From positions 3,904,001 through 3,968,000 of the forward strand of contig OZ255842.1 in the NCBI GenBank assembly GCA_965277805.1: a stretch of 64,000 nt of DNA, written 5' to 3'. Under the pieces are notes generated by a model, which was not told the origin of the DNA, made no database searches, and was given only the letters and a program-made list of their open reading frames with translations. Every line of letters begins with the position of its first letter. The stretch's first letter is position 1. This DNA comes from Candidatus Lustribacter sp. (GTDB taxonomy: Bacteria > Vulcanimicrobiota > Vulcanimicrobiia > Vulcanimicrobiales > Vulcanimicrobiaceae). The translations under genes were made by a program, and so were the position numbers. Positions 1 through 64,000 of this stretch are shown here, piece by piece.

Positions 1-1234
1 CGGTCAGCCCCGCGCGGATCTCGCCGGTCACGATCACGCGCGCCCCAAAGTACTTCGTGAGGCCCTCGACGCGCGAGGCCACGTTGACCGCGTCGGCGAT
101 CACCGTGCCGTCCATCCGCTCGTGCTCGCCGATCGTGCCGAGCATGAGCGAGCCGCAGTGGACGCCCACGCCGACCGCGATCGGTGCGAGGTTGTTGGCC
201 GCGCGCTCGACGTTGAGCGCGGCGACGGCGCTCTGCAGCGCAACGGCCGCGCGAACGCCGTCGTCGGCCGCGCGCGGGAAGAGCGCCATGATCGCATCGC
301 CGACGTACTTGTCGACGATTCCGCCGTGTTCGCGCACGACGGGTCCGGTGCGCGAGAGCAGGCCGTTGATGAAACCGAACGTCTCGTTGGGCGAGAGCGA
401 TTCGGAGATCGTCGTGAACGAGCGCACGTCGCTGAAGAGCACGGTCATGTGGCGCTCGATGCCGTCGCCGAGCCGCACGTCGCGCACGTCGTCTTTTCCG
501 AGCAGATCGAGGAACGTGCGCGGCACGAAGCGCGAGTACGCGACGTTGAGCGTGCTGATCTCCTCGATCGTGCGACGTTGCGCGCGATCGCGTTCTTCGT
601 TGGCGAATGCGATTCGGTCGGCGAGTCCGAGCGCCAGCGTCAGCGCTTGAAAGACCGTGCCGATCTCCAAACCGCGCGCGAAGAGCGGACCGAACGCTCC
701 GAGTTGCGCGCCGGAATTCGCGACGTACCACATCAGCGAGCCGATGAAAAACCCGATGTACGCGATGCCGAAATACGTCGCGACGCGAACCCGCTGACGC
801 ACTGCCGCGACCAGCGCCGATCCGGCGACAACGAGCAGCGCGAGCGCCAGCGCTTCCATCGCGACCTGATAGCGCGGGCCGCGCCAGACCGCGAACGGCG
901 CCGCCACCGCGAACAGGCAGGTCAGGCCGAAGAAGACGCGTTCCAACCGCGGCTGCAGCGGGCGCAGCGAAAGAAACGTGCGGAAGAGCCAATAGCCCAG
1001 AAACGCCAGTACGGCAAAGGTCCACCAGAACAGCTGCTTGGCGTCCGCCGTGAGACCGAGCACCGAGAGATACCGCGGGTAGCGCGCGAGTTGGAAGACC
1101 GTCAGCGCGGCGAGATACGAGCCGTAGGACAGAAACTCGGGCACGCGCAGGATCGCGTACATCAGCAAGTGATAGATCGCGACGGCCGCAACCAAACCGA
1201 AGAACGCGCCGAAGAACATCGCATCGAGCGTCAC
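1..1234 (-). CDS. Membrane-bound class III adenylate/guanylate cyclase with a multi-TM (7TM-DISM-like) N-terminus; runs off the window edge
   Basis: Not in the ORF track. Manual minus-strand translation gives several TM segments, then TVLFSDVRSFTTISE, VDKYVGDAIMALF and GVGVHCGSLMLGTIGEHERMDGTVIADAVNVASRVEGLTK. The GTG at 1234 overlaps the meaB stop (GTGA). Confidence 0.88.
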   Translation of the reverse strand, partial: MTLDAMFFGAFFGLVAAVAIYHLLMYAILRVPEFLSYGSYLAALTVFQLARYPRYLSVLGLTADAKQLFWWTFAVLAFLGYWLFRTFLSLRPLQPRLERVFFGLTCLFAVAAPFAVWRGPRYQVAMEALALALLVVAGSALVAAVRQRVRVATYFGIAYIGFFIGSLMWYVANSGAQLGAFGPLFARGLEIGTVFQALTLALGLADRIAFANEERDRAQRRTIEEISTLNVAYSRFVPRTFLDLLGKDDVRDVRLGDGIERHMTVLFSDVRSFTTISESLSPNETFGFINGLLSRTGPVVREHGGIVDKYVGDAIMALFPRAADDGVRAAVALQSAVAALNVERAANNLAPIAVGVGVHCGSLMLGTIGEHERMDGTVIADAVNVASRVEGLTKYFGARVIVTGEIRAGLT

Positions 1235-2142
1235 GGCGGAACGAGCGTCCCGAATCGTGCCAGCACGTCGTGCGCGGCCGTGTACGGATCGCCGCCGTCC
1301 GGCAGCGCCGACACCGCCTCCTTGACCCGCCGTTCGAGCGCGCCGACGGCCAGTGCGCGCACGCGATGCTCGTAGGCCGCGCGCCGTTTGTGCGCGATCT
1401 CGCCCGACGAGCGCAGGTAGGCGTCGTGTTCCGCGATTGCGTTCCACAGCGCGTCGACGCCTTGGCCGTCGATCGCTTGGGTCGCAACGAGCTGCGGCAC
1501 CCAGCCGGCGTACTCGATCATCTCCATCATCGAGCGGATCTCGCGTTCCAGCTGCGGCGCCATCGGGTGATCGCGTTTGTTCACGACGAACACGTCGGCG
1601 ATCTCGAGGATCCCGGCCTTGAGCATCTGCACGCTATCGCCCGAACCGGGCTGCAGCGCCACGAGGATCGTGTCCGCGATCTCGGCGATCTCGATTTCCG
1701 ACTGGCCGACGCCGACCGTCTCGATCAGCACCACGTCGAAGCCGAACGCATCCATCAGCGTCGCCGCATCGGCCGTCGCGCCCGCGACGCCGCCCAGGTG
1801 GCCACGGCTGGCCATCGATCGGATGAACACACCTTCGTCAACGAAATGCTCGGTCAGCCGGATTCGATCGCCGAGCAGGGCGCCGTGCGAAAACGGCGAG
1901 CTCGGATCGACCGAGATGACGCCGACGGTCTTGTTCCGGCGGCGCAGGCGAACGACCAGCGACGCGGTTAGCGTCGACTTGCCGACGCCGGGCGGTCCGG
2001 TCAGGCCGATCGTCATCGCCCGGCCGGCCCGCTCGAACACGGCCCGGATCAACGGCTCGCCCAGGCCGGACTCGCAGCGCGTGATCGCGCGGGCGAGCGC
2101 GCGCTGCTCGCCGCGGTCGAACGCCGCCAACAGATCCTCCAT
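1231..2142 (-). CDS. meaB: Methylmalonyl-CoA mutase-associated GTPase MeaB/ArgK
   Basis: Motifs GLTGPPGVGKST, VDPSSPFSHGALLGDRIR, FIRSMASRGHLGG, ETVGVGQSE and NKxD. Confidence 0.93.
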   Translation of the reverse strand: MEDLLAAFDRGEQRALARAITRCESGLGEPLIRAVFERAGRAMTIGLTGPPGVGKSTLTASLVVRLRRRNKTVGVISVDPSSPFSHGALLGDRIRLTEHFVDEGVFIRSMASRGHLGGVAGATADAATLMDAFGFDVVLIETVGVGQSEIEIAEIADTILVALQPGSGDSVQMLKAGILEIADVFVVNKRDHPMAPQLEREIRSMMEMIEYAGWVPQLVATQAIDGQGVDALWNAIAEHDAYLRSSGEIAHKRRAAYEHRVRALAVGALERRVKEAVSALPDGGDPYTAAHDVLARFGTLVPP

Positions 2143-2196
2143 GGCCTACGCTCTTCGGCCCGAGGACAGGGTACACCGGCGGCCAATCCCGCGCCG

Positions 2197-5100
2197 ATGG
2201 ACTCCCGTGGCTACTACCGCACCCCCACGATCGCCGGTGACACGATCGTCTTCGTTTGTGAGGACGATTTGTGGAGCGTCGCCGCGCGCGGCGGGCTCGC
2301 GCGCCGGCTGACCGCGGGTCCCGCCACGGTCGCGCTGCCGCGCCTCTCGCCCGACGGCTCGACCGTGGCGTACGTCGGCAGTGATGAAGGAACACCGGAG
2401 GTCTACACGATTCCGGCGCTGGGCGGTCCGCCGCGGCGCTTGACCTTCCTCGGCAGCAGCGCGCTCTACGTCTGCGGCTGGTCGCGCGACGGCAGTGAGA
2501 TCTTCTTCACCTCCGATGCGGGCGTGCCGTTCGTCAAGGAAACGCTGGCGTTCGCGATCGGCCGCGACGGCGGCGAACCCCGGCGGTTGCCGCTCGGCCA
2601 TGCGATGAGCCTCGACGTCGCGGCCGGCGGCGCCACGCTGCTCGGACGCAACAACATCGATCCGGCGCGCTGGAAGCGCTATCGCGGCGGAACGGCCGGC
2701 CATCTGTGGGTCGACGCGACCGGTTCGGGTACGTTCGCGCGCCTTGGCGCGGAGCTCGACGGCAACCTGGTCTGGCCGATGTGGCTCGGCACGCGCGTCG
2801 CGTTTCTCTCCGATCACGAAGGCATCGGCAACCTCTACTCCGCGAACGCCGACGGCTCCGGCGTGCAGCGCCTGACGGACGAGCGCGAGTACTTCGCGCG
2901 CTTCCCGTCGACCGACGGCACGCGCATCGTCTACGCGTGCGGCGGCGAGATCGTGCTGCTCGCGCCCGGCAGCGCGCCCGTGCGCGTGCCGATCGAAACG
3001 CCGTCGGCCGCGCCGCAGACCGCGCGCCGCTTCGTCGACGCCGGCGATCTGCTCGGCGCGTACGCGCCCTCACCCGACGGCAAGGCGCTGGCGCTCGTTT
3101 CGCGCGGGCGCGCGTACACGATGCCGTTGTGGGAAGCGGCCGTCAGCGAACTCGGCACCGGCACGACGGCGCGCCGCCGCGCGGTCGCGTGGCTGCACGA
3201 CGGCGAGCGCGTGGCCTACGTCGACGACAGCGCGGGGTTCGAACGCATCGCGGTCGAGCCGGTCGATCAGAGCGCGCCGCCTGCCTACGTGACGACGGCC
3301 GACGTCGGCCGCATCACCGAACTCGCGGTCTCGCCGTGCAGCGACCGCATCGCGTTTGCGAATCACCGGCACGAACTCTTCGTGCTCGATCTCGGCAGCG
3401 AACCGCGTAAGCTCGATGCGAGCCAAGCCTGGCGCTGCATCGACCTGGCGTTTTCGCCCGACGGGAAGTGGCTCGCGTACGTCGTGTCGCCCAAATCCAG
3501 CACGATGATCGTGCGCATCGCCGATTGCGATTCCGGCACCGTCGTCGACGCTACCGAAGCGCTGCGCGAAGATCGCGCGCCGGCGTGGGACCCCGAAGGC
3601 AAGTATCTGTACTTCATCTCGGCGCGCGACTTCAACCCGATCTACGACGCGCTGCAATTCGACCTGAGCTTTCCGCACGCGATGCGTCCCTATGTCGTGA
3701 CGTTGCGCCGCGACGTGCCCAATCCGTTCGTTCCCGTGCCTGCGCCGCTGCACCAAGCGAAGGACGACGAAGACGACGATGCGGACGATGACGGCGACGA
3801 CGGCAAAGACGACAAGGCAAAGAAAGCTCCCAAGCCCGTGCTGATCGACACGGACGGCTTGGCGCACCGCATCCTCGCGTTCCCGGTCGAAGAGGGCAAC
3901 TACGCGCGCGTGGCCGGCGTCAAGGGCCGCGCGCTGTTTTCGCGCTTTCCAGTACACGGCATCAAGACGAGCTCGCGCCACGACGACGACGAGGAAGGCG
4001 GCGCGCTCGTCGCCTACGACTTCCGCAGCGAACGCAGCGCGACGCTGGCGAATGACATCGACGGCTTCGTGCTCGGCGCCGACGCTCGCACGCTGGTCTA
4101 CGAATCGCACGGCAAACTGCGCGCGATCGACGCCGGCGGCGAATTGCCCGAAGACGATCCCGAAGACAAAGCCCCGACGGAAACCAACCGCCGCAGCGGC
4201 TGGCTCGATCTCGGCCGCATCGGCGTGCTGGTCGAACCGCGCACCGAGTGGGCGCAGATGCTGCGCGAAGCGTGGCGTCTGCAGCGCGAACAGTTCTGGG
4301 ATCCGCAGATGTCGGGAATCGATTGGAACGCGGTGCTCGTCCGCTACGAAGCGCTGCTGCCGCGCATCCGCACGCGGGCCGAACTCTCCGATTTGATCTG
4401 GGAAATGCAAGGCGAACTCGGCACCTCGCACGCCTACGAGATCGGCGGCGATCTGCGCGTTCCGCCGCAGTACAAACGCGGCTTTCTCGGCGCCGACTAT
4501 CATTGGGACCCGGAACGCAAGGGCTACCGCATCGATGCTATCCTGCGCGGCGATTCGTGGAACCGCGGCGACGACTCGCCGCTCGCCGAGCCCGGCGTCG
4601 ACGTGGCGCCGGGCGATGCGATCGTAGCGATCGCCGGCACGCGCGTCTCGGCCGAACGCACGCCCGACGAGCTGCTCGTCAACCTCGCGAACCGCGACGT
4701 CGCGGTCGACATCGAGCGCGCCGGCAAGACCACGCGCGTGCTGGTGCATGCGATGCGCGACGAACGCACGCTGCGCTACCGTTCGTGGGTGAACGCCAAT
4801 CGCAAGCTCGTGCACGAACGCACCGGCGGCCGCGTCGGCTACGTGCACATCCCCGACATGGGACCGTGGGGCTTCGCGGAATTCCACCGCGGCTACCTGA
4901 CCGAATTCGAACGCGACGGTTTGATCGTCGACGTGCGCTACAACCGCGGCGGCCATGTGTCACCGCTGCTGCTCGAAAAGCTCGCGCGCAAGCGCGTCGG
5001 TTACGACGTTTCGCGCTACGGTCCGCCGCAGCCGTATCCGCCCGAATCGCTGGGCGGTCCGATGGTCGCGCTGACCAACCAGTTTGCCGGCTCGGACGGC

Positions 5101-5436
5101 GACATCTTCTCGCACTGCTTCAAACTCTACGGGCTCGGAACGCTGGTCGGCATGCGCACGTGGGGCGGCGTCGTCGGCATCAATCCCTATCACGAACTCG
5201 TCGACGGCACGGTGACGACGCAGCCGGAATACTCGTTCTGGTTCGTCGACGCGGGCTGGCACGTGGAGAACTACGGCACGGACCCCGACGTGGAAGTGGA
5301 CATCGCGCCGCAGGACTCAGCCGCCGGCCGCGATCCACAGATGGACAAGGGGCTCGAGTTGATCCAGGCGGCGCTCGCGAACGTCCCCGCGCGGCCCGCG
5401 TTCCCGCCGTATCCAAACCGGCGTTATCCGCTGTGA
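2197..5436 (+). CDS. Tricorn protease homolog (peptidase S41, beta-propellers plus PDZ)
   Basis: 1079 aa. N-terminal GYYRTPTI...VFVCEDDLW, WKRYRGGTAG, GYVHIPDMG, DVRYNRGG, catalytic AGSDGD and RTWGGVVGI. Confidence 0.93.
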   Translation: MDSRGYYRTPTIAGDTIVFVCEDDLWSVAARGGLARRLTAGPATVALPRLSPDGSTVAYVGSDEGTPEVYTIPALGGPPRRLTFLGSSALYVCGWSRDGSEIFFTSDAGVPFVKETLAFAIGRDGGEPRRLPLGHAMSLDVAAGGATLLGRNNIDPARWKRYRGGTAGHLWVDATGSGTFARLGAELDGNLVWPMWLGTRVAFLSDHEGIGNLYSANADGSGVQRLTDEREYFARFPSTDGTRIVYACGGEIVLLAPGSAPVRVPIETPSAAPQTARRFVDAGDLLGAYAPSPDGKALALVSRGRAYTMPLWEAAVSELGTGTTARRRAVAWLHDGERVAYVDDSAGFERIAVEPVDQSAPPAYVTTADVGRITELAVSPCSDRIAFANHRHELFVLDLGSEPRKLDASQAWRCIDLAFSPDGKWLAYVVSPKSSTMIVRIADCDSGTVVDATEALREDRAPAWDPEGKYLYFISARDFNPIYDALQFDLSFPHAMRPYVVTLRRDVPNPFVPVPAPLHQAKDDEDDDADDDGDDGKDDKAKKAPKPVLIDTDGLAHRILAFPVEEGNYARVAGVKGRALFSRFPVHGIKTSSRHDDDEEGGALVAYDFRSERSATLANDIDGFVLGADARTLVYESHGKLRAIDAGGELPEDDPEDKAPTETNRRSGWLDLGRIGVLVEPRTEWAQMLREAWRLQREQFWDPQMSGIDWNAVLVRYEALLPRIRTRAELSDLIWEMQGELGTSHAYEIGGDLRVPPQYKRGFLGADYHWDPERKGYRIDAILRGDSWNRGDDSPLAEPGVDVAPGDAIVAIAGTRVSAERTPDELLVNLANRDVAVDIERAGKTTRVLVHAMRDERTLRYRSWVNANRKLVHERTGGRVGYVHIPDMGPWGFAEFHRGYLTEFERDGLIVDVRYNRGGHVSPLLLEKLARKRVGYDVSRYGPPQPYPPESLGGPMVALTNQFAGSDGDIFSHCFKLYGLGTLVGMRTWGGVVGINPYHELVDGTVTTQPEYSFWFVDAGWHVENYGTDPDVEVDIAPQDSAAGRDPQMDKGLELIQAALANVPARPAFPPYPNRRYPL

Positions 5437-5978
5437 TCACCCCGCAGATCCGGCGTGCGGCGATCGACGTCTTTCCGATCGGCACGCCGGTCCTGATCGC
5501 GGCGAGTGAAGCGGCCGGCTTCGCGCAGCTAGTGGCCGAGCGCGGTGACCCGAACGTTGCGTGGGTGCCCCTCGGAGCGCAACCGCCCGCGTCGACCGCG
5601 CCGCATCTGCTGCTCGAAGGGATCGACGATCTCTTCGATCCGGCGGGTTATCTTCGCGCGGCCCGCGCGTCGCTGCCCGAGGCTCGCATCTTCGCGCTGA
5701 TCGCGAACGCCGGACATCTGATCGGCCTCGGCGCATTTTTCGCCGGCCGGCCCCTCGCCGCCGGTCATCCGCTCTCGGAAAGCGAGATCGCACCGCTGTT
5801 CGGCACCGCGGGCTGGAAGGTGCTCGCCGTCCAGCGACTGCTCGACGAACCGTTGCCCGAGCCGCACTCGGCACCCGTGGTGGTGACCGTCGGCGACGTA
5901 AGTTTCGAATGCGCCACGCCGCAGGACCTCGAGCGCGGACGTACGGCGGGCTTCCTCGTCATCGCCGACCGCGCATGA
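5433..5978 (+). CDS. Hypothetical protein, degenerate methyltransferase-like domain
   Basis: The coding-like part of track ORF 4248..5978 begins at a GTG overlapping the tricorn stop (GTGA). It resembles the C-terminal half of 6622..7986. Confidence 0.65.
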   Translation: MITPQIRRAAIDVFPIGTPVLIAASEAAGFAQLVAERGDPNVAWVPLGAQPPASTAPHLLLEGIDDLFDPAGYLRAARASLPEARIFALIANAGHLIGLGAFFAGRPLAAGHPLSESEIAPLFGTAGWKVLAVQRLLDEPLPEPHSAPVVVTVGDVSFECATPQDLERGRTAGFLVIADRA

Positions 5979-5990
5979 TAGCATAGGTCC

Positions 5991-6617
5991 ATGGCTGACA
6001 ACGTAACGATGACGATCCCGATTGTGACCGTATCGGATCTCGCGCTGCCCCGTTGGATGTCGCCGTTTGCTCGCCAGCTCTTTGCTATCCCCACCCACAT
6101 GACGGCGCAAGAGCGTCTGATGCTCATGCAGCTCGCACTGAATGCCGGCGATGGTTTCACGGCGCTCGAAATCGGCAGCTATTTGGGCGCGAGCACGGCT
6201 TTTCTCGGCTTCTCCGCGCTGCACAAAAACGGTACCGTTCACGCCGTCGATCCATGGACGAACAACGCCATGGGCTCCGAAGGCGAACGCGACACGTTTG
6301 GAGAGTTTCGCCGCAACACGGCGTCCTTCGAGCACTACATCGTGCCGCATCGCGGAACGTCGGCTGAAATTCACGCCCGCGAAACCGTGATCCCGTGTAA
6401 CCTGCTGTTCATCGACGGCGATCACAGCTACGACGCGGTCGCGGCCGATTTGCGCATGTGGCTGCCGAGCTTGAAACCGGGCGGCACGCTCGCGATGCAT
6501 GACATTGATTCGCCGCCCGTCGCGCAAGCGTTCAACGAAATCGCACCCTCGCTCGCGCTCGAGGGACCGCCACAGATGACGGACCGCTTGCTATTCTGCA
6601 AACTCGCATCCGCCTGA
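5991..6617 (+). CDS. Class I SAM-dependent methyltransferase (Methyltransf_24-like)
   Basis: Motifs LEIGSYLGAST, AVDPW, LFIDGDHSYDAV and LKPGGTLAMHD. Confidence 0.88.
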   Translation: MADNVTMTIPIVTVSDLALPRWMSPFARQLFAIPTHMTAQERLMLMQLALNAGDGFTALEIGSYLGASTAFLGFSALHKNGTVHAVDPWTNNAMGSEGERDTFGEFRRNTASFEHYIVPHRGTSAEIHARETVIPCNLLFIDGDHSYDAVAADLRMWLPSLKPGGTLAMHDIDSPPVAQAFNEIAPSLALEGPPQMTDRLLFCKLASA

Positions 6618-6621
6618 GCGA

Positions 6622-7986
6622 ATGATCCTCGACTGCTTCACGTTCTTCAATGAGTTTGACGTGCTCGAACTGCGTTTGCGCACGCTCGGCGACGTCGTCG
6701 ACACGTTCGTGATCTGTGAAGCGCCGTTCACGTTCAGGGGTAATCCGAAGCCGCTGTACTTTGCTGATGAAGCGGCGCGGTTCGCACCCTGGAGCGATCG
6801 CTTGCGGCTGATCGCGCTGCCCGGACCTCCGGCCGCGATTGCGTGGGACAACGAAGCCGCGCAACGTTCGTTTCTCGCGACCGCACTCACGGACTGCGCG
6901 CCCGGCGACGTTATTCTCATCGGCGACGTCGACGAGATTCCCGATCCGCGACTGCTCGCGACGCCACCCGCCGCCGGCCGCATCGTCACGCACCGGATGG
7001 TCCTGATGCGCGGCTACGCAAACCGCGCCGACTTCGGCGGTGCGCCATCGTGGTACGGAACGCGCGCGCTGCGCGCCGGCGATCTCGCCGCCTTCGGAAC
7101 ATTGAATGACGTGCGCTATCATCCGTTCGCCGATACCGACGTCGTCAGCGGCGGTTGGCACTTTTCGTCCTTTGGCGGCGGCGAAGTCATGGAGCGGAAG
7201 CTGCGCTCGTTTTCGCACGCCGAACTAGATATTCGCTACCTGCGCGATCGCCGGCGCCTCGACGTCCATTACGAAGGCGCCGGCGGAGAAGCGGGCACCG
7301 TCGAGGTTTCCCTCGACACGCTGCCCGCGCCGCTACGCGAAGATGCTCGCTGGGCGCCTTATCTCTGGCGTCAAAGCAGCGCGCTCGCGCCCGAACACAC
7401 CGCGCTGCTCGAACACGCCCACGGCTGCCTCGCGTACGTCCCCGACGACGCAACCGGGGTGGCCGTGCTCGCCGCGCAGCCCGGCGTGTGGAGCGAGGCC
7501 GCCGCGGAGCGATTCGGCGCGGGCTTCCGCGGCGTTTTCACCGATGCGGCTGACCTCGCCGCGGCGGAGCCGGCGTGGATCGTCGTCGACGGTCTCGAAC
7601 GCCAGCCCGAAACGGCGCTCACTCGCTTACGCCGGACGGGTGCGACGGTGATTGCTTTCGCCGCCAACGCGCGCTCGCTCGAGCCGATGACGGAAGCGCT
7701 CGCCGGGCGGCCGCTTCCACCGGGCCGCGCTCTCGGGCGCGCCGAGTATGTGGCGGAAATGCGCGCTGCCGGGTTCGACGTGGGACCGGCCGACCGCGTA
7801 CCGACCCGCCTGATGCCCTGGACGATGCCGGCCCCCGGCAGCACCGCGCTCTACCGGATCTCGGTCGGCGCGTTCCGCTTTCCCGAGCTCCAGGCCGAGG
7901 CGCTGGCCGACTTCCAGACCAACGCCTTCATCTTTACCCTGAACCCAAGCCCCGCGTTTGACCCCTCTGCCTCAGCCGTGGTATGA
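6622..7986 (+). CDS. GT17-like (beta-1,4-GlcNAc transferase family) glycosyltransferase fused to a degenerate methyltransferase-like domain
   Basis: MILDCFTFFNEFDVLELRL, TFRGNPKPLYF, GDVDEIP, GGWHFS and KLRSFSH are typical of GT17. Confidence 0.8.
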   Translation: MILDCFTFFNEFDVLELRLRTLGDVVDTFVICEAPFTFRGNPKPLYFADEAARFAPWSDRLRLIALPGPPAAIAWDNEAAQRSFLATALTDCAPGDVILIGDVDEIPDPRLLATPPAAGRIVTHRMVLMRGYANRADFGGAPSWYGTRALRAGDLAAFGTLNDVRYHPFADTDVVSGGWHFSSFGGGEVMERKLRSFSHAELDIRYLRDRRRLDVHYEGAGGEAGTVEVSLDTLPAPLREDARWAPYLWRQSSALAPEHTALLEHAHGCLAYVPDDATGVAVLAAQPGVWSEAAAERFGAGFRGVFTDAADLAAAEPAWIVVDGLERQPETALTRLRRTGATVIAFAANARSLEPMTEALAGRPLPPGRALGRAEYVAEMRAAGFDVGPADRVPTRLMPWTMPAPGSTALYRISVGAFRFPELQAEALADFQTNAFIFTLNPSPAFDPSASAVV

Positions 7987-7987
7987 T
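7958..7987 (+). promoter_or_regulatory. Sigma70-type promoter of infC-rpmI-rplT
   Basis: TTGACC (7958-7963), 18-nt spacer, extended -10 TGgTATGAT (7979-7987). Confidence 0.7.
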
Positions 7988-7992
7988 CCGCG

Positions 7993-8120
7993 AGCCGAAG
8001 CAGCGTCGAGAGACGCTCACCGGATGCCTCACGGCGATCCGGTCGCAACCTCAGGAGCCCGTCGGCACGGGTCTCGTGAATAGCGGAGATGCTTCGGCGT
8101 CCCCGTTCTTTTGTTTTTGT
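7993..8120 (+). promoter_or_regulatory. Structured infC leader or attenuator (L20-leader-like by position)
   Basis: Hairpin CGGAGATGC-TTCG-GCGTCCCCG followed by TTCTTTTGTTTTTG just before the infC RBS. GCCGAAGCA (7994-8002) is complementary to TGCTTCGGC (8090-8098). Confidence 0.55.
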
Positions 8121-8134
8121 CAGGAGTAAAGCCC

Positions 8135-8803
8135 ATAGCACGACCGCTACGCGTCAACGACCAGATCCGTATCCGCACCGTTCGAGTAATCGACGATGAA
8201 GGGACGCAGCTCGGCGTCATGCCGACTGAGGAAGCGATGAACCTCGCGCGCTCAAAAGGCCTCGACCTCATCGAAGTCTCGCCCACCGCGGTTCCGCCGG
8301 TCTGTAGAATTGGTGATTACGGCCGTCTCAAGTACGAGCAATCGAAGAAAGACAAAGACGCGCGCAAGAAGCAGAAAAACTTCGAATTGCGCGAGGTCAA
8401 ATTGCGACCGAAAATCGACACCCACGACTACGAAGTCAAAGCGAAGATGGCCGAACGGCTGCTTCTCGACGGCGGCAAAGTCAAAGTGACGATCATGTTC
8501 CGGGGTCGCGAGATCACCTACACGTCGTACGGCAAACGGTTGCTCGATCGCATCTCGGTCGATCTCGCGAACAGCGCGATCGTCGAGCGCGACGCCAAAC
8601 TCGAAGGCAAAAACATGTTCCTCATCCTCGCCCCGCGGCAGACGCCGCTCGGCCCGCCGCGATTCGTCCATCACAAAGACGAAGCCGCGCCGACGCACGA
8701 GCAGGCCACGCACGTGGGCGAACATCCGGATGACGAACACGAAGACGCACATGAATCCGTGGAACACCACGAAACACCACCAGTCGAGGGAGCTCATGCC
8801 TAA
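8135..8803 (+). CDS. infC: Translation initiation factor IF-3 with probable ATA start and His/Glu-rich tail
   Basis: RVNDQIR, LDLIEVSPTAVPPVCRIGDYG, EVKLRPKIDTHDY and KVKVTIMFRGRE. AGGAG at 8122-8126 lies 8 nt before the in-frame ATA. Confidence 0.96.
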   Translation: MARPLRVNDQIRIRTVRVIDDEGTQLGVMPTEEAMNLARSKGLDLIEVSPTAVPPVCRIGDYGRLKYEQSKKDKDARKKQKNFELREVKLRPKIDTHDYEVKAKMAERLLLDGGKVKVTIMFRGREITYTSYGKRLLDRISVDLANSAIVERDAKLEGKNMFLILAPRQTPLGPPRFVHHKDEAAPTHEQATHVGEHPDDEHEDAHESVEHHETPPVEGAHA

Positions 8804-9002
8804 GATCAAGACGCACCGCGGAACCGCGAAGCGAGTGAAGGTCAGCGGAAACGGTATCGTTACGCACCGTCACCAATTCAGCGGCTGCGGCCACATTCTC
8901 AGCAAGAAAACACGTAAGCGCAAGCGGAATTTCCGCAAGGACCAGCCCGTTTTCGCCGGCGATCTGAAGCGCTTTGCGCCCCAGATCCCCTACCTGCTTT
9001 AA
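8796..9002 (+). CDS. rpmI: 50S ribosomal protein L35
   Basis: MPKIKTHRGTAKRVKVSGNG...HILSKKTRKRKR, between infC and rplT. Confidence 0.95.
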   Translation: MPKIKTHRGTAKRVKVSGNGIVTHRHQFSGCGHILSKKTRKRKRNFRKDQPVFAGDLKRFAPQIPYLL

Positions 9003-9020
9003 TTTCTGGAGTAACGATCG

Positions 9021-9392
9021 ATGGCACGAATCAAGCGCGGCGTACATGGCTTAAAGCATCGCCGCAAAGTGATGAAGCTCGTCAAGGGCTTCCGCGCGGC
9101 ACGCCGCCGCAATTACCGCGTCGCAAACGAAGCACTGCTCCATTCTCTGGCATACTCGTATCGCGACCGCCGCGTGCGCAAGCGCGACTTCCGCTCGCTC
9201 TGGATCGCCCGCATCAACGCGGCCGCGCGCGCCGAGGGTCTGACGTATTCGCGTCTGATCGCCGGCCTCAAGAAGAGCGGCGTCGTGGTCAACCGCAAGA
9301 CACTGGCCGAACTCGCCGTCCACGACCACGCCGCCTTCGCCCAGCTCCTCACCACCGCCAAAAACGCCAACGGCGCCACGACGGCGGCCTAA
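9021..9392 (+). CDS. rplT: 50S ribosomal protein L20
   Basis: [31 protein letters not shown] and NRKTLAELA. Confidence 0.97.
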
Positions 9393-9401
9393 CGGCCCCA
9401 C

Positions 9402-9427
9402 TGTCATCCCGAGCTTGTCGAGGGACA
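9402..9427 (+). repeat. REP-like palindromic repeat, copy 1
   Basis: TGTCATCCCGAGCTTGTCGAGGGACA, identical to 48655-48680 and to the reverse complement at 28106-28131. Confidence 0.85.
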
Positions 9428-9433
9428 GCCACC

Positions 9434-9465
9434 AACCGCTCCGATCATCGGGGCGGTTTTTCTTT
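9434..9465 (+). terminator. Intrinsic terminator after rplT
   Basis: AACCGCTCCGA-TCA-TCGGGGCGGTT followed by TTTCTTT. Confidence 0.8.
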
Positions 9466-9512
9466 GCCCGCGAATGTCGATTGCGCACCCCGCCGTTCGT
9501 CTGAGGAACGTG

Positions 9513-9875
9513 ATGACATACATGCTGCTGATCTACACGCCCAACATCGGGCGCGACCGCACGGATGAAGAGTGGGAGGCGATGGTCGAGCCGTTCGTCG
9601 CCTACAACGAATATGTGAAGGGCACGGGCTATTACGTCGACGGATCGCCGCTGGCCGAGCTCAGCACCGCGACCACCGTGCGCATCCGCGACGGCAAGCG
9701 CGTGATCACCGATGGGCCGTTCGCGGAGACGAAAGAGTGGCTCGGGGGCTTCTACATGCTGGAGTGCCCCTCGATCGACGAGGCGATCGAAATCGCCGCC
9801 AAGTGCCCGGCGGCCCAGTTCGGTTCGATCGAGCTGCGGCCCGTGATCGACGGCCCCGGCGCGGATGGCGGCTAG
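9513..9875 (+). CDS. YciI/DGPF family protein
   Basis: [28 protein letters not shown] and GSIELRP. GAGGA precedes the ATG at 9513. Confidence 0.9.
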
Positions 9876-11112
9876 CGCCGACGAGCGCATCGCGCAGTGC
9901 TTCCGTGACGACGGCGGACGCGCCGTGGCCTCGCTGGCCCGCGCCGTCGGCGATCTTCGCTTGGCGGAGGACGCCGTGGCGGACGCCTACGTCGTGGCGC
10001 TCGAACGCTGGCCGCTCGACGGTTTCCCGGCCCATCCATCGGCGTGGATCCTCACCACCGCGCGGCGCCGCGCGATCGATCGCTTGCGCCGCGAACGCGT
10101 CGGGCGCGAGAAGCTGGCGCGCCTGGCGGTACTCGATGCCGCCGATGCCGCCGCCGGCGTTGCCGGCGAAAATGAGGATGAGGCAATGAGCGCGATCGAC
10201 GACCGGCTCGGCTTGATCTTCGCCTGCTGCCATCCGGCGCTCGGACTCGATGCGCGCATCGCGCTGACCCTCAACGCGCTCGGCGGTTTGTCGACGGCGG
10301 AGATCGCCGACGCGTTTCTCGTGCCGCCGGCGACGATGGCGCAACGTTTGGTGCGCGTGAAGCGCAAGATTCGCGACGCTGCGATCCCGTTCGACGTCCC
10401 GCCCGAACCGCGCTTAGCCGAACGGCTCGACGACGTATGCAGCGTGATCTACCTGATCTTCAACGAAGGCTACGCCGCGACGTCGGGCGAGCAGTTGATC
10501 CGCGCGGAGTTGTGCCGCGAAGCGATTCGCCTCGCGCGCGTCCTGGCGCAACTGATGCCGCAAGAGCCTGAGGTGATGGGGCTGCTCGCGCTCTTGCTCT
10601 ATCACGATTCACGCCGCGGCGCGCGCACCGACGGCTCCGGCGCACTCGTCACGCTCGCGACGCAAGATCGCACGCTCTGGGATTGCGATGCGATTGCGGA
10701 GGCCAACGGGCTGCTCGCGGCCGCGGCGCGCCATCGCAGCGTCGGTCCCTATCAACTCGAAGCCGCCATCGCGGCCGCGCACGCGCACGCCCCGTCCGCC
10801 GAACGCGTCGACTGGACGGCCATCGTGTCGCTCTACGATCAGCTCTGCGCGATCGCTCCCTCACCCGTCGCGGCCCTCAACCGCGCCGTCGCCATCGCAT
10901 ACGCGCAAGGCCCGCAGGCGGGCGCCGCCGCCCTCGACGCACTCCCCACCGAAGAACTCGACACCTATCACCTCTATCACGTCGCGCGCGCCGACACACT
11001 GCGCCGCTTAGGTAACATCCCCGAAGCCCGCTCTGCGTATGAACGCGCTCTCACCCAAACGCAACACCCTAGCGAACAAGCCTTCCTCCGAAGAACCATC
11101 AGCGAACTCTGA
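9865..11112 (+). CDS. ECF sigma factor with C-terminal TPR-like extension (ECF42-type)
   Basis: [43 protein letters not shown] and [11 protein letters not shown]. Adjacent to a DGPF gene, as is typical for ECF42. Confidence 0.88.
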
Positions 11113-11129
11113 ACGAGTGCAGTGCCCCT

Positions 11130-11330
11130 TGTCACCCCGAGCAAAGCACCGAAGGTGCGTCCACGAGGGGCGCGAGAGCGTCCTCGCCATCGAGTGCGAG
11201 TGCGAAGGCACGAGCAGTGGATAAAAAAAGACAAAAGTAACCACTGCTCCCGCCGTCGCGGTCGCACGCTAATCGCCGAGATTTTCTCGCATTCCTCGTC
11301 GACGCGCCTTCGGCGCTGCTCGGAATGACA
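11130..11330. repeat. About 200-nt imperfect palindrome with REP-like arms (MITE/BIME-like)
   Basis: Left arm TGTCACCCCGAGCAAAGCACCGAAGGTGCGTCCACGAGG against right-arm reverse complement TGTCATTCCGAGCAGCGCCGAAGGCGCGTCGACGAGG. Inner pair GAGCAGTGG/CCACTGCTC surrounds an A-rich loop. Confidence 0.75.
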
Positions 11331-11358
11331 TATAAACAACAGCCCTGCGGGTGGCCGG

Positions 11359-11544
11359 TTAGTCTTTTTCGTCGAGGAAGATGCGTTTGCCGATGATGAC
11401 GAGGAGGCCGCCGAGGATTAGGACGCCGAGGACGAAGACGATCGCGTCGATGATCAGATTTTGCTGCGAGATGCCGCCTTTGGCCGGGGCTTCGGGGGCG
11501 GTGAGTTGTGAAGTGATGTCGGCGATGATTGCGAGCACGTTCAT
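11359..11544 (-). CDS. Small single-TM membrane protein (61 aa)
   Basis: ATGA overlap with the PCuAC stop. Hydrophobic IIDAIVFVLGVLILGGLLVII followed by KR. Confidence 0.65.
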   Translation of the reverse strand: MNVLAIIADITSQLTAPEAPAKGGISQQNLIIDAIVFVLGVLILGGLLVIIGKRIFLDEKD

Positions 11545-11945
11545 ATTGGCCGCACCCGTACGGTAACCGACGTCCAGCCGGCGCGCGCGAAGTGGAGCTG
11601 CAACGGGAATTGCGTGTTGGGATGTAGGTCGTGGCGCAGGTCGATTGCCATGAGGTGATAGCCGCCGGGGGCGAGCGTGACGCTGCCGTGGGCGGGAATC
11701 GTTAACGCGCGGACGCGCTCCATCGACATGACGCCGGTCATCTTCATGCCGGGCATCGATTTGCTCTCATCCATCGACTCGTGGATCTCGACCACACGCG
11801 CGACCGGCGTGCGCGCCGCATCCAGTTGGTCCGGTACGTCACCGCGGTTGCTGAGGCGCATGTATACGACGCCGGTGCCGATCGCCGGCCGCGACCAGGC
11901 ATCGGAAACCGTCAGCGCTGCAGCCATCGCGAGCGCTGCGATCAC
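11541..11945 (-). CDS. Copper chaperone PCu(A)C
   Basis: VSDAWSRP, EIHES...MSM and LAPGGYHLM with a Met-rich insert. The GTG start overlaps the SCO stop. Confidence 0.88.
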   Translation of the reverse strand: MIAALAMAAALTVSDAWSRPAIGTGVVYMRLSNRGDVPDQLDAARTPVARVVEIHESMDESKSMPGMKMTGVMSMERVRALTIPAHGSVTLAPGGYHLMAIDLRHDLHPNTQFPLQLHFARAGWTSVTVRVRPI

Positions 11946-12520
11946 GAGCGCGCCTGCTGCATCAGCGTGGCCAACTCGTCGGGTGAATCGCTCCAGTCGC
12001 CGGTGCCGCGCAAACGGCCTTCGGGCGAGATGAACTGCACGGCCGAACTGTGCGCGACGATGTAGCCGTTCGCGCTGCCCTTGCCGGGCGCGATCTCGTG
12101 ATAGACGTGATACGCATCGTAGACCGGACCAAGTTGCGCCGCGGTTCCGGTGAGCCCGGTGAACGACGGATCGAACAAATGCACGTAGCGTTTGAGCACG
12201 GCCGGGTTGTCGCGCGCCGGATCGACCGTCACCAGCACGACGTCGAAGTTCGCGCCCGCCGCGCCGAGCTTGCGCTTCGCGCGCGCCAACGCCGAAAGCG
12301 TCGTCGGGCACACGTCGGGACAGTGCGCGTAACCGAAGAATAGTGCCATTGCATGTCCCCGCTGTGCGGAGAGCGTGTACGGTTTGCCGTCCTGATCGGT
12401 GAGCGTGAAATCCGGCGCGCGCGGTCCCGAGGGCAACAGGGCGCGTGCGGTCAATGCCGCGACCGAGGCGAAGATGAGCACGGCCGCCGCAATCCAGGTC
12501 AGACGAGTGCGCTGCTTCAA
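11942..12520 (-). CDS. SCO1/SenC family copper chaperone
   Basis: FTLTDQDG, FFGYAHCPDVCPTTL, VTVDPARD and AHSS. The TTG start overlaps the upstream stop (TTGA). Confidence 0.92.
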   Translation of the reverse strand: MKQRTRLTWIAAAVLIFASVAALTARALLPSGPRAPDFTLTDQDGKPYTLSAQRGHAMALFFGYAHCPDVCPTTLSALARAKRKLGAAGANFDVVLVTVDPARDNPAVLKRYVHLFDPSFTGLTGTAAQLGPVYDAYHVYHEIAPGKGSANGYIVAHSSAVQFISPEGRLRGTGDWSDSPDELATLMQQARS

Positions 12521-13542
12521 CCCGCCGGAACCGCCCCGCGCCGCTCGTTGGCGGCCAGCTGCTTCACGAGCTTGCGCGCGGCCAGCGCCGCCGCGTCGCC
12601 CGGAATGCTCAGCTCGATATGCTCGGGCGGCAAACGCTGCAAGCGCGCTTCTTGCGCGGCCAGCGCCGCGACGTCTTGATCGAAGATCGCGCTCGAACCC
12701 TTGTGCCAGCCTTCGCTGACGGCCGGATCGTCGAGCGCGTAGTCGCGCGCTACGGCCCAGTTGTAGCGGGTGCGCGTTGCGGTCTCGGGCGTAACGCAGT
12801 GGATCACGACGAAGCTCAACGTCGGATAGCCCGGCTCGGTCGAAGCCGCCTTTGCGCGCGTCAACACCATCCCGGGCGGATGGAACTCCGCGATCTGCGT
12901 GCGGTCGATGCGTTCGCTCACGCCGAACTTCGCGAAGAGCGCCGGCGGCGGGATGTTCTTCATCAAGCGCGTCGCGCGCACGCAATCGGGTTCGGTCTGG
13001 GTGACGATCGGCGTCTCAGCGACCGAGCTGTTGCCGATCGTTTCGGGATGCAAGAACGCCTCGTGCGAGAGGTCCATCAAGTTCTCGATCAGCAACTGCG
13101 CGCGCGCCTCGAGAATCTTCGTGCCGTGCACGGACGTCCAGCCCGGCGCGGCCAGCCACTGTTCTTTGATCTGCGTGGGATCGGCTTGGCCCGGATCGCC
13201 GGCGTACAGCCAGATCAATCCGCCGCGCTCGTGCAGCGGAAACGCGCGCACGCGCATGGCGGCCGGTGTGCGTCGCTCGCCCGGCACGCGCGCGCAGGCG
13301 CCGTCACAACCGAATGTGATGCCGTGGTAGCCGCACTCGACGTTGTCGCCTTTAAGGCGGCCCAAGGCGAGCGGGTACTGACGGTGCGGACAGGTGCCTT
13401 CGAGGGCGACGGCCGTGCCGTCTTCGCGGCGGTAGAACACGATCGGGACGCCGCAGATCCAGCGCTCGACGAGTTCCCGACCGATCTCTTCGCTCCATGC
13501 GGCCGCGTACCACGCGTTCCGGACGAAGGGAATCACTTCCAT
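12517..13542 (-). CDS. Rieske non-heme iron oxygenase, VanA-like O-demethylase subunit
   Basis: RNAWYAAA, CPHR...CGYHG (Rieske), ENLMDLSHEAFLH (mononuclear Fe) and FDQD. Confidence 0.88.
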   Translation of the reverse strand: MEVIPFVRNAWYAAAWSEEIGRELVERWICGVPIVFYRREDGTAVALEGTCPHRQYPLALGRLKGDNVECGYHGITFGCDGACARVPGERRTPAAMRVRAFPLHERGGLIWLYAGDPGQADPTQIKEQWLAAPGWTSVHGTKILEARAQLLIENLMDLSHEAFLHPETIGNSSVAETPIVTQTEPDCVRATRLMKNIPPPALFAKFGVSERIDRTQIAEFHPPGMVLTRAKAASTEPGYPTLSFVVIHCVTPETATRTRYNWAVARDYALDDPAVSEGWHKGSSAIFDQDVAALAAQEARLQRLPPEHIELSIPGDAAALAARKLVKQLAANERRGAVPAG

Positions 13543-13583
13543 GGTGAGGGCCTGCGACGTTCGATCGGCAGCGCCCTGGCGGA

Positions 13584-14462
13584 TTAAGCCGGCTCGATCC
13601 GGTGCTCGCGATCGGCCGGCGTATGATCGCTGGCCAGAATGTCGACCAAGGTCGCCAGCGCGCGTTGCGCCGGCACGCGTTCGGGTTCGATGATGTCGTG
13701 CGACCAGCTCAAGCCGGCGAGCCGGTGCACGGCGATCGATGCGCCTGCCTTGCGCCAATCGTCGGCGAGGCGCTGCGCGGTGCGGTTGTTCACCGACGTC
13801 TCGGTTGCATTGATCACGATGTCGATTTCGCCCACCGACGGTACGCGCCGCGCGTCGTCGCGCGTCCGGTCGGCGATCGAGATGCCGGCGCGCAGTGCGG
13901 TCAGCGGATAGCGCGGGTAACCGTGCACCGGCTCGAGCCGTTCGCGCAGCACCGGGTCCCACCACAGAAACAGATTCGGCGCCAGCCCGAGCACCGCGAG
14001 CAGCAGCGGATGCGCTTCGTGCGGCACGCCGGCGATGCCCAGGAACGGCGCGACCGCCACCACGCGCGATGCCGCCGTTCCGCGCGCGGCGTAGTCGAGC
14101 GCGAGCGTCGCGCCGAGCGAGTGGCCCGCGACCGTCAGCGTTTCGCCGAGCGCTTGCGCCGCGCGCACGATGGCGGCAACGTCGTCGATCAACGCCTGCG
14201 CGCGCATCGCGCGCAGTGCGGTCGTCAAGCGATCGCGGTGGCCGTGCAAGAGCAAGCGCGGAACGACGACGGTTTGCCCGCGCGCAACCAGCGCTTCGGC
14301 AACGGCGCGCCACGCCGGCGGGCTCGCGGTGAGACCGTGCAGCAAAACCACGGCGCCCGCGCCGGCCGTGCCGGGAAACACTTGCGAACGCATCTCCGGC
14401 GCGACCGCCGGTTCGGCCGCATCGCGCTCGCGCAGAAACGCTTCGAGCGCCTCGACGTTCAG
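13584..14462 (-). CDS. Alpha/beta hydrolase (esterase-like); start uncertain (CTG 14462 or ATG 14393)
   Basis: LLHGLTASP, nucleophile elbow GHSLG, and a C-terminal His (WSHD). Confidence 0.8.
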   Translation of the reverse strand: MNVEALEAFLRERDAAEPAVAPEMRSQVFPGTAGAGAVVLLHGLTASPPAWRAVAEALVARGQTVVVPRLLLHGHRDRLTTALRAMRAQALIDDVAAIVRAAQALGETLTVAGHSLGATLALDYAARGTAASRVVAVAPFLGIAGVPHEAHPLLLAVLGLAPNLFLWWDPVLRERLEPVHGYPRYPLTALRAGISIADRTRDDARRVPSVGEIDIVINATETSVNNRTAQRLADDWRKAGASIAVHRLAGLSWSHDIIEPERVPAQRALATLVDILASDHTPADREHRIEPA

Positions 14463-14974
14463 CGCCGGCGTAGCGCCCACAGCACGGCAACCTGCGTCTT
14501 CGCATCGCGCAGTTCGTCGCGCTCGATCATCTCCATCACGCGCGTGAGCGGGAACGTCGCGATCTCGATCTCTTCTTCCGCGTCCGGTTCGGGTTCGCCG
14601 ATCTCGTAGCTGTCGGTGTGAAAGAAGTGCAGCAGCTCGTTGCAAAACCCGGGCGCCGAGTAGGCCGACCACAAACGCTGCACGGAGCGCGCGCGAAAGC
14701 CCGTCTCCTCGCGCAGTTCGCGTATCGCCGCTTCTTCAGGTGTCTCACCCGGATCGATGCCGCCGGCGCAAACCTCCCACGTGTCTTCGCCGATCGCGTG
14801 CCGATTCTGGCGCACCAAAACGATCTCGTCGGGCGCGGGCTGCGCGATTACCACCACCGCACCGCTGTGCTCGACGATCTCCAGCACGTGCTCTTTGCCG
14901 TGCGCTTCGACCGTATCGACGCGCAGGTTGATTACGCGCCCTTCGTAGATGCGCTTGGTCGAGACAACCTTCAT
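14459..14974 (-). CDS. NUDIX hydrolase (ADP-ribose pyrophosphatase-like)
   Basis: Nudix box GGIDPGETPEEAAIRELREETG, SAPGFCNE and DAKT. Confidence 0.9.
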   Translation of the reverse strand: MKVVSTKRIYEGRVINLRVDTVEAHGKEHVLEIVEHSGAVVVIAQPAPDEIVLVRQNRHAIGEDTWEVCAGGIDPGETPEEAAIRELREETGFRARSVQRLWSAYSAPGFCNELLHFFHTDSYEIGEPEPDAEEEIEIATFPLTRVMEMIERDELRDAKTQVAVLWALRRR

Positions 14975-14977
14975 CGT

Positions 14978-15859
14978 TTAAGGTACGACCGTGTTGGCGA
15001 GTTCTTCCAGCACCGTCGGACGACGCGGGTCCCAGCCCAGTTCGCGTTTGGCTTTCTCGCTGCTCAGCTGCAGATCGACCGCCAGCGCGTCGGCGAACCC
15101 GCCCATCGCAGCGCGCGCATTCTCCGGCGTGAGATGTTCGATCGAACCGTTGCCCCCGGCGGCGCGCGACGCGGCCCGTGCGATCTCCACGTACGGCACG
15201 GCGGCCGCGCTCGATGCATTGTAGATGCCGTTCGCCGGCGCTTTCTCGAGCGCCGCGGCGTAGAGTTCGGCCAGCGCGTCGACGCGCACCATCGGCCAGC
15301 GGTTCGCGCCGTCGCCGACGACGCGCACGGGTCCGGGCACGGCGCTTGCCATCAGCATGCCGACGATGCCGCCGCCGTCGCCGTAAACGACGCCCGGGCG
15401 AATCACGATCGCGCGCACGCCGCGCGAGCGCGCCGCGAGCACGCGGTCTTCGTGCGCCGGACGCCAGGCCACCATCGGGATCGGGTTGACCGGCGCATCT
15501 TCATCGATCACCGCATCGCCGCGGCTGCCGTACACCCACGCGCCGCTGGTGTAAACGATCGTGTGGTCGTTGGGCGCGACGCGTAAGAGCACGTCGAGCA
15601 GCTTCGCCTCGCGCGCGACGCCGTCCGGAGGCGTCGGCGCCGCGATATGCACCGTTGCATCGTGTTCGCGCGCGGCGAGTTCGATGACGTCGAGCGAGTC
15701 GAGCGAACCGTGAACGTGCGTCGCACCCAGCTTGCGCACCGTCGCGCCGGCCTCGTCACTGCGCACGAGCGCGGCGACGTGATGGCCGCGGCGCACGAGT
15801 TCGGCGACCACCGCGCGGCCGATGTAGCCGCTTCCGCCGGTAACGAAGATCCGCATCAA
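14978..15859 (-). CDS. NAD-dependent epimerase/dehydratase (atypical SDR)
   Basis: IFVTGGSGYIG, YTSGAWVYG and KAKRELGWDP. Confidence 0.87.
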   Translation of the reverse strand: MMRIFVTGGSGYIGRAVVAELVRRGHHVAALVRSDEAGATVRKLGATHVHGSLDSLDVIELAAREHDATVHIAAPTPPDGVAREAKLLDVLLRVAPNDHTIVYTSGAWVYGSRGDAVIDEDAPVNPIPMVAWRPAHEDRVLAARSRGVRAIVIRPGVVYGDGGGIVGMLMASAVPGPVRVVGDGANRWPMVRVDALAELYAAALEKAPANGIYNASSAAAVPYVEIARAASRAAGGNGSIEHLTPENARAAMGGFADALAVDLQLSSEKAKRELGWDPRRPTVLEELANTVVP

Positions 15860-16203
15860 TTTCCTCCGGGCGCGCGCTGTGGCGCCACGAGCGTTATCAG
15901 GTCAAAGACCAGAGCAATTTCAACCGCTACGATACACGAACCGTCCACCCAGCGCGCCGGCAGAAGTACGGACCACAGCGCGAGGATAGCCGCGCAGAGG
16001 TACGCGCCGGCTTTCGTGACCTGCACGCGCGCTTCGGGGTGCTCGGGGTGATAGGCGTTGCGCACGCCGTGCACGGCAACGTAGACGAGCGCCGCAGCGA
16101 TCAGCCAGCCCCACGGCTTGTGCATCCACATCATGACGAGCACGTTGTGGCCGCCGAGTGCGACCAAGACCGCGATCACCGCCAGCGCCGCGATCTCCAC
16201 CAT
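15856..16203 (-). CDS. Hypothetical membrane protein (about 4 TM)
   Basis: Hydrophobic C-terminal part of track ORF 15856..16455. Its stop overlaps the epimerase start. Confidence 0.65.
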   Translation of the reverse strand: MVEIAALAVIAVLVALGGHNVLVMMWMHKPWGWLIAAALVYVAVHGVRNAYHPEHPEARVQVTKAGAYLCAAILALWSVLLPARWVDGSCIVAVEIALVFDLITLVAPQRAPGGN

Positions 16204-16272
16204 CCGTCCCCGTTTCATCCGGCCCGGACGCTTCGGCAAGGCGGTGGCGACTCCGCCGTGAAGGTCGGGGCG

Positions 16273-17058
16273 GTGCCCACCGCGCTCAGCCCGCATAACC
16301 CGCGCATCGAGCGCGTCCGTGACCTGCGCACCCCCCGCGTGCGGCGCGAGCGGGGCCGCTTCGCCTTCGAGGGGCCGACGCTGCTGGCCGAGGCGCAGCG
16401 CAGCGGTATCACGATCGAGGAGCTCTACGGCACCGAAGCGGCCCTCGGCTCCCACGCGGCCCTCGTGGCCGAGTTCGAGGCGGCGGGCACGCCGGTTTTC
16501 GCCGTCCCCGACCGCACGCTGGCGCGCCTCTCGGACCTCGAGACGCCGCCCGGGCTGCTCGCGGTCGGTATCGTACCGGCGAGCGACGTGGCGACGATCC
16601 TGGAGCGTCCGGGGGCCGTTCTCTTGTTAGCCGGCATCAACGATCCGGGCAATGCCGGGACGCTGTTGCGCTCCGCCGAGGCCTTCGGAGCGGCCGGCGT
16701 GCTGTTCGGGCGAGGCGGGGTCGACCCGTTTGCCCCCAAGGTCGTCCGCGGGGCAATGGGCTCGCTCTTCCGGCTTCCGGTGGCAGTGGTGGAGGCCGAG
16801 GAGCTCTTTCTGGCCGCAGGGGCAGCTGGGCGGCCCATTATCGCAGCCGCACTCGATGGAGAGCCACTTGCGGGAGCGATGCTGCCCCCAGGCGCGATCC
16901 TCGCAGTCGGTAACGAACGGCATGGGGTCGGCGGCTTTCTGCCGCACTGGGACGCGGCGGTGCGGATCGAACAAGCGGCGGCCACCGAAAGTTTGAACGC
17001 TGCCGTCGCGGGCAGCATCCTGCTTTATGCCTTTTCCCTGCGAAAGGGCCAAAAATAG
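16273..17058 (+). CDS. TrmH/SpoU family RNA methyltransferase
   Basis: INDPGNAGTLLRSAEAFG, KVVRGAMGS, GNERHGV and ESLNAAVAGSILLY. Confidence 0.92.
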   Translation: MPTALSPHNPRIERVRDLRTPRVRRERGRFAFEGPTLLAEAQRSGITIEELYGTEAALGSHAALVAEFEAAGTPVFAVPDRTLARLSDLETPPGLLAVGIVPASDVATILERPGAVLLLAGINDPGNAGTLLRSAEAFGAAGVLFGRGGVDPFAPKVVRGAMGSLFRLPVAVVEAEELFLAAGAAGRPIIAAALDGEPLAGAMLPPGAILAVGNERHGVGGFLPHWDAAVRIEQAAATESLNAAVAGSILLYAFSLRKGQK

Positions 17059-17072
17059 GTGCTTGTCAAGAC

Positions 17073-17102
17073 TTGGCGAGCCTTATCCACAGGGGTTATA
17101 CT
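17073..17102 (+). promoter_or_regulatory. Putative sigma70 promoter with a consensus DnaA box in the spacer
   Basis: TTGGCG (17073-17078), TTATCCACA (17083-17091), TATACT (17097-17102). Confidence 0.55.
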
Positions 17103-17152
17103 CCGCACAGATTTCGCGAACACCACTCGTCCGAGAGAGGAATCGTCGACCG

Positions 17153-17257
17153 ATGCGCACTTCGGAGCTCTTCTGGAAACTGTTCGCCACGACCGGATCG
17201 ATCAACGCGTATTTGGTCTACCGGCGCCTGAATCCGACGGCCACTAGCGCGGGATAG
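17153..17257 (+). CDS. YqzL-like small protein (34 aa)
   Basis: MRTSELFWKLFATTGSINAYLVYRRL matches the W-x-x-F-x-x-TG-x-I-x-x-YL pattern of YqzL. GAGG lies upstream. Confidence 0.7.
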   Translation: MRTSELFWKLFATTGSINAYLVYRRLNPTATSAG

Positions 17258-17293
17258 CAGCCGAAGCAGCTCCAGCCCAAGTTGATCCCACGT

Positions 17294-17328
17294 AACGCCT
17301 GGTCGAAGGACCGGGCGTTTTGTTTTGT
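17294..17328 (+). terminator. Intrinsic terminator between the small ORF and pheS
   Basis: AACGCCTGGTC-GAAG-GACCGGGCGTT followed by TTGTTTTGT. Confidence 0.78.
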
Positions 17329-17346
17329 CCAACAACGGCGTTCGGG

Positions 17347-18393
17347 ATGACGGACCTCGCAACGAACCTATCGGCGCTCGAAGACCGGCTCACTGCCGAG
17401 CTGGCCGGCGTCGCCGACGCAGCTGCGCTCGAGGAGCTCCGCGTCCGCTTTCTCGGCCGCAGCGGCGAGGTGACGGCGATTAGGCGCGGCATCGGCGCGC
17501 TGCCGCCGGAAGAACGCCCCACCGCCGGCAAGGTGATCAACGCTGCGGTCGAGCGGATGGAAGCCGCGCTCGCCGCCGCGACCGACAAACTCGGCAATGC
17601 GGAACTCGAAGCGCAGCTCTCGGAGACGATCGACGTCACGCTGCCCGGACCGCCGGCGCGCATCGGTTCGATTCACCCAGTCCGCCGCGTGATCCGCGAC
17701 ATCGCGGATTACTTCACGCGGCTCGGCTTCGCCGTGCTGCAGGGCCCGGAGATCGAAACCGACGCCAACAACTTCGATGCGTTGAACATTCCGGCCGATC
17801 ATCCGGCGCGCGAAGGCTTCGACTCGTTTTACTTACGGCCCGGCTTGGTGCTCCGTACGCACACCTCGCCGATGCAGGTGCGCGCGATGCGCGAGTCCGG
17901 GCCGCCGATCGCGATCATCGTGCCCGGCAAAGCCTACCGGCGCGACGCGGTCGATGCGCGCCATCTCTATCAGTTCCACCAAGTCGAAGGCTTGATGATC
18001 GGCACGGACATCCACTTCGGCCACCTCAAAGGCGTTCTCACGGGACTGATGCGCGACTTGTTTGGTCCGCAACAGGCCGTGCGCTTCCGCCCGTCGTTTT
18101 TTCCGTTCACCGAACCGTCGGCCGAAATCGATACCACCTGTCCCGGTTGCGGCGGCAGCGGACGCCGCGGAGAAGCAACGTGTCGCACGTGCGGCGGATC
18201 CGGCTGGATCGAAGTCGGCGGCTCGGGCATGGTGCATCCGAACGTCCTGCGCGAAGTCGGCTACGATCCCGAAGCGGTGGCCGGTTGGGCGTTCGGCGTC
18301 GGTCCCGAACGGCTCGCAATGGTGCGCTACGACATGAGCGATATCCGCGACTTCGTCGAAAACACGCCGTCCTTCTTAGAGCAAACGGCGTAG
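17347..18393 (+). CDS. pheS: Phenylalanine--tRNA ligase alpha subunit
   Basis: NFDALNIPADHPAR, LRTHTSPMQ, FHQVEG, RFRPSFFPFTEPS and GWAFGVGPERLAM. Confidence 0.98.
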   Translation: MTDLATNLSALEDRLTAELAGVADAAALEELRVRFLGRSGEVTAIRRGIGALPPEERPTAGKVINAAVERMEAALAAATDKLGNAELEAQLSETIDVTLPGPPARIGSIHPVRRVIRDIADYFTRLGFAVLQGPEIETDANNFDALNIPADHPAREGFDSFYLRPGLVLRTHTSPMQVRAMRESGPPIAIIVPGKAYRRDAVDARHLYQFHQVEGLMIGTDIHFGHLKGVLTGLMRDLFGPQQAVRFRPSFFPFTEPSAEIDTTCPGCGGSGRRGEATCRTCGGSGWIEVGGSGMVHPNVLREVGYDPEAVAGWAFGVGPERLAMVRYDMSDIRDFVENTPSFLEQTA

Positions 18394-18394
18394 G

Positions 18395-20743
18395 ATGCGC
18401 GTACCGATTTCCTGGCTTCGCGACTATGTCGTGCTGCCGCATGATGCGAGCGAGATCGTCTCACGTTTGGCGACGCTCGGTTTTCCCGTCGATGCGATCG
18501 AAACGCGCCCGGCGATTAGCGGCGTCGTGGTCGGCAAGATCGCGAAGATCGAGAAGCATCCCAATGCGGATCGTTTAGTCGTGTGCACGGTCGACATCGG
18601 CGCCGATCGCCCGTTGACGATCGCCACCGCCGCGACCAACGTTGCCGAAGGGCAAGTGATTCCGGTTGCGACGATCGGCGCGAAATTGCCCGAGCTGACG
18701 ATCGAACCACGCAGGATGCGCGGCATCGCTTCGGAGGGGATGTTGTGTTCGGCGGGCGAGCTGGCGCTCGAGCCGGATTGGTTCGAAGACGGCATCATGC
18801 AGCTCGATCACGATGTCGAGTTGGGCGCGAATGTGGTCGAGATGCTCGGGCTTGCGGATCCGGTACTCGACGTCGACGTCACGCCCAACCGCGTCGACGC
18901 GATGTCGATGCTTGGCCTCGCGCGCGAGCTCGCGGCATCGTTCGGCGAAGAGTTGCGCGAACCGTCGACCGCCGTTGCCGTCAGCGGCGAGAGCGACGAC
19001 GTACGGGTGACGCTCGAGACGCTCGATGCGCGCCGCTACGTCACCCAGCGGGTCGGTAACCTCACCGTGCGCCCGGCGCCGGCGTGGATGCGGGTGCGGC
19101 TCGCGCTCGCCGGCCAGCGGCCGATCAACAATTTGGTCGACATCTCGAACTTCGTGATGCTCGAAACCGCCCAGCCGCTGCACTTCTTCGACTTCGAGAA
19201 GATCGCGAACGCGCACATCATCGTGCGCGACGCCGAGCCCGGCGAATCGATCACCACGCTCGACGGCACGCAGCGCGCGCTCGATCCGACCGCGATGCTG
19301 ATCGCCGATGAAAGGCAGCCCACCGGCCTCGCCGGCCTGATGGGCGGCCAAGTCAGCGAAGTCAGCGAGAGCACCCGCGAGATCGTGATCGAAAGCGCGA
19401 ACTTCAGCGGACCGCGCGTGCGGCGCATGAGCCTCAAGCTCGGACTGCGCAGCGAAGCCTCGACGCGCAATGAGAAAAATCTGCCGCCGGCGTTGACCGA
19501 CCTCGGTGCGGCGCGCGCCGCCGTGCTCTTGGCAGCCGAAGGCGGCATCGTCCGCGCGCCCAAGCCGTACGGTGCGCAACTCACGCCGCCCACGCCGATC
19601 GCGTTGCCCAAGAGCGACGTACAACGGCTGCTCGGCTTCGCACTCGAGGATCGTGCCGTCACCCGCGCGCTCGTTTCGCTCGGGTTCACCGTTGAAGACC
19701 GTGGCGCAACGTTTGCGGTCACCGCGCCCGGCTGGCGCAGCGACATCGCGATCCTGGCCGACCTCGTGGAAGAGATAGCGCGCGTCGTGGGCTACGACCG
19801 GCTCGAGAGCGCGATGCCGGTGGTGAGCGCGCAGCCGCTCTCGAGCGAAATCTTCGATCGCGACAACGATCTAGCAACAGTGCTGTCCGGTCTCGGGTAT
19901 CGCGAATGCATGACGCTGGCGCTGCAGCCTGCCGCGATCGCCGAACGCGACCGCGCGCTCGGCTTCGCGATTCCGGACGTGGTCGAGATCGCGAACCCGC
20001 TCTCCGACGATCAGCGTTACCTGCGCTACGGGCTGATCCACGCGCACTTGGCGATCGCCGCACGGGATCGCTTGCGGCCGTATCGCACCTTCGAGATCGG
20101 CCACGTGTTTGCCGACGCGCAACCATATCCGACCGAACGCAACACGGCGCTGATGCTGACCGCAACCCGGCACGTCGACGAACCCGCGTGGCGCAGCACG
20201 CCGTACGCCGCCGTGCTCTCCGACCTGCTCGCCGCGTTGCGCGCGCTGACCGGGAAAATCGCCGAAGTGAAACGTGCGACCGCACCGTGGCTGCACCCGG
20301 GAAAGACGGCCCAGCTGTTCATCGACGGCGAGGCGGTGGCGACGATCGGCGTCGTCGACCCGCGTCTCTTGCGCGCCTACGATATCGACGATGATGTCGT
20401 GGCGGCCGGCATCCTCGTCGAGACGCTGCCTAAACGCACGATCGCGCCGTTCGTCCCGCCGTCACGCTTTCCGCCCGTCGAACGCGATCTCGCGCTCGTG
20501 CTGGACGCCGCCGTACCCGCCGCGGACGTGCTCGCAGCGGTCCGCTCGCACGCCGGCGTGCGCAACGCCGAAGTCTTCGATGAGTACCGCGGTGCGCAGA
20601 TCGACATGGCGAAAAAATCGCTGGCCGTGCGCGTGACGCTGCAGCGCGACGACGCCACGCTGACCGACGCGATCGCCGACGAGACGATCGGAGCGATCGT
20701 CGCCGACCTGAAGAGCCGTTTCGGCGCGACCCTGCGCGGGTGA
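18395..20743 (+). CDS. pheT: Phenylalanine--tRNA ligase beta subunit
   Basis: MRVPISWL, KHPNADRL, SEGMLCS, DVTPNR, DLVEEIAR, LHPGK and SRFPPVERDLA. Confidence 0.97.
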   Translation: MRVPISWLRDYVVLPHDASEIVSRLATLGFPVDAIETRPAISGVVVGKIAKIEKHPNADRLVVCTVDIGADRPLTIATAATNVAEGQVIPVATIGAKLPELTIEPRRMRGIASEGMLCSAGELALEPDWFEDGIMQLDHDVELGANVVEMLGLADPVLDVDVTPNRVDAMSMLGLARELAASFGEELREPSTAVAVSGESDDVRVTLETLDARRYVTQRVGNLTVRPAPAWMRVRLALAGQRPINNLVDISNFVMLETAQPLHFFDFEKIANAHIIVRDAEPGESITTLDGTQRALDPTAMLIADERQPTGLAGLMGGQVSEVSESTREIVIESANFSGPRVRRMSLKLGLRSEASTRNEKNLPPALTDLGAARAAVLLAAEGGIVRAPKPYGAQLTPPTPIALPKSDVQRLLGFALEDRAVTRALVSLGFTVEDRGATFAVTAPGWRSDIAILADLVEEIARVVGYDRLESAMPVVSAQPLSSEIFDRDNDLATVLSGLGYRECMTLALQPAAIAERDRALGFAIPDVVEIANPLSDDQRYLRYGLIHAHLAIAARDRLRPYRTFEIGHVFADAQPYPTERNTALMLTATRHVDEPAWRSTPYAAVLSDLLAALRALTGKIAEVKRATAPWLHPGKTAQLFIDGEAVATIGVVDPRLLRAYDIDDDVVAAGILVETLPKRTIAPFVPPSRFPPVERDLALVLDAAVPAADVLAAVRSHAGVRNAEVFDEYRGAQIDMAKKSLAVRVTLQRDDATLTDAIADETIGAIVADLKSRFGATLRG

Positions 20744-21276
20744 TGTTGGCCTGGCCCGATTTGATCATCGGCGGGATCACCATCTTCTTCGCGGTCAAGG
20801 GATTTTCTAAGGGCTTCGTCTCCGAACTCGCGGGCGGCGTGGCGGTGTTCGTCGCGATCGTCGCGGCATTTCGTTATAACGGCGCATTCGACGGCATCGT
20901 CACCACGATCACCGGTCTCACGCAAGGCTCGGCGCACGCGGTGGGTTTGTTGCTGTTCGCGATCGTCGCATATGCGATCGTGCTGCTTATCGCGTGGCTG
21001 CTCGGCCGCGTCGCGAAACTGCCGCCGATCGGTCTCATCAACGGCGTACTCGGCGCGTTCCTCGGCGCATGCAAAGCGCTCTTCGGCGCGTTCCTAATCC
21101 TCTACGCCGTGTTGTTTTTTCCGTTGCCGGGCGACTTACGCCACGATCTCAAACGCTCGACGCTGGTCTCGCTGGTCACCCAGCCGGATGCGGCGGTGGA
21201 TGAGGCAGTCCGCAGCCTGATGCCGTGGTTCGTGCGACCGCTGGCAGCGCCGTTCTTCAGCCGTCACCACGTTTAA
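20740..21276 (+). CDS. CvpA (colicin V production) family membrane protein
   Basis: DLII...KGFSKGFVSE and INGVLGAFLGACK, directly after pheT. Confidence 0.85.
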   Translation: MMLAWPDLIIGGITIFFAVKGFSKGFVSELAGGVAVFVAIVAAFRYNGAFDGIVTTITGLTQGSAHAVGLLLFAIVAYAIVLLIAWLLGRVAKLPPIGLINGVLGAFLGACKALFGAFLILYAVLFFPLPGDLRHDLKRSTLVSLVTQPDAAVDEAVRSLMPWFVRPLAAPFFSRHHV

Positions 21277-22453
21277 GCGCGGGGGTAAGGACAAGCGTCT
21301 GCGGCAACCCGAACCAGCGAAAAAGCCGGCTGGCAAACGGATTCACGCGCTCGCGCCAGCGCCGGCGGCGCACGGAATCAATCAGCGGCCGCTCGCAGCA
21401 CCACCAGAACGCCGCACCGGCGGCGATCGATAACACGAATGCGAGCGCCCCCGCACCCGGTCCCCACATCGCGTGCACGAGCGCGATCACCGGCTGGTGC
21501 ACAAGGTAGATGCTGAACGATGCGAGTCCGAGCGCGCGCAACGGCCGCCACCCGAACACGGCCCGCGCGAACGGTGCCGTTGCAACGACCAGCACCAACG
21601 CGAAGGCCGCAACGTGCCAGGGAAACGACGTCGGCTGGCCGCGAAAGCGAGCCTCCGCTAACCACGGGTCGGGCACGACGGCGTGCGGATCCCAGGCGAG
21701 CGCAGCCACGATCGCAATCGGCAAAAGCAGGACGGCGTAACGGAGCAAGTGATGCCGCCTGATGATCAGTTCGGCCGCTACGATACCGAGCATGAAAAGC
21801 GGCAGCGTTCCGAGATCGATCGTGCGGACGCGGGTGAAGAGGAAACCGATCCACGCCAACACCACAACGGCGGCAAACGCGCGCGGCGATCTCGTCCATA
21901 GTAATAAAATTAGCGGAAAGAGCAGATACCAGCGCAGCTGCACCGCCACGGTCCAGAGCCCGGGATTTGCTGGAAAATTCGCCCGATCGAGAAACAGGAG
22001 TGGCAGCACCGCCTCGTAGAGTGAGTGCGGCGTGTAGAGCACGTCGGCGGTCCCGAATCGTCCGAGGTGATCGGCGAGTACCTGCGTCGCAATTGCACAT
22101 GCGACCGCAACGTAGAACAGCGGCAAAATGCGGTACGCGCGGTTGAACGCGTATGCCATGGTATCGAGCGTGGCCGGGCGCCCGGCAAAGCGTTGCGCCA
22201 GCAACGGGTAAGCGAGTCCGAAACCGGACAGCACGAAAAACAGATCCACTCCATGCGCCGCAGAGCCGGCGATGCCGGCAAGCCAACCCGGTCCCGGTAA
22301 CATTCCAGCGGCAGCGATGTGCGGCACGATCACCAGCAGGATCGCGAACCCGCGCAAGCCGTCCAATGGCGCGACGTGCGCAGGCGGCGTAACCCGTGCC
22401 GCTCTCATGTTACGGTCGATTCCGGCCGCTACCGATTCCTCGACGAGGGTCAT
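21257..22453 (-). CDS. Acyltransferase-3 (OafA-like) membrane O-acyltransferase
   Basis: LDGLRGFAILLV, GVDLFFVLSGF, LWTVAVQLRWY, LGLASFSIYLVH and ERP. Start uncertain. Confidence 0.87.
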   Translation of the reverse strand: MTLVEESVAAGIDRNMRAARVTPPAHVAPLDGLRGFAILLVIVPHIAAAGMLPGPGWLAGIAGSAAHGVDLFFVLSGFGLAYPLLAQRFAGRPATLDTMAYAFNRAYRILPLFYVAVACAIATQVLADHLGRFGTADVLYTPHSLYEAVLPLLFLDRANFPANPGLWTVAVQLRWYLLFPLILLLWTRSPRAFAAVVVLAWIGFLFTRVRTIDLGTLPLFMLGIVAAELIIRRHHLLRYAVLLLPIAIVAALAWDPHAVVPDPWLAEARFRGQPTSFPWHVAAFALVLVVATAPFARAVFGWRPLRALGLASFSIYLVHQPVIALVHAMWGPGAGALAFVLSIAAGAAFWWCCERPLIDSVRRRRWRERVNPFASRLFRWFGLPQTLVLTPALKRGDG

Positions 22454-22633
22454 CGCCGAGCCGCCCGCGGTCCGTGCCGCAGCAGCAAAGCAGCACGTAG
22501 GCCGATCACGCTTCGAAGTATGCCCGCAGCGCGAAGGTCGACACAGGGCCATATGTCGCGGTCTGCGGGGACTTCCGGCCGCAGGACGCTGGCTGCGCCC
22601 GCTTCAAGAAACCTTGCAAGCGAGGTATCGAAC

Positions 22634-23410
22634 GTGCAGACGAAGATTACGGGCGAGACGCTACCTGTTCTGGAGATCGGCCTTGAGGCCGGCGACAAAA
22701 TCGTTGCCGAACCCGGCGAGTTCTCGTGGATGACCCAAACGGTCCAAATGAACACGACGCCGATGGCGGCCGGGGCCAAGGGCCTGTTCGGCGTGCTGGG
22801 ACGGGCGCTCTCGGGCGGCGGCTTGTTCATGACCGAGTTCACGGCGCCGGGCGGACCGGGGCTGGTGGCATTTGCCGCCAAAGTGCCGGGCCGCATCATG
22901 GAACTCGACGTGGTACCCGGTCAGGGCTACCTGATCCATCGCCACGGCTTCTTGTGCGCGACTGCCGGCGTCGAACTGGGGATCGGCTTCCAGCGCTCGC
23001 TGGGTGCCGGAATCTTCGGCGGCGACGGTTTCATCATGCAACGCCTCAGCGGCCAGTGCAAAGCCTGGGTCGAGCTGGGCGGCGAGGTGATCACCTACGA
23101 TCTCGGGCCGGGTGAAACGATTTCGGCGCATCCCGGACACGTCGGGATGTTCAGCGAGACCATTAACTTCGACGTGACGCTCTTGCCGGGCATCAGCAAC
23201 ATGTTCTTCGGCGGCGACGGCCTGTTCGTTGCGCGCTTGACCGGGCCGGGCAAAGTTTGGCTGCAATCGCTGACGCTGCCGAATCTGGCGCACGCAATTT
23301 CACCCTATCTCGGCGGCCGCGACGCCGCACCGCAGCAAGCCGTGCAAGGCGGCGTCGCGGGCGGCGTGGCCGCGTCGGTGCTCGGGAGCCTCTTCGGAAA
23401 TAACCGTTAA
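22634..23410 (+). CDS. AIM24/TIGR00266 family protein
   Basis: AEPGEFSWM, RALSGGGLFMTEF, IFGGDGFIMQRL and LTGPGKVWLQSL. GAGGT precedes the GTG. Confidence 0.87.
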   Translation: MQTKITGETLPVLEIGLEAGDKIVAEPGEFSWMTQTVQMNTTPMAAGAKGLFGVLGRALSGGGLFMTEFTAPGGPGLVAFAAKVPGRIMELDVVPGQGYLIHRHGFLCATAGVELGIGFQRSLGAGIFGGDGFIMQRLSGQCKAWVELGGEVITYDLGPGETISAHPGHVGMFSETINFDVTLLPGISNMFFGGDGLFVARLTGPGKVWLQSLTLPNLAHAISPYLGGRDAAPQQAVQGGVAGGVAASVLGSLFGNNR

Positions 23411-23413
23411 CGG

Positions 23414-24352
23414 TTGACCGCCGAACGCATCGTAAGCCTGTTGCCGAGCGCGACGGAGATTCTCTTCGCGATCGGCGCGGGCAAGAGCGTCTCGGGCGTC
23501 ACGCACGAATGCGACTTTCCGCCGGCAGCGCGCACGCGCACGGTGCTGACATCGTCACTCTTACCGGGTGATGTCCTCACCGCCGGTGCGATCGACCGGC
23601 ACGTGCGCGCGAGCGTGCACGGCGGTTCGAGTTTGTATGCGCTCGATGCCGAACGGTTGGCGCAGCTCGAACCGGATCTGATCGTCACGCAAGAACTGTG
23701 CGAGGTCTGCGCGGTATCCTACGAAATCGTAACGCACGCGGCAAAACGGCTGCGCGGCGATCCGCGCGTCGTCTCACTCGAACCGTCGACGCTAGAAGAC
23801 GTGTACGCCACGATCATCTTTCTCGGTGAGCTGTCGGGTCGCGAGCGCGGCGCCGCCGAAGTGGTTGCCGGGTTGCGCTTGCGCGAATCCGTGTTGCGCG
23901 ATACGCCGCGCGAGACGGCGCCGCGCGCGCTGATTCTCGAATGGACCGATCCGCCGATGAGCGGCGGTCATTGGACGCCCGGGCTCGTCGAACTCGCGGG
24001 CGCGATTCCGGTGCTCGCCAATCCGGGCGCGAATTCGCAAACGCTGACTTGGGAGGCCATCGCGCAAAGCGATCCCGACGTCGTGATCGTGGTTCCGTGC
24101 GGGTTCGATCTCGCGCACGCGCAGCACGCCGCCGCCGGCCTCGCGCACAATCCGGTTTGGAACGAATTACGCGCGGTGACGAGCGGGCGCGCCTACGTGA
24201 TGGACGGCAATGCCTACGTCAACCGCCCGGGACCGCGCCTCATCGATAGCGCCGAGCGCTTCGCCTGGTGCTTCCACGAAGCGGCGCACTTACCGCAGCC
24301 GTCGGGTTGCACCGTCATCCCGAGCTCGTCGAGGGACCGCCGAGTGGGCTAA
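23414..24352 (+). CDS. Cobalamin/Fe-siderophore-binding protein-like (BtuF family), no signal peptide
   Basis: RIVSLLPSATEI, GVTHECDFP, PDLIVTQELCEVCAV and NRPGPRL. Confidence 0.82.
   Translation: MTAERIVSLLPSATEILFAIGAGKSVSGVTHECDFPPAARTRTVLTSSLLPGDVLTAGAIDRHVRASVHGGSSLYALDAERLAQLEPDLIVTQELCEVCAVSYEIVTHAAKRLRGDPRVVSLEPSTLEDVYATIIFLGELSGRERGAAEVVAGLRLRESVLRDTPRETAPRALILEWTDPPMSGGHWTPGLVELAGAIPVLANPGANSQTLTWEAIAQSDPDVVIVVPCGFDLAHAQHAAAGLAHNPVWNELRAVTSGRAYVMDGNAYVNRPGPRLIDSAERFAWCFHEAAHLPQPSGCTVIPSSSRDRRVG
24314..24337 (+). repeat. REP-like repeat, copy 2 (one mismatch), inside the 3' end of a CDS
   Basis: GTCATCCCGAGCTCGTCGAGGGAC. Confidence 0.75.
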
Positions 24353-25311
24353 TGCCCGACGTGCACGGGAGGGGGAACGATCGTATCGATCTCGGCCAAT
24401 TCGTCCGGCGTCAGGGTCCACGTCACTGCGTTGACGTTTTGCTGGATCTGCTCCGCATTGCTGGCCCCTGCGATGACGCTGCCGACCGTCGGACGCGCTA
24501 GGAGCCAAGAGAACGCGAGTTCGAGCAACGTGTGGCCGTGCGCGTCCGCGAATTCGCCCAAGCGGTCGGCCAACGCCAGCCGCTCTTCGGTCATGAACGT
24601 ATCGGCGAGCCCACCCGGACGCATGAGGCGCGTGCCCGCCGGCCGCGCACCGCCGCGGTACTTGCCGCTCAGCAAGCCGCTGGCAAGCGGGAAGTACGGC
24701 AAGAAGCCGACGCCGTGCGCGAGCATGGCGCCCACGTGCTCGCGCTCGATTTCGCGCTGCAGCAGACTGTATTCGTCTTGATAGGAGATGAACCGCGTGC
24801 GATCTTGCGCCTTCGCCGTCCAGATCGCGTCGGTCAATTGCCACGCCGCGAAGTTCGAACAGCCGACGTAACGCACTTTGCCCTGCGTGACGAGATCGTC
24901 GAGCGCGCACACCGTCTCTTCGATCGGCGTGAGCGGGTCGAAGATGTGGACTTGATACAGATCGATCCAGTCGGTCTTCAAGCGGCGCAGGCTCGCTTCG
25001 ACGGCGGCCATGATGTAGCGCCGCGATGCGCCTTTCTTCTTGCCTTCGGCATCCATCGGCAAACCGAACTTCGTGGCGATCACGACGTCGGCGCGCGCGC
25101 GGCCGAGCGCATCGCCGAGCAGTTCTTCGCTTTTGCCGAACGACGTCAGCGGGTAGTGATCGGCCGTATCGAACAGCGTGATCCCGTTCGTCAGCGCCGC
25201 TTGAACGACGACGCGCGAGGCCGACGGATCGAGCCGTCCGCCGAGGTTATTGCAACCTAGGCCGACGGCCGAAACGCGTAGACCCGACGAACCTAGGTTG
25301 CGGAGTTCCAC
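24349..25311 (-). CDS. Aldo/keto reductase
   Basis: GLGCNN, FDTADHY, IATKFG, SLRRLKTDWIDLYQVH and PLASGLLSGKY. Confidence 0.93.
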   Translation of the reverse strand: MELRNLGSSGLRVSAVGLGCNNLGGRLDPSASRVVVQAALTNGITLFDTADHYPLTSFGKSEELLGDALGRARADVVIATKFGLPMDAEGKKKGASRRYIMAAVEASLRRLKTDWIDLYQVHIFDPLTPIEETVCALDDLVTQGKVRYVGCSNFAAWQLTDAIWTAKAQDRTRFISYQDEYSLLQREIEREHVGAMLAHGVGFLPYFPLASGLLSGKYRGGARPAGTRLMRPGGLADTFMTEERLALADRLGEFADAHGHTLLELAFSWLLARPTVGSVIAGASNAEQIQQNVNAVTWTLTPDELAEIDTIVPPPVHVGH

Positions 25312-26469
25312 CTACGCCGGGACAGGCCCCATAAAGGCGCGTACCGCGGCTTGCACGCCGCTGCCGGCTTGCGTCTTGAAGCCTGCGCTGAGCAATTCCA
25401 TCTCGAGCGCGCCGAGCATCGCGAGCACGTCGGTTTGCGTGACGTCGCCCATCGTGCCGATGCGGATGATTTTGCCGGCGAGTTTCTCTTGACCGCCACC
25501 GAGCACGTAACCGTGTTCGAGGCGCAGCTTCTTGCGAATCTCGTCGCCGTTGACGCCTTCCGGCACGTGAATCGCCGTCACCGTCACCGAACGCATACCG
25601 GGTTCGGCGAACAGCTTGAGACCCGCACCTTCGGCGAACGCGACGATCGCATCGGTGTTGCGCTGATGGCGCGCCCACACGTTGGCCGGACCTTCTTTCG
25701 CATAGAGATCGAGCGCGACGTCGAGCGCGTACGCGATCGACACCGGCGGCGTGCACGGCGTTTGACCGATCGCTTGAAACTCGCGCGCTTTCTGCAAGTC
25801 CAGATAGTAGCGCGGGCTCTTGACGGTTTTCATCTTGTCCCATGCGCGCTGCGACACGGCGACCATCGCCATGCCGGGCGGAACGCCGAGAGCTTTCTGC
25901 GACGCGGCCACGACGACGTCGAAGCCCCACGCATCCATCGTGAACTCGCTCGCGGCCAAACCGCTGACGGAGTCGACGAGCGAATACGCGCCATGCGCCC
26001 GAATCGAATCGGCGAGCGGGCCCATCGGGTTCTGCACGCCGGTCGACGTCTCGTTGTGCGTGAGCACGACGCCCTTGATCTCTTTTTTCGTATCGGCTTC
26101 GAGGCGCGCTTTGAGCGCTTTCGCGTCAACGCCCTTGCCCCATTCGGTGTCGAGAATTTCGACATCGACGCCCCACGTGCGCGCGATTTCCGCAAAGCGG
26201 TTACCGAAAACGCCGACCGGCGCAACCAGCACCTTTTCGCCGGGGCCGAACATGTTGGTCATCGCCGCTTCGAGGCCGCCGGTACCGGAGCAGCCGAGCA
26301 ACAACACGTCGCTCGTCGTCCCGAAGACCGGCTGCAGTTTGCGCACGATCGAGGCCTGGAGTTCCTTGAACTCAGGTCCGCGATGATCGATCATCGGCTT
26401 CCCCATGGCCGCGAGCACGGGCTCGGCGACGGTCACGGGGCCTGGGATGAATAGCAGCTGCTTAGACAC
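25312..26469 (-). CDS. Class V aminotransferase (alanine--glyoxylate / serine--pyruvate family)
   Basis: LFIPGP, THNETSTGV, VDSVS, ASQKAL (PLP lysine) and RIGTMG. GGAGG precedes the GTG at 26469. Confidence 0.9.
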   Translation of the reverse strand: MSKQLLFIPGPVTVAEPVLAAMGKPMIDHRGPEFKELQASIVRKLQPVFGTTSDVLLLGCSGTGGLEAAMTNMFGPGEKVLVAPVGVFGNRFAEIARTWGVDVEILDTEWGKGVDAKALKARLEADTKKEIKGVVLTHNETSTGVQNPMGPLADSIRAHGAYSLVDSVSGLAASEFTMDAWGFDVVVAASQKALGVPPGMAMVAVSQRAWDKMKTVKSPRYYLDLQKAREFQAIGQTPCTPPVSIAYALDVALDLYAKEGPANVWARHQRNTDAIVAFAEGAGLKLFAEPGMRSVTVTAIHVPEGVNGDEIRKKLRLEHGYVLGGGQEKLAGKIIRIGTMGDVTQTDVLAMLGALEMELLSAGFKTQAGSGVQAAVRAFMGPVPA

Positions 26470-26524
26470 GGATTCCTCCGGGAGATATGAGCGATTGATA
26501 GGCCATATGTTGTATCCTGCGGAC

Positions 26525-27568
26525 ATGCAATCCCCCGAAACGGTGCGTCTCAGCCTGTGCTCACGATTCGGCGGCTGTGCGAGTAAAGTCGGCGCCGCCG
26601 ACCTCGCCCGGGTGCTTGCCGGCGTGCGCTTTCCTGAGGATGCGAAGGTGCTCGTTGGACTCTCGACCAGCGACGACGCCGGCGTCTATCAGCTCACGCG
26701 CGATCTCGCATTGGTACAGACGGTCGACTTCTTCACGCCGATCGTGGACGACCCGTTCGATTTTGGCCGGATCGCCGCGACGAACGCGCTCAGCGACGTG
26801 TACGCGATGGGCGGAACGCCCGTGACCGCACTCAATATCGCCGCGTTTCCCATCGATACGCTCGACGAGTCGATTCTGCGACGCATTCTCGAAGGCGGGG
26901 CGGCCGTTGCGGCCGCGGCCGGCGTCGTGATTCTGGGCGGCCATACGGTGAAAGACGAGGAACCCAAGTACGGGATGGCCGTGACCGGCACGATTCACCC
27001 GGGCAGAGTCATCAGCAACGCGGGCGCGCGTCCGGGCGACCATCTGCTGCTGACGAAGCCGATCGGCGCGGGGATCTTGACGACCGCGCGGCGCCGCGAC
27101 GGCATTCCCGAATCCGATCTCGCCGTCGCGATCGCGGAAATGACGCGGCTCAACGCCGCCGCGCGCGACGCGATGCTCGCGCACGGCGCGCATGCGGCCA
27201 CCGATGTCACTGGCTTCGGATTGCTCGGACATGCGAGCGAAATGGCGCGCGCCTCGCGCGTCGGCGTCGAAATCGAAGCGTCGTCCGTACCGCTCTTCCC
27301 GCGCGTGCTCGAGTTGATCGATCGCGATTTCGTGCCCAGCGGCACCGAAGGCAATCTGACCCATCACGCCGAGTTCACATCGTTCGCCGATCACGTCACC
27401 GGCGCGATCCGCATCGCACTCTCCGATGCGATGACGTCCGGCGGCCTGCTGATCGCCGCCGAACCGCGCGACATCCGCGCCATGTACAACGAACTCGCCC
27501 CGACCCATACCTGCGCCATCGTCGGCCGCATCACCGAAGACGGCGACGGCACCATCTCCGTTTTGTAG
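26525..27568 (+). CDS. selD: Selenide, water dikinase (Cys-type)
   Basis: GGCASK, SDDAGVY, QTVDFFTPIVDDP, NALSDVYAMGG, TDVTGFGLLGH and TSGGLL. Confidence 0.95.
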   Translation: MQSPETVRLSLCSRFGGCASKVGAADLARVLAGVRFPEDAKVLVGLSTSDDAGVYQLTRDLALVQTVDFFTPIVDDPFDFGRIAATNALSDVYAMGGTPVTALNIAAFPIDTLDESILRRILEGGAAVAAAAGVVILGGHTVKDEEPKYGMAVTGTIHPGRVISNAGARPGDHLLLTKPIGAGILTTARRRDGIPESDLAVAIAEMTRLNAAARDAMLAHGAHAATDVTGFGLLGHASEMARASRVGVEIEASSVPLFPRVLELIDRDFVPSGTEGNLTHHAEFTSFADHVTGAIRIALSDAMTSGGLLIAAEPRDIRAMYNELAPTHTCAIVGRITEDGDGTISVL

Positions 27569-27613
27569 CCGCGGCCTTGCTGCGATCGCGTATGTGCGTG
27601 ATCGGGTGCGGCA

Positions 27614-28090
27614 ATGGTATCGTTCGTACACTATGGGTCGCTGGATGTTGCCGTTTCGGCGCGGCGTGATTTTGATTCTGCCGTCAAATATTTGAGCCGG
27701 GATCCGGTCGAGCGCGCATTGTTCGCTCGGCTGGAGAACGGCCGGCAGCATATTACGCTTACGGCCAATCGGAATAACGAAGATTATTACGATCCGAACA
27801 CGCATGCGATCCACTGGGATCCGCATAGCGCGTTGCGCACGAGCCGCGGCGGGACGCAATCGCCGGCGCTCGGGCTCGGGCACGAGGTCGATCACGCGGT
27901 GCACGATGGGCCGCGCGAGTGGGAACGCTCGTCGATTCCGGATGCGCGCTTCGACGATGCGGAGGAACGGCGCGTGATTCTGGGATCGGAGCGGCATGCC
28001 GCGCGCACGCTCGGCGAAGCGGTCCGCAGCGATCACGGCGGCTTCACCTACCGGGTCGACCGGCCGACCGCAATGCCGCTCATCGCATAA
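27614..28090 (+). CDS. Small HExxH zinc metallopeptidase-like protein (M91/effector-like)
   Basis: WDPHSAL, QSPALGLGHEVDHA, EERRVI and downstream E...R...H. Confidence 0.62.
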   Translation: MVSFVHYGSLDVAVSARRDFDSAVKYLSRDPVERALFARLENGRQHITLTANRNNEDYYDPNTHAIHWDPHSALRTSRGGTQSPALGLGHEVDHAVHDGPREWERSSIPDARFDDAEERRVILGSERHAARTLGEAVRSDHGGFTYRVDRPTAMPLIA

Positions 28091-28105
28091 ACCGGCGATA
28101 ACGGC

Positions 28106-28148
28106 TGTCCCTCGACAAGCTCGGGATGACACGGCGCTCGGGATGACA
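28106..28148 (-). repeat. REP-like repeat, copy 3, plus a partial tandem copy
   Basis: TGTCCCTCGACAAGCTCGGGATGACA (28106-28131) followed by GCTCGGGATGACA (28136-28148). Confidence 0.85.
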
Positions 28149-28176
28149 GGGGGAGTGGCGCGCGAATCTGTTGGGA

Positions 28177-28826
28177 ATGTTAGCGCTCATCCTTTCCACG
28201 CTCGTGGCACAGGCCGGTGCGCCGGCCTACCTCTCGTCGTGTGCGCCGCCGCAGCCGATCCGCGTGCTCGCCACCTCGCAAGTGGTCGTCGGCGACAACA
28301 TCCACCCGACCAATCGCCGGACGCGTTTCTTCATCGACATCGGCAGCGACGGAAGTTTCCGGCGCGCGATCATGTACGAATCGTCGGGCGACGCGACGTT
28401 CGATCAAGCCGCACTCGAGGCCGCGCAACGGTTCAAGTTTGCGCCGCCGACGCAAGGCTGCATCAGCACGAGCGCGATCGTCCCGGAAGAGTTCAACGTG
28501 CCGCTGCTCGCGTTCGGACACGCCTCCGGCAACGGGTCGGTGTTGCCGACGCCGCCGCCGGAGGCCGCCGCGATCTGCGGCGATCCGGCGGTTGAAGTCG
28601 CCGGACTCGACATTCCCGATACGCATCAAGCGCCGGGCACGGCGGCAATCGACGTAACGCTCGACGCGAACGCGCACGTGAAGACGGCGAAGCTCGCGAA
28701 GTCGAGTGGAAATGCAAAAACCGACGCCACGGCCGTCGATGAAGCCAAGAGCGCGCAGTTCAAGTTCGACGTCGGACCAGGCTGCCGGCCGAAGCCGGCA
28801 ACCTACCAACTCGAACTAACTTTCCA

Positions 28827-28830
<4 letters not shown>
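28177..28830 (+). CDS. Exported protein with two TonB C-terminal-like domains
   Basis: Signal-like N-terminus. ESSGDATFDQAALEAAQRFKFAP and KSSGNAKTDATAVDEAKSAQF. Confidence 0.75.
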
Positions 28831-31300
<2,470 letters not shown>

Positions 31301-31301
<1 letters not shown>

Positions 31302-31720
31302 CAGGCCAGGGTCCTTTTAACGGTCATGCGGATCTCGGTCCGCACGATCGGGAAGCGATCGCGAGCGCCGAGCGGGAGCTCGATGGTCAGGATGCCGTCG
31401 CGGTAGGTTGCGGACGCGCCGGAATCATCGACCGGCAGCGGCAGGCGAATGCGTTTATAGAACTCGCCGTAGAGAATTTCTTTTTGGAGGATCGACGCCG
31501 AACGGTTCTCGGCGCGGTCGGTGCGGGTGCCCATGATGTAGAGATAGCGCTCGTCGACGGCGACGCGGAGCTCATCGCCGTCGGATCCGGCCAGCTCGAC
31601 GTGAACCACCATCCGTTGCCGCGCTTCGTCGATATACACGTCCGCATTAGGCTCAAAACGCCCGTGGGCACGGACGCCGAACGCACGGTCTACTTCAGCA
31701 AAAAATGGGTCTTGGCGCAC
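31301..31720 (-). CDS. Hsp20/alpha-crystallin small heat-shock protein
   Basis: PNADVY, VELAG, EILYGEFYKRIRLP and ATYRDGILTIELP. Strong AGGAGG RBS. Confidence 0.9.
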
Positions 31721-31742
31721 GGGTCGAGCCTCCTTCCTTCGG

Positions 31743-31769
31743 TTAGCACTCGCCTAAACACAGTGCCAA
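31743..31769. promoter_or_regulatory. CIRCE (HrcA operator) upstream of hsp20-lon
   Basis: TTAGCACTC-N9-CAGTGCCAA against consensus TTAGCACTC-N9-GAGTGCTAA. Confidence 0.85.
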
Positions 31770-31807
31770 GGGGAAAGGGTTTCCGAATTCGGCCCGGGCC
31801 AGGCCGG

Positions 31808-32683
31808 CTACTGTTGCTGCTGTTGGGCTTGGGTCCCGGGCAGGGCCTCCATCGCGACGTTCACCGACATGCTCGCCCGCGATACGCCCTTGTATATGCC
31901 CCGGACCGGGCTGACATCACGGTAATCGCGCCCGACCGCGATCCGGGCGAAGCGGTCGTCGATCAGGGTGCCGTTGGTCGGATCGTAGCCGACCCAACCG
32001 TGGGGCCCGAGGTAGGCCTCGCACCAGGCGTGGGAGGCCTCGGCACCGAGCACCGACCCCTCCTCACCGCTGAACACGTAGCCGCTGACGTACCGTGCCG
32101 GAATCCCATAGTAGCGGCAAAGCGCAACCAGAATGTGCGCGAAGTCTTGGCAAACGCCCGCTCGAGCACGGATCGATTCATCGATCGTCGTTTGAACGCT
32201 GGTCGCCTCGCGGTCGTAGCTGAAGCGGTGATTGATGGTCGCACCGGCGTGCAGAAACCACGCGACGAGGTCGTCGCGCCCCGGATCGCCGACCTCACCG
32301 GCAAATGCGCGCAATTCCGGACCGAACGTAACGTACTGACTCTCATGCAATTCGTCGTAGAGCCAGCGTACGTTGGGATCGCCGGCTAACTGATCCTTCG
32401 TGACGGGACTTGGTGCCGGCGGATTCGCCGGGCGTACGGTGATCACCGATGACCGCGCGACGATCGAGAGCACGTCGTGATCGGGCAGCACCGCGAAATG
32501 CTGTACGTCATTGCCGAATCGGTCGGTATACGAAAACACGCGGGCGCGCGGCGCAACGTTCAATTCGTACTTCGTGCAGTATTGAGACGAGTCGCTGCGC
32601 GGCCGCAAACGCACGATGCTATAACTCTCGTGAATCTTGCCGGGATAGCGATATGTGGTCTGGTGCAGGATCGTAAATTCCAC
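31808..32683 (-). CDS. Transglutaminase-like protein (Bact_transglu_N plus core)
   Basis: HQTTYRY, DRFGN, triad motifs GVCQDFAH, ASHAWCE and GYDPTN, and GRDYRDVSP. Ends in QQQQQ. Confidence 0.92.
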   Translation of the reverse strand: MEFTILHQTTYRYPGKIHESYSIVRLRPRSDSSQYCTKYELNVAPRARVFSYTDRFGNDVQHFAVLPDHDVLSIVARSSVITVRPANPPAPSPVTKDQLAGDPNVRWLYDELHESQYVTFGPELRAFAGEVGDPGRDDLVAWFLHAGATINHRFSYDREATSVQTTIDESIRARAGVCQDFAHILVALCRYYGIPARYVSGYVFSGEEGSVLGAEASHAWCEAYLGPHGWVGYDPTNGTLIDDRFARIAVGRDYRDVSPVRGIYKGVSRASMSVNVAMEALPGTQAQQQQQ

Positions 32684-32804
32684 GATATCAGCCTCCTGGG
32701 CTGTAAGGGCGCGCTACCGTACCGACATGAGATGTATTGCTACGTACCATTTGTTCAATGCTCCGACGGTACTTTTGCCGTCGGCGCCGTTGTAGAGGCA
32801 CTCC

Positions 32805-33536
32805 ATCTCTAAATCTTCCGGAAACACTCTCCTCGACGCGATGACGAACGAGGACTTTGCAGCGATTTCCAACCAGTTGGAGACCGTTCAGTTGAGCGTC
32901 CGGCAAACGCTCTACGACGACGGCTCGCCCGCCAACGACGTATACTTTCCGATCGATTGCGTAATCTCGGTCGTGACCACGATGAACGACGGCTCGGCGA
33001 TCGAGACCGCGACGGTCGGCTATGAGGGCATGTGCGGGGCGCAGGTTGCGCTCGGTACGAAAGACACGTTCGGGCGCTGGTTCTGTCAGATTCCCGGCCG
33101 AGCGTACAAGATGACCGTGGCCGACTTTTTGCGCGGCTACGAACGCGACGAACGCTGGCGGCTCGCCGTCGGCCGCTATCTGCAAGCCGTGATCGACGTC
33201 CTCTCGCAGTCGGTGGCCTGCAATCGCCTGCACCTGGTCAGCGAACGCTGTGCGCGTTGGCTCTTGATGAGCGCCGACCGCGTCCATTCGGCCGACTTTC
33301 CGCTCACGCACGAAGCGCTGGCCACGATGCTGGGCGTCCGCCGCGCCGGAGTCAGCGTCGCGGCGGCGGCGCTGCAAGCTGCCGGCTACCTGAGCTATCG
33401 CCGCGGCCGATTTCACATCAACGATTCGGCGGGACTCGAGTCGGCAGCATGCGAGTGTTATGCCGTCACGCGCGCTATCTACGATCGCCGTTTGCTGACC
33501 CAGCCTGCCATCGGCACCGACGGCGTACGTCCGTAG
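32805..33536 (+). CDS. Crp/Fnr family transcriptional regulator (start ATC 32805 or ATG 32841)
   Basis: VYFP, ATVGYEG, QSVACNRLH, ERCARWLL and the HTH LTHEALATMLGVRRAGVS. Confidence 0.9.
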   Translation: MSKSSGNTLLDAMTNEDFAAISNQLETVQLSVRQTLYDDGSPANDVYFPIDCVISVVTTMNDGSAIETATVGYEGMCGAQVALGTKDTFGRWFCQIPGRAYKMTVADFLRGYERDERWRLAVGRYLQAVIDVLSQSVACNRLHLVSERCARWLLMSADRVHSADFPLTHEALATMLGVRRAGVSVAAAALQAAGYLSYRRGRFHINDSAGLESAACECYAVTRAIYDRRLLTQPAIGTDGVRP

Positions 33537-33537
33537 A

Positions 33538-34476
33538 CTACCCAACCGGCACCCGCGGGAAATAACTCGACTGGATCGACGAGCCGATGGCGTCGGCGCG
33601 TTCGGCAAATCGCGCCGCAAAACGATCTCCGCCTTCATCGAGAATCTCGCCGATTTGCACGAAGTCCAGCATCGCCTGCAGCCGTCCGGTCACCCGCTCG
33701 GCTTCGTTGGAATAGGCACCCATCGCGGTTTCTGAAATGCGGTGTAATGCCCGGTCGACTTCGTGCGTGCAGAAGCGAATCGAACGCGGAAAACTGCGGT
33801 GCAAGAAGAGAAAGGCGAGCGCCTCGTTGGGATCGGACGAAAGCCGCTGGGCCTTGGCAAACGGTTCGCTCGCGCAGCACATCTCGAGCAGCCGCTGCCA
33901 CTCGTGCGCCGAATCGTCGCTGAAGTCGTGATTGCGCAGGATGCGCGCGGTCATCGCGGCCCGCTCCAGATAGCGGCCGATCTGCAAGAAATTCCATTCG
34001 TCATCGTGCGAGACCGTCGCGTCGACGATTCCGCCGAAGGCTTGCGCGGTATCGCGAACGCTGCGCAAGAACGATGACGGCCCTTCGCGCGCGACCGACC
34101 GCGGAGATTGCGCTTCAACGAAGAGATAGAGGCCGTTGAGGCATTCCCACACTTCGGTCGACAGCTCGGCCCGCACGCTGAGCGCGTTCGAGCGCGCGAT
34201 GCGGATGCACGACACGATCGAGGTGCGATACTCGGTCGAAAACGTGCAGCGTTCGAACGCCGCCGACGCGAGCGACGCGCCTTCGAGCAATTCGACGTCG
34301 GCGGAAATGCCCGCCATGTCGAACACGCTGCGCCAAATGCGCGCTGCGCGTTCGCGGCCGGCCGCATTGCGGTCGACGGTGCGGTTGTAGTTCACGTCGA
34401 GAATACGCGCCAGCGTTTCCGCGCGTTCGACGTTGCGGCTCATCCAGTACAGTGATTCTGCAACGCGAGATAGCAC
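33538..34476 (-). CDS. Alpha-E domain protein (DUF403)
   Basis: LSRVAESLYWMSRNVERAE, ARSNALSVRAELSTEVW, GRYLERA and FPRSIRF. Confidence 0.92.
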   Translation of the reverse strand: MLSRVAESLYWMSRNVERAETLARILDVNYNRTVDRNAAGRERAARIWRSVFDMAGISADVELLEGASLASAAFERCTFSTEYRTSIVSCIRIARSNALSVRAELSTEVWECLNGLYLFVEAQSPRSVAREGPSSFLRSVRDTAQAFGGIVDATVSHDDEWNFLQIGRYLERAAMTARILRNHDFSDDSAHEWQRLLEMCCASEPFAKAQRLSSDPNEALAFLFLHRSFPRSIRFCTHEVDRALHRISETAMGAYSNEAERVTGRLQAMLDFVQIGEILDEGGDRFAARFAERADAIGSSIQSSYFPRVPVG

Positions 34477-34478
34477 GT

Positions 34479-35918
34479 CTAGTCGTCCAAGACCCAGGTG
34501 TCTTTGCTGCCGCCGCCCTGCGAGGAATTCACGACCAGCGAGCCTTCGGTCAACGCCACGCGCGTCAACGCGGTCGGCGGAACGTCGACCTGATCGCCCA
34601 ACAGTACGAACGGCCGCAGATCGATGTGACGCGGCGCGAGCGTCTCGCCCACGATCGTCGGATGACATGAGAGCGGGATGATCGGCTGGGCGATGAAGTC
34701 GCGCGGCGAAGCCTCGATCGCTTCTTTGAAGCGCGCGCGCTCGGCCGCGGACGCGAACGGGCCCATCAGCATGCCGTACCCGCCGGATTGGTTGGTATTC
34801 TTCACCACCAGCTCGTCGAGGTGCGAGGTCACGTGCCGCCGCTGCAAGTCGTCCGTGCAATCGTAGGTCGGAACGTTCGGCAGAATCGGCTCTTCGCCCA
34901 AGTAAAAGCGAATGATCTCGGGCACGAACGGGTAGATCGCCTTGTCGTCGGCGACGCCGGTGCCGACCGCGTTCGCGATCCCGACGGCGCCCGCGCGGTA
35001 CGCGTTCATCAAGCCGGCCACGCCGAGCGTCGAGTCAGCCTTGAACACGAGCGGATCCAAATAGTCGTCATCGATGCGGCGATAGATTACATCGACGCGT
35101 TGAAGGCCCTTGGTCGTCTTCATGTAGACGACGTTGTCGTGCACGAGCAGATCGCTGCCCTCGACGAGCTCGACGCCCATGCGACGCGCAAGCACGGTGT
35201 GTTCGAAGTAGGCGGAGTTGTAGATGCCGGGCGTCAGCAGCACGACCGTCGGATCGCTGATCCCCGCCGGTGCGGAATGCCGCAACGCATCGAGCAGCCG
35301 CCGCGGGTAGTCGTCAACGGGCAGCGGCTGGTAGTGTTCGAACAGCCGCGGAAACGAACGCTTGAGCACGTCGCGGTTCTCGAGCACGTACGAAATCCCG
35401 GACGGCGTGCGCAAGTTGTCTTCGAGCACGTAATAGGTGCCGTCGCGGCCGCGGATCAGATCGCAGCCCGAGACGTGAATGTACACGTCGCGCGGCACGC
35501 GGAAGCCGATCATCTCGCGGTTGAAGAACTTCGATGAGAACACCATCTCCGCGGAGATGCGGCCCTCGTGCAGAATTCGCTGCGGCCCGTAGATGTCGCC
35601 GAGAAAGGCGTTGAGCGCCATCACGCGCTGCGCGATGCCGCGTTTGATCAGCGCCCACTCGTTGCCCGGAACGATGCGCGGAATCAGATCGAAGGGCAGG
35701 ATACGCTCGGTTCCACGGCTGTCGGAGTAGACGGTGAACGTAACGCCGCGCTGCAAGAGCACCGAGTTGACGAGGTCGACCCGGTGCCGGAATTCGGCGA
35801 TGTCGATCGAGCGCAGGGTGGCCGCGAGGCCCGCATAGTGGGCCCGCGGCACGCCGAGTTCGTCGGCAAATTCGTCGAAGAAATCGACTAGCGGGTACTC
35901 ATCGAGCAAGGGCTGCAT
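34479..35918 (-). CDS. Circularly permuted type 2 ATP-grasp protein
   Basis: GVTFTVY, PFDLIPR, LEDNLRTPSGISY, NSAYFEH, YRRIDDDYLDP and VVNSSQGGGSKDTWV. Confidence 0.94.
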   Translation of the reverse strand: MQPLLDEYPLVDFFDEFADELGVPRAHYAGLAATLRSIDIAEFRHRVDLVNSVLLQRGVTFTVYSDSRGTERILPFDLIPRIVPGNEWALIKRGIAQRVMALNAFLGDIYGPQRILHEGRISAEMVFSSKFFNREMIGFRVPRDVYIHVSGCDLIRGRDGTYYVLEDNLRTPSGISYVLENRDVLKRSFPRLFEHYQPLPVDDYPRRLLDALRHSAPAGISDPTVVLLTPGIYNSAYFEHTVLARRMGVELVEGSDLLVHDNVVYMKTTKGLQRVDVIYRRIDDDYLDPLVFKADSTLGVAGLMNAYRAGAVGIANAVGTGVADDKAIYPFVPEIIRFYLGEEPILPNVPTYDCTDDLQRRHVTSHLDELVVKNTNQSGGYGMLMGPFASAAERARFKEAIEASPRDFIAQPIIPLSCHPTIVGETLAPRHIDLRPFVLLGDQVDVPPTALTRVALTEGSLVVNSSQGGGSKDTWVLDD

Positions 35919-36080
35919 TGACCACAGGTTCCTCCCGAGGCGCGGACCCTCACTTGGCCCACTGGACAACGCTCCCCGGGCGGCCCTTCATCCACACCAT
36001 CCACAGGCGCGTGTGCAGGATAACCTTCCCATAAGGCAGCCCGAAGCAACCCGGCGGCCTTGCAGGCGGTCCAAGCCAGC

Positions 36081-37196
36081 GTGTCCGCCTACGATGTCTT
36101 AGTCGTGGGCGCCGGCCTTGCAGGCAGCACGATCGCCGAGCGGTGTGCAAGCGAGTTCGGCGCGAACGTCTTGCTGATCGACCGACGCCCCCACCTGGCC
36201 GGTAACTGCCACGACCCCGTCGACGCGGACGGCTTGCAGTACCATCAGTACGGCCCCCACGTCTTCCACACCAACTCCGAGGACGTCATCGACTACCTGG
36301 GCGCGTTCACGGCCTGGCGCCCCTACGAGCATCGCGTGCTGGCGAACGTCGACGGACGGCTGCTGCCGATCCCGATCAACCGGACGACGATCAACGCGCT
36401 CTACGGCCTCTCGCTCGATGAAGCCGGCGTAACGGCGTTTCTCGAGCGGGTCGCCGAGCCGTGCAGCGCGATCCGCACCTCGGAGGACGTGATCGTCTCG
36501 CGTATCGGACGCGAACTCTACGAGCGTTTCTTCGCCGGCTATACGCGCAAGCATTGGGGCCTCGACCCCTCGGCACTCGACGCGAGCGTCTGCGGGCGCA
36601 TCCCGACCCGCACCAACACCGACGACCGCTACTTCACCGACCGTTTTCAGCTGATGCCGGCAGACGGGTATACCGCGATGGTGGAGCGCATGACGAACCA
36701 CCCGCGCATCGAGCGCGTGCTCGGCGTCGACTACGTCGAGATCGCCGACCGCGCGCATTTCCGTCATGTCGTGTTCACCGGGCCGATCGACGCGTATTTC
36801 GAACACCGCTTCGGCAAGCTCCCATATCGCTCGCTGCGCTTCGAATTCGAGACGCACGATGTGGAGCGGTATCAGAACGCCGGCTGCATCAACGAACCGT
36901 CGGAAGACGTGCCGTACTTACGCACGACGGAATATAAGCACCTCACCGGGCAGCGTCATGCGAAGACGATCATCTCGCGTGAGTATCCGAGCGACGAAGG
37001 CGAGCCGTACTATCCGATCCCCGCGCCCGAAAGCCGCGAGCAGTATCGCAAGTACGCGCTGCTCGCGCAACGCACGCGCGGCGTGACGTTCGTCGGCCGG
37101 CTAGCGGAGTATCGCTACTACAACATGGATCAGGCGGTGGCGTCGGCGTTGCGTACGGCCGAGGATCTGGTCGGAGTCGTGCGCGCCGCGTCTTAG
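36081..37196 (+). CDS. glf: UDP-galactopyranose mutase
   Basis: VGAGLAG, HQYGPHVFHT, GYTRKHWG, LPYRSL, PYYP and GRLAEYRYYNMDQ. Confidence 0.94.
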   Translation: MSAYDVLVVGAGLAGSTIAERCASEFGANVLLIDRRPHLAGNCHDPVDADGLQYHQYGPHVFHTNSEDVIDYLGAFTAWRPYEHRVLANVDGRLLPIPINRTTINALYGLSLDEAGVTAFLERVAEPCSAIRTSEDVIVSRIGRELYERFFAGYTRKHWGLDPSALDASVCGRIPTRTNTDDRYFTDRFQLMPADGYTAMVERMTNHPRIERVLGVDYVEIADRAHFRHVVFTGPIDAYFEHRFGKLPYRSLRFEFETHDVERYQNAGCINEPSEDVPYLRTTEYKHLTGQRHAKTIISREYPSDEGEPYYPIPAPESREQYRKYALLAQRTRGVTFVGRLAEYRYYNMDQAVASALRTAEDLVGVVRAAS

Positions 37197-37546
37197 AGCA
37201 GATTGTCCAGTTTGCGCAGGCGGTGCGTGATGATCTTCATGATGCGCAGCGCGAAGGACGGATCGTTGCGGGTGAGCTGGTAGAAACGCGTTTGGTCGAT
37301 GACGACGACCTTGACGTCGGTTTTGGCGTACGCTTCGGCGCTGCGCTCGAGATCATCGATGATGGCCATCTCGCCGAAGACGCTGCCGGTGCCGACCATT
37401 TCGAGCAGCTTGCCGCGCAGCACGATTTCGACCTCGCCCGAAGTCACGATGTACATGACTTCACCATGATCGCCGGTCTTGAAGAAGCGGTGGCCGCTCG
37501 GGAAAAACTGCGTGACGTCGTCACTTACGGTCTGAAGATCAACCAC
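37193..37546 (-). CDS. Stand-alone cyclic-nucleotide-binding domain protein
   Basis: GDHGEVMYIVTSGEV and FGEMAII...RSAEA. AAGGAG precedes the GTG at 37546. Confidence 0.87.
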   Translation of the reverse strand: MVDLQTVSDDVTQFFPSGHRFFKTGDHGEVMYIVTSGEVEIVLRGKLLEMVGTGSVFGEMAIIDDLERSAEAYAKTDVKVVVIDQTRFYQLTRNDPSFALRIMKIITHRLRKLDNLL

Positions 37547-37681
37547 GCGGCTCTCCTTTCTTCTGCGCTCTCCAAAGTAAGCTACGCAGCGGACGTGCTT
37601 TCCTGGGCCTAAAAGTAAAGGCGCCGTAAGGGTGGGGACGACGGAATATTTCTTCGCCGGGTTTGTGGGTACAAGGTGCTC

Positions 37682-39076
37682 GTGAGCGCGTCTGTACCCG
37701 TCGTGATTTGCGGCGCCGGTCCAACCGGCATGAGCCTCGCGCTCGAGCTGGCGCGCTTCGACGTCCCGTTTCGTATCATCGACAAAGCGCCGGCCGGCGC
37801 CGAACATTCGCAGGCGCTGGGCGTTCAGGCTCGCACGCTGGAGCTGCTCGAGGCCGCGCACATCACCGATCGGCTCCTCAATTACGCGCAGCGCGTCGAA
37901 CACGTGCGGATTGCCGCCGGCACGCGGCCGCTGATCGAGACGGATTTCAGCGACTTGCCGACGGCGTATCCGTTCCTCGCGATGATTCCGCAGACCGACA
38001 CCGAGCGCGTGATGCGCGAGGCGCTCGAAGCGATCGGCGTGACGATCGAACGCGGCGTGACGCTCACCGCCATCTCGCAAGATGCTGAGAGCGTCGTCCT
38101 CGACCTTGCCGGAGCCTCGGGCATCGAACGCGTCAATACGCGTTTTCTGGCCGCGTGCGACGGCGCGCACAGCACCGTGCGCCACCTGCTCGATCTGCCG
38201 TTCACCGGCCACGCGCTACCGGAGCGCTTCGCGCTGGCCGACGTCCGCCTCGACACCGAGCTCACGCCCGACACGCTGCACGTGCACCTTGCGCCCGACG
38301 GGGGCGCGACCGCGCTCTTTCCGCTGCGTGACCGCTGGCGCATCATCGTCGAATCGCCGCAGGGGCTGCCCGACCCGCCCGAAGCCGCGGCCTTCGATGC
38401 GGCGCTGACCGCCCAGGCGTTTCCGGCGCGCATTCGCGAGACGATGTGGATGGCGAACTACCACGTGCATCAGCGAAGGGTCGAGCGCCTGCGTGCGGGC
38501 AACGCGTTCTTGCTCGGCGACGCCGCGCACATCCACTCGCCGATCGGCGGCCAGGGCATGAACAGCGGCATCGGCGATGCCGTGAACCTCGGCTGGAAAC
38601 TCGCGCTCGTGGTCCGCGACAACGTGCCGCCGGCGCTGCTCGACACCTACGCTGAAGAACGCGGAGCGGTCGGCCGCGCGCTGCTCGCGGCGACGGATTA
38701 CGGCAACCGGCTCGCGTTCAACGCCAACACGATGGTGCGGGCCTTACGCAACGCGGTGCTGCCGGTCGCCTCGCATCTGCCGCTGGTGCGCGACCGCTTG
38801 CGCGAGAACGTCGCGCAGCTGCGCATCGCCTACCCGCACAGCCCGCTGTCGGTGAACGGCGCACCTGCGCGGCGCGGTCTGCGCGCCGGCATGCGCGTGC
38901 GCGGGGCGCGGCCCGCGAGTTACCGCCCGCAGACGATCGTCATGCACCCGCACGATCAGCAGGCCGCGATCACGCTCGTGCTGCGTCCCGACGGGTACGC
39001 CGGTTACGTCTCCGACGGCGCGCACGCACACGGCGCGGTCACCTACTTGCGCAACGTGATCGGCCTGCGCAGCTAG
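37682..39076 (+). CDS. FAD-dependent monooxygenase (FAD_binding_3)
   Basis: GAGPTG, ACDGAHSTVR, GDAAHIHSPIGGQGMNSG and LRPDGY. Confidence 0.9.
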   Translation: MSASVPVVICGAGPTGMSLALELARFDVPFRIIDKAPAGAEHSQALGVQARTLELLEAAHITDRLLNYAQRVEHVRIAAGTRPLIETDFSDLPTAYPFLAMIPQTDTERVMREALEAIGVTIERGVTLTAISQDAESVVLDLAGASGIERVNTRFLAACDGAHSTVRHLLDLPFTGHALPERFALADVRLDTELTPDTLHVHLAPDGGATALFPLRDRWRIIVESPQGLPDPPEAAAFDAALTAQAFPARIRETMWMANYHVHQRRVERLRAGNAFLLGDAAHIHSPIGGQGMNSGIGDAVNLGWKLALVVRDNVPPALLDTYAEERGAVGRALLAATDYGNRLAFNANTMVRALRNAVLPVASHLPLVRDRLRENVAQLRIAYPHSPLSVNGAPARRGLRAGMRVRGARPASYRPQTIVMHPHDQQAAITLVLRPDGYAGYVSDGAHAHGAVTYLRNVIGLRS

Positions 39077-39077
39077 A

Positions 39078-39698
39078 TCAGCTACCGGCTTCGATGATCG
39101 CGTCAAGGACGGGGCGGTCGGACCCGCGCAGAAAATCTGCCAGCGCCGAGCTAATCGTGATCCGTTCGGGCCGCGCGGATGCGGCGAGCTGGAAGCCGGT
39201 GTCGATGTTGGGCCCGAGGAAATCCAAGATCTGATTTTCGCGGTCGTGGAACATCTGGTCGCCGGTCAGCAATTCGCGCTTTTCCAGTTCGGCCACGAGC
39301 TCGGCCATCTTCGGCGGCACGTTCTCCGCAAACGACAGCACCGGCGCGATCCACGCCAAGGCGCGGATCGAGATGTATTCGGTCGCTGCGGCGTACTTCG
39401 CGCTCGCGCCGAACTCGTTCATCAACGCGCCGAGCGTCCGGTCGATGGCGCGGATGCTATGTTCCACTTGATACGCCGTTTCGATGCGCTGATAGAACAG
39501 CACCTCATCGCCCTGATACTTCCAGACGACCGCGTTCTCGACACCGCGGCTCGTGATGTGGCGCCGGCACTCGCTATGGAAGAAGCGGAAGAGCTCGACC
39601 CAGTGGAAGCGTTCGAACTTCTGGGCCTTGAGCCGGCTCGAGCCGACGAGATCGAATGAGAAAAACAGATAAACGTCGACCCGAGAATTCGCTTCCAA
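39078..39698 (-). CDS. Hypothetical protein with a class III nucleotidyl-cyclase-like fold
   Basis: SFDLVGSS, WKYQGDEVLF and DFLGPNIDTGFQLA parallel the two metal-binding Asp motifs and the late G-x-x-(V/I)-(N/D) segment of cyclases. GGAGGAGG RBS. Confidence 0.55.
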   Translation of the reverse strand: MEANSRVDVYLFFSFDLVGSSRLKAQKFERFHWVELFRFFHSECRRHITSRGVENAVVWKYQGDEVLFYQRIETAYQVEHSIRAIDRTLGALMNEFGASAKYAAATEYISIRALAWIAPVLSFAENVPPKMAELVAELEKRELLTGDQMFHDRENQILDFLGPNIDTGFQLAASARPERITISSALADFLRGSDRPVLDAIIEAGS

Positions 39699-39795
39699 CC
39701 ATCCCCTCCTCCCGGGCTACTATACCGAAATACGAGCGCACCCATGTGTGATCCCGCGCAGATAACCCCGTTAAGACAAAGAAAAGCAAATGCAT

Positions 39796-39827
39796 AGAAA
39801 AAGGCGCCCCGCTTTACGGAGCGCCTT
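39796..39827 (-). terminator. Intrinsic terminator of groESL
   Basis: Minus strand AAGGCGCTCCG-TAAAG-CGGGGCGCCTT followed by TTTCT. Confidence 0.8.
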
Positions 39828-39873
39828 CCCATCACGGATGATGGATAGAAATTGCCGTAGGGCAATTCTATCC

Positions 39874-41834
<1,961 letters not shown>

Positions 41835-41856
41835 GAAAAACTCCTCCAAACAATTG

Positions 41857-41921
41857 TTGGCAGTTCTGGCACCCGAGTGCCAGCACCAGCCAGATTAGCA
41901 GACTCGGGGCTAGAGTGCAAG
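41857..41921. promoter_or_regulatory. Two tandem CIRCE-like operators upstream of groES
   Basis: TTGGCAGTT-N9-GAGTGCCAG (41857-41883) and TTAGCAGAC-N9-GAGTGCAAG (41895-41921). Confidence 0.75.
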
Positions 41922-41983
41922 AGGCAATTTTGCGATTCTGGGTCCTGCCGGAGCGCCGGAGGGCGCGCGAGAACTGCCCGGAT

Positions 41984-42448
41984 ATGACACGACCGCTCGT
42001 TTCGCGCGAATGGCTGACCGCCGGGATCTGCGCCGGCCTGGTTTCCGGCATCACGCTGGCGGCCTTCGCGGCCTTCGCGGAGATTCGGGCCGGCTTGCCC
42101 GTGAGCACGACCTACGCGTTCCTGGCTTCGGCCGTCGGCGGGTCCGCCCTGGGAGACGGGCCCTCGGCCGTCCCCTGGGGGGTGGCCGTCCTTTTCGCCG
42201 GCACGATTCTGTGGGCGTTCGGCTACGTCTATGCCGCCCGGCACCAGTCGCAGCTGCTGACCCGGCCGTTGATCTCGGGCGCAGGCTTCGGCGTGATCGT
42301 CTGGTTCGTGATGCAAGTCGTGCTCGTGGGCGCCGGCCACTTCACCCCGCCGAACATCTACACGTTCGACCGCGACATGGTCGGCTTTATCTTGTTCTTC
42401 GGAATCCCGCTCGCGCTCACGGCCTCACGGTTGCTGCGCACGCGGTGA
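41984..42448 (+). CDS. Hypothetical membrane protein (about 4 TM)
   Basis: Hydrophobic segments. The stop overlaps the alr GTG (GTGA). Confidence 0.7.
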   Translation: MTRPLVSREWLTAGICAGLVSGITLAAFAAFAEIRAGLPVSTTYAFLASAVGGSALGDGPSAVPWGVAVLFAGTILWAFGYVYAARHQSQLLTRPLISGAGFGVIVWFVMQVVLVGAGHFTPPNIYTFDRDMVGFILFFGIPLALTASRLLRTR

Positions 42449-43563
42449 TCGCCGAGCTGCGGATCGATCTCGGCGCGATCGTTCGCAATGTCGATGCGCT
42501 GGCCGCGCTGACGGCGCCCGCGCGGGTCGTGCCGGTAATCAAATCCAACGCCTACGGCCACGGCCTGGTCGAAGTCGCGCGCGCGCTCGACGGACGCGTG
42601 CCGCGCCTCGCGGTCTACGAGCTCGACGAAGCGCTCGCGCTGCGCGAAGCGAACGTGACGTCCCCGATCCACGTGCTGGGGCCGATCCGCGCGCCGAACC
42701 TCGCTGCCGCGCACGCCGCCGGCGTCGAGATCACGCTGTGGGACGGCGGCTCCTACCTCGACGACGTCACCGACGCAGCGCACGCTGCCGGCGCGCCGTT
42801 CCGCGTTCACGCCAAGATCGACACCGGCGTTGCGCGCTTGGGCATGCGCGTCGCCGATGCCCCGGCGCGGCTGGCGCGCTACGCCGCGCACCCGTCGCTC
42901 GAGCTCGCCGGCGTCTTCTCGCACCTCGCCGCAGCCGAAGAACTCGACTCGACGTTTACGCGCGAGCAGCTCGACGCGTTCGCAACCGCGACGCGTCAGG
43001 TCGATCCCCGCGTCGAGCGGCACATCGCCGCCACCGCGGCCGCGATGCTGTGGCCCGAAACGCGCCTGGATGCCGTACGCACCGGCATCGGCATTTACGG
43101 CTTGTGGCCGTCGCCTGAGACGGAACGCACGATGCGCGATCGCGGCTTCACACTCAAGCCCGCGCTCGAGTGGCGGACGCGGCTCGTGATCGTGCACGAC
43201 GTTCCCGCGCACACGCCGGTCGGCTACGGCTGCGCCTATCACACCAAACGGCCCTCGCGCATCGGCGTCCTGCCGATCGGCTATGCCGAGGGTTTAGCGC
43301 GCAATGCGGGCGAGCACGGCCACGTCTTGATCGTCGGTCAACGCTGCCGCATCGTGGGCCGCGTATGCATGAACATGACGTTCGTCGATTGCACCGATGC
43401 GCCCGACGCGGGACCCGGCAGCATCGTCACGCTGATCGGCACCGACGGTCATGCCGCGATCGGCGCCGACGAACTGGCCGCCGCGACCGGAACGATCGCT
43501 TACGAAACCGTCGCGCGCCTGCCCGCGCACGTCCCGCGCACCTACCTCGTCGCCGCGCCCTGA
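42445..43563 (+). CDS. alr: Alanine racemase
   Basis: VIKSNAYGHG, KIDTGVARLG, VGYG, PIGYAEG, GRVCMN and GTIAYE. Confidence 0.95.
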   Translation: MIAELRIDLGAIVRNVDALAALTAPARVVPVIKSNAYGHGLVEVARALDGRVPRLAVYELDEALALREANVTSPIHVLGPIRAPNLAAAHAAGVEITLWDGGSYLDDVTDAAHAAGAPFRVHAKIDTGVARLGMRVADAPARLARYAAHPSLELAGVFSHLAAAEELDSTFTREQLDAFATATRQVDPRVERHIAATAAAMLWPETRLDAVRTGIGIYGLWPSPETERTMRDRGFTLKPALEWRTRLVIVHDVPAHTPVGYGCAYHTKRPSRIGVLPIGYAEGLARNAGEHGHVLIVGQRCRIVGRVCMNMTFVDCTDAPDAGPGSIVTLIGTDGHAAIGADELAAATGTIAYETVARLPAHVPRTYLVAAP

Positions 43564-44976
43564 TCAGGCGTCGGGAACGCCCAACGCGAGGAGCGGCTCG
43601 CCGAGCTCGACGGCCCGGTTGCGGCCGCCTTCTTTGGCGTGATAGAGCGCGCGGTCGGCAACGGCCATGAGATCGCCCGCGCTGGTGCCGGCCGCGTTGC
43701 GCGTCGCGCTGACCCCGACGCTGATCGACACGAGCGGGTGCGCAGCCCCGGAACCGGACGGTATTGCGGCTGCATAGACGGCCGCGCGCATGCGTTCGGC
43801 GACAACGAGCGCGCCCGCCAGATCGACGTCGGGCAAGATCACGGCCATCTCTTCGCCGCCGATGCGTGCGACCAGATCCAGCGCGCGCGTGGCGTTCTTC
43901 AGCAACGCGCCGGCGATCGTTCGCAAGCAATCGTCGCCGCCTTGATGACCGAACGTATCGTTGTACGCCTTGAAGTTATCGACGTCGATCATCAACAGCG
44001 CCAGCGGCTGCGAGTCGCGCGCACAATCGCGCAGCATGTCGCTGAAACGCTGATCGAAGCTGCGGCGATTCGCGAGATTGGTCAGCACGTCGGTGAGCGA
44101 TTCGTTGCGCAGGCGTTCCGCCGTCACCGCGAGCTGTGCGTAGATCGTCGCCGTTTGGAACAGCAGCACGCAAAGCACCGCGCTGGCCGCCAGCACGATG
44201 CTCACGCGTGAGGCATACCAGCCGGCGGTGAACTGGCGCGCGAAATGCTGCAGCGTAACGTCGGCAAACATCGACAGACACGCGACGGCGAGCCACAGAT
44301 CGAGCAGCGAGCGAAAGCGGCTGGTCCGGTACGCGAGCACCATCGCCGCGAGCGCGGCCAAGCTCATCACCGTGCTGATCACGTTGAAGAGCCGCGTGAA
44401 CGCACCGTTGTTCGAGAGCACCGGAAGGCCGTCGATCCAGATCAGCGGGGGCACGGTCAGCGCGATGAAAGCGATTGCGCCCCACAGCATTCGGGATTGG
44501 AAGCGGCGGAAGGCGTCGACCGAAAACTCACTCTGATCCTGCCCGCGCGCGATGTAATACGCGATCGCGGAGCAGACGAAGAGGGCATGCCACTCGACCC
44601 ATAACCAACCCGAGGTTTGCGAATCGGCGGACACCCACTGGATGAGTTGGGGCCACAGGCCGCGGTAGAACAACAAATAGGGTATCATCGCCACCGCGGT
44701 TAGCTCATAACCGAGCGCGAGGATGGTGAGCGGGACCGACCGCGTTACGCGCGACTGCGCCCACAGCAGCAACGACGTGATCGCGATGGAAGAAATCGAG
44801 AGCGCCATGACGATCGCAAAGATCGGATACGACGTTCCGAGCGGACGCGAGATTTCGGGAATGACCAGCAGCACGCCGGCCACCAGCACGGCCGCCACAA
44901 CGAGCGCGCTCCGCCGATCGGCGCCCGTCGACGGTGCCTCGGCGAGATCCACCATTGCGATGCTGAGACCGTTCAC
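43564..44976 (-). CDS. Membrane (MASE4-like) GGDEF diguanylate cyclase
   Basis: Multi-TM N-terminus. TDVLTNLANRR, DVDNFKAYNDTFGHQGGD, I-site RALD and active-site GGEEM. Confidence 0.9.
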   Translation of the reverse strand: MNGLSIAMVDLAEAPSTGADRRSALVVAAVLVAGVLLVIPEISRPLGTSYPIFAIVMALSISSIAITSLLLWAQSRVTRSVPLTILALGYELTAVAMIPYLLFYRGLWPQLIQWVSADSQTSGWLWVEWHALFVCSAIAYYIARGQDQSEFSVDAFRRFQSRMLWGAIAFIALTVPPLIWIDGLPVLSNNGAFTRLFNVISTVMSLAALAAMVLAYRTSRFRSLLDLWLAVACLSMFADVTLQHFARQFTAGWYASRVSIVLAASAVLCVLLFQTATIYAQLAVTAERLRNESLTDVLTNLANRRSFDQRFSDMLRDCARDSQPLALLMIDVDNFKAYNDTFGHQGGDDCLRTIAGALLKNATRALDLVARIGGEEMAVILPDVDLAGALVVAERMRAAVYAAAIPSGSGAAHPLVSISVGVSATRNAAGTSAGDLMAVADRALYHAKEGGRNRAVELGEPLLALGVPDA

Positions 44977-44980
44977 GCGT

Positions 44981-46081
44981 TCATCGAACCGTGGCTAAAA
45001 GCAAGTCTTTGGCCCCGTCCGCGACGTTCACCGTGCGCGGCAGTTTGAAATCGCCCGGACGAACGCTGTAGGCCTGGGGGTTGCGCGGCTCCGGCGGTTC
45101 GACGCCTTGCATCAATTGCTTCGCCCGCGTCAAGAGGCGTTTGCGCAACGCGATGATCGCTTTGTCGGAACTCGTGAGGTATTCGCGGCTACGATCAGCG
45201 ATCGTGCCGTAACCGCCCTGGTCCTGCGTCATGGCGAGGTCTTGCGCGACGATCGACTTGATGCCGGTAAAGCTCGCGCGGCGCTGTTCGTCGCGATCGA
45301 TCAGGTAATCGTTCTCGTAGTCTTCTTTGGTCGAGAACGTTCCCGGCACGAGCTCGGGCACGGTCACGCCGTCCTCGAGCACCGCGCGTTCCGCTGGGCT
45401 GATCGGGTGATCGGCGTTCGACCAAATGCGAAAGTGCAGCGTGTGGTCGTCATCGACCGGTACGCGCACTTGCGTCAACACCGGCGTGTCCGGCGGCGCC
45501 GCGATCAGCACCGTGTACGGCATCAAATACTGGTTGACGCGCCAGTGAAACGTGTCTGCGCCCGCATCGCGCTGCGCGGAGAGCATCAAGCCGTAATCGG
45601 TCACCGCCGTAAACCAGCGCGGCTGGCGGTCGGCGAACACGGTCGCATCGACGCGTCCACCGGGGATCGGCTTCCCATCCTGCCGGCTGTGCAGAAACGA
45701 GACGTGACTCGAATCGACGTCGCCCTCTTGCATCTGCGCGTAGTTGCCGCGCGCGATCATCTTCGTGATCGAACGGTGATCGGCGGGCACGGCAAACGCT
45801 TCGATGGCCGGGAACTCCGGCATCAAATCCGGCGGCCCCATGAACGCCCAGATCAAACCGCCGCGTTCCAGCGCCGGATACGACGGCACGCCGGCCGTGC
45901 CGTTCGCATCGCGAAACGCGACGAGGTCCTCACCGAGAATGCGCGCGCGGACCGGCGGAGCATCCGGAGCGCCGAGTTCGGATGCCAGCATGATGGGCGT
46001 CCAAAAGCGACGGAAGAGCTCGCCCATCGGCGTTTTCGGTCCGGTGCGAACCAGCAACTCGTTGTCTGCTTTGGTGAGCAT
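44981..46081 (-). CDS. Rieske-oxygenase-family protein (LigXa/phthalate dioxygenase-like) lacking the Rieske cluster segment; possible pseudogene
   Basis: TGPKTPMGELFRRFW, LGEDLVAFRD, DSSHVSFLH, AQD and EYLTSSDKAI are present, but there is no CxH...CxxH and the ORF has no Cys. Confidence 0.75.
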   Translation of the reverse strand: MLTKADNELLVRTGPKTPMGELFRRFWTPIMLASELGAPDAPPVRARILGEDLVAFRDANGTAGVPSYPALERGGLIWAFMGPPDLMPEFPAIEAFAVPADHRSITKMIARGNYAQMQEGDVDSSHVSFLHSRQDGKPIPGGRVDATVFADRQPRWFTAVTDYGLMLSAQRDAGADTFHWRVNQYLMPYTVLIAAPPDTPVLTQVRVPVDDDHTLHFRIWSNADHPISPAERAVLEDGVTVPELVPGTFSTKEDYENDYLIDRDEQRRASFTGIKSIVAQDLAMTQDQGGYGTIADRSREYLTSSDKAIIALRKRLLTRAKQLMQGVEPPEPRNPQAYSVRPGDFKLPRTVNVADGAKDLLLATVR

Positions 46082-46117
46082 CGTTGGTGATTTGTCCCCC
46101 GAATTGCGGGGAAATCC

Positions 46118-46849
46118 CTAGGTCAGAGCGTTAAGAGCCGTACGTAAATCGAGCGTGCCTTCGTAAAGAGCCCGGCCGATGATCGCGGCGTCGACGTTCG
46201 CCGGGGTTCCGTCGCGCAGCGCGAGCAGGTCGGCCAGCGTCTTCGCGCCGCCGCTGGCGGTGATCCCGACCGGCGCGAGGCCGGCGACGTGCGCCAGCGC
46301 CGCGACGTCGTAACCGGAACCCATCCCGTCGCGCGCGATCTCGGTATACACGATGCGGCGCACGCCCCAGGCGGCAACGTCGCGTACCAGATCGTCGCGC
46401 AGGATGCCGGCGTCTTTCTGCCAGCCGCGCGTCGCGACGCGGTCGCCGCGTGCGTCGATGCCGGCCACGATCCGCTCGCCGAACGCCGCCACGATTGCCC
46501 GCGCGACGTCGGGCTCTTCGATCAGGATCGTGCCGAGGACGACGGCCGCCGCGCCCGCGTCGATCCGCGCCTGCACGTCGGCCGCCGTACGGACGCCGCC
46601 GCCGGTTTGCACCGGCACGTCGACCGACCCGCAAATCGCGCGCAATGCGGCCGCGTTTTCGCCCGAACCGAACGCGCCGTCGAGATCCACCACGTGCAGC
46701 GCCGTCGCACCCGACGCGACGAACGCGCGCGCACGCGCGACCGGATCGTCGTCGTAACGCGTTTCGCGCGACGGATCGCCGCGTTCGAGGCGCACGCATT
46801 TGCCGGCGCGCAGATCGATCGCCGGGAACAACCGCAACGCGTGCGTCAC
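46118..46849 (-). CDS. hisA: ProFAR isomerase
   Basis: PAIDLRAGKCVRL, LHVVDLDGA, QTGGGVR, ASGG and IIGRALY. Confidence 0.95.
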   Translation of the reverse strand: MTHALRLFPAIDLRAGKCVRLERGDPSRETRYDDDPVARARAFVASGATALHVVDLDGAFGSGENAAALRAICGSVDVPVQTGGGVRTAADVQARIDAGAAAVVLGTILIEEPDVARAIVAAFGERIVAGIDARGDRVATRGWQKDAGILRDDLVRDVAAWGVRRIVYTEIARDGMGSGYDVAALAHVAGLAPVGITASGGAKTLADLLALRDGTPANVDAAIIGRALYEGTLDLRTALNALT

Positions 46850-47466
46850 AATGCTAGCGCAAGAAAATTATCGAGCAGCACCGCTCCCGTGCGCTGACTC
46901 TTCTCGGGATGGAACTGCGTCGCCATCACGTTGTCGCGCGCGACGATCGCCGCAAACCGGCCGCCGTAATCGGCGCTCGCCACCATCGCGTCGCTGTCGG
47001 CCACGCGGTAGGAGTGCAGGAAGTACGCGAACTCGCCGCCGTGCAGTCCCGCCGTGAACGGATGCCGGCGCTCGATGCGCAGGTCGTTCCAGCCCATGTG
47101 CGGCACGCGCGGCGCGCCTTCGAACCGGCGCACGTGACCGTTGAAGATTCCCAAACCGGCGTCGTCGCCGAACTCATCGCTCGTTTCGAACAGCACTTGC
47201 ATGCCGACGCAAATACCGAGAAACGGTTTGCCGGCGGCAACGACTTCGCGCACCGCGCGATCGAGATGCCGTTCGCGCAGCGCCGTCATCGTGGCGCCGA
47301 ACGCGCCGTCGCCGGGCAAAATTGCAGCGTCGGCCGCGACGACGCGCTTGGGGTCTTCCGTCAACTCGAAGGCAACGCCGCGCCGTTCGAGCGCTGCGAC
47401 GAGCGAGCCGATGTTGCCGCCGCCATAATCCAGCACGGCGAGCCGCTTGCGTCCCTGGGGTTCCAT
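46846..47466 (-). CDS. hisH: Imidazole glycerol phosphate synthase glutaminase subunit
   Basis: DYGGGNIGS, LGICVGMQ, VPHMGWN, YFLHSY and QFHPEKS. Confidence 0.96.
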   Translation of the reverse strand: MEPQGRKRLAVLDYGGGNIGSLVAALERRGVAFELTEDPKRVVAADAAILPGDGAFGATMTALRERHLDRAVREVVAAGKPFLGICVGMQVLFETSDEFGDDAGLGIFNGHVRRFEGAPRVPHMGWNDLRIERRHPFTAGLHGGEFAYFLHSYRVADSDAMVASADYGGRFAAIVARDNVMATQFHPEKSQRTGAVLLDNFLALAL

Positions 47467-47505
47467 TGGCGCATCATTTCACGCGCCGGTGGGGAAACAC
47501 CCGGC

Positions 47506-48648
47506 ATGATGTCGTCGCTGCGCATGCTCCTCGCGCTCACCGTGCTCGCTTTTCTTGCCCCCGCCAGCGTGCGAGCCGCGGCCGCGCCCGTCGGGTTGAC
47601 CGTCCCGGCCGGCTTCACGATCGAGCGGATTGCGACCGTCGAGGGCGGCCGCGAACTCGCTGTCGCTCCCAACGGCGACCTGTTCGTGGCGACATCCGGA
47701 AGCACGGTCGACATCGTCGCCGATGCCGAAGGCAACGCGGCGCCGGCCAAAGCGTTCACGCAGATCACCGACCATCCGGTTGCGGGCGTCACGATCGACG
47801 GCGACCGGATGTATCTCGGCGCGCAGTTCGGCGTGTACGAATTGCCCTATCACGCCGGCGACCGCGCACCGTCGGCGCCACCGCGCAAGATTGCTTCGGT
47901 GCGTACGAGCGGCGCATCGGGCGCGCACGTGACGACCACCGTCGCAGTAGCGAAGGACCATCTCTACGCGAGCGTCGGCTCGTCGTGCAACAACTGCAAT
48001 CCGGATATCGACGCGACGCGCGCGACCGTGCAAGAGATGAACCTCGACGGCAGCGGCATGACGGCCAAAGCGCGCCACGTGCGCAACGCAATCGCGCTCG
48101 CGGTCAATCCGCAGACCGGCACGTTGTGGATCGGCGTCGCGGGTCAAGACGAGTTGCCCAAAGGCCATCCGTACGAGATGTTCGACCCGCTCACGCTGCA
48201 TGCGGGCGTGGCCGACTACGGCTGGCCGTTCTGCTATGAAAATCATCAGGCCGTGGACGGTCACGACTGTTCAACGCAGACGGTTCCGCGCGTCGTCTTT
48301 CCGGCTTACGAAACGCCGATCGGCGCGGTGTTCTACCCGCTCCATCCGGCCGGCGCGCACGCCTTTCCCGAGGCCTACCGCGGCGGCGCGTTCGTGACGC
48401 TGCACGGCTCGTGGCACGCGCCGCCGGTTCCACCCCGCGTCGTGTTCGTGCCGATGAACGGCGACGATCCGAAGACGGCGGTCGACTGGAACGATCCGTC
48501 CGCTCAGTGGAAAGACTTCGTCAACGGCTGGCAACTCGCCGACGGCCGCCGTCGCGCGCGCCCAACGGGCATCGCCGTTGCGCCCGACGGCAGCCTCTTC
48601 GTCAGCGACGATCTCGACGGCGGGATCTATCGCATCCGCCCGCGCTGA
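47506..48648 (+). CDS. Exported PQQ-dependent sugar/sorbosone dehydrogenase-like beta-propeller
   Basis: Signal peptide. LYASVGSSCN, RNAIAL, YGWPFC, LHGSW and RPTGIAVAPDGSLFVSDD. Confidence 0.85.
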   Translation: MMSSLRMLLALTVLAFLAPASVRAAAAPVGLTVPAGFTIERIATVEGGRELAVAPNGDLFVATSGSTVDIVADAEGNAAPAKAFTQITDHPVAGVTIDGDRMYLGAQFGVYELPYHAGDRAPSAPPRKIASVRTSGASGAHVTTTVAVAKDHLYASVGSSCNNCNPDIDATRATVQEMNLDGSGMTAKARHVRNAIALAVNPQTGTLWIGVAGQDELPKGHPYEMFDPLTLHAGVADYGWPFCYENHQAVDGHDCSTQTVPRVVFPAYETPIGAVFYPLHPAGAHAFPEAYRGGAFVTLHGSWHAPPVPPRVVFVPMNGDDPKTAVDWNDPSAQWKDFVNGWQLADGRRRARPTGIAVAPDGSLFVSDDLDGGIYRIRPR

Positions 48649-48654
48649 CACGCG

Positions 48655-48680
48655 TGTCATCCCGAGCTTGTCGAGGGACA
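48655..48680 (+). repeat. REP-like repeat, copy 4
   Basis: TGTCATCCCGAGCTTGTCGAGGGACA between convergent genes. Confidence 0.85.
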
Positions 48681-48681
48681 G

Positions 48682-49269
48682 CTACTCGAGCAGACCTTTA
48701 GTGGAGAGGATTTCGTCGCTGCCGGTTAGGGTTTTGGCTTGGGCGAAGGCTTTGGCGAACGCTTTGAACGAGGCTTCGCACAAGTGGTGGGCGACGTCGC
48801 CGTTCATCTGGATCAAGTGCAGGTTGAACTTGCCGTTGTCGACGACGGCGCGAAAGAATTCGCGGATCATCTCGGTCTTGAAGTCGCCGAGGTTTTCCAC
48901 GCCGTCGAACCGCACGCTGAAGTTCAGGTAGCTGCGGCCGGAAAGGTCGATGCTGCCGGCGACGAGGGCGTCGTCGAGCGGCACCATCATCGAACCATAA
49001 CGCGCGATGCCGCGCTTCTCGCCCAGCGCTTCGTAGATCGCCTTGCCGAGCGCGATGCCGACGTCTTCGATCAGATGGTGGTTGTCGAGCCCGTCACCAC
49101 GCGCGACGAGCTGCAGCGCGCAGCCCGAGTGACGCGCGAACGCGTCGAGCATGTGGTCGAGAAACTTGACGTCGGTGTCGATCTCGATCGGGCCGCCGTC
49201 AAGACCGAGGCGCAGATCAATCTGCGTCTCTTTGGTCGTGCGTTCGACGACGGCCCGGCGGTTACTCAG
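48682..49269 (-). CDS. hisB: Imidazoleglycerol-phosphate dehydratase (probable CTG start)
   Basis: RTTKETQI, FLDHML, DNHHLIEDVGI, HHLCEASFKA and STKGLL. Confidence 0.95.
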   Translation of the reverse strand: MSNRRAVVERTTKETQIDLRLGLDGGPIEIDTDVKFLDHMLDAFARHSGCALQLVARGDGLDNHHLIEDVGIALGKAIYEALGEKRGIARYGSMMVPLDDALVAGSIDLSGRSYLNFSVRFDGVENLGDFKTEMIREFFRAVVDNGKFNLHLIQMNGDVAHHLCEASFKAFAKAFAQAKTLTGSDEILSTKGLLE

Positions 49270-50435
49270 GAGCGCGCGCTGCCGGCCGGTTCGCGTCCGC
49301 GTTCGGCGATCGGCTCGAACGGGTGCACTTCCGGCCCAGTGTAAGTGACTTGCGGGCGGATCAGGCGATTGTTGGCGTACTGCTCGAGCACGTGCGCGCA
49401 CCAGCCGGCCATACGCGAGCACGCGAACATGCACGTGTATTCATCGCTCGGGATGCCGAGCGCGCCGAGTGCCGGCGCCGTGTAGAAGTCGACGTTGGCG
49501 AAAATCCGCGCTTGCGGTTTTTCTTCGGCGATGACTTTGTTCCACGCATCTTCGAGCGCCCGCGCGATTGCGTAGCTGCCGCCGCCGTTGTTGAGGCGTT
49601 TGGCGGTTTCTTCGAGATGCTTCGCACGCGGATCGCGCACCTTGTATTCGCGGTGACCCATGCCCATCAGGCGGCCTTTGCGCTTGATGAGATCGCGCAC
49701 CCACTGCTCGGCCTTGTCGGGCGAACCGACGTCGACGAGCGAGTCTTGCACTTGGCTCGGCGCGCCGCCGTGCAGTTCGCCGGTCAGCGTGGCGAGGGCC
49801 GCGGTGATCGCACAGTAGAGGTCGGCGTTGGTCGAGGCCGTGACGCGGGCCGAGAAGGTCGAGGCGTTGTAGCCGTGGTCGACGAGCAGCACGTAGTACT
49901 GGTCGAGCGCTTTGGCGTTTTCGGCCGTCGGCTCTTTGCCGGTCTTCATGTAGAGGAAGTTCGCGGCGGTGCCGAGCTTCGGATGCGGCGCAATCGGCTC
50001 GAGGCCTTGGCGCAGACGGTCCCAGGCGGCCACGATCGTGGTGGTCTTCGCCACCAAGCTCAGCGCGGCGTCGACGTCGGAGGCGTGCACGCCGGACGGC
50101 TTGTGCGGCAGCGGCAGCGAGAGCGACGAGACGGCCGTACGCAGCACGTCCATCGGCCATGCATCGCGCGGCAAGGCTCGCAACAGGGCCAGCGTCGCTT
50201 CGGGAAGCGCCCGCAGGGAGCTCAACTTCGCTTCGAGCGCCGCCAGCTCGGCGGCCGTCGGCAGCTTCCCATGGAGCATGAGGGAGACGACCTCTTCGTA
50301 CGTCGCCTTCGGAGCAAGATCGTCGATGTCGTATCCGCGGAACGTTAACCGCCCGACTTCACCCTCGACGTTAGAGAGGACGGTTTCACCAACGTTGACG
50401 CCCTCGAGACCACGATCAACTACAATTCCAGGCAT
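49266..50435 (-). CDS. Citrate synthase / 2-methylcitrate synthase family
   Basis: GLEGV, DHGYNASTF, LHGGA, MGMGHREYKVRDPR, NVDFY and RLIRP. Confidence 0.92.
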   Translation of the reverse strand: MPGIVVDRGLEGVNVGETVLSNVEGEVGRLTFRGYDIDDLAPKATYEEVVSLMLHGKLPTAAELAALEAKLSSLRALPEATLALLRALPRDAWPMDVLRTAVSSLSLPLPHKPSGVHASDVDAALSLVAKTTTIVAAWDRLRQGLEPIAPHPKLGTAANFLYMKTGKEPTAENAKALDQYYVLLVDHGYNASTFSARVTASTNADLYCAITAALATLTGELHGGAPSQVQDSLVDVGSPDKAEQWVRDLIKRKGRLMGMGHREYKVRDPRAKHLEETAKRLNNGGGSYAIARALEDAWNKVIAEEKPQARIFANVDFYTAPALGALGIPSDEYTCMFACSRMAGWCAHVLEQYANNRLIRPQVTYTGPEVHPFEPIAERGREPAGSARS

Positions 50436-50506
50436 AAGATTTTGGCACTTCCAAGAAGCCGGGTCCGCCGCCTTCTGGCTTTTGTCGGGTCAACCGATGA
50501 TGTGGC

Positions 50507-51289
50507 TCATAATGCCTTCGCGGACTTGTCGGCGGTCGCGGCAAGCGTTAAGTTACCGGCGGCGAGGAACGCGCGGGCCGCGCTCGAGTAGCCGCGCTGG
50601 ATGATCGCGGGATCGTCGGCACTCTCGGCCAGCAGCAGATACATCTTCCCGGCCAGGCGCCGAAATTTGTTCCCGATGTCGGGGTTGGCGACGGTTAACG
50701 CCAGAACGGCAGCGCGCTCATAGGCTTGTGCCGCGTCTTCGAACGCACGCCGCTCTTCGGCGACCTCCGCGACTTGCACGAAGCTCGCGAGATTCGTGTT
50801 TTCCGGCGTTGCCGCCGGCCGCGGCGGCGCCTGCGCAACGACGCCGGAGGAATCGTCGGCGAGGAGCCGGCGCCAGCGCAGCTGCTGGCGCACGCTCGCA
50901 GTGAGCGGCGCGGGCTCAAAGGGCTTCGTTAGAAAATCTTGCACGCCGGCCGCGAGTGCGGCGATTTTGTCTTCGGCCTTCGAGCGGCTGGTCAGCATCA
51001 CGATCGGGATTGCGGCCGTGAACGGATCGGCTTTGAGCCGGATCGCCGCGTCGTGGCCGTCCAGCTCGGGCATCATCCAATCGATGATGATCAAGTCGGG
51101 GCGGAACTCGAGCGCGCGCGCGTGGCCGACCAAGCCGTTCGGTGCCTCGATCACGGCAAAGCCCTCATTTTCGAGGACGTGCCTCACGAGCGTCCGCACC
51201 CCGTCGTCGTCGTCGACGATCAGGATACGTCCCGTATCGGTCGACTCCGCGTCGCGGACGAGTTGCTGGACGGTCGCGGTCTCGTTCAT
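50507..51289 (-). CDS. Response regulator (REC plus helical/TPR-like C-terminus)
   Basis: ILIVDDD, IIDWMMPELDG, MLTS and DFLTKPF. The ATG overlaps the GT2 stop (ATGA). Confidence 0.88.
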   Translation of the reverse strand: MNETATVQQLVRDAESTDTGRILIVDDDDGVRTLVRHVLENEGFAVIEAPNGLVGHARALEFRPDLIIIDWMMPELDGHDAAIRLKADPFTAAIPIVMLTSRSKAEDKIAALAAGVQDFLTKPFEPAPLTASVRQQLRWRRLLADDSSGVVAQAPPRPAATPENTNLASFVQVAEVAEERRAFEDAAQAYERAAVLALTVANPDIGNKFRRLAGKMYLLLAESADDPAIIQRGYSSAARAFLAAGNLTLAATADKSAKAL

Positions 51290-53166
51290 AGCGGTGCGGT
51301 CCTTTGCGCAGCCATCGTTTTGGGAGCGATGCGCGAGATGCCGTGCTGCGTCTTCTCCCAATAGAACGGCTTCGTGAAGAGTTGCCCGAGAGCTTTGTAC
51401 GCTGCGATCGAGTGCAGCAGCCAGTACAGCGGGTTGAGCAGCGCGTACGGCATCAGCGCGTAGTTCTTCCGCAGATAGATCGCAATCATGTTGAGGTAGA
51501 TGCCGAGAAAATTCCCGATCAGAAGATTCGCCAGTGCCAAGTAGAGCACCGCATCGGGAAAGAGCGGTTCGACGACGTGCGAGCGCGTTAACAGCCAGAA
51601 GACGAAGAGCGCCCACAGGGGCGGCGATGCGAGGAACGTCAGCGGCGTGCCGCCGATGAACAAGTTGAAGGCCAGAAAATTCTTCAGCCCGATCGTGCGG
51701 ATCAGCGCGACCGGGTGGCGCCAGTAGACGAGAAACGTCTGCATGTAGCCCTTGACCCACCGCGAACGCTGGCGAATCCAGTTGCCGAGGTCGGCGTTGG
51801 CCTCCTCGAACGTCGTCGAGTTGATGAAGCCAACGCGAAATTTTTCGGCCGACGCGCGAATCCCGAGATCGGCGTCCTCGGTCGTGTTGAACGGATCCCA
51901 GCCGCCGAGCGAGCGCAGCTTCGCCACATCGAAGTGGTTGCTCGTGCCGCCCAGTGGGATCGGTAAATTCAAGCGGTCGAGCCCGGGAATGAGGTAGTCG
52001 AACCAATACGAGTATTCGAGGGTGAACATCCGCGTGAGCACGTTCTCGGTAACGTTGAAGTAGTTGAGCGCCGCTTGAAAGCACACGTAATTGGACGGGC
52101 TCTTGCGAAACGCGCAGACCGCCATCTTGAGCTGCGAGGCCTCGGGAATGTCTTCCGCATCATAGATCACGAGATACTCGCCGCGCGCGAACGTCAGGCC
52201 GTAGTTGCAGGCCTTCGGTTTGGTGCGCGGCTGCCGATTGGGCACGACGATGAAACGCCAGTTGGCCGGGGGCCGCGCGTCCTTGGCGGCCTGGAGCGTC
52301 GCGACGTCGTCTTCTTCGAGCAGCAGCATCACATCGAGCTTGTGCTGCGGGTAATCGAGATTCTTGAGCCCGGCGATGAGCTGGCCGACCACTTCAGGTT
52401 CTTTGTAGACCGGAACCAGCACGGTATACACCGGCAGATCCTCGTCGCGCAGCGCCGCGATATCACCGGCCGAAATCGGCTGCGTAATCTCGTTCTGAGC
52501 GCCGGCGATGCTCAGCGCGACCTTGAACGCAACGCTGGCGAGAAAGAAAACCTGCAGCACGCCGATGATCGCAATCAGGAGCGACCGGACGTCGAAGTAC
52601 GCCCAGGCGACGAGCGCGAAGAGGATCGCGCCCAGCACGACGATCTGCGGGATCGTCAGTACGCGCCGCGCACTCTGTTCGGGGTTGCGGTAGAAGTTGC
52701 TCATCACCGCGCCCTCGATCATCGTGTCGCGAAACGTGCGCGATGCGACGAGGGTGAGGTCGAGATCGCTGATCAGCAACTCGGCGATGGTTGCGGCGCC
52801 GAACCGGTCGCGCGCGAAGGCGTGCGCGATTTCATCCCGCGGATGTGAGGTCGCGATGACGAGAAGCTCGCCGTCGAACGAGAACGGCATGAACTCGTAG
52901 CGGATCACTTCCTCGTACGTCATCTTGCCGATCAGCTCGATGTCGACGTTCGTGCGAAGCCGTTCGATGTCGAGCACCAGCGGCAGACCGTAATGTTCGG
53001 CCAGGGTTTCGTAGAGCATGCGGCGCGTGACGACGCCCATCGAGGCGAGGACCCAGCTCAATTCGCCGCCGCTCTGCGCCTGGATCGACCGCGCCGCCAG
53101 GACCGTTTCGGGCGGCACCTGGGCAGCTTCGATCAACTGCGCCGAAAGGGCATCGATCTCGATCAC
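51286..53166 (-). CDS. Processive GT2 glycosyltransferase with an N-terminal MshEN/GSPII_N-like domain
   Basis: VLVPVYKE, TKPKACN, YDAED, GGTSNHF, TEDADLG and RQRSRWVKG, with TM helices on both sides. The N-terminus has MshEN-like spacing ending LAEHYGLP. Confidence 0.9.
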   Translation of the reverse strand: MIEIDALSAQLIEAAQVPPETVLAARSIQAQSGGELSWVLASMGVVTRRMLYETLAEHYGLPLVLDIERLRTNVDIELIGKMTYEEVIRYEFMPFSFDGELLVIATSHPRDEIAHAFARDRFGAATIAELLISDLDLTLVASRTFRDTMIEGAVMSNFYRNPEQSARRVLTIPQIVVLGAILFALVAWAYFDVRSLLIAIIGVLQVFFLASVAFKVALSIAGAQNEITQPISAGDIAALRDEDLPVYTVLVPVYKEPEVVGQLIAGLKNLDYPQHKLDVMLLLEEDDVATLQAAKDARPPANWRFIVVPNRQPRTKPKACNYGLTFARGEYLVIYDAEDIPEASQLKMAVCAFRKSPSNYVCFQAALNYFNVTENVLTRMFTLEYSYWFDYLIPGLDRLNLPIPLGGTSNHFDVAKLRSLGGWDPFNTTEDADLGIRASAEKFRVGFINSTTFEEANADLGNWIRQRSRWVKGYMQTFLVYWRHPVALIRTIGLKNFLAFNLFIGGTPLTFLASPPLWALFVFWLLTRSHVVEPLFPDAVLYLALANLLIGNFLGIYLNMIAIYLRKNYALMPYALLNPLYWLLHSIAAYKALGQLFTKPFYWEKTQHGISRIAPKTMAAQRTAPL

Positions 53167-54941
53167 GTGCTGATCCTTCCCGTGAGCCTGCGCGCGCAAT
53201 ACAAGCCACCCAACACGATGCTCGCTAAGAGCACGAGCGCGACCGCGAGGCGGATGCGCGACCAAATCGCGGCTGCGGTGAGATCGCCCGGATAGCGCAT
53301 GCGCAATTTCTCACCGACATCGTACGTCGTGACGCCGCGCTCGTCGACGATGGAAACGTTCGCGACCTGCGTGGTGAGCTGTGCGGCGCTCACGCCTTCG
53401 AGCAACGCGATGCTCGCCGGCGCACCGTGATAGGTGACGGCGAGCAACGGCGTGCCTGCCGCCTCGCCGAGCTGCAACAGGCCGACGTTCGTATCGGCAA
53501 CGGCGCCGAACACGGTCGCTCCGTCGGTTGGATTGACGGCCGCAAAGACCGGTTCGGCGGCGTTCACCGCGAGATGCTCGCCCGCGAGCGCGCTCGGGGC
53601 CGCAAACACGATGGCATAGTTGTATCCGGCCGGAACGGCGGCGGAATACGGCCGGACGTCGAGCTGCGCGATCGCAGCGTTCATTTTGCCGATTTCGCCC
53701 ATGATGTGGAAGGCCGCAGGTGTGAAACCGGGGCCCACCAGCACGATGACACGTCCGCTGAGCGCCGTGATGAACGACTCGATCGAAGCCGGCCGGCGGT
53801 CGACATCGCTCCACGAAAACGATGACGAATCGAGCAGCGACGCCGTGAGCGGGGCGGCGCCCGCGCAGGCCGCGGGCGGGATCTCGGTGGCAACGAGCAC
53901 GCGCACGTTGTTCGACGGCCCGACGATCGACTGCGGGACGGCGACGTCGAATGACTGCGTCACCCCATCGCTGCTGAGGGCGCGCGCGCCGGCGAGTACG
54001 CCGTTGACGAGCACCTGCAGCGTGCCGTTCGCCCCGGGAGGCAAGGTCGAATGCGCGACGGAGACGTGGACCGCCAGATGATGCGGCACCCCGCCCGTAA
54101 TGCTGCCGGCCAGCGGAACGTCGAACGCAATGTCACCGCGACCGCCGGCCGACCCCAGATGCTGGCGCAGATCACCGAAGTTCACGCTCGCGCTGCGGCG
54201 TTCGGGTGACTCCCCTTGGGGTGAGGGCAGCGCGGCGAGCGCCTCCGGCGACAAGCGCAAGACGTCGCCGTTTCGCGAGGTGCGGCCGCCGGTCGCGAGC
54301 ACGAGCGCGCGACCCGTCCGCGGCGGCTCGGCCACGAGCGTCGCATCCACGCGGTGCCACGGCTCGAGGCGGTCGATGCGGTACGGTACCGCGGCGAGCT
54401 CCGGATCGCCGCTCCCGCTCACCGCGACGCGGCTGCGATAGTCACGGAAAAATGCTTCCGCCGTGCCGCCGTCGACCGTTCGCACGGCGAGCGCGCTATC
54501 TCGCCCGACGCGCAGAAAAAGCTTGCGTGACGACCCGCTCGCGCACGGATTGCCGGCCGCCCGCAGAGCGCCCGAAACGGTGATCGAGAAGAGTCGCGCA
54601 CCGGCAGGCGGTACGGGCAACGGAATGGTGAGACGCGCGTCGCGTCCGATCTCCCGGAGCGTTCGCGTGTAGTCCGTGACCCCGTTGACCGCGACCGAAA
54701 TCGTGCTCGACGGATCGGCGTCCTCGGAGACATGCAGTTCCAAGTGCAACGCAGCCGCCTGCAACGATGCGTAACGCGGCAGATCGAACGTGACGCTCGG
54801 CGCAACGCCGGCGACCGTCACGCCGTCGGTGTACCCGAGCGTCGTGAGCGGGATGTCCACCCCGGCGGCGGCTGCCGGAAGCGCGGCACTCGCGACGATC
54901 GCGGCGGCGGCGAGCGCGGCGAAAACGCGCACGGCGTTCAC
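53163..54941 (-). CDS. BcsB-like periplasmic synthase accessory subunit
   Basis: Signal peptide, two repeated units (IPLTTLG...SSTISVAVNG and VNFGDL...GTLQVLVNG) and a single C-terminal TM helix. Coupled to the GT2 gene. Confidence 0.68.
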   Translation of the reverse strand: MNAVRVFAALAAAAIVASAALPAAAAGVDIPLTTLGYTDGVTVAGVAPSVTFDLPRYASLQAAALHLELHVSEDADPSSTISVAVNGVTDYTRTLREIGRDARLTIPLPVPPAGARLFSITVSGALRAAGNPCASGSSRKLFLRVGRDSALAVRTVDGGTAEAFFRDYRSRVAVSGSGDPELAAVPYRIDRLEPWHRVDATLVAEPPRTGRALVLATGGRTSRNGDVLRLSPEALAALPSPQGESPERRSASVNFGDLRQHLGSAGGRGDIAFDVPLAGSITGGVPHHLAVHVSVAHSTLPPGANGTLQVLVNGVLAGARALSSDGVTQSFDVAVPQSIVGPSNNVRVLVATEIPPAACAGAAPLTASLLDSSSFSWSDVDRRPASIESFITALSGRVIVLVGPGFTPAAFHIMGEIGKMNAAIAQLDVRPYSAAVPAGYNYAIVFAAPSALAGEHLAVNAAEPVFAAVNPTDGATVFGAVADTNVGLLQLGEAAGTPLLAVTYHGAPASIALLEGVSAAQLTTQVANVSIVDERGVTTYDVGEKLRMRYPGDLTAAAIWSRIRLAVALVLLASIVLGGLYCARRLTGRIST

Positions 54942-56425
54942 AGAGCACCATCGCGTTCGAACACGATGTAGTCGAGCTGCCGGAAGACTTCGTGGAAGCG
55001 CGGCAGACGGCCGAACTCCGCCCCGGCATAGAGCGCGTAGATCGTGTCGTCGGGGCGCCGCGCGATGACCACGAAACGCACGAACGCGGACGGGTTGGAG
55101 AGCGCACTTGCGTACTCGTATTGGTACGGCAGTATGAAACGCCCCGGCGAACCGAGCGTGTAGACGAGCGGGTAGAGTAGGGCATCGTCGATGAGGATTG
55201 GGCCGTCGGATCCAAGTTTGGTGGCGAGTTCACGGAACGGCACGAGGTTCGCGTCGCCCGTACTGCGCCCGATCAGCGCGTTGCCGAAACCCCGCTCGTC
55301 GGCACTCGGTGAGACGAACGGTGCGAAAAACGACGCGACGAGGCTCAGCACGAGCGTTATCGTCAGCCACCGCGTCGGCTTGATCGCGTCGAGTGAAAAC
55401 AGCAGCACCAGCACGAACAGCGCCAGCAGCGTGATCGTCTCACGATACAGGCCGCCGAAAATCGCGGCGAGCATGAAGACGACGGGGCTCAGGTACACGA
55501 CGGTCGCCGGGAGCGCATAGGCGAATCGGCCGCCGCGCAAGGTGACCACGCCGACGAAATACGGCAACGTGACGGGTATCGAAAGCAGCAGGGTTCCGGC
55601 TGCGAGGCGCAACGTTTGCAGCGGATCGCCGGCAGCCGACAAAAGTTCCGGCGTCACCGGGAACGTCCGGAAGAACGAGCCGCGGCCGTGCGCGTATGCC
55701 AGGGGATCGCCGAGGAAGACCCAGTTGACGTACGACCACGCCGCAGCGAAGAAGACCGTCGGCACGGCGAGCGTCAAGGCAACGCTGATCGCCTGCGCGC
55801 GCGACTTCCGCCAGAGCGGAATCGCCGCCGCCGGCACGATGGCGATCAAAAGCGCAGCGCTGCGAAAATCGACGAAGAAGGTCAGGCCGAGCAGCGTGCT
55901 GCCGGCAAAGAGATAGAGCGAGTAATCATCGCGCAAGAAGCGGATGATGAAGTGCACGCTTGCGGCCAGAAGCAACGCGAGAATCAGCGTGCTGAAATCC
56001 TCCACCGTGAGGTAGAGAAAAATCGGCGATGCGAGCACGTAGGCCTGGGCAGTGTAACCGAGCAGGCGATCGGAGATCGACGTACGCAGGTACGCGAGAA
56101 TTCCGGTTACCGCGATCCCGGAAATGACGGCTTGACCGACCAACGGGGTCGGAAAGAGCAATTGGAGCAAAAAGGTCAGCGGCGGATAGATGAAGCCGAC
56201 GTTGACGAGTCGCGGCGGCAGCCCATGGAGCGCGAGCGCTCCCTTTTCGGCGAAAAAGACGAGGCTGGAGCTGAGAAAGCCCGCACGCTCGAGCACCGTG
56301 ACGGCCAGGAAGTAGGCGATGGATAACAGCGCAGCCACGAGGACGAACGCCCCCAGGCGCACACCTCGCCCGGATATCTGATCGCGCACCCGTGCAGCAT
56401 AGCCGAGTCGCGAGCGAGCGTCCAT
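54938..56425 (-). CDS. Multi-pass membrane protein, GT-C/PMT-like or polysaccharide-processing
   Basis: About 11-12 hydrophobic segments. GFIYPPL loop, NWVFLGDPL and a soluble C-terminus with ILIDD. Confidence 0.6.
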   Translation of the reverse strand: MDARSRLGYAARVRDQISGRGVRLGAFVLVAALLSIAYFLAVTVLERAGFLSSSLVFFAEKGALALHGLPPRLVNVGFIYPPLTFLLQLLFPTPLVGQAVISGIAVTGILAYLRTSISDRLLGYTAQAYVLASPIFLYLTVEDFSTLILALLLAASVHFIIRFLRDDYSLYLFAGSTLLGLTFFVDFRSAALLIAIVPAAAIPLWRKSRAQAISVALTLAVPTVFFAAAWSYVNWVFLGDPLAYAHGRGSFFRTFPVTPELLSAAGDPLQTLRLAAGTLLLSIPVTLPYFVGVVTLRGGRFAYALPATVVYLSPVVFMLAAIFGGLYRETITLLALFVLVLLFSLDAIKPTRWLTITLVLSLVASFFAPFVSPSADERGFGNALIGRSTGDANLVPFRELATKLGSDGPILIDDALLYPLVYTLGSPGRFILPYQYEYASALSNPSAFVRFVVIARRPDDTIYALYAGAEFGRLPRFHEVFRQLDYIVFERDGAL

Positions 56426-56517
56426 GCAAGAAGGTAAAGATCGGAGCCAAATCCCGCTTCGTGTCCGGAATCGGGGCGACAGACCGCGTGCAAACGCCTA
56501 TACTTGACCGCGTTGTG

Positions 56518-57333
56518 ATGTCTTCGATGCTTCGCCTGCCCGCGATTGCCTTGGCAGCTGCATGTCTTGGGTTCGCCCCGCAAGCGGCACGCGCCGACGA
56601 TCCGCCGACGTTCGTGTCGATCGGACCGCTCTACTACAACTCGACGACGTATATCGATAAGAGCGGCCGGGTCCAGCCATCCGGCTGCGATTTCCAAAAA
56701 ACCGGGGAAAGCATCTACGCGCAGCAGCGGCTGAGCGCGGCGGATTCGCTTCGTTTGAGCACGGAATACGACGACGTTCGCTGCGGAGGTCCGGCGACGC
56801 AGGGCCTGACCGACGTCGAAGTCGATTATTTGCACGGCGTGAGCGGAGCAACGCATGCGACGCAGTTCAGCGTCGAGGGTTCGCTGGTCATACCCGCCGG
56901 TTACTCGATCGCGGCGAATCCGCGATTGGGCTTGGGCCGTCCCGCGGCCGAACTCGGCGCGGTGTATTACGCCACGTTCAAAGCGGGTTCAAATTACGGT
57001 TACGTCACGTCGGGCATCAACGTGCGCGGATATACGGGGTACCCGGCGCCGCAATTGCTGACGAACGTCACGGTCGGCTTGAATCTTTCGAGCCGTCTGC
57101 TCGTGTATGAATCCTTCTACGGAACGACCCACCTCGGTGCCGGCGGCACACTCACCAACATCGGGCTGAATCCAACGGTGAATGCAAGTTACGATGCGTA
57201 TCAGCTTGCGGAGAACGTGGCCTTTGCGCTCACGCCGCACACCTCGTTGGCGTTGACCTACCAGTCGCTCGTCGGCGGCTGGAACACGGGCATCGGATCG
57301 ACGCTGCAAGCGGGGGTATGGCTGCGCTTCTAG
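56518..57333 (+). CDS. Putative outer-membrane beta-barrel protein
   Basis: Signal peptide ending ARA, amphipathic Tyr/Gly/Thr-rich strands, and C-terminal LQAGVWLRF beta-signal. Confidence 0.65.
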   Translation: MSSMLRLPAIALAAACLGFAPQAARADDPPTFVSIGPLYYNSTTYIDKSGRVQPSGCDFQKTGESIYAQQRLSAADSLRLSTEYDDVRCGGPATQGLTDVEVDYLHGVSGATHATQFSVEGSLVIPAGYSIAANPRLGLGRPAAELGAVYYATFKAGSNYGYVTSGINVRGYTGYPAPQLLTNVTVGLNLSSRLLVYESFYGTTHLGAGGTLTNIGLNPTVNASYDAYQLAENVAFALTPHTSLALTYQSLVGGWNTGIGSTLQAGVWLRF

Positions 57334-58352
57334 CACGCGCACTGCTCTGCGCGTTTGCTCTCGTGTTCGCCGGAGCGGTCGCGCGCGCAGATCCCCTCGA
57401 ACGCGCCTACACCAATGCCGTGCGCAAGATGGCGCACGGCGCCGGCGTCGCGCGCCCCGACGGCTATACGTGGGCATACGATTCGGCCCAGCTGCTGCGC
57501 TTCGCCGCCGTCGACCGCGATCTGACCCGCTACCTCGAATTGCGCGGCGCGATCGTCAAGCGCTTCGTGCTCGCCGATCCGGCCGATGCCGAGGCGCGTG
57601 ACGACGTCGCTTGGCGCGTGCGTGACGGCGCGTTTCCCGAGGCGAGCGGCACGACCGAGGCACTAGCGTTGGCCGATGCGCTCATCGTGGGCGCGAACGC
57701 TTTTAATCGCGAGGACGATCGCACGCTTGCCCGCAGCATCGCGGGCGCCTACATGCGCCACGCCACGACCGAGGGCGGGGTGTGGTTCATCCGCAACTAC
57801 TACAATTTTTCCACGCACGCGTACGCCAATAATTCGTTTCTCGTCGACTATTTGCCCGACGTTCTCGCGCGAGCGGGAGAAACCGACGGCGCGGAGCGCT
57901 CGGACGCGCTGCTCGATCGCGCGATGGGCCCGGCGGGCCTTTTCTACGAACTGGTTCAACCCGAGATCGACACCGCATTTCCCGGTGCAGGTTTGGCTTT
58001 TTTCTCACCCAACGCCGTTTCATCGATCACGAACGCGTGCAATTTGGCGCTCTATGCAACACAGGGGCGGCCGGCGCTCGCGCGACGCGTCCTCGCCTTC
58101 GGGGTCGCGCGAGCGAACGATCTCAAACGATTCTACGATGTTCGCACGGGCGTGCCGCGCAGCGGCGAGAACGCCGGAACGCCGGCCTACGCATGCCTCA
58201 CCCGGCTCGCCGTTCGCTTGGGTGATGAGCGTGCGCGCCGCAAGCTCGAACCCAATCTGCGGGCCAACGCCGCGACCCAGCTCGCCAACGGGACCGCGGG
58301 CCCGGATACGGCGACGGCGGTCGTGTTCGCGTTACGCGGCAGCGACCGCTAA
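57318..58352 (+). CDS. Exported six-hairpin / GH8-like glycoside hydrolase
   Basis: Signal peptide. VAWR...ASGTTEALALADAL...LARSI parallels the GH8 AWR...ATD(G/A)DxxIAxAL pattern. Confidence 0.5.
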   Translation: MAALLARALLCAFALVFAGAVARADPLERAYTNAVRKMAHGAGVARPDGYTWAYDSAQLLRFAAVDRDLTRYLELRGAIVKRFVLADPADAEARDDVAWRVRDGAFPEASGTTEALALADALIVGANAFNREDDRTLARSIAGAYMRHATTEGGVWFIRNYYNFSTHAYANNSFLVDYLPDVLARAGETDGAERSDALLDRAMGPAGLFYELVQPEIDTAFPGAGLAFFSPNAVSSITNACNLALYATQGRPALARRVLAFGVARANDLKRFYDVRTGVPRSGENAGTPAYACLTRLAVRLGDERARRKLEPNLRANAATQLANGTAGPDTATAVVFALRGSDR

Positions 58353-59272
58353 ACCAGAACGGCGCGGCCGAGCGCGGCCTGCAGCAGCCGGTCGATGAGC
58401 GCTTCGAACGAGATTCCGGCGGCTTTCGCCTCGTCCGGCAAAAGCGAGAGCGGCGTCAACCCGGGCAGCGCGTTGATCTCGAGGATGTACGGGCGGCCTT
58501 CTTTGGTCACGATGAAATCGGTGCGCGAGTAGTCGCGCAAGCCCAGCATACGATGGACGGAGAGCGCGAGCATCTGCAAGCGCGCGGTCAGATCGCCGTC
58601 GATCGGCGCAGGCACCAGATGGCGCGAACCGCCGGGCTTGTATTTCGCGTCGTAGGAATAGAACTCGTCGCTCGCGATGATCTCGACCAGCGGCAGCGCT
58701 TCTTCACCCAGCACGCCGCTCGAAAACTCGCGGCCCGGTATGAATTCTTCGACCACGATCTGGGTCGTGCGCGGCGCGACGCCGATCATCGCTTTGGTCC
58801 ACTCTTCGTGCGTGCGCACGATCGACACGCCGGCGCTCGAACCGCTGGCGCGCGGCTTAACGACGAGCGGCAAATTCAGCGAACCCGGCAACAGCGGCAA
58901 CGTGCCGCCGGCAAGATCGAACGTGTCCCAGGCGGGCGTCGGCAGGCCTTCGGCGGCCAGCAATTTTTTGGTGAGGTGCTTGTCCATCGCGAGCGCGCAG
59001 CTGGTGAGATCGCTGCCCGTGTACGGAATGCCGAGCCACTCGAGCACGCCTTGAATCGTGCCGTCTTCGCCGCCCGTTCCGTGCAGCGCGTTGAACACGA
59101 CGTCGGGACGGATGTCGCGCAGCGCATCGACGAAGCGGCCGTCGAAATCGAGCGACTGCGCTTCGTGACCGAGCGTGGCCAGCGCCCGCATCACGGCTTG
59201 TCCGCTTTCGATCGAAACCTCGCGCTCGGCGCTGGGGCCACCCATGACGACCGCGACCCGTACGTTAGACAT
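58349..59272 (-). CDS. ddl: D-alanine--D-alanine ligase
   Basis: GGPSAEREVS, LHGTGGEDG, GSSAG, YDAKY and LEINALPG. Confidence 0.97.
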   Translation of the reverse strand: MSNVRVAVVMGGPSAEREVSIESGQAVMRALATLGHEAQSLDFDGRFVDALRDIRPDVVFNALHGTGGEDGTIQGVLEWLGIPYTGSDLTSCALAMDKHLTKKLLAAEGLPTPAWDTFDLAGGTLPLLPGSLNLPLVVKPRASGSSAGVSIVRTHEEWTKAMIGVAPRTTQIVVEEFIPGREFSSGVLGEEALPLVEIIASDEFYSYDAKYKPGGSRHLVPAPIDGDLTARLQMLALSVHRMLGLRDYSRTDFIVTKEGRPYILEINALPGLTPLSLLPDEAKAAGISFEALIDRLLQAALGRAVLV

Positions 59273-60206
59273 CCGCTACGAACTCCCCGACGAGGTGAAC
59301 TTCGAGGTGGAGGTCGATGCCGAACTCCGCATCGACCGCGCGATGAACGCGGGCGAGCAGCGAGCTGACATCGAGGGCCTTCGCGCCGCCGACGTTGATG
59401 ATGAAGTTAGCGTGAAGCTGGGAGACTTCCGCCCCGCCCGACCGCCAGCCCTTGGCGCCCACGGCTTCGATGAGGCGCCCGGCCCGGTCACCGGGCGGAT
59501 TGCGAAAGCACGAACCGGCGTTGGGCACGGCCACCGGCTGCGTGGCCTTGCGCCGCACGAGCCGGTCCTGGGTGCGGGCCCGCACGGCGGCCGGGTCAGC
59601 GCATGGAAAGGCCAGCGTCACTTCGGACACGATCGCCTCGCGCGCCAGCGTGGTCTGGCGATACGAAAATCCCACCCACTGCGGCGCCGGCTGCGGGTGG
59701 GTTGGGGTCTGGATCCGCACCTCGCGCACGAACTCGCCGATCTCGCGGTCGGTGCCGGCGTTCATGCGCACGGCACCACCCACGCTGGCCGGGATTCCCG
59801 CCAGACCGTCGACGCCGTCCGCGCCGAGCGAGGCGGCTTGCGCCACGAGCTGCGGCAGCGACGCGCTCGCGCCGGCGCGCGCCACGACCATGCCGTCTTC
59901 AACGCGCACGTCGAGCGCATCGTACTCGCCGCCCAGCTGCACGACGAGACCGCGCATGCCGCCGTCGCCGACGAGCAGATTCGAGCCCGCACCCAAGACG
60001 AAGCACGGCAGCTTGTGGCGGAAACACCACTGCAGCACGAACGCGACGTCATCGGTCGTGTTCGCCGCGATCGTGGCGTCGGCCGGTCCGCCGATCTTCC
60101 ACCACGTCGCCGGCGCCAGCGGGGCATCGAAGCGCACGCGCTCGTCGAACCGCTCCGTCAACGCCGCGCGGTCGTCATCGGCGAGCAGCGTGGCGCTAGC
60201 GTTCAT
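59265..60206 (-). CDS. murB: UDP-N-acetylenolpyruvoylglucosamine reductase
   Basis: KIGGPA, GAGSNLLV, GGAVRMNAG, GSCFRNP and HANFIIN. Confidence 0.96.
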   Translation of the reverse strand: MNASATLLADDDRAALTERFDERVRFDAPLAPATWWKIGGPADATIAANTTDDVAFVLQWCFRHKLPCFVLGAGSNLLVGDGGMRGLVVQLGGEYDALDVRVEDGMVVARAGASASLPQLVAQAASLGADGVDGLAGIPASVGGAVRMNAGTDREIGEFVREVRIQTPTHPQPAPQWVGFSYRQTTLAREAIVSEVTLAFPCADPAAVRARTQDRLVRRKATQPVAVPNAGSCFRNPPGDRAGRLIEAVGAKGWRSGGAEVSQLHANFIINVGGAKALDVSSLLARVHRAVDAEFGIDLHLEVHLVGEFVADV

Positions 60207-61585
60207 CGCGCGACGGCCGGCGCTTCCAGCAACGCGCCCAGCTTGTGCGCGACGCCCGAGATCGAACCGGCGCCCAGCATCAGCACGACGGCTTCGCCCG
60301 CGATCGCGCGCGGCACCGCTTCGAGCAAACCGTCAACGCTCGCAACATAGGTAACGGGCGTACCCCGCGCGGCCAGCGGTTCGCCGATCGAACGTTCGCT
60401 GACGCCCTCGATCGGCTCTTCTGATGCGGCGTAGATCGGCGCCAGCAGCACCGCATCCGCATTCGCGAGCGCGTTGGCGAAATCACCGGCGAGGTAGCGC
60501 GTGCGCGAGTAGCGATGCGGCTGAAACGCAACGATGACGGGCTTGCCGGTAAAACCGCGCGCGGCGGCGATCGTCTGCGCGATCGCGGTCGGATGGTGCG
60601 CGTAGTCGTCGACGATCGTCACGCCGCGGTGGTCGCCGACAATTTCGAAGCGCCGGCGGACGCCGCGATAAGCCGCGAGCGCGGCCGCGATCGTCGGCAC
60701 GTCGATCTTGAGCGTGCGCGCGACCGCGATCGCGGCGAGCGCGTTCTGCACGTTGATCTCGCCCGGCACGTGCAGCGCGATCGTGCCGAGCGCGGTGCCG
60801 CGTTCGACCAGCGTGAACTGCGAGCCCAGTCCCTCGTAGACGATGTCGCGGGCCACGAGATCGGCATCGACGCGCGTCGCAAACGTGAACTTCGGCGCGG
60901 TGGCGCTTTTCGCGATGAACGCGCTGCCGCGATTGTCGAGGCCGATGATCGCGCAGCCGTCGGGCGGTACGCGCTGCACGAAGGTCGTGAACTGCGCCAG
61001 CAGTCCCGGCAACTCATCGTCGCTCGAGATGTGATCGTTCTCGACGTTGGTCACGACCGCGATCGTCGGCTGCAAATGTAAAAACGAACCGTCGCTCTCG
61101 TCGCTCTCGGTGACGAACCACACGCCGGAACCTGCGGCCGCATTCGTTCCGGTATCCACGCGCAGGCCGCCGATCGCGTAGGTCGGATCGACGCCGGCAT
61201 GTTCGAGGATCGTCGCGGTCATCGCGGTCGTCGTCGTCTTGCCGTTCGTGCCGGCGATCGCGATCGTCTTGCGCGAGCCGATCAGATCCGCCAGCATCGC
61301 GCCGCGTGTTTTGATGTCGATGCCGCGTTCGATCGCCGCGACGAATTCAGGGTTGTCGTGCGCGATCGCGCTCGAAACGATCACGAGATCCGGATTGCCG
61401 ACGTTCTCGCCGCGATGACCGATCGCGACCGTTGCGCCTTCGGACTCGAGCGCTTGCACGAGGTCCGAGCGATAGACGTCGGAGCCCGTGACCCGCGCGC
61501 CGCGCGCCAGCAGCAACCGCGCAATCGCACTCATGCCGATCCCGCCGATGCCGACGAGATGATATGACGCCGCTCCGTTATTCAC
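60203..61585 (-). CDS. murC: UDP-N-acetylmuramate--L-alanine ligase
   Basis: GIGGIGMS, GKTTTT, ESDESDGSF, DDYAHHPT and FQPHRYSRT. Confidence 0.97.
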   Translation of the reverse strand: MNNGAASYHLVGIGGIGMSAIARLLLARGARVTGSDVYRSDLVQALESEGATVAIGHRGENVGNPDLVIVSSAIAHDNPEFVAAIERGIDIKTRGAMLADLIGSRKTIAIAGTNGKTTTTAMTATILEHAGVDPTYAIGGLRVDTGTNAAAGSGVWFVTESDESDGSFLHLQPTIAVVTNVENDHISSDDELPGLLAQFTTFVQRVPPDGCAIIGLDNRGSAFIAKSATAPKFTFATRVDADLVARDIVYEGLGSQFTLVERGTALGTIALHVPGEINVQNALAAIAVARTLKIDVPTIAAALAAYRGVRRRFEIVGDHRGVTIVDDYAHHPTAIAQTIAAARGFTGKPVIVAFQPHRYSRTRYLAGDFANALANADAVLLAPIYAASEEPIEGVSERSIGEPLAARGTPVTYVASVDGLLEAVPRAIAGEAVVLMLGAGSISGVAHKLGALLEAPAVAR

Positions 61586-62735
61586 GGCCGTTTCCGTTCG
61601 CTCCGGCCGATTCTACGACCCGTGCCGGCATGAGAAATTCGATGCGGCTCACGATCTTGCGACCAACGTCGGACGACGCCAGGGATCCGGCGGCCGCGCG
61701 CATTTGCGCCAGCCGTTCGGGCTGCAGCATCGCATCGAGCGTCCACCACAGCCGGTCGCCGTCGAGTTCGGCGTCCGGGATCACGATCGCAGCGCCGCAT
61801 TCGGCAAAGACGGCGGCATTCGAGACCTGGTGGTTGTCGGTGTGGTGCGGATAGGGCACGAGGATCGCCGGCGTGCCGGTTGCCGCCAGCTCGGCCAACG
61901 TCGACGCGCCGGCGCGCGCGATCACGACGTCGGCGGCGGCATACGCATTGGCCGGGTCGGTGAGATACGGCACGAGCATCACATGGTTCACGCCGACGTC
62001 GCGCTCTTCGGCCTCCATGTAGGCATGATCGCGCTCGCCGCTGACGTGCAGCACCTGACGGTCGTCGCCCAGCGTGCGGCGCGTCACGAGCGCCGCCACC
62101 GCCTCGTTGACGGAACGCGCGCCGAGGCTCCCGCCCATTGCGACGACCGTCGCGCGTTCGGGCGCGAGGCCGAGTTCGAGCCGCGCGCGCGAGGGGTGCA
62201 CCTTGCGCGTGAGCGACGCGCGCACCGGCGCGCCGGTGCGATACGCCTTGCCGCGAAAGTAGGGCGCCGACGCGTCGTACGTTGTCCAAACTTCGTCGAC
62301 GATCGGCGCGAGCAGGCGATTCGTCAGGCCCGGCGTGAGGTCGATCTGCAGCAGGGCGATGCCGCAGCGCAACAGTCCGAACGTACGCAAAATCCGCGCC
62401 GCAACGACGACCGGAAAACAAACGTAGCCGCCGGTCGCAATCACCATCAACGGCTGGAAACGGCGCAGCGCTCCGAGCGCCACGATCACGCCGAGCAGCG
62501 TGGTCAGCACCGTGAACAGCGTGCCGATGGAGAGCTTGCGCTGCAGCGCCGCGCTCGGCACGAACGACAGCGGCATCGTCGTCACCAGCTGCGCCTCGAG
62601 GCCGTGGCGGTTCCCGAAAAAGCGCGGCTCGTAGTGCGCGGAATCGTATTCGGCGCGAATGGCATCGTCGATCGCAAGCGCCGGATAGATGTGGCCGCCG
62701 GTGCCGCCGCCGGTGAACGCGACGCGAAAGGACAC
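61578..62735 (-). CDS. murG: Lipid II GlcNAc transferase
   Basis: GGGTGGHIYP, TGGYV, GGSLGA, RAGASTLAE and NHQ. Confidence 0.96.
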   Translation of the reverse strand: MSFRVAFTGGGTGGHIYPALAIDDAIRAEYDSAHYEPRFFGNRHGLEAQLVTTMPLSFVPSAALQRKLSIGTLFTVLTTLLGVIVALGALRRFQPLMVIATGGYVCFPVVVAARILRTFGLLRCGIALLQIDLTPGLTNRLLAPIVDEVWTTYDASAPYFRGKAYRTGAPVRASLTRKVHPSRARLELGLAPERATVVAMGGSLGARSVNEAVAALVTRRTLGDDRQVLHVSGERDHAYMEAEERDVGVNHVMLVPYLTDPANAYAAADVVIARAGASTLAELAATGTPAILVPYPHHTDNHQVSNAAVFAECGAAIVIPDAELDGDRLWWTLDAMLQPERLAQMRAAAGSLASSDVGRKIVSRIEFLMPARVVESAGANGNGRE

Positions 62736-62739
62736 GCGC

Positions 62740-63891
62740 CTACCGCGTACGGCGGGCGACGTTCATGATCAGGGCCACGGCCACGAGGCTGACGATCAGC
62801 GACGTTCCCCCGAACGAGATGAACGGCAGCGGAACACCGGTCACCGGCCACGACGACGTGACCACGCCGATGTTGATGAAGGCCTGGATGACCACCAGCA
62901 GCGCGCAGCCGACGATCAGGAAAAAGCCGAAGCGGTCGCTCGCGCGCTGCGCGAGCATGAACGCGCGAATTCCCAAGGCGGCGAAGAGCATGAGCACGAT
63001 CATCGTGCCGAGCATGCCGAGTTCTTCGCCGATCACGGCAAAGATGAAGTCGGTGTGCGCTTCCGGGAGATAGAAAAACTTCTGGCGCGAAGCCCCGAGG
63101 CCGAGGCCGAAGATGCCGCCGCTACCCAAAGCGAGCAGCGACTGCACGATGTGGAAGCCTGTGTTCTGCGCGTCTTTCCATGGATCGAGAAACGCGAGGA
63201 TGCGCGCGCGTTTGTAGGCGCTCGCGCCGACGGCAAGCGCCACCGGCGGCAGCAACGCGAGGAGGGCGAGCGCGACGTGTTCGACGCGCGCGCCGGCGCA
63301 AAAGAGCATCCCGAACGCGGTGAACATGACAAGGCTCGCCGTGCCCATGTCGGGCTCGAGCAGGATCGGCACCGCGATCACCGCCGCCACGAGCAGCGCC
63401 GGCACGACGCCGCGCACGAGCGATCGTACATCGGCGCCGATCGTCGAGAGCTTCGCCGCGAGGAAGAGCACGAGCGTGAGCTTCGCAATCTCCGAGGGCT
63501 GAAAGCTCAGGAAACTCGCGCCGAGCCAGCGCCGGGCGCCGCCCGTTTGCAAACCGATGTGCGGGATCAGCGTGAGCACGAGCATCAGCACGGTGATGCC
63601 GACGAGCGCCGGCGAGATGCGCTTGAGCTTCGTGTAATCGACGCGATAGGCCGCATAGGCGAAGCCGCCGCCGATCACGAGCCAGATGAGCTGGCGCTTG
63701 AGGAAATACGCGGTGTCGTGATAGGTCGCGTACGCGGTCGCACTCGACGCGCTGAACACCATCACGAGACCGATCGCGATCAGGCCCGCGACCGTGGCGA
63801 AGAGCCACGGGTCAGGCGGCGCGAGCGCCGTCCGCGCACGCATCGGCGGCGGCAGGGTCGTCCCGAGACTGCGCTGCGCCTTAGCTAACAC
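62740..63891 (-). CDS. ftsW: SEDS peptidoglycan polymerase FtsW
   Basis: GARRW, FQPSEIAK, EPDMG, LPEAHTDFIFAVIGEELG and PLPFISFGGTS, in dcw position before murG. Confidence 0.95.
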   Translation of the reverse strand: MLAKAQRSLGTTLPPPMRARTALAPPDPWLFATVAGLIAIGLVMVFSASSATAYATYHDTAYFLKRQLIWLVIGGGFAYAAYRVDYTKLKRISPALVGITVLMLVLTLIPHIGLQTGGARRWLGASFLSFQPSEIAKLTLVLFLAAKLSTIGADVRSLVRGVVPALLVAAVIAVPILLEPDMGTASLVMFTAFGMLFCAGARVEHVALALLALLPPVALAVGASAYKRARILAFLDPWKDAQNTGFHIVQSLLALGSGGIFGLGLGASRQKFFYLPEAHTDFIFAVIGEELGMLGTMIVLMLFAALGIRAFMLAQRASDRFGFFLIVGCALLVVIQAFINIGVVTSSWPVTGVPLPFISFGGTSLIVSLVAVALIMNVARRTR

Positions 63892-64000
63892 GCGCGGTCC
63901 CGTTCACGGCGGCCGCGAAGGCTTCGCCGCGGGCCTCCGCCGAGGCGAACATGTCGAACGATGCATTGCCGGGCGAGAGCAGCACGACGTCGCCGCTCGC
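63881..64000 (-). CDS. murD: UDP-MurNAc-L-Ala--D-Glu ligase, C-terminal fragment
   Basis: Manual translation ASGDVVLLSPGNASFDMFASAEARGEAF...*, upstream of ftsW. Confidence 0.9.
   Translation of the reverse strand, partial: ASGDVVLLSPGNASFDMFASAEARGEAFAAAVNGTARVS

What the first reader, a model, noticed from the sequence alone, without database searches (positions are those of the whole stretch)
50507..58352. Candidate undescribed synthase-dependent exopolysaccharide system (six genes, divergent)
Seen in sequence: four minus-strand genes chained by 4-nt start/stop overlaps (GT-C-like membrane protein, BcsB-like protein, MshEN-like/GT2 with D,D,D,QxxRW, response regulator). They share a ~90-nt divergent gap with two overlapping exported proteins (Phe-terminated beta-barrel, GH8-like enzyme). 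Established: synthase, accessory subunit, GH8 and outer-membrane pore is the layout of cellulose (Bcs) systems. Listeria Pss uses a GT2, a BcsB-like subunit and the GH8 PssZ, and NfrB-type GT2s carry MshEN domains. Inference: this combination matches none of those exactly, since it has no PilZ domain, no BcsC TPR-barrel, an added GT-C-like protein and a coupled REC protein. It may make a decorated surface glycan of unknown chemistry.
Basis: partly seen in the sequence, partly recalled or inferred. Interest (0 to 1): 0.8.

Follow-up and report, generated by a model that had tools for sequence, protein, structure and literature searches.

The report
Xag-type exopolysaccharide synthase gene cluster
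This is a real six-gene cluster for making and exporting a surface polysaccharide; its core belongs to the widespread but biochemically unstudied Xag/Sfz type, here with a different trimming enzyme and probably a different on/off switch.

Summary
All six genes, the three 4-nt overlaps, the 89-nt divergent gap and the motifs are present. All six fold or family calls are supported:
- BcsA-like GT2 with an N-terminal MshEN-like domain
- full-length BcsB fold
- GT-C fold
- GH8 fold, with Listeria PssZ as the top match
- outer-membrane barrel, on weaker evidence
- REC domain

The system is not undescribed. Close GT2 homologues are named XagB. The trio BcsB-like / GT2 / GT-C-like is syntenic across phyla: the GT-C-like gene is in 70 of 80 fetched loci and the BcsB-like gene in 50 of 80. 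By gene order and size, this matches xagABCD of Xanthomonas and sfz1-5 of iron oxidisers (PMC3609779, PMC4643136, PMC8250860). Those clusters are known genetically, but their polymer is uncharacterised.

Features particular to this lineage (relatives named Vulcanimicrobiaceae):
- a PssZ-like GH8 where other lineages carry GH113 or GH5
- key c-di-GMP-binding positions of the MshEN motif lost in 52 of 52 close homologues
- a translationally coupled REC protein without a DNA-binding domain

Verdict: a new variant of a known, understudied kind. Interest 0.5.

The parts
54938..56425 (-). GT-C-fold polytopic membrane protein (495 aa). It is the first gene of the minus-strand operon. By synteny it is the counterpart of XagC/Sfz3.
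   Evidence: It has no Pfam or NCBIfam hit. About 10-11 hydrophobic segments are present. An HMM built from 32 homologues of other loci finds it at E 4.6e-69 over its full length. The AF2 model has pLDDT 86.0 and pTM 0.85. Foldseek PDB ranks 1-42 are all GT-C enzymes: ArnT 5f15 (E 9.3e-6, TM 0.52/0.48), DPY19, AftA, PglB, STT3 and ALG12. The weakest sequence homologue, P0209 (E 6.8e-7), carries PMT and PMT_2. A homologous gene is in 70 of 80 loci, usually directly downstream of the GT2.
53163..54941 (-). BcsB-like periplasmic subunit (592 aa) with a signal-like N-terminus and a C-terminal TM anchor.
   Evidence: Pfam BcsB matches at 5.1e-8, covering residues 29-155 only. The family profile A4 (29 sequences, this one first) matches E. 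coli BcsB chains 9fmt, 6yg8 and 7l2z over profile positions 47-657 of 670, at E 3e-26. An HMM built without the window sequence finds it at E 2.3e-59. It covers HMM positions 14-193 and 306-660, so about 110 positions are missing here. Hydrophobic ends are shown. A homologous gene is in 50 of 80 loci, usually directly upstream of the GT2.
51286..53166 (-). Processive GT2 synthase (626 aa, XagB-type). It has an N-terminal MshEN-like domain with degenerate c-di-GMP motifs, two TM segments, a BcsA-like catalytic domain and C-terminal TM segments. There is no PilZ domain.
   Evidence: Pfam gives Glyco_tranf_2_3 at 1e-19. MshEN is at 1.2e-4 (22.4 bits, below the 23.1 cut-off), and there is no PilZ. 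NCBIfam CelA scores 54.9 bits against a cut-off of 699, and the MshE-related c-di-GMP motif scores 18.4 against 38. Family profile A1 matches PilF/MshE N-domains (E 1e-27 to 1e-9) and BcsA (E 2e-14, positions 181-553). Homologues at 84-95% identity are named XagB. The motifs are shown. The motif positions read ALS..A and ELS..G where the MshEN consensus has RLG.
50507..51289 (-). Single-domain response regulator (260 aa). It has a REC domain with an intact phospho-acceptor set, followed by a conserved ~110-aa helical C-terminal domain of no known family. There is no DNA-binding domain.
   Evidence: Pfam Response_reg matches at 2e-26 over residues 22-133, and nothing else is found. The ATGA overlap with the GT2 stop codon is shown. 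D27/D28, D70 and K122-P123 are conserved in 20 aligned relatives. The C-terminal motif NPDLANKL.RLAGKMYL.LAE is conserved. Most orthologues carry an extra ~90-150-aa N-terminal domain that is absent here.
56426..56514 (.). Divergent intergenic region (89 nt) with one promoter-like site at 56476-56504 (+).
   Evidence: One site was found in 8.3 kb against 1.1 expected, so this is a placement argument only.
56515..57333 (+). Outer-membrane beta-barrel protein (272 aa from GTG 56515, or ATG 56518). It is the putative exit pore.
   Evidence: It has no Pfam hit, and 0 of 16 family members hit a named porin family. An HMM of 15 homologues from other loci finds it at E 2.3e-39. Family profile A5 matches the COG4313 outer-membrane channel 4rl8_A at E 5.7e-4 and OmpT 6ehe at 0.021. 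It has a signal-like N-terminus, a C-terminal Phe and no TM helix. Homologues are in 17 of 80 loci. All 17 are from diderm phyla, and none is from the Actinomycetota or Chloroflexota loci.
57318..58352 (+). Exported GH8-fold glycanase (344 aa), PssZ/BcsZ-like, from a family that has no Pfam model.
   Evidence: 0 of 22 family members hit any Pfam family. Profile A2 finds only 3ren_A ('Glycosyl hydrolase, family 8') in the PDB, at E 2.5e-4. The AF2 model has pLDDT 89.1 and pTM 0.86. Foldseek PDB ranks 1-47 are all GH8: PssZ 6r2m at E 3e-10 (TM 0.66/0.73), then 3ren, CMCax 1wzz and BcsZ. It has a signal-like N-terminus. Homologues lie next to the GT2 in 3 of 80 loci: L008, L012 and L027.

Best explanation
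The locus is a complete synthase-dependent exopolysaccharide system of the Xag/Sfz type. The source bacterium's nearest named relatives are Vulcanimicrobiaceae (Vulcanimicrobiota, formerly Eremiobacterota).

Supported by homology, fold and synteny:
- The XagB-type GT2 is a BcsA-like enzyme.
- The BcsB-like protein is a membrane-anchored periplasmic partner.
- A GT-C-fold membrane protein is the most constant companion of the synthase.
- In diderms a small outer-membrane barrel is added.
- A glycanase accompanies the set, and its family differs by lineage (GH8 here, GH113 in Proteobacteria, GH5 in Bacteroidota).

Inferred:
- The GT2 polymerises a sugar chain from a nucleotide sugar and threads it through its own membrane channel, by analogy with BcsA.
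- The polymer has a beta-1,4-linked hexose or hexosamine backbone of the mannan, glucomannan or ManNAc type.
- The GT-C protein modifies or hands on the nascent chain on the periplasmic face, possibly with a polyprenyl-phosphate sugar donor.
- The barrel is the exit pore, and the GH8 trims or releases the chain.

Inferred for this lineage only: control by c-di-GMP through the MshEN domain has been lost or weakened. Control instead comes through the translationally coupled REC protein, phosphorylated by a kinase encoded elsewhere.

The confidence of 0.75 applies to membership of the Xag/Sfz-type system. The backbone guess, the role of the GT-C protein and the regulatory swap are each held with much lower confidence.
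For: Identity of the parts:
- GT2.
- BcsB fold.
- GT-C fold.
- GH8 fold.
- Barrel.
- REC.

Operon structure: three 4-nt overlaps and a shared 89-nt divergent gap.

Synteny:
- In the 80 loci kept (42-56% identity), iterated HMMs find the GT-C-like gene in 70, the BcsB-like gene in 50, the barrel in 17 and this GH8-like gene in 3.
- A GH5 gene is in 22 loci and a GH113 gene in 4.

Close relatives: homologues of the GT2, GH8-like and GT-C-like proteins share longest-contig lengths. Four lengths are shared by all three (2900357, 209550, 18726, 9204) and 15 more by two of them. This is an indirect sign that the genes sit on the same contig.

Link to Xag/Sfz:
- XagB names.
- The order BcsB / GT2 / ~510-aa membrane protein / ~360-aa hydrolase / ~280-aa barrel in L056, L059 and L071. 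L072 has the same genes up to the hydrolase but no barrel. This matches the order and sizes of sfz1-5 (PMC8250860, passages) and CDS9-12 (PMC4643136, passages).

Backbone guess:
- The GH113 neighbour matches only endo-beta-1,4-mannanases in the PDB, 7 of 7 hits.
- The GH5 neighbour is closest to endoglucanases, including a hit described as a bifunctional endomannanase/endoglucanase.
- The best structural match of the GH8 is PssZ.
- Xanthomonas biofilm that needs xag is dispersed by a beta-1,4-mannanase (PMC3528676, passages).
- An NTP_transferase of ~500 aa lies nearby in 3 loci.

Regulatory swap:
- Among GT2 homologues at least 60% identical to the window protein, 0 of 52 keep Arg/Lys in motif II and 0 of 52 keep all four key positions. 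Among more distant homologues 60 of 134 keep all four, and 15 had no N-terminus to read.
- Among the 71 loci with a readable motif, a two-component gene lies within 4.5 kb in 0 of 16 with intact motifs and in 28 of 55 with degenerate motifs (Fisher p 9e-5, not corrected for relatedness).
Against: - No product chemistry is known for any member. The hydrolase families point to different backbones (glucan, mannan or ManNAc), and the guess may be wrong.
- The GT-C-like family has no invariant acidic residue in the first periplasmic loop. Only P134 is near-invariant, and the E/D-K/R position is acidic in only some members. It may therefore not be a transferase.
- No polyprenyl-phosphate-sugar synthase gene recurs in the neighbourhoods.
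- The barrel rests on weak profile hits (E 5.7e-4) and was not modelled.
- Only the ATGA overlap ties the REC gene to the system. In the 80 loci a REC gene is directly adjacent to the cassette in only 2 (L011, L073). The L073 protein is 24% identical to the window's REC protein and does not share its C-terminal domain.
- The window encodes a MASE4-GGDEF cyclase about 5.5 kb away, so the organism does use c-di-GMP.
- Most of the 28 loci that combine a degenerate motif with a two-component gene are Bacteroidota. That leaves about four independent lineages.
- No direct sequence comparison with the Xanthomonas XagA/C/D or Mariprofundus Sfz proteins was possible.
- Kato 2015 states that the iron oxidisers have no xagA homologue. 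Whether XagA is BcsB-like therefore remains open.
Confidence: 0.75

Rival explanations
1. It is a divergent cellulose (Bcs) system. The GT2 makes beta-1,4-glucan, the BcsB-like protein is BcsB, the GH8 is BcsZ, and the small barrel stands in for BcsC.
For: - BcsA is the closest solved GT2 (E 2e-14).
- The BcsB fold is full length.
- CMCax and BcsZ are among the top GH8 matches.
- The GH5 neighbours in Bacteroidota are closest to endoglucanases.
Against: - NCBIfam cellulose-synthase models score far below their cut-offs: 54.9 against 699 and 38 against 992. BcsB scores 20 against 972.
- There is no PilZ domain and no TPR/BcsC.
- The constant partner is a GT-C protein, which to my recollection Bcs operons lack.
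- Proteobacterial members carry GH113, whose solved relatives are all beta-mannanases.
- The iron oxidisers hold separate bcsABZC genes beside the xag-like cassette (PMC4643136, passage from a table).
Confidence: 0.1
2. It is a Pss/Nfr-like system that makes a beta-1,4-ManNAc-based polymer. Listeria Pss has a GT2, a BcsB-like PssD and the GH8 PssZ. E. coli Nfr has an MshEN-bearing GT2.
For: - PssZ is the best structural match of the GH8-like protein (E 3e-10).
- MshEN is fused to a GT2, as in NfrB (one search lists weak NfrB hits).
- An NfrB cluster that includes a BcsB homologue is reported in Achromobacter (PMC8669472, passage).
Against: - NfrB models score 15 and 23 bits against cut-offs of 1170 and 537. 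They match only the MshEN-like part, and the domain order is reversed: N-terminal here, C-terminal region of the NfrB models.
- No UDP-GlcNAc 2-epimerase is in the cluster or among the recurrent neighbours.
- No NfrA-like TPR barrel is present.
Confidence: 0.12
3. Only the core (GT-C-like, BcsB-like, GT2) is a functional unit. The REC gene, and perhaps the barrel/GH8 pair, are neighbours with unrelated roles.
For: - The window-type REC protein was not found next to the GT2 in any of the 80 loci. Adjacent REC genes in L011 and L073 are of other kinds.
- REC orthologues are widespread, and their context could not be checked.
- The GH8-like gene is adjacent in only 3 of 80 loci and the barrel in 17 of 80.
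Against: - The ATGA overlap links the REC start to the GT2 stop.
- The barrel and GH8 genes share the divergent gap and overlap each other. Both recur beside the GT2 in distant phyla (L008 Synergistaceae, L027 Chroococcidiopsis).
- Their homologues share contig lengths with GT2 homologues in close relatives.
- Barrels occur only in diderm loci.
Confidence: 0.15

Closest known systems
xagABCD of Xanthomonas and the sfz1-6 / 'xag-like' cassette of stalk-forming iron oxidisers
   Same: - Close homologues of the synthase are named XagB.
- Sfz2 is described with an N-terminal T2SS-E-like domain, a GT2 domain and the QxxRW/TED motifs. Sfz1 is BcsB-like with an N-terminal signal and a C-terminal TM segment. 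Sfz3 is ~500 aa and of unknown function (PMC8250860, passages).
- The same gene order and sizes occur in the proteobacterial loci L056, L059 and L071, and up to the hydrolase in L072.
- The polymer is uncharacterised in all cases (PMC3528676).
   Different: - The hydrolase here has a GH8 fold. The proteobacterial loci carry GH113, and the paper predicts GH10 for Sfz4.
- The barrel and hydrolase are transcribed divergently here instead of following the GT-C gene.
- The REC gene is translationally coupled, and the MshEN motif is degenerate.
- There are no CotH or Sfz6-like genes.
- Direct sequence comparison with XagA/C/D or the Sfz proteins was not done.
Bacterial cellulose synthase (BcsA-BcsB-BcsZ-BcsC)
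   Same: It shares a processive GT2 with D,D,D,QxxRW motifs and a membrane channel region that aligns to BcsA. It also shares the BcsB fold, a GH8 periplasmic glycanase and an outer-membrane exit.
   Different: There is no PilZ domain, and the MshEN-like domain sits at the N-terminus instead. There is no TPR-barrel BcsC, and a ~270-aa barrel takes its place. A GT-C protein is added. All curated Bcs models score far below their cut-offs.
Listeria Pss system (PssZ) and E. coli Nfr system (NfrB)
   Same: PssZ is the best structural match of the hydrolase. As in NfrB, a GT2 is fused to an MshEN-type domain (PMC8669472).
   Different: The domain order is the reverse of NfrB. There is no NfrA, no epimerase and no PssE-type receptor. 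A GT-C partner is present, and the MshEN motifs are degenerate.
GT-C glycosyltransferases of the ArnT / PMT_2 type
   Same: The overall fold matches, with ArnT as the top hit. There is weak sequence linkage to PMT/PMT_2. The consensus G..YPPL lies before the second membrane helix.
   Different: It is not recognised by Pfam, and only 2 of 33 members reach PMT_2 weakly. No invariant catalytic acid is found in the first loop. It sits in an operon with a synthase rather than with a lipid-linked donor pathway.

Membership tests
Xag/Sfz-type synthase-dependent EPS system | GT2 synthase with an N-terminal T2SSE_N/MshEN-like domain (XagB/Sfz2) | tested here: met
   Searches show the domains. Homologues at 84-95% identity are named 'glycosyltransferase XagB'. 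Sfz2 is described in PMC8250860.
Xag/Sfz-type synthase-dependent EPS system | BcsB-like gene directly upstream of the synthase (Sfz1/CDS9) | tested here: met
   There is a 4-nt overlap in the window. A BcsB-like gene is in 50 of 80 loci. The fold is shown.
Xag/Sfz-type synthase-dependent EPS system | ~500-aa polytopic membrane protein next to the synthase (XagC/Sfz3) | tested here: inconclusive
   The family is present in 70 of 80 loci and the window protein is a member (E 4.6e-69). Equating it with XagC/Sfz3 rests on gene order and size only (PMC8250860 Table 2). No reference sequence was compared.
Xag/Sfz-type synthase-dependent EPS system | XagD/Sfz4-type glycoside hydrolase (GH113 in the proteobacterial loci) | tested here: not met
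   The window protein has a GH8 fold. GH113 is found in 4 of 80 loci. It is a functional analogue, not a homologue.
Cellulose synthase (Bcs) | BcsA with a C-terminal PilZ domain that reaches the curated model scores | tested here: not met
   No PilZ is found. TIGR03030 scores 54.9 against 699.1, and NF008558 scores 38 against 992.
Cellulose synthase (Bcs) | BcsC (TPR plus 16-stranded barrel) | tested here: not met
   No protein of the cluster has a TPR hit. The barrel protein is 272 aa.
MshEN c-di-GMP receptor domain | Two tandem 24-residue motifs RLGxx(L/V/I)(L/V/I)xxG...LxxxLxxQ (PMC5013675) | tested here: not met
   The window reads ALS...A...Q and ELS...G...H. Arg is missing from both motifs and Gly3 from both. 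The same loss occurs in 52 of 52 close homologues. Pfam and NCBIfam scores are below their cut-offs. Binding itself was not tested.
GT-C glycosyltransferase superfamily | GT-C membrane fold | tested here: met
   The model has pLDDT 86. Foldseek ranks 1-42 are all GT-C enzymes, though TM-scores are modest at 0.27-0.52.
GT-C glycosyltransferase superfamily | Conserved catalytic Asp/Glu in the first extracytoplasmic loop (recalled as the defining catalytic feature) | tested here: inconclusive
   No acidic column reaches 60% in the N-terminal loop. An E/D-K/R pair and an upstream S-x-E/D are each present in some members only. The window has E60-K61.
Glycoside hydrolase family 8 | (alpha/alpha)6 barrel fold | tested here: met
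   3ren_A is the only PDB sequence hit of the profile.
Glycoside hydrolase family 8 | Match to the family's sequence model and catalytic acid/base residues | tested here: inconclusive
   0 of 22 members hit any Pfam family. Candidate invariant acids are D55, E114, D181 and E216. They could not be mapped onto the GH8 catalytic residues because no residue-level structural alignment was available.
Response regulator receiver (REC) | Acidic pocket, phospho-acceptor Asp, conserved Thr/Ser and Lys | tested here: met
   D27/D28, D70, T100 and K122-P123 are read from the sequence and alignment A6. Pfam gives 2e-26.
Outer-membrane beta-barrel (COG4313-like channel) | Barrel fold with a signal peptide and a C-terminal aromatic residue | tested here: inconclusive
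   The profile hits 4rl8_A at E 5.7e-4. The signal-like N-terminus and terminal Phe are shown. No model was made.

The most novel reading that the evidence does not exclude
Xag-type systems form a major, cross-phylum class of synthase-dependent polysaccharide machines whose hallmark is an obligate GT-C-fold partner of the synthase. Their regulatory input is modular. Where the MshEN domain keeps its c-di-GMP motifs, the second messenger controls synthesis. Where the motifs have decayed (Vulcanimicrobiota, Bacteroidota and others), two-component phosphorylation has taken over. In this window that would work through a REC protein with a new helical output domain that docks on the degenerate MshEN domain of the synthase.
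Probability: 0.2. Interest if true: 0.65.

Novelty: new variant of a known kind. Interest (0 to 1): 0.5.

Why it matters
The Xag/Sfz cassette is linked genetically to Xanthomonas biofilm and, by comparative genomics, to the twisted iron stalks of Zetaproteobacteria. Neither its polymer nor the roles of its 'hypothetical' subunits are known.

This work assigns folds to two subunits that Koeksoy 2021 left without a known domain or predicted function. The ~500-aa protein in the Sfz3/XagC position has a GT-C fold. The ~280-aa protein in the Sfz5 position looks like a COG4313-like outer-membrane barrel. The cassette occurs in at least 599 species-level genomes across more than ten phyla. Its hydrolase has been swapped at least three times, which narrows the guesses about the backbone.

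The window adds a little-studied phylum and a candidate case of a c-di-GMP receptor domain being replaced by two-component control. All of this is testable with standard biochemistry. None of it overturns current views of synthase-dependent secretion.

Tried and rejected
Searches that found nothing or fell short:
- Single-sequence phmmer of the six proteins against the 80 loci under-detected partners: BcsB-like in 6 loci and barrel in 7. Iterated HMMs were needed.
- The GT-C-like profile found no solved structure by sequence (best E 0.29).
- Pfam scans of all members of the barrel, GT-C-like and GH8-like alignments gave almost nothing.
- The promoter and terminator scan gave no more sites than chance.
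- Two literature searches for a unifying description returned nothing beyond the xag, sfz and Nfr papers. The terms were synthase-dependent/BcsB/MshEN/XagB/T2SSE_N/GT-C and xagABCD/xag cluster/xag operon/xag gene cluster/XagC/XagD. Subscription papers are not in the library. Tao et al. 2010 was not seen and is known only through citing papers.

Tools that were not available:
- The protein-atlas search does not hold the window's GT-C-like sequence. A stored homologue gave only feature-level leads to PMT_2/ArnT clusters.

Readings considered and rejected:
- A longer REC gene that starts upstream inside the GT2 gene. The close homologue P0210 starts at the same Met, and the extra N-terminal domain of other orthologues is a real domain missing here, not the overlapping frame.
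- Absence of c-di-GMP signalling as the reason for the decayed motif. A GGDEF protein lies in the window.

Full report
**Observation**

- On the minus strand, four genes are joined by GTGA, GTGA and ATGA overlaps: 54938-56425 (495 aa), 53163-54941 (592 aa), 51286-53166 (626 aa) and 50507-51289 (260 aa).
- The ORF listing extends the GT2 and REC frames further upstream. The overlap starts agree with the N-termini of close homologues.
- An 89-nt gap separates the first gene from two plus-strand genes, 56515-57333 (272 aa) and 57318-58352 (344 aa), which overlap by 16 nt.
- The only sigma-70-like site in 8.3 kb lies in that gap. One site is what chance gives.
- The flanks are housekeeping genes. 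On one side are citrate synthase and his genes. On the other are ddl, murB, murC, murG and ftsW.

**What each protein is**

*GT2 synthase.*
- Pfam finds the GT2 domains. It finds an MshEN match just below the cut-off and no PilZ.
- A profile of 19 homologues matches PilF/MshE N-domains with its first ~120 positions. Positions 181-553 match BcsA.
- The D, DxD, TED and QRSRW motifs are invariant.

*BcsB-like protein.*
- Pfam covers only residues 29-155.
- A profile of 29 family members aligns to E. coli BcsB end to end at E 3e-26.
- A profile built without the window sequence finds it at E 2.3e-59, although about 110 positions are missing.

*The 495-aa membrane protein.*
- It has no Pfam or NCBIfam hit.
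- Its AlphaFold model (pLDDT 86) finds only GT-C enzymes in Foldseek ranks 1-42, led by ArnT.
- Its weakest sequence homologue carries PMT domains.

*The 344-aa protein.*
- It has no Pfam hit either, and 0 of 22 relatives have one.
- Its model (pLDDT 89) finds GH8 enzymes in ranks 1-47. Listeria PssZ is first, followed by CPF_2247, CMCax and BcsZ.
- The only PDB sequence hit of its profile is a GH8 entry.

*The 272-aa protein.*
- It has a signal-like N-terminus, no TM helix and a terminal Phe.
- Its family profile weakly matches a COG4313 outer-membrane channel (E 5.7e-4).
- It was not modelled.

*The last gene.* It encodes a REC domain with a complete phospho-acceptor set. A conserved helical C-terminal domain of no known family follows, and there is no DNA-binding domain.

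**Origin**

- The GT2 homologues named by a source at 63-64% identity are Candidatus Velthaea and Candidatus Aquilonibacter.
- A GT-C-like homologue is named Vulcanimicrobiaceae.
- These taxa belong to Vulcanimicrobiota.
- A barrel with a terminal Phe and a TonB_C protein in the window fit a diderm envelope.

**Co-occurrence**

It returned 80 loci of 42-56% identity from Thermotogota, Aquificota, Chloroflexota, Bacteroidota, Cyanobacteriota, Actinomycetota, Gemmatimonadota, Acidobacteriota, Synergistota, Bacillota and Pseudomonadota.
- Iterated HMMs place a GT-C-like gene in 70 of 80 loci, usually directly after the GT2. A BcsB-like gene is in 50 of 80, usually directly before it. A barrel is in 17 of 80, all diderms. 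The window-type GH8 is in 3 of 80.
- Of the 10 loci without a GT-C-like gene, one ends about 120 bases after the GT2 (L050).
- No locus of the window's own clade was returned. As an indirect check, homologues of the GT2, GH8-like and GT-C-like proteins share longest-contig lengths. Four lengths are common to all three lists and 15 more to two lists.

**Comparison with what is known**

- One source names the close GT2 homologues XagB.
- In Xanthomonas, xagABCD is needed for the raised biofilm of rpf mutants. It directs an 'uncharacterised polysaccharide', and a beta-1,4-mannanase disperses the biofilm (PMC3609779 and PMC3528676, passages read).
- Kato 2015 found a BcsB-like gene followed by xagB-, xagC- and xagD-like genes in stalk-forming iron oxidisers (PMC4643136, passages).
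- Koeksoy 2021 named the genes sfz1-6 (PMC8250860, passages). Sfz1 is BcsB-like with a signal peptide and a C-terminal TM segment. Sfz2 has a T2SS-E-like N-domain plus a GT2 domain. Sfz3 is ~500 aa and of unknown function. Sfz4 is a 323-345-aa glycosyl hydrolase. Sfz5 is ~320 aa and of unknown function.
- The proteobacterial loci L056, L059 and L071 show this order. After the BcsB-like gene and the GT2 come a GT-C-like gene of 502-532 aa and a GH113 gene of 350-371 aa. A barrel of 271-286 aa follows, then CotH. L072 has the genes up to GH113 but no barrel or CotH.
- The core of the finding is therefore the Xag/Sfz cassette.
- The equation GT-C-like = XagC/Sfz3 and barrel = Sfz5 is inferred from order and size. 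No reference sequence was available to test it.

**How it probably works**

- By homology to BcsA-BcsB, the GT2 polymerises and translocates the chain, and the BcsB-like subunit receives it in the periplasm.
- The hydrolase differs by lineage. It is GH8 here and in three loci, GH113 in 4 loci and GH5 in 22 loci.
- The solved relatives of the GH113 neighbour are all endo-beta-1,4-mannanases.
- The nearest relatives of the GH5 neighbour are endoglucanases, including a hit described as a bifunctional endomannanase/endoglucanase.
- Together with the mannanase-sensitive Xanthomonas biofilm, this points to a beta-1,4-linked hexose or hexosamine backbone. This is a guess.
- The GT-C partner is the system's hallmark. 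Its fold suggests transfer from a polyprenyl-phosphate sugar onto the nascent chain.
- Against that, the family keeps no invariant acid in its first loop. No donor-synthase gene recurs nearby. A scaffold or hand-over role is therefore equally open.

**Regulation**

- The published MshEN motif is RLGxx(L/V/I)(L/V/I)xxG...LxxxLxxQ, present twice (PMC5013675, passages).
- The window reads ALS...A and ELS...G.
- Among 52 homologues at least 60% identical to the window protein, none keeps Arg/Lys in motif II and none keeps all four key positions. Among 134 more distant homologues, 60 keep all four. Fifteen had no N-terminus to read.
- Across 71 loci with a readable motif, a two-component gene lies within 4.5 kb in 0 of 16 with intact motifs and in 28 of 55 with decayed motifs (p 9e-5).
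- Most of the 28 are Bacteroidota, where a HisKA kinase gene sits directly before the BcsB-like gene. That leaves about four independent lineages.
- The window's REC gene overlaps the GT2 stop codon. I infer that phosphorylation has taken over from c-di-GMP here, but I hold this loosely. The organism does encode a GGDEF cyclase 5.5 kb away, and the context of the REC orthologues could not be checked.

**Verdict**

The system is not undescribed. It is a lineage-specific variant of the Xag/Sfz type, which is itself known only genetically.

To my searches, the following are not in print (within the held library only):
- the fold assignments for the proteins in the XagC/Sfz3 and Sfz5 positions
- the breadth of the cassette across phyla
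- the hydrolase swaps
- the link between motif decay and two-component genes

Interest 0.5.

Noticed in passing
window 43564-44976 (-): A MASE4-GGDEF diguanylate cyclase (GGDEF 2.5e-46) lies about 5.5 kb beyond the REC gene. Citrate synthase and his genes separate them. The organism therefore has c-di-GMP signalling even though the synthase's MshEN motifs are decayed.
   Followed up: partly
window 50507-51289 (-); proteins P0211, P0213, P0214, P0221 and others: Most orthologues of the REC protein carry an extra, conserved ~90-150-aa N-terminal domain that the window protein and P0210 lack. The window's first residues resemble the first residues of P0211, as if the domain had been deleted in frame. 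The domain's nature (possibly GAF-like) was not tested.
   Followed up: partly
L014-L054 (Bacteroidota loci, e.g. L017 6-13 kb): In Mucilaginibacter, Pedobacter and Chitinophagaceae, the cassette is preceded on the same strand by a ~450-aa HisKA/HATPase kinase. Upstream on the opposite strand lies a GH5 enzyme, and often an acyl-ACP-type fatty acid desaturase.
   Followed up: partly
L056 15104-18180, L059, L071: In three proteobacterial loci the barrel gene is followed by a CotH kinase-family protein (6.9e-60). In L056 and L059 a TLC ATP/ADP-transporter-like membrane protein comes next. This hints at phosphorylation of the secreted product or of a protein.
   Followed up: no
L009 3282-10098, L040 187-7216, L080 11431-14720: Some loci carry two GT-C-like paralogues. 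In the Gemmatimonadota loci they flank the BcsB-GT2 pair, and in a Chloroflexia locus they sit in tandem.
   Followed up: no
protein P0118 (750 aa): A GT2 homologue with a tandemly duplicated N-terminal MshEN-like segment.
   Followed up: no
window 53163-54941 (-): The window's BcsB-like protein lacks about 110 profile positions (194-305) that the other family members have. It is ~100 aa shorter than the family median of 699 aa.
   Followed up: partly
window 58349-58352: The GH8-like gene (+) and ddl (-) converge, and their ends overlap by 4 nt. The cluster abuts the ddl-murB-murC-murG-ftsW cell-wall block.
   Followed up: no
window 36024-37193 (+), 6580-7983 (+), 2-1633 (-): Elsewhere in the window there is a UDP-galactopyranose mutase (2e-73), a GT17-like glycosyltransferase beside a methyltransferase, and a 7TMR-DISM adenylate/guanylate cyclase. 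No link to the cluster was found.
   Followed up: no
L008, L056, L074: A ~500-aa NTP_transferase (nucleotidyl transferase, 3.8e-20) lies near the cassette in three unrelated loci. It may be a sugar-1-phosphate nucleotidyltransferase that supplies the donor. Its specificity was not determined.
   Followed up: no
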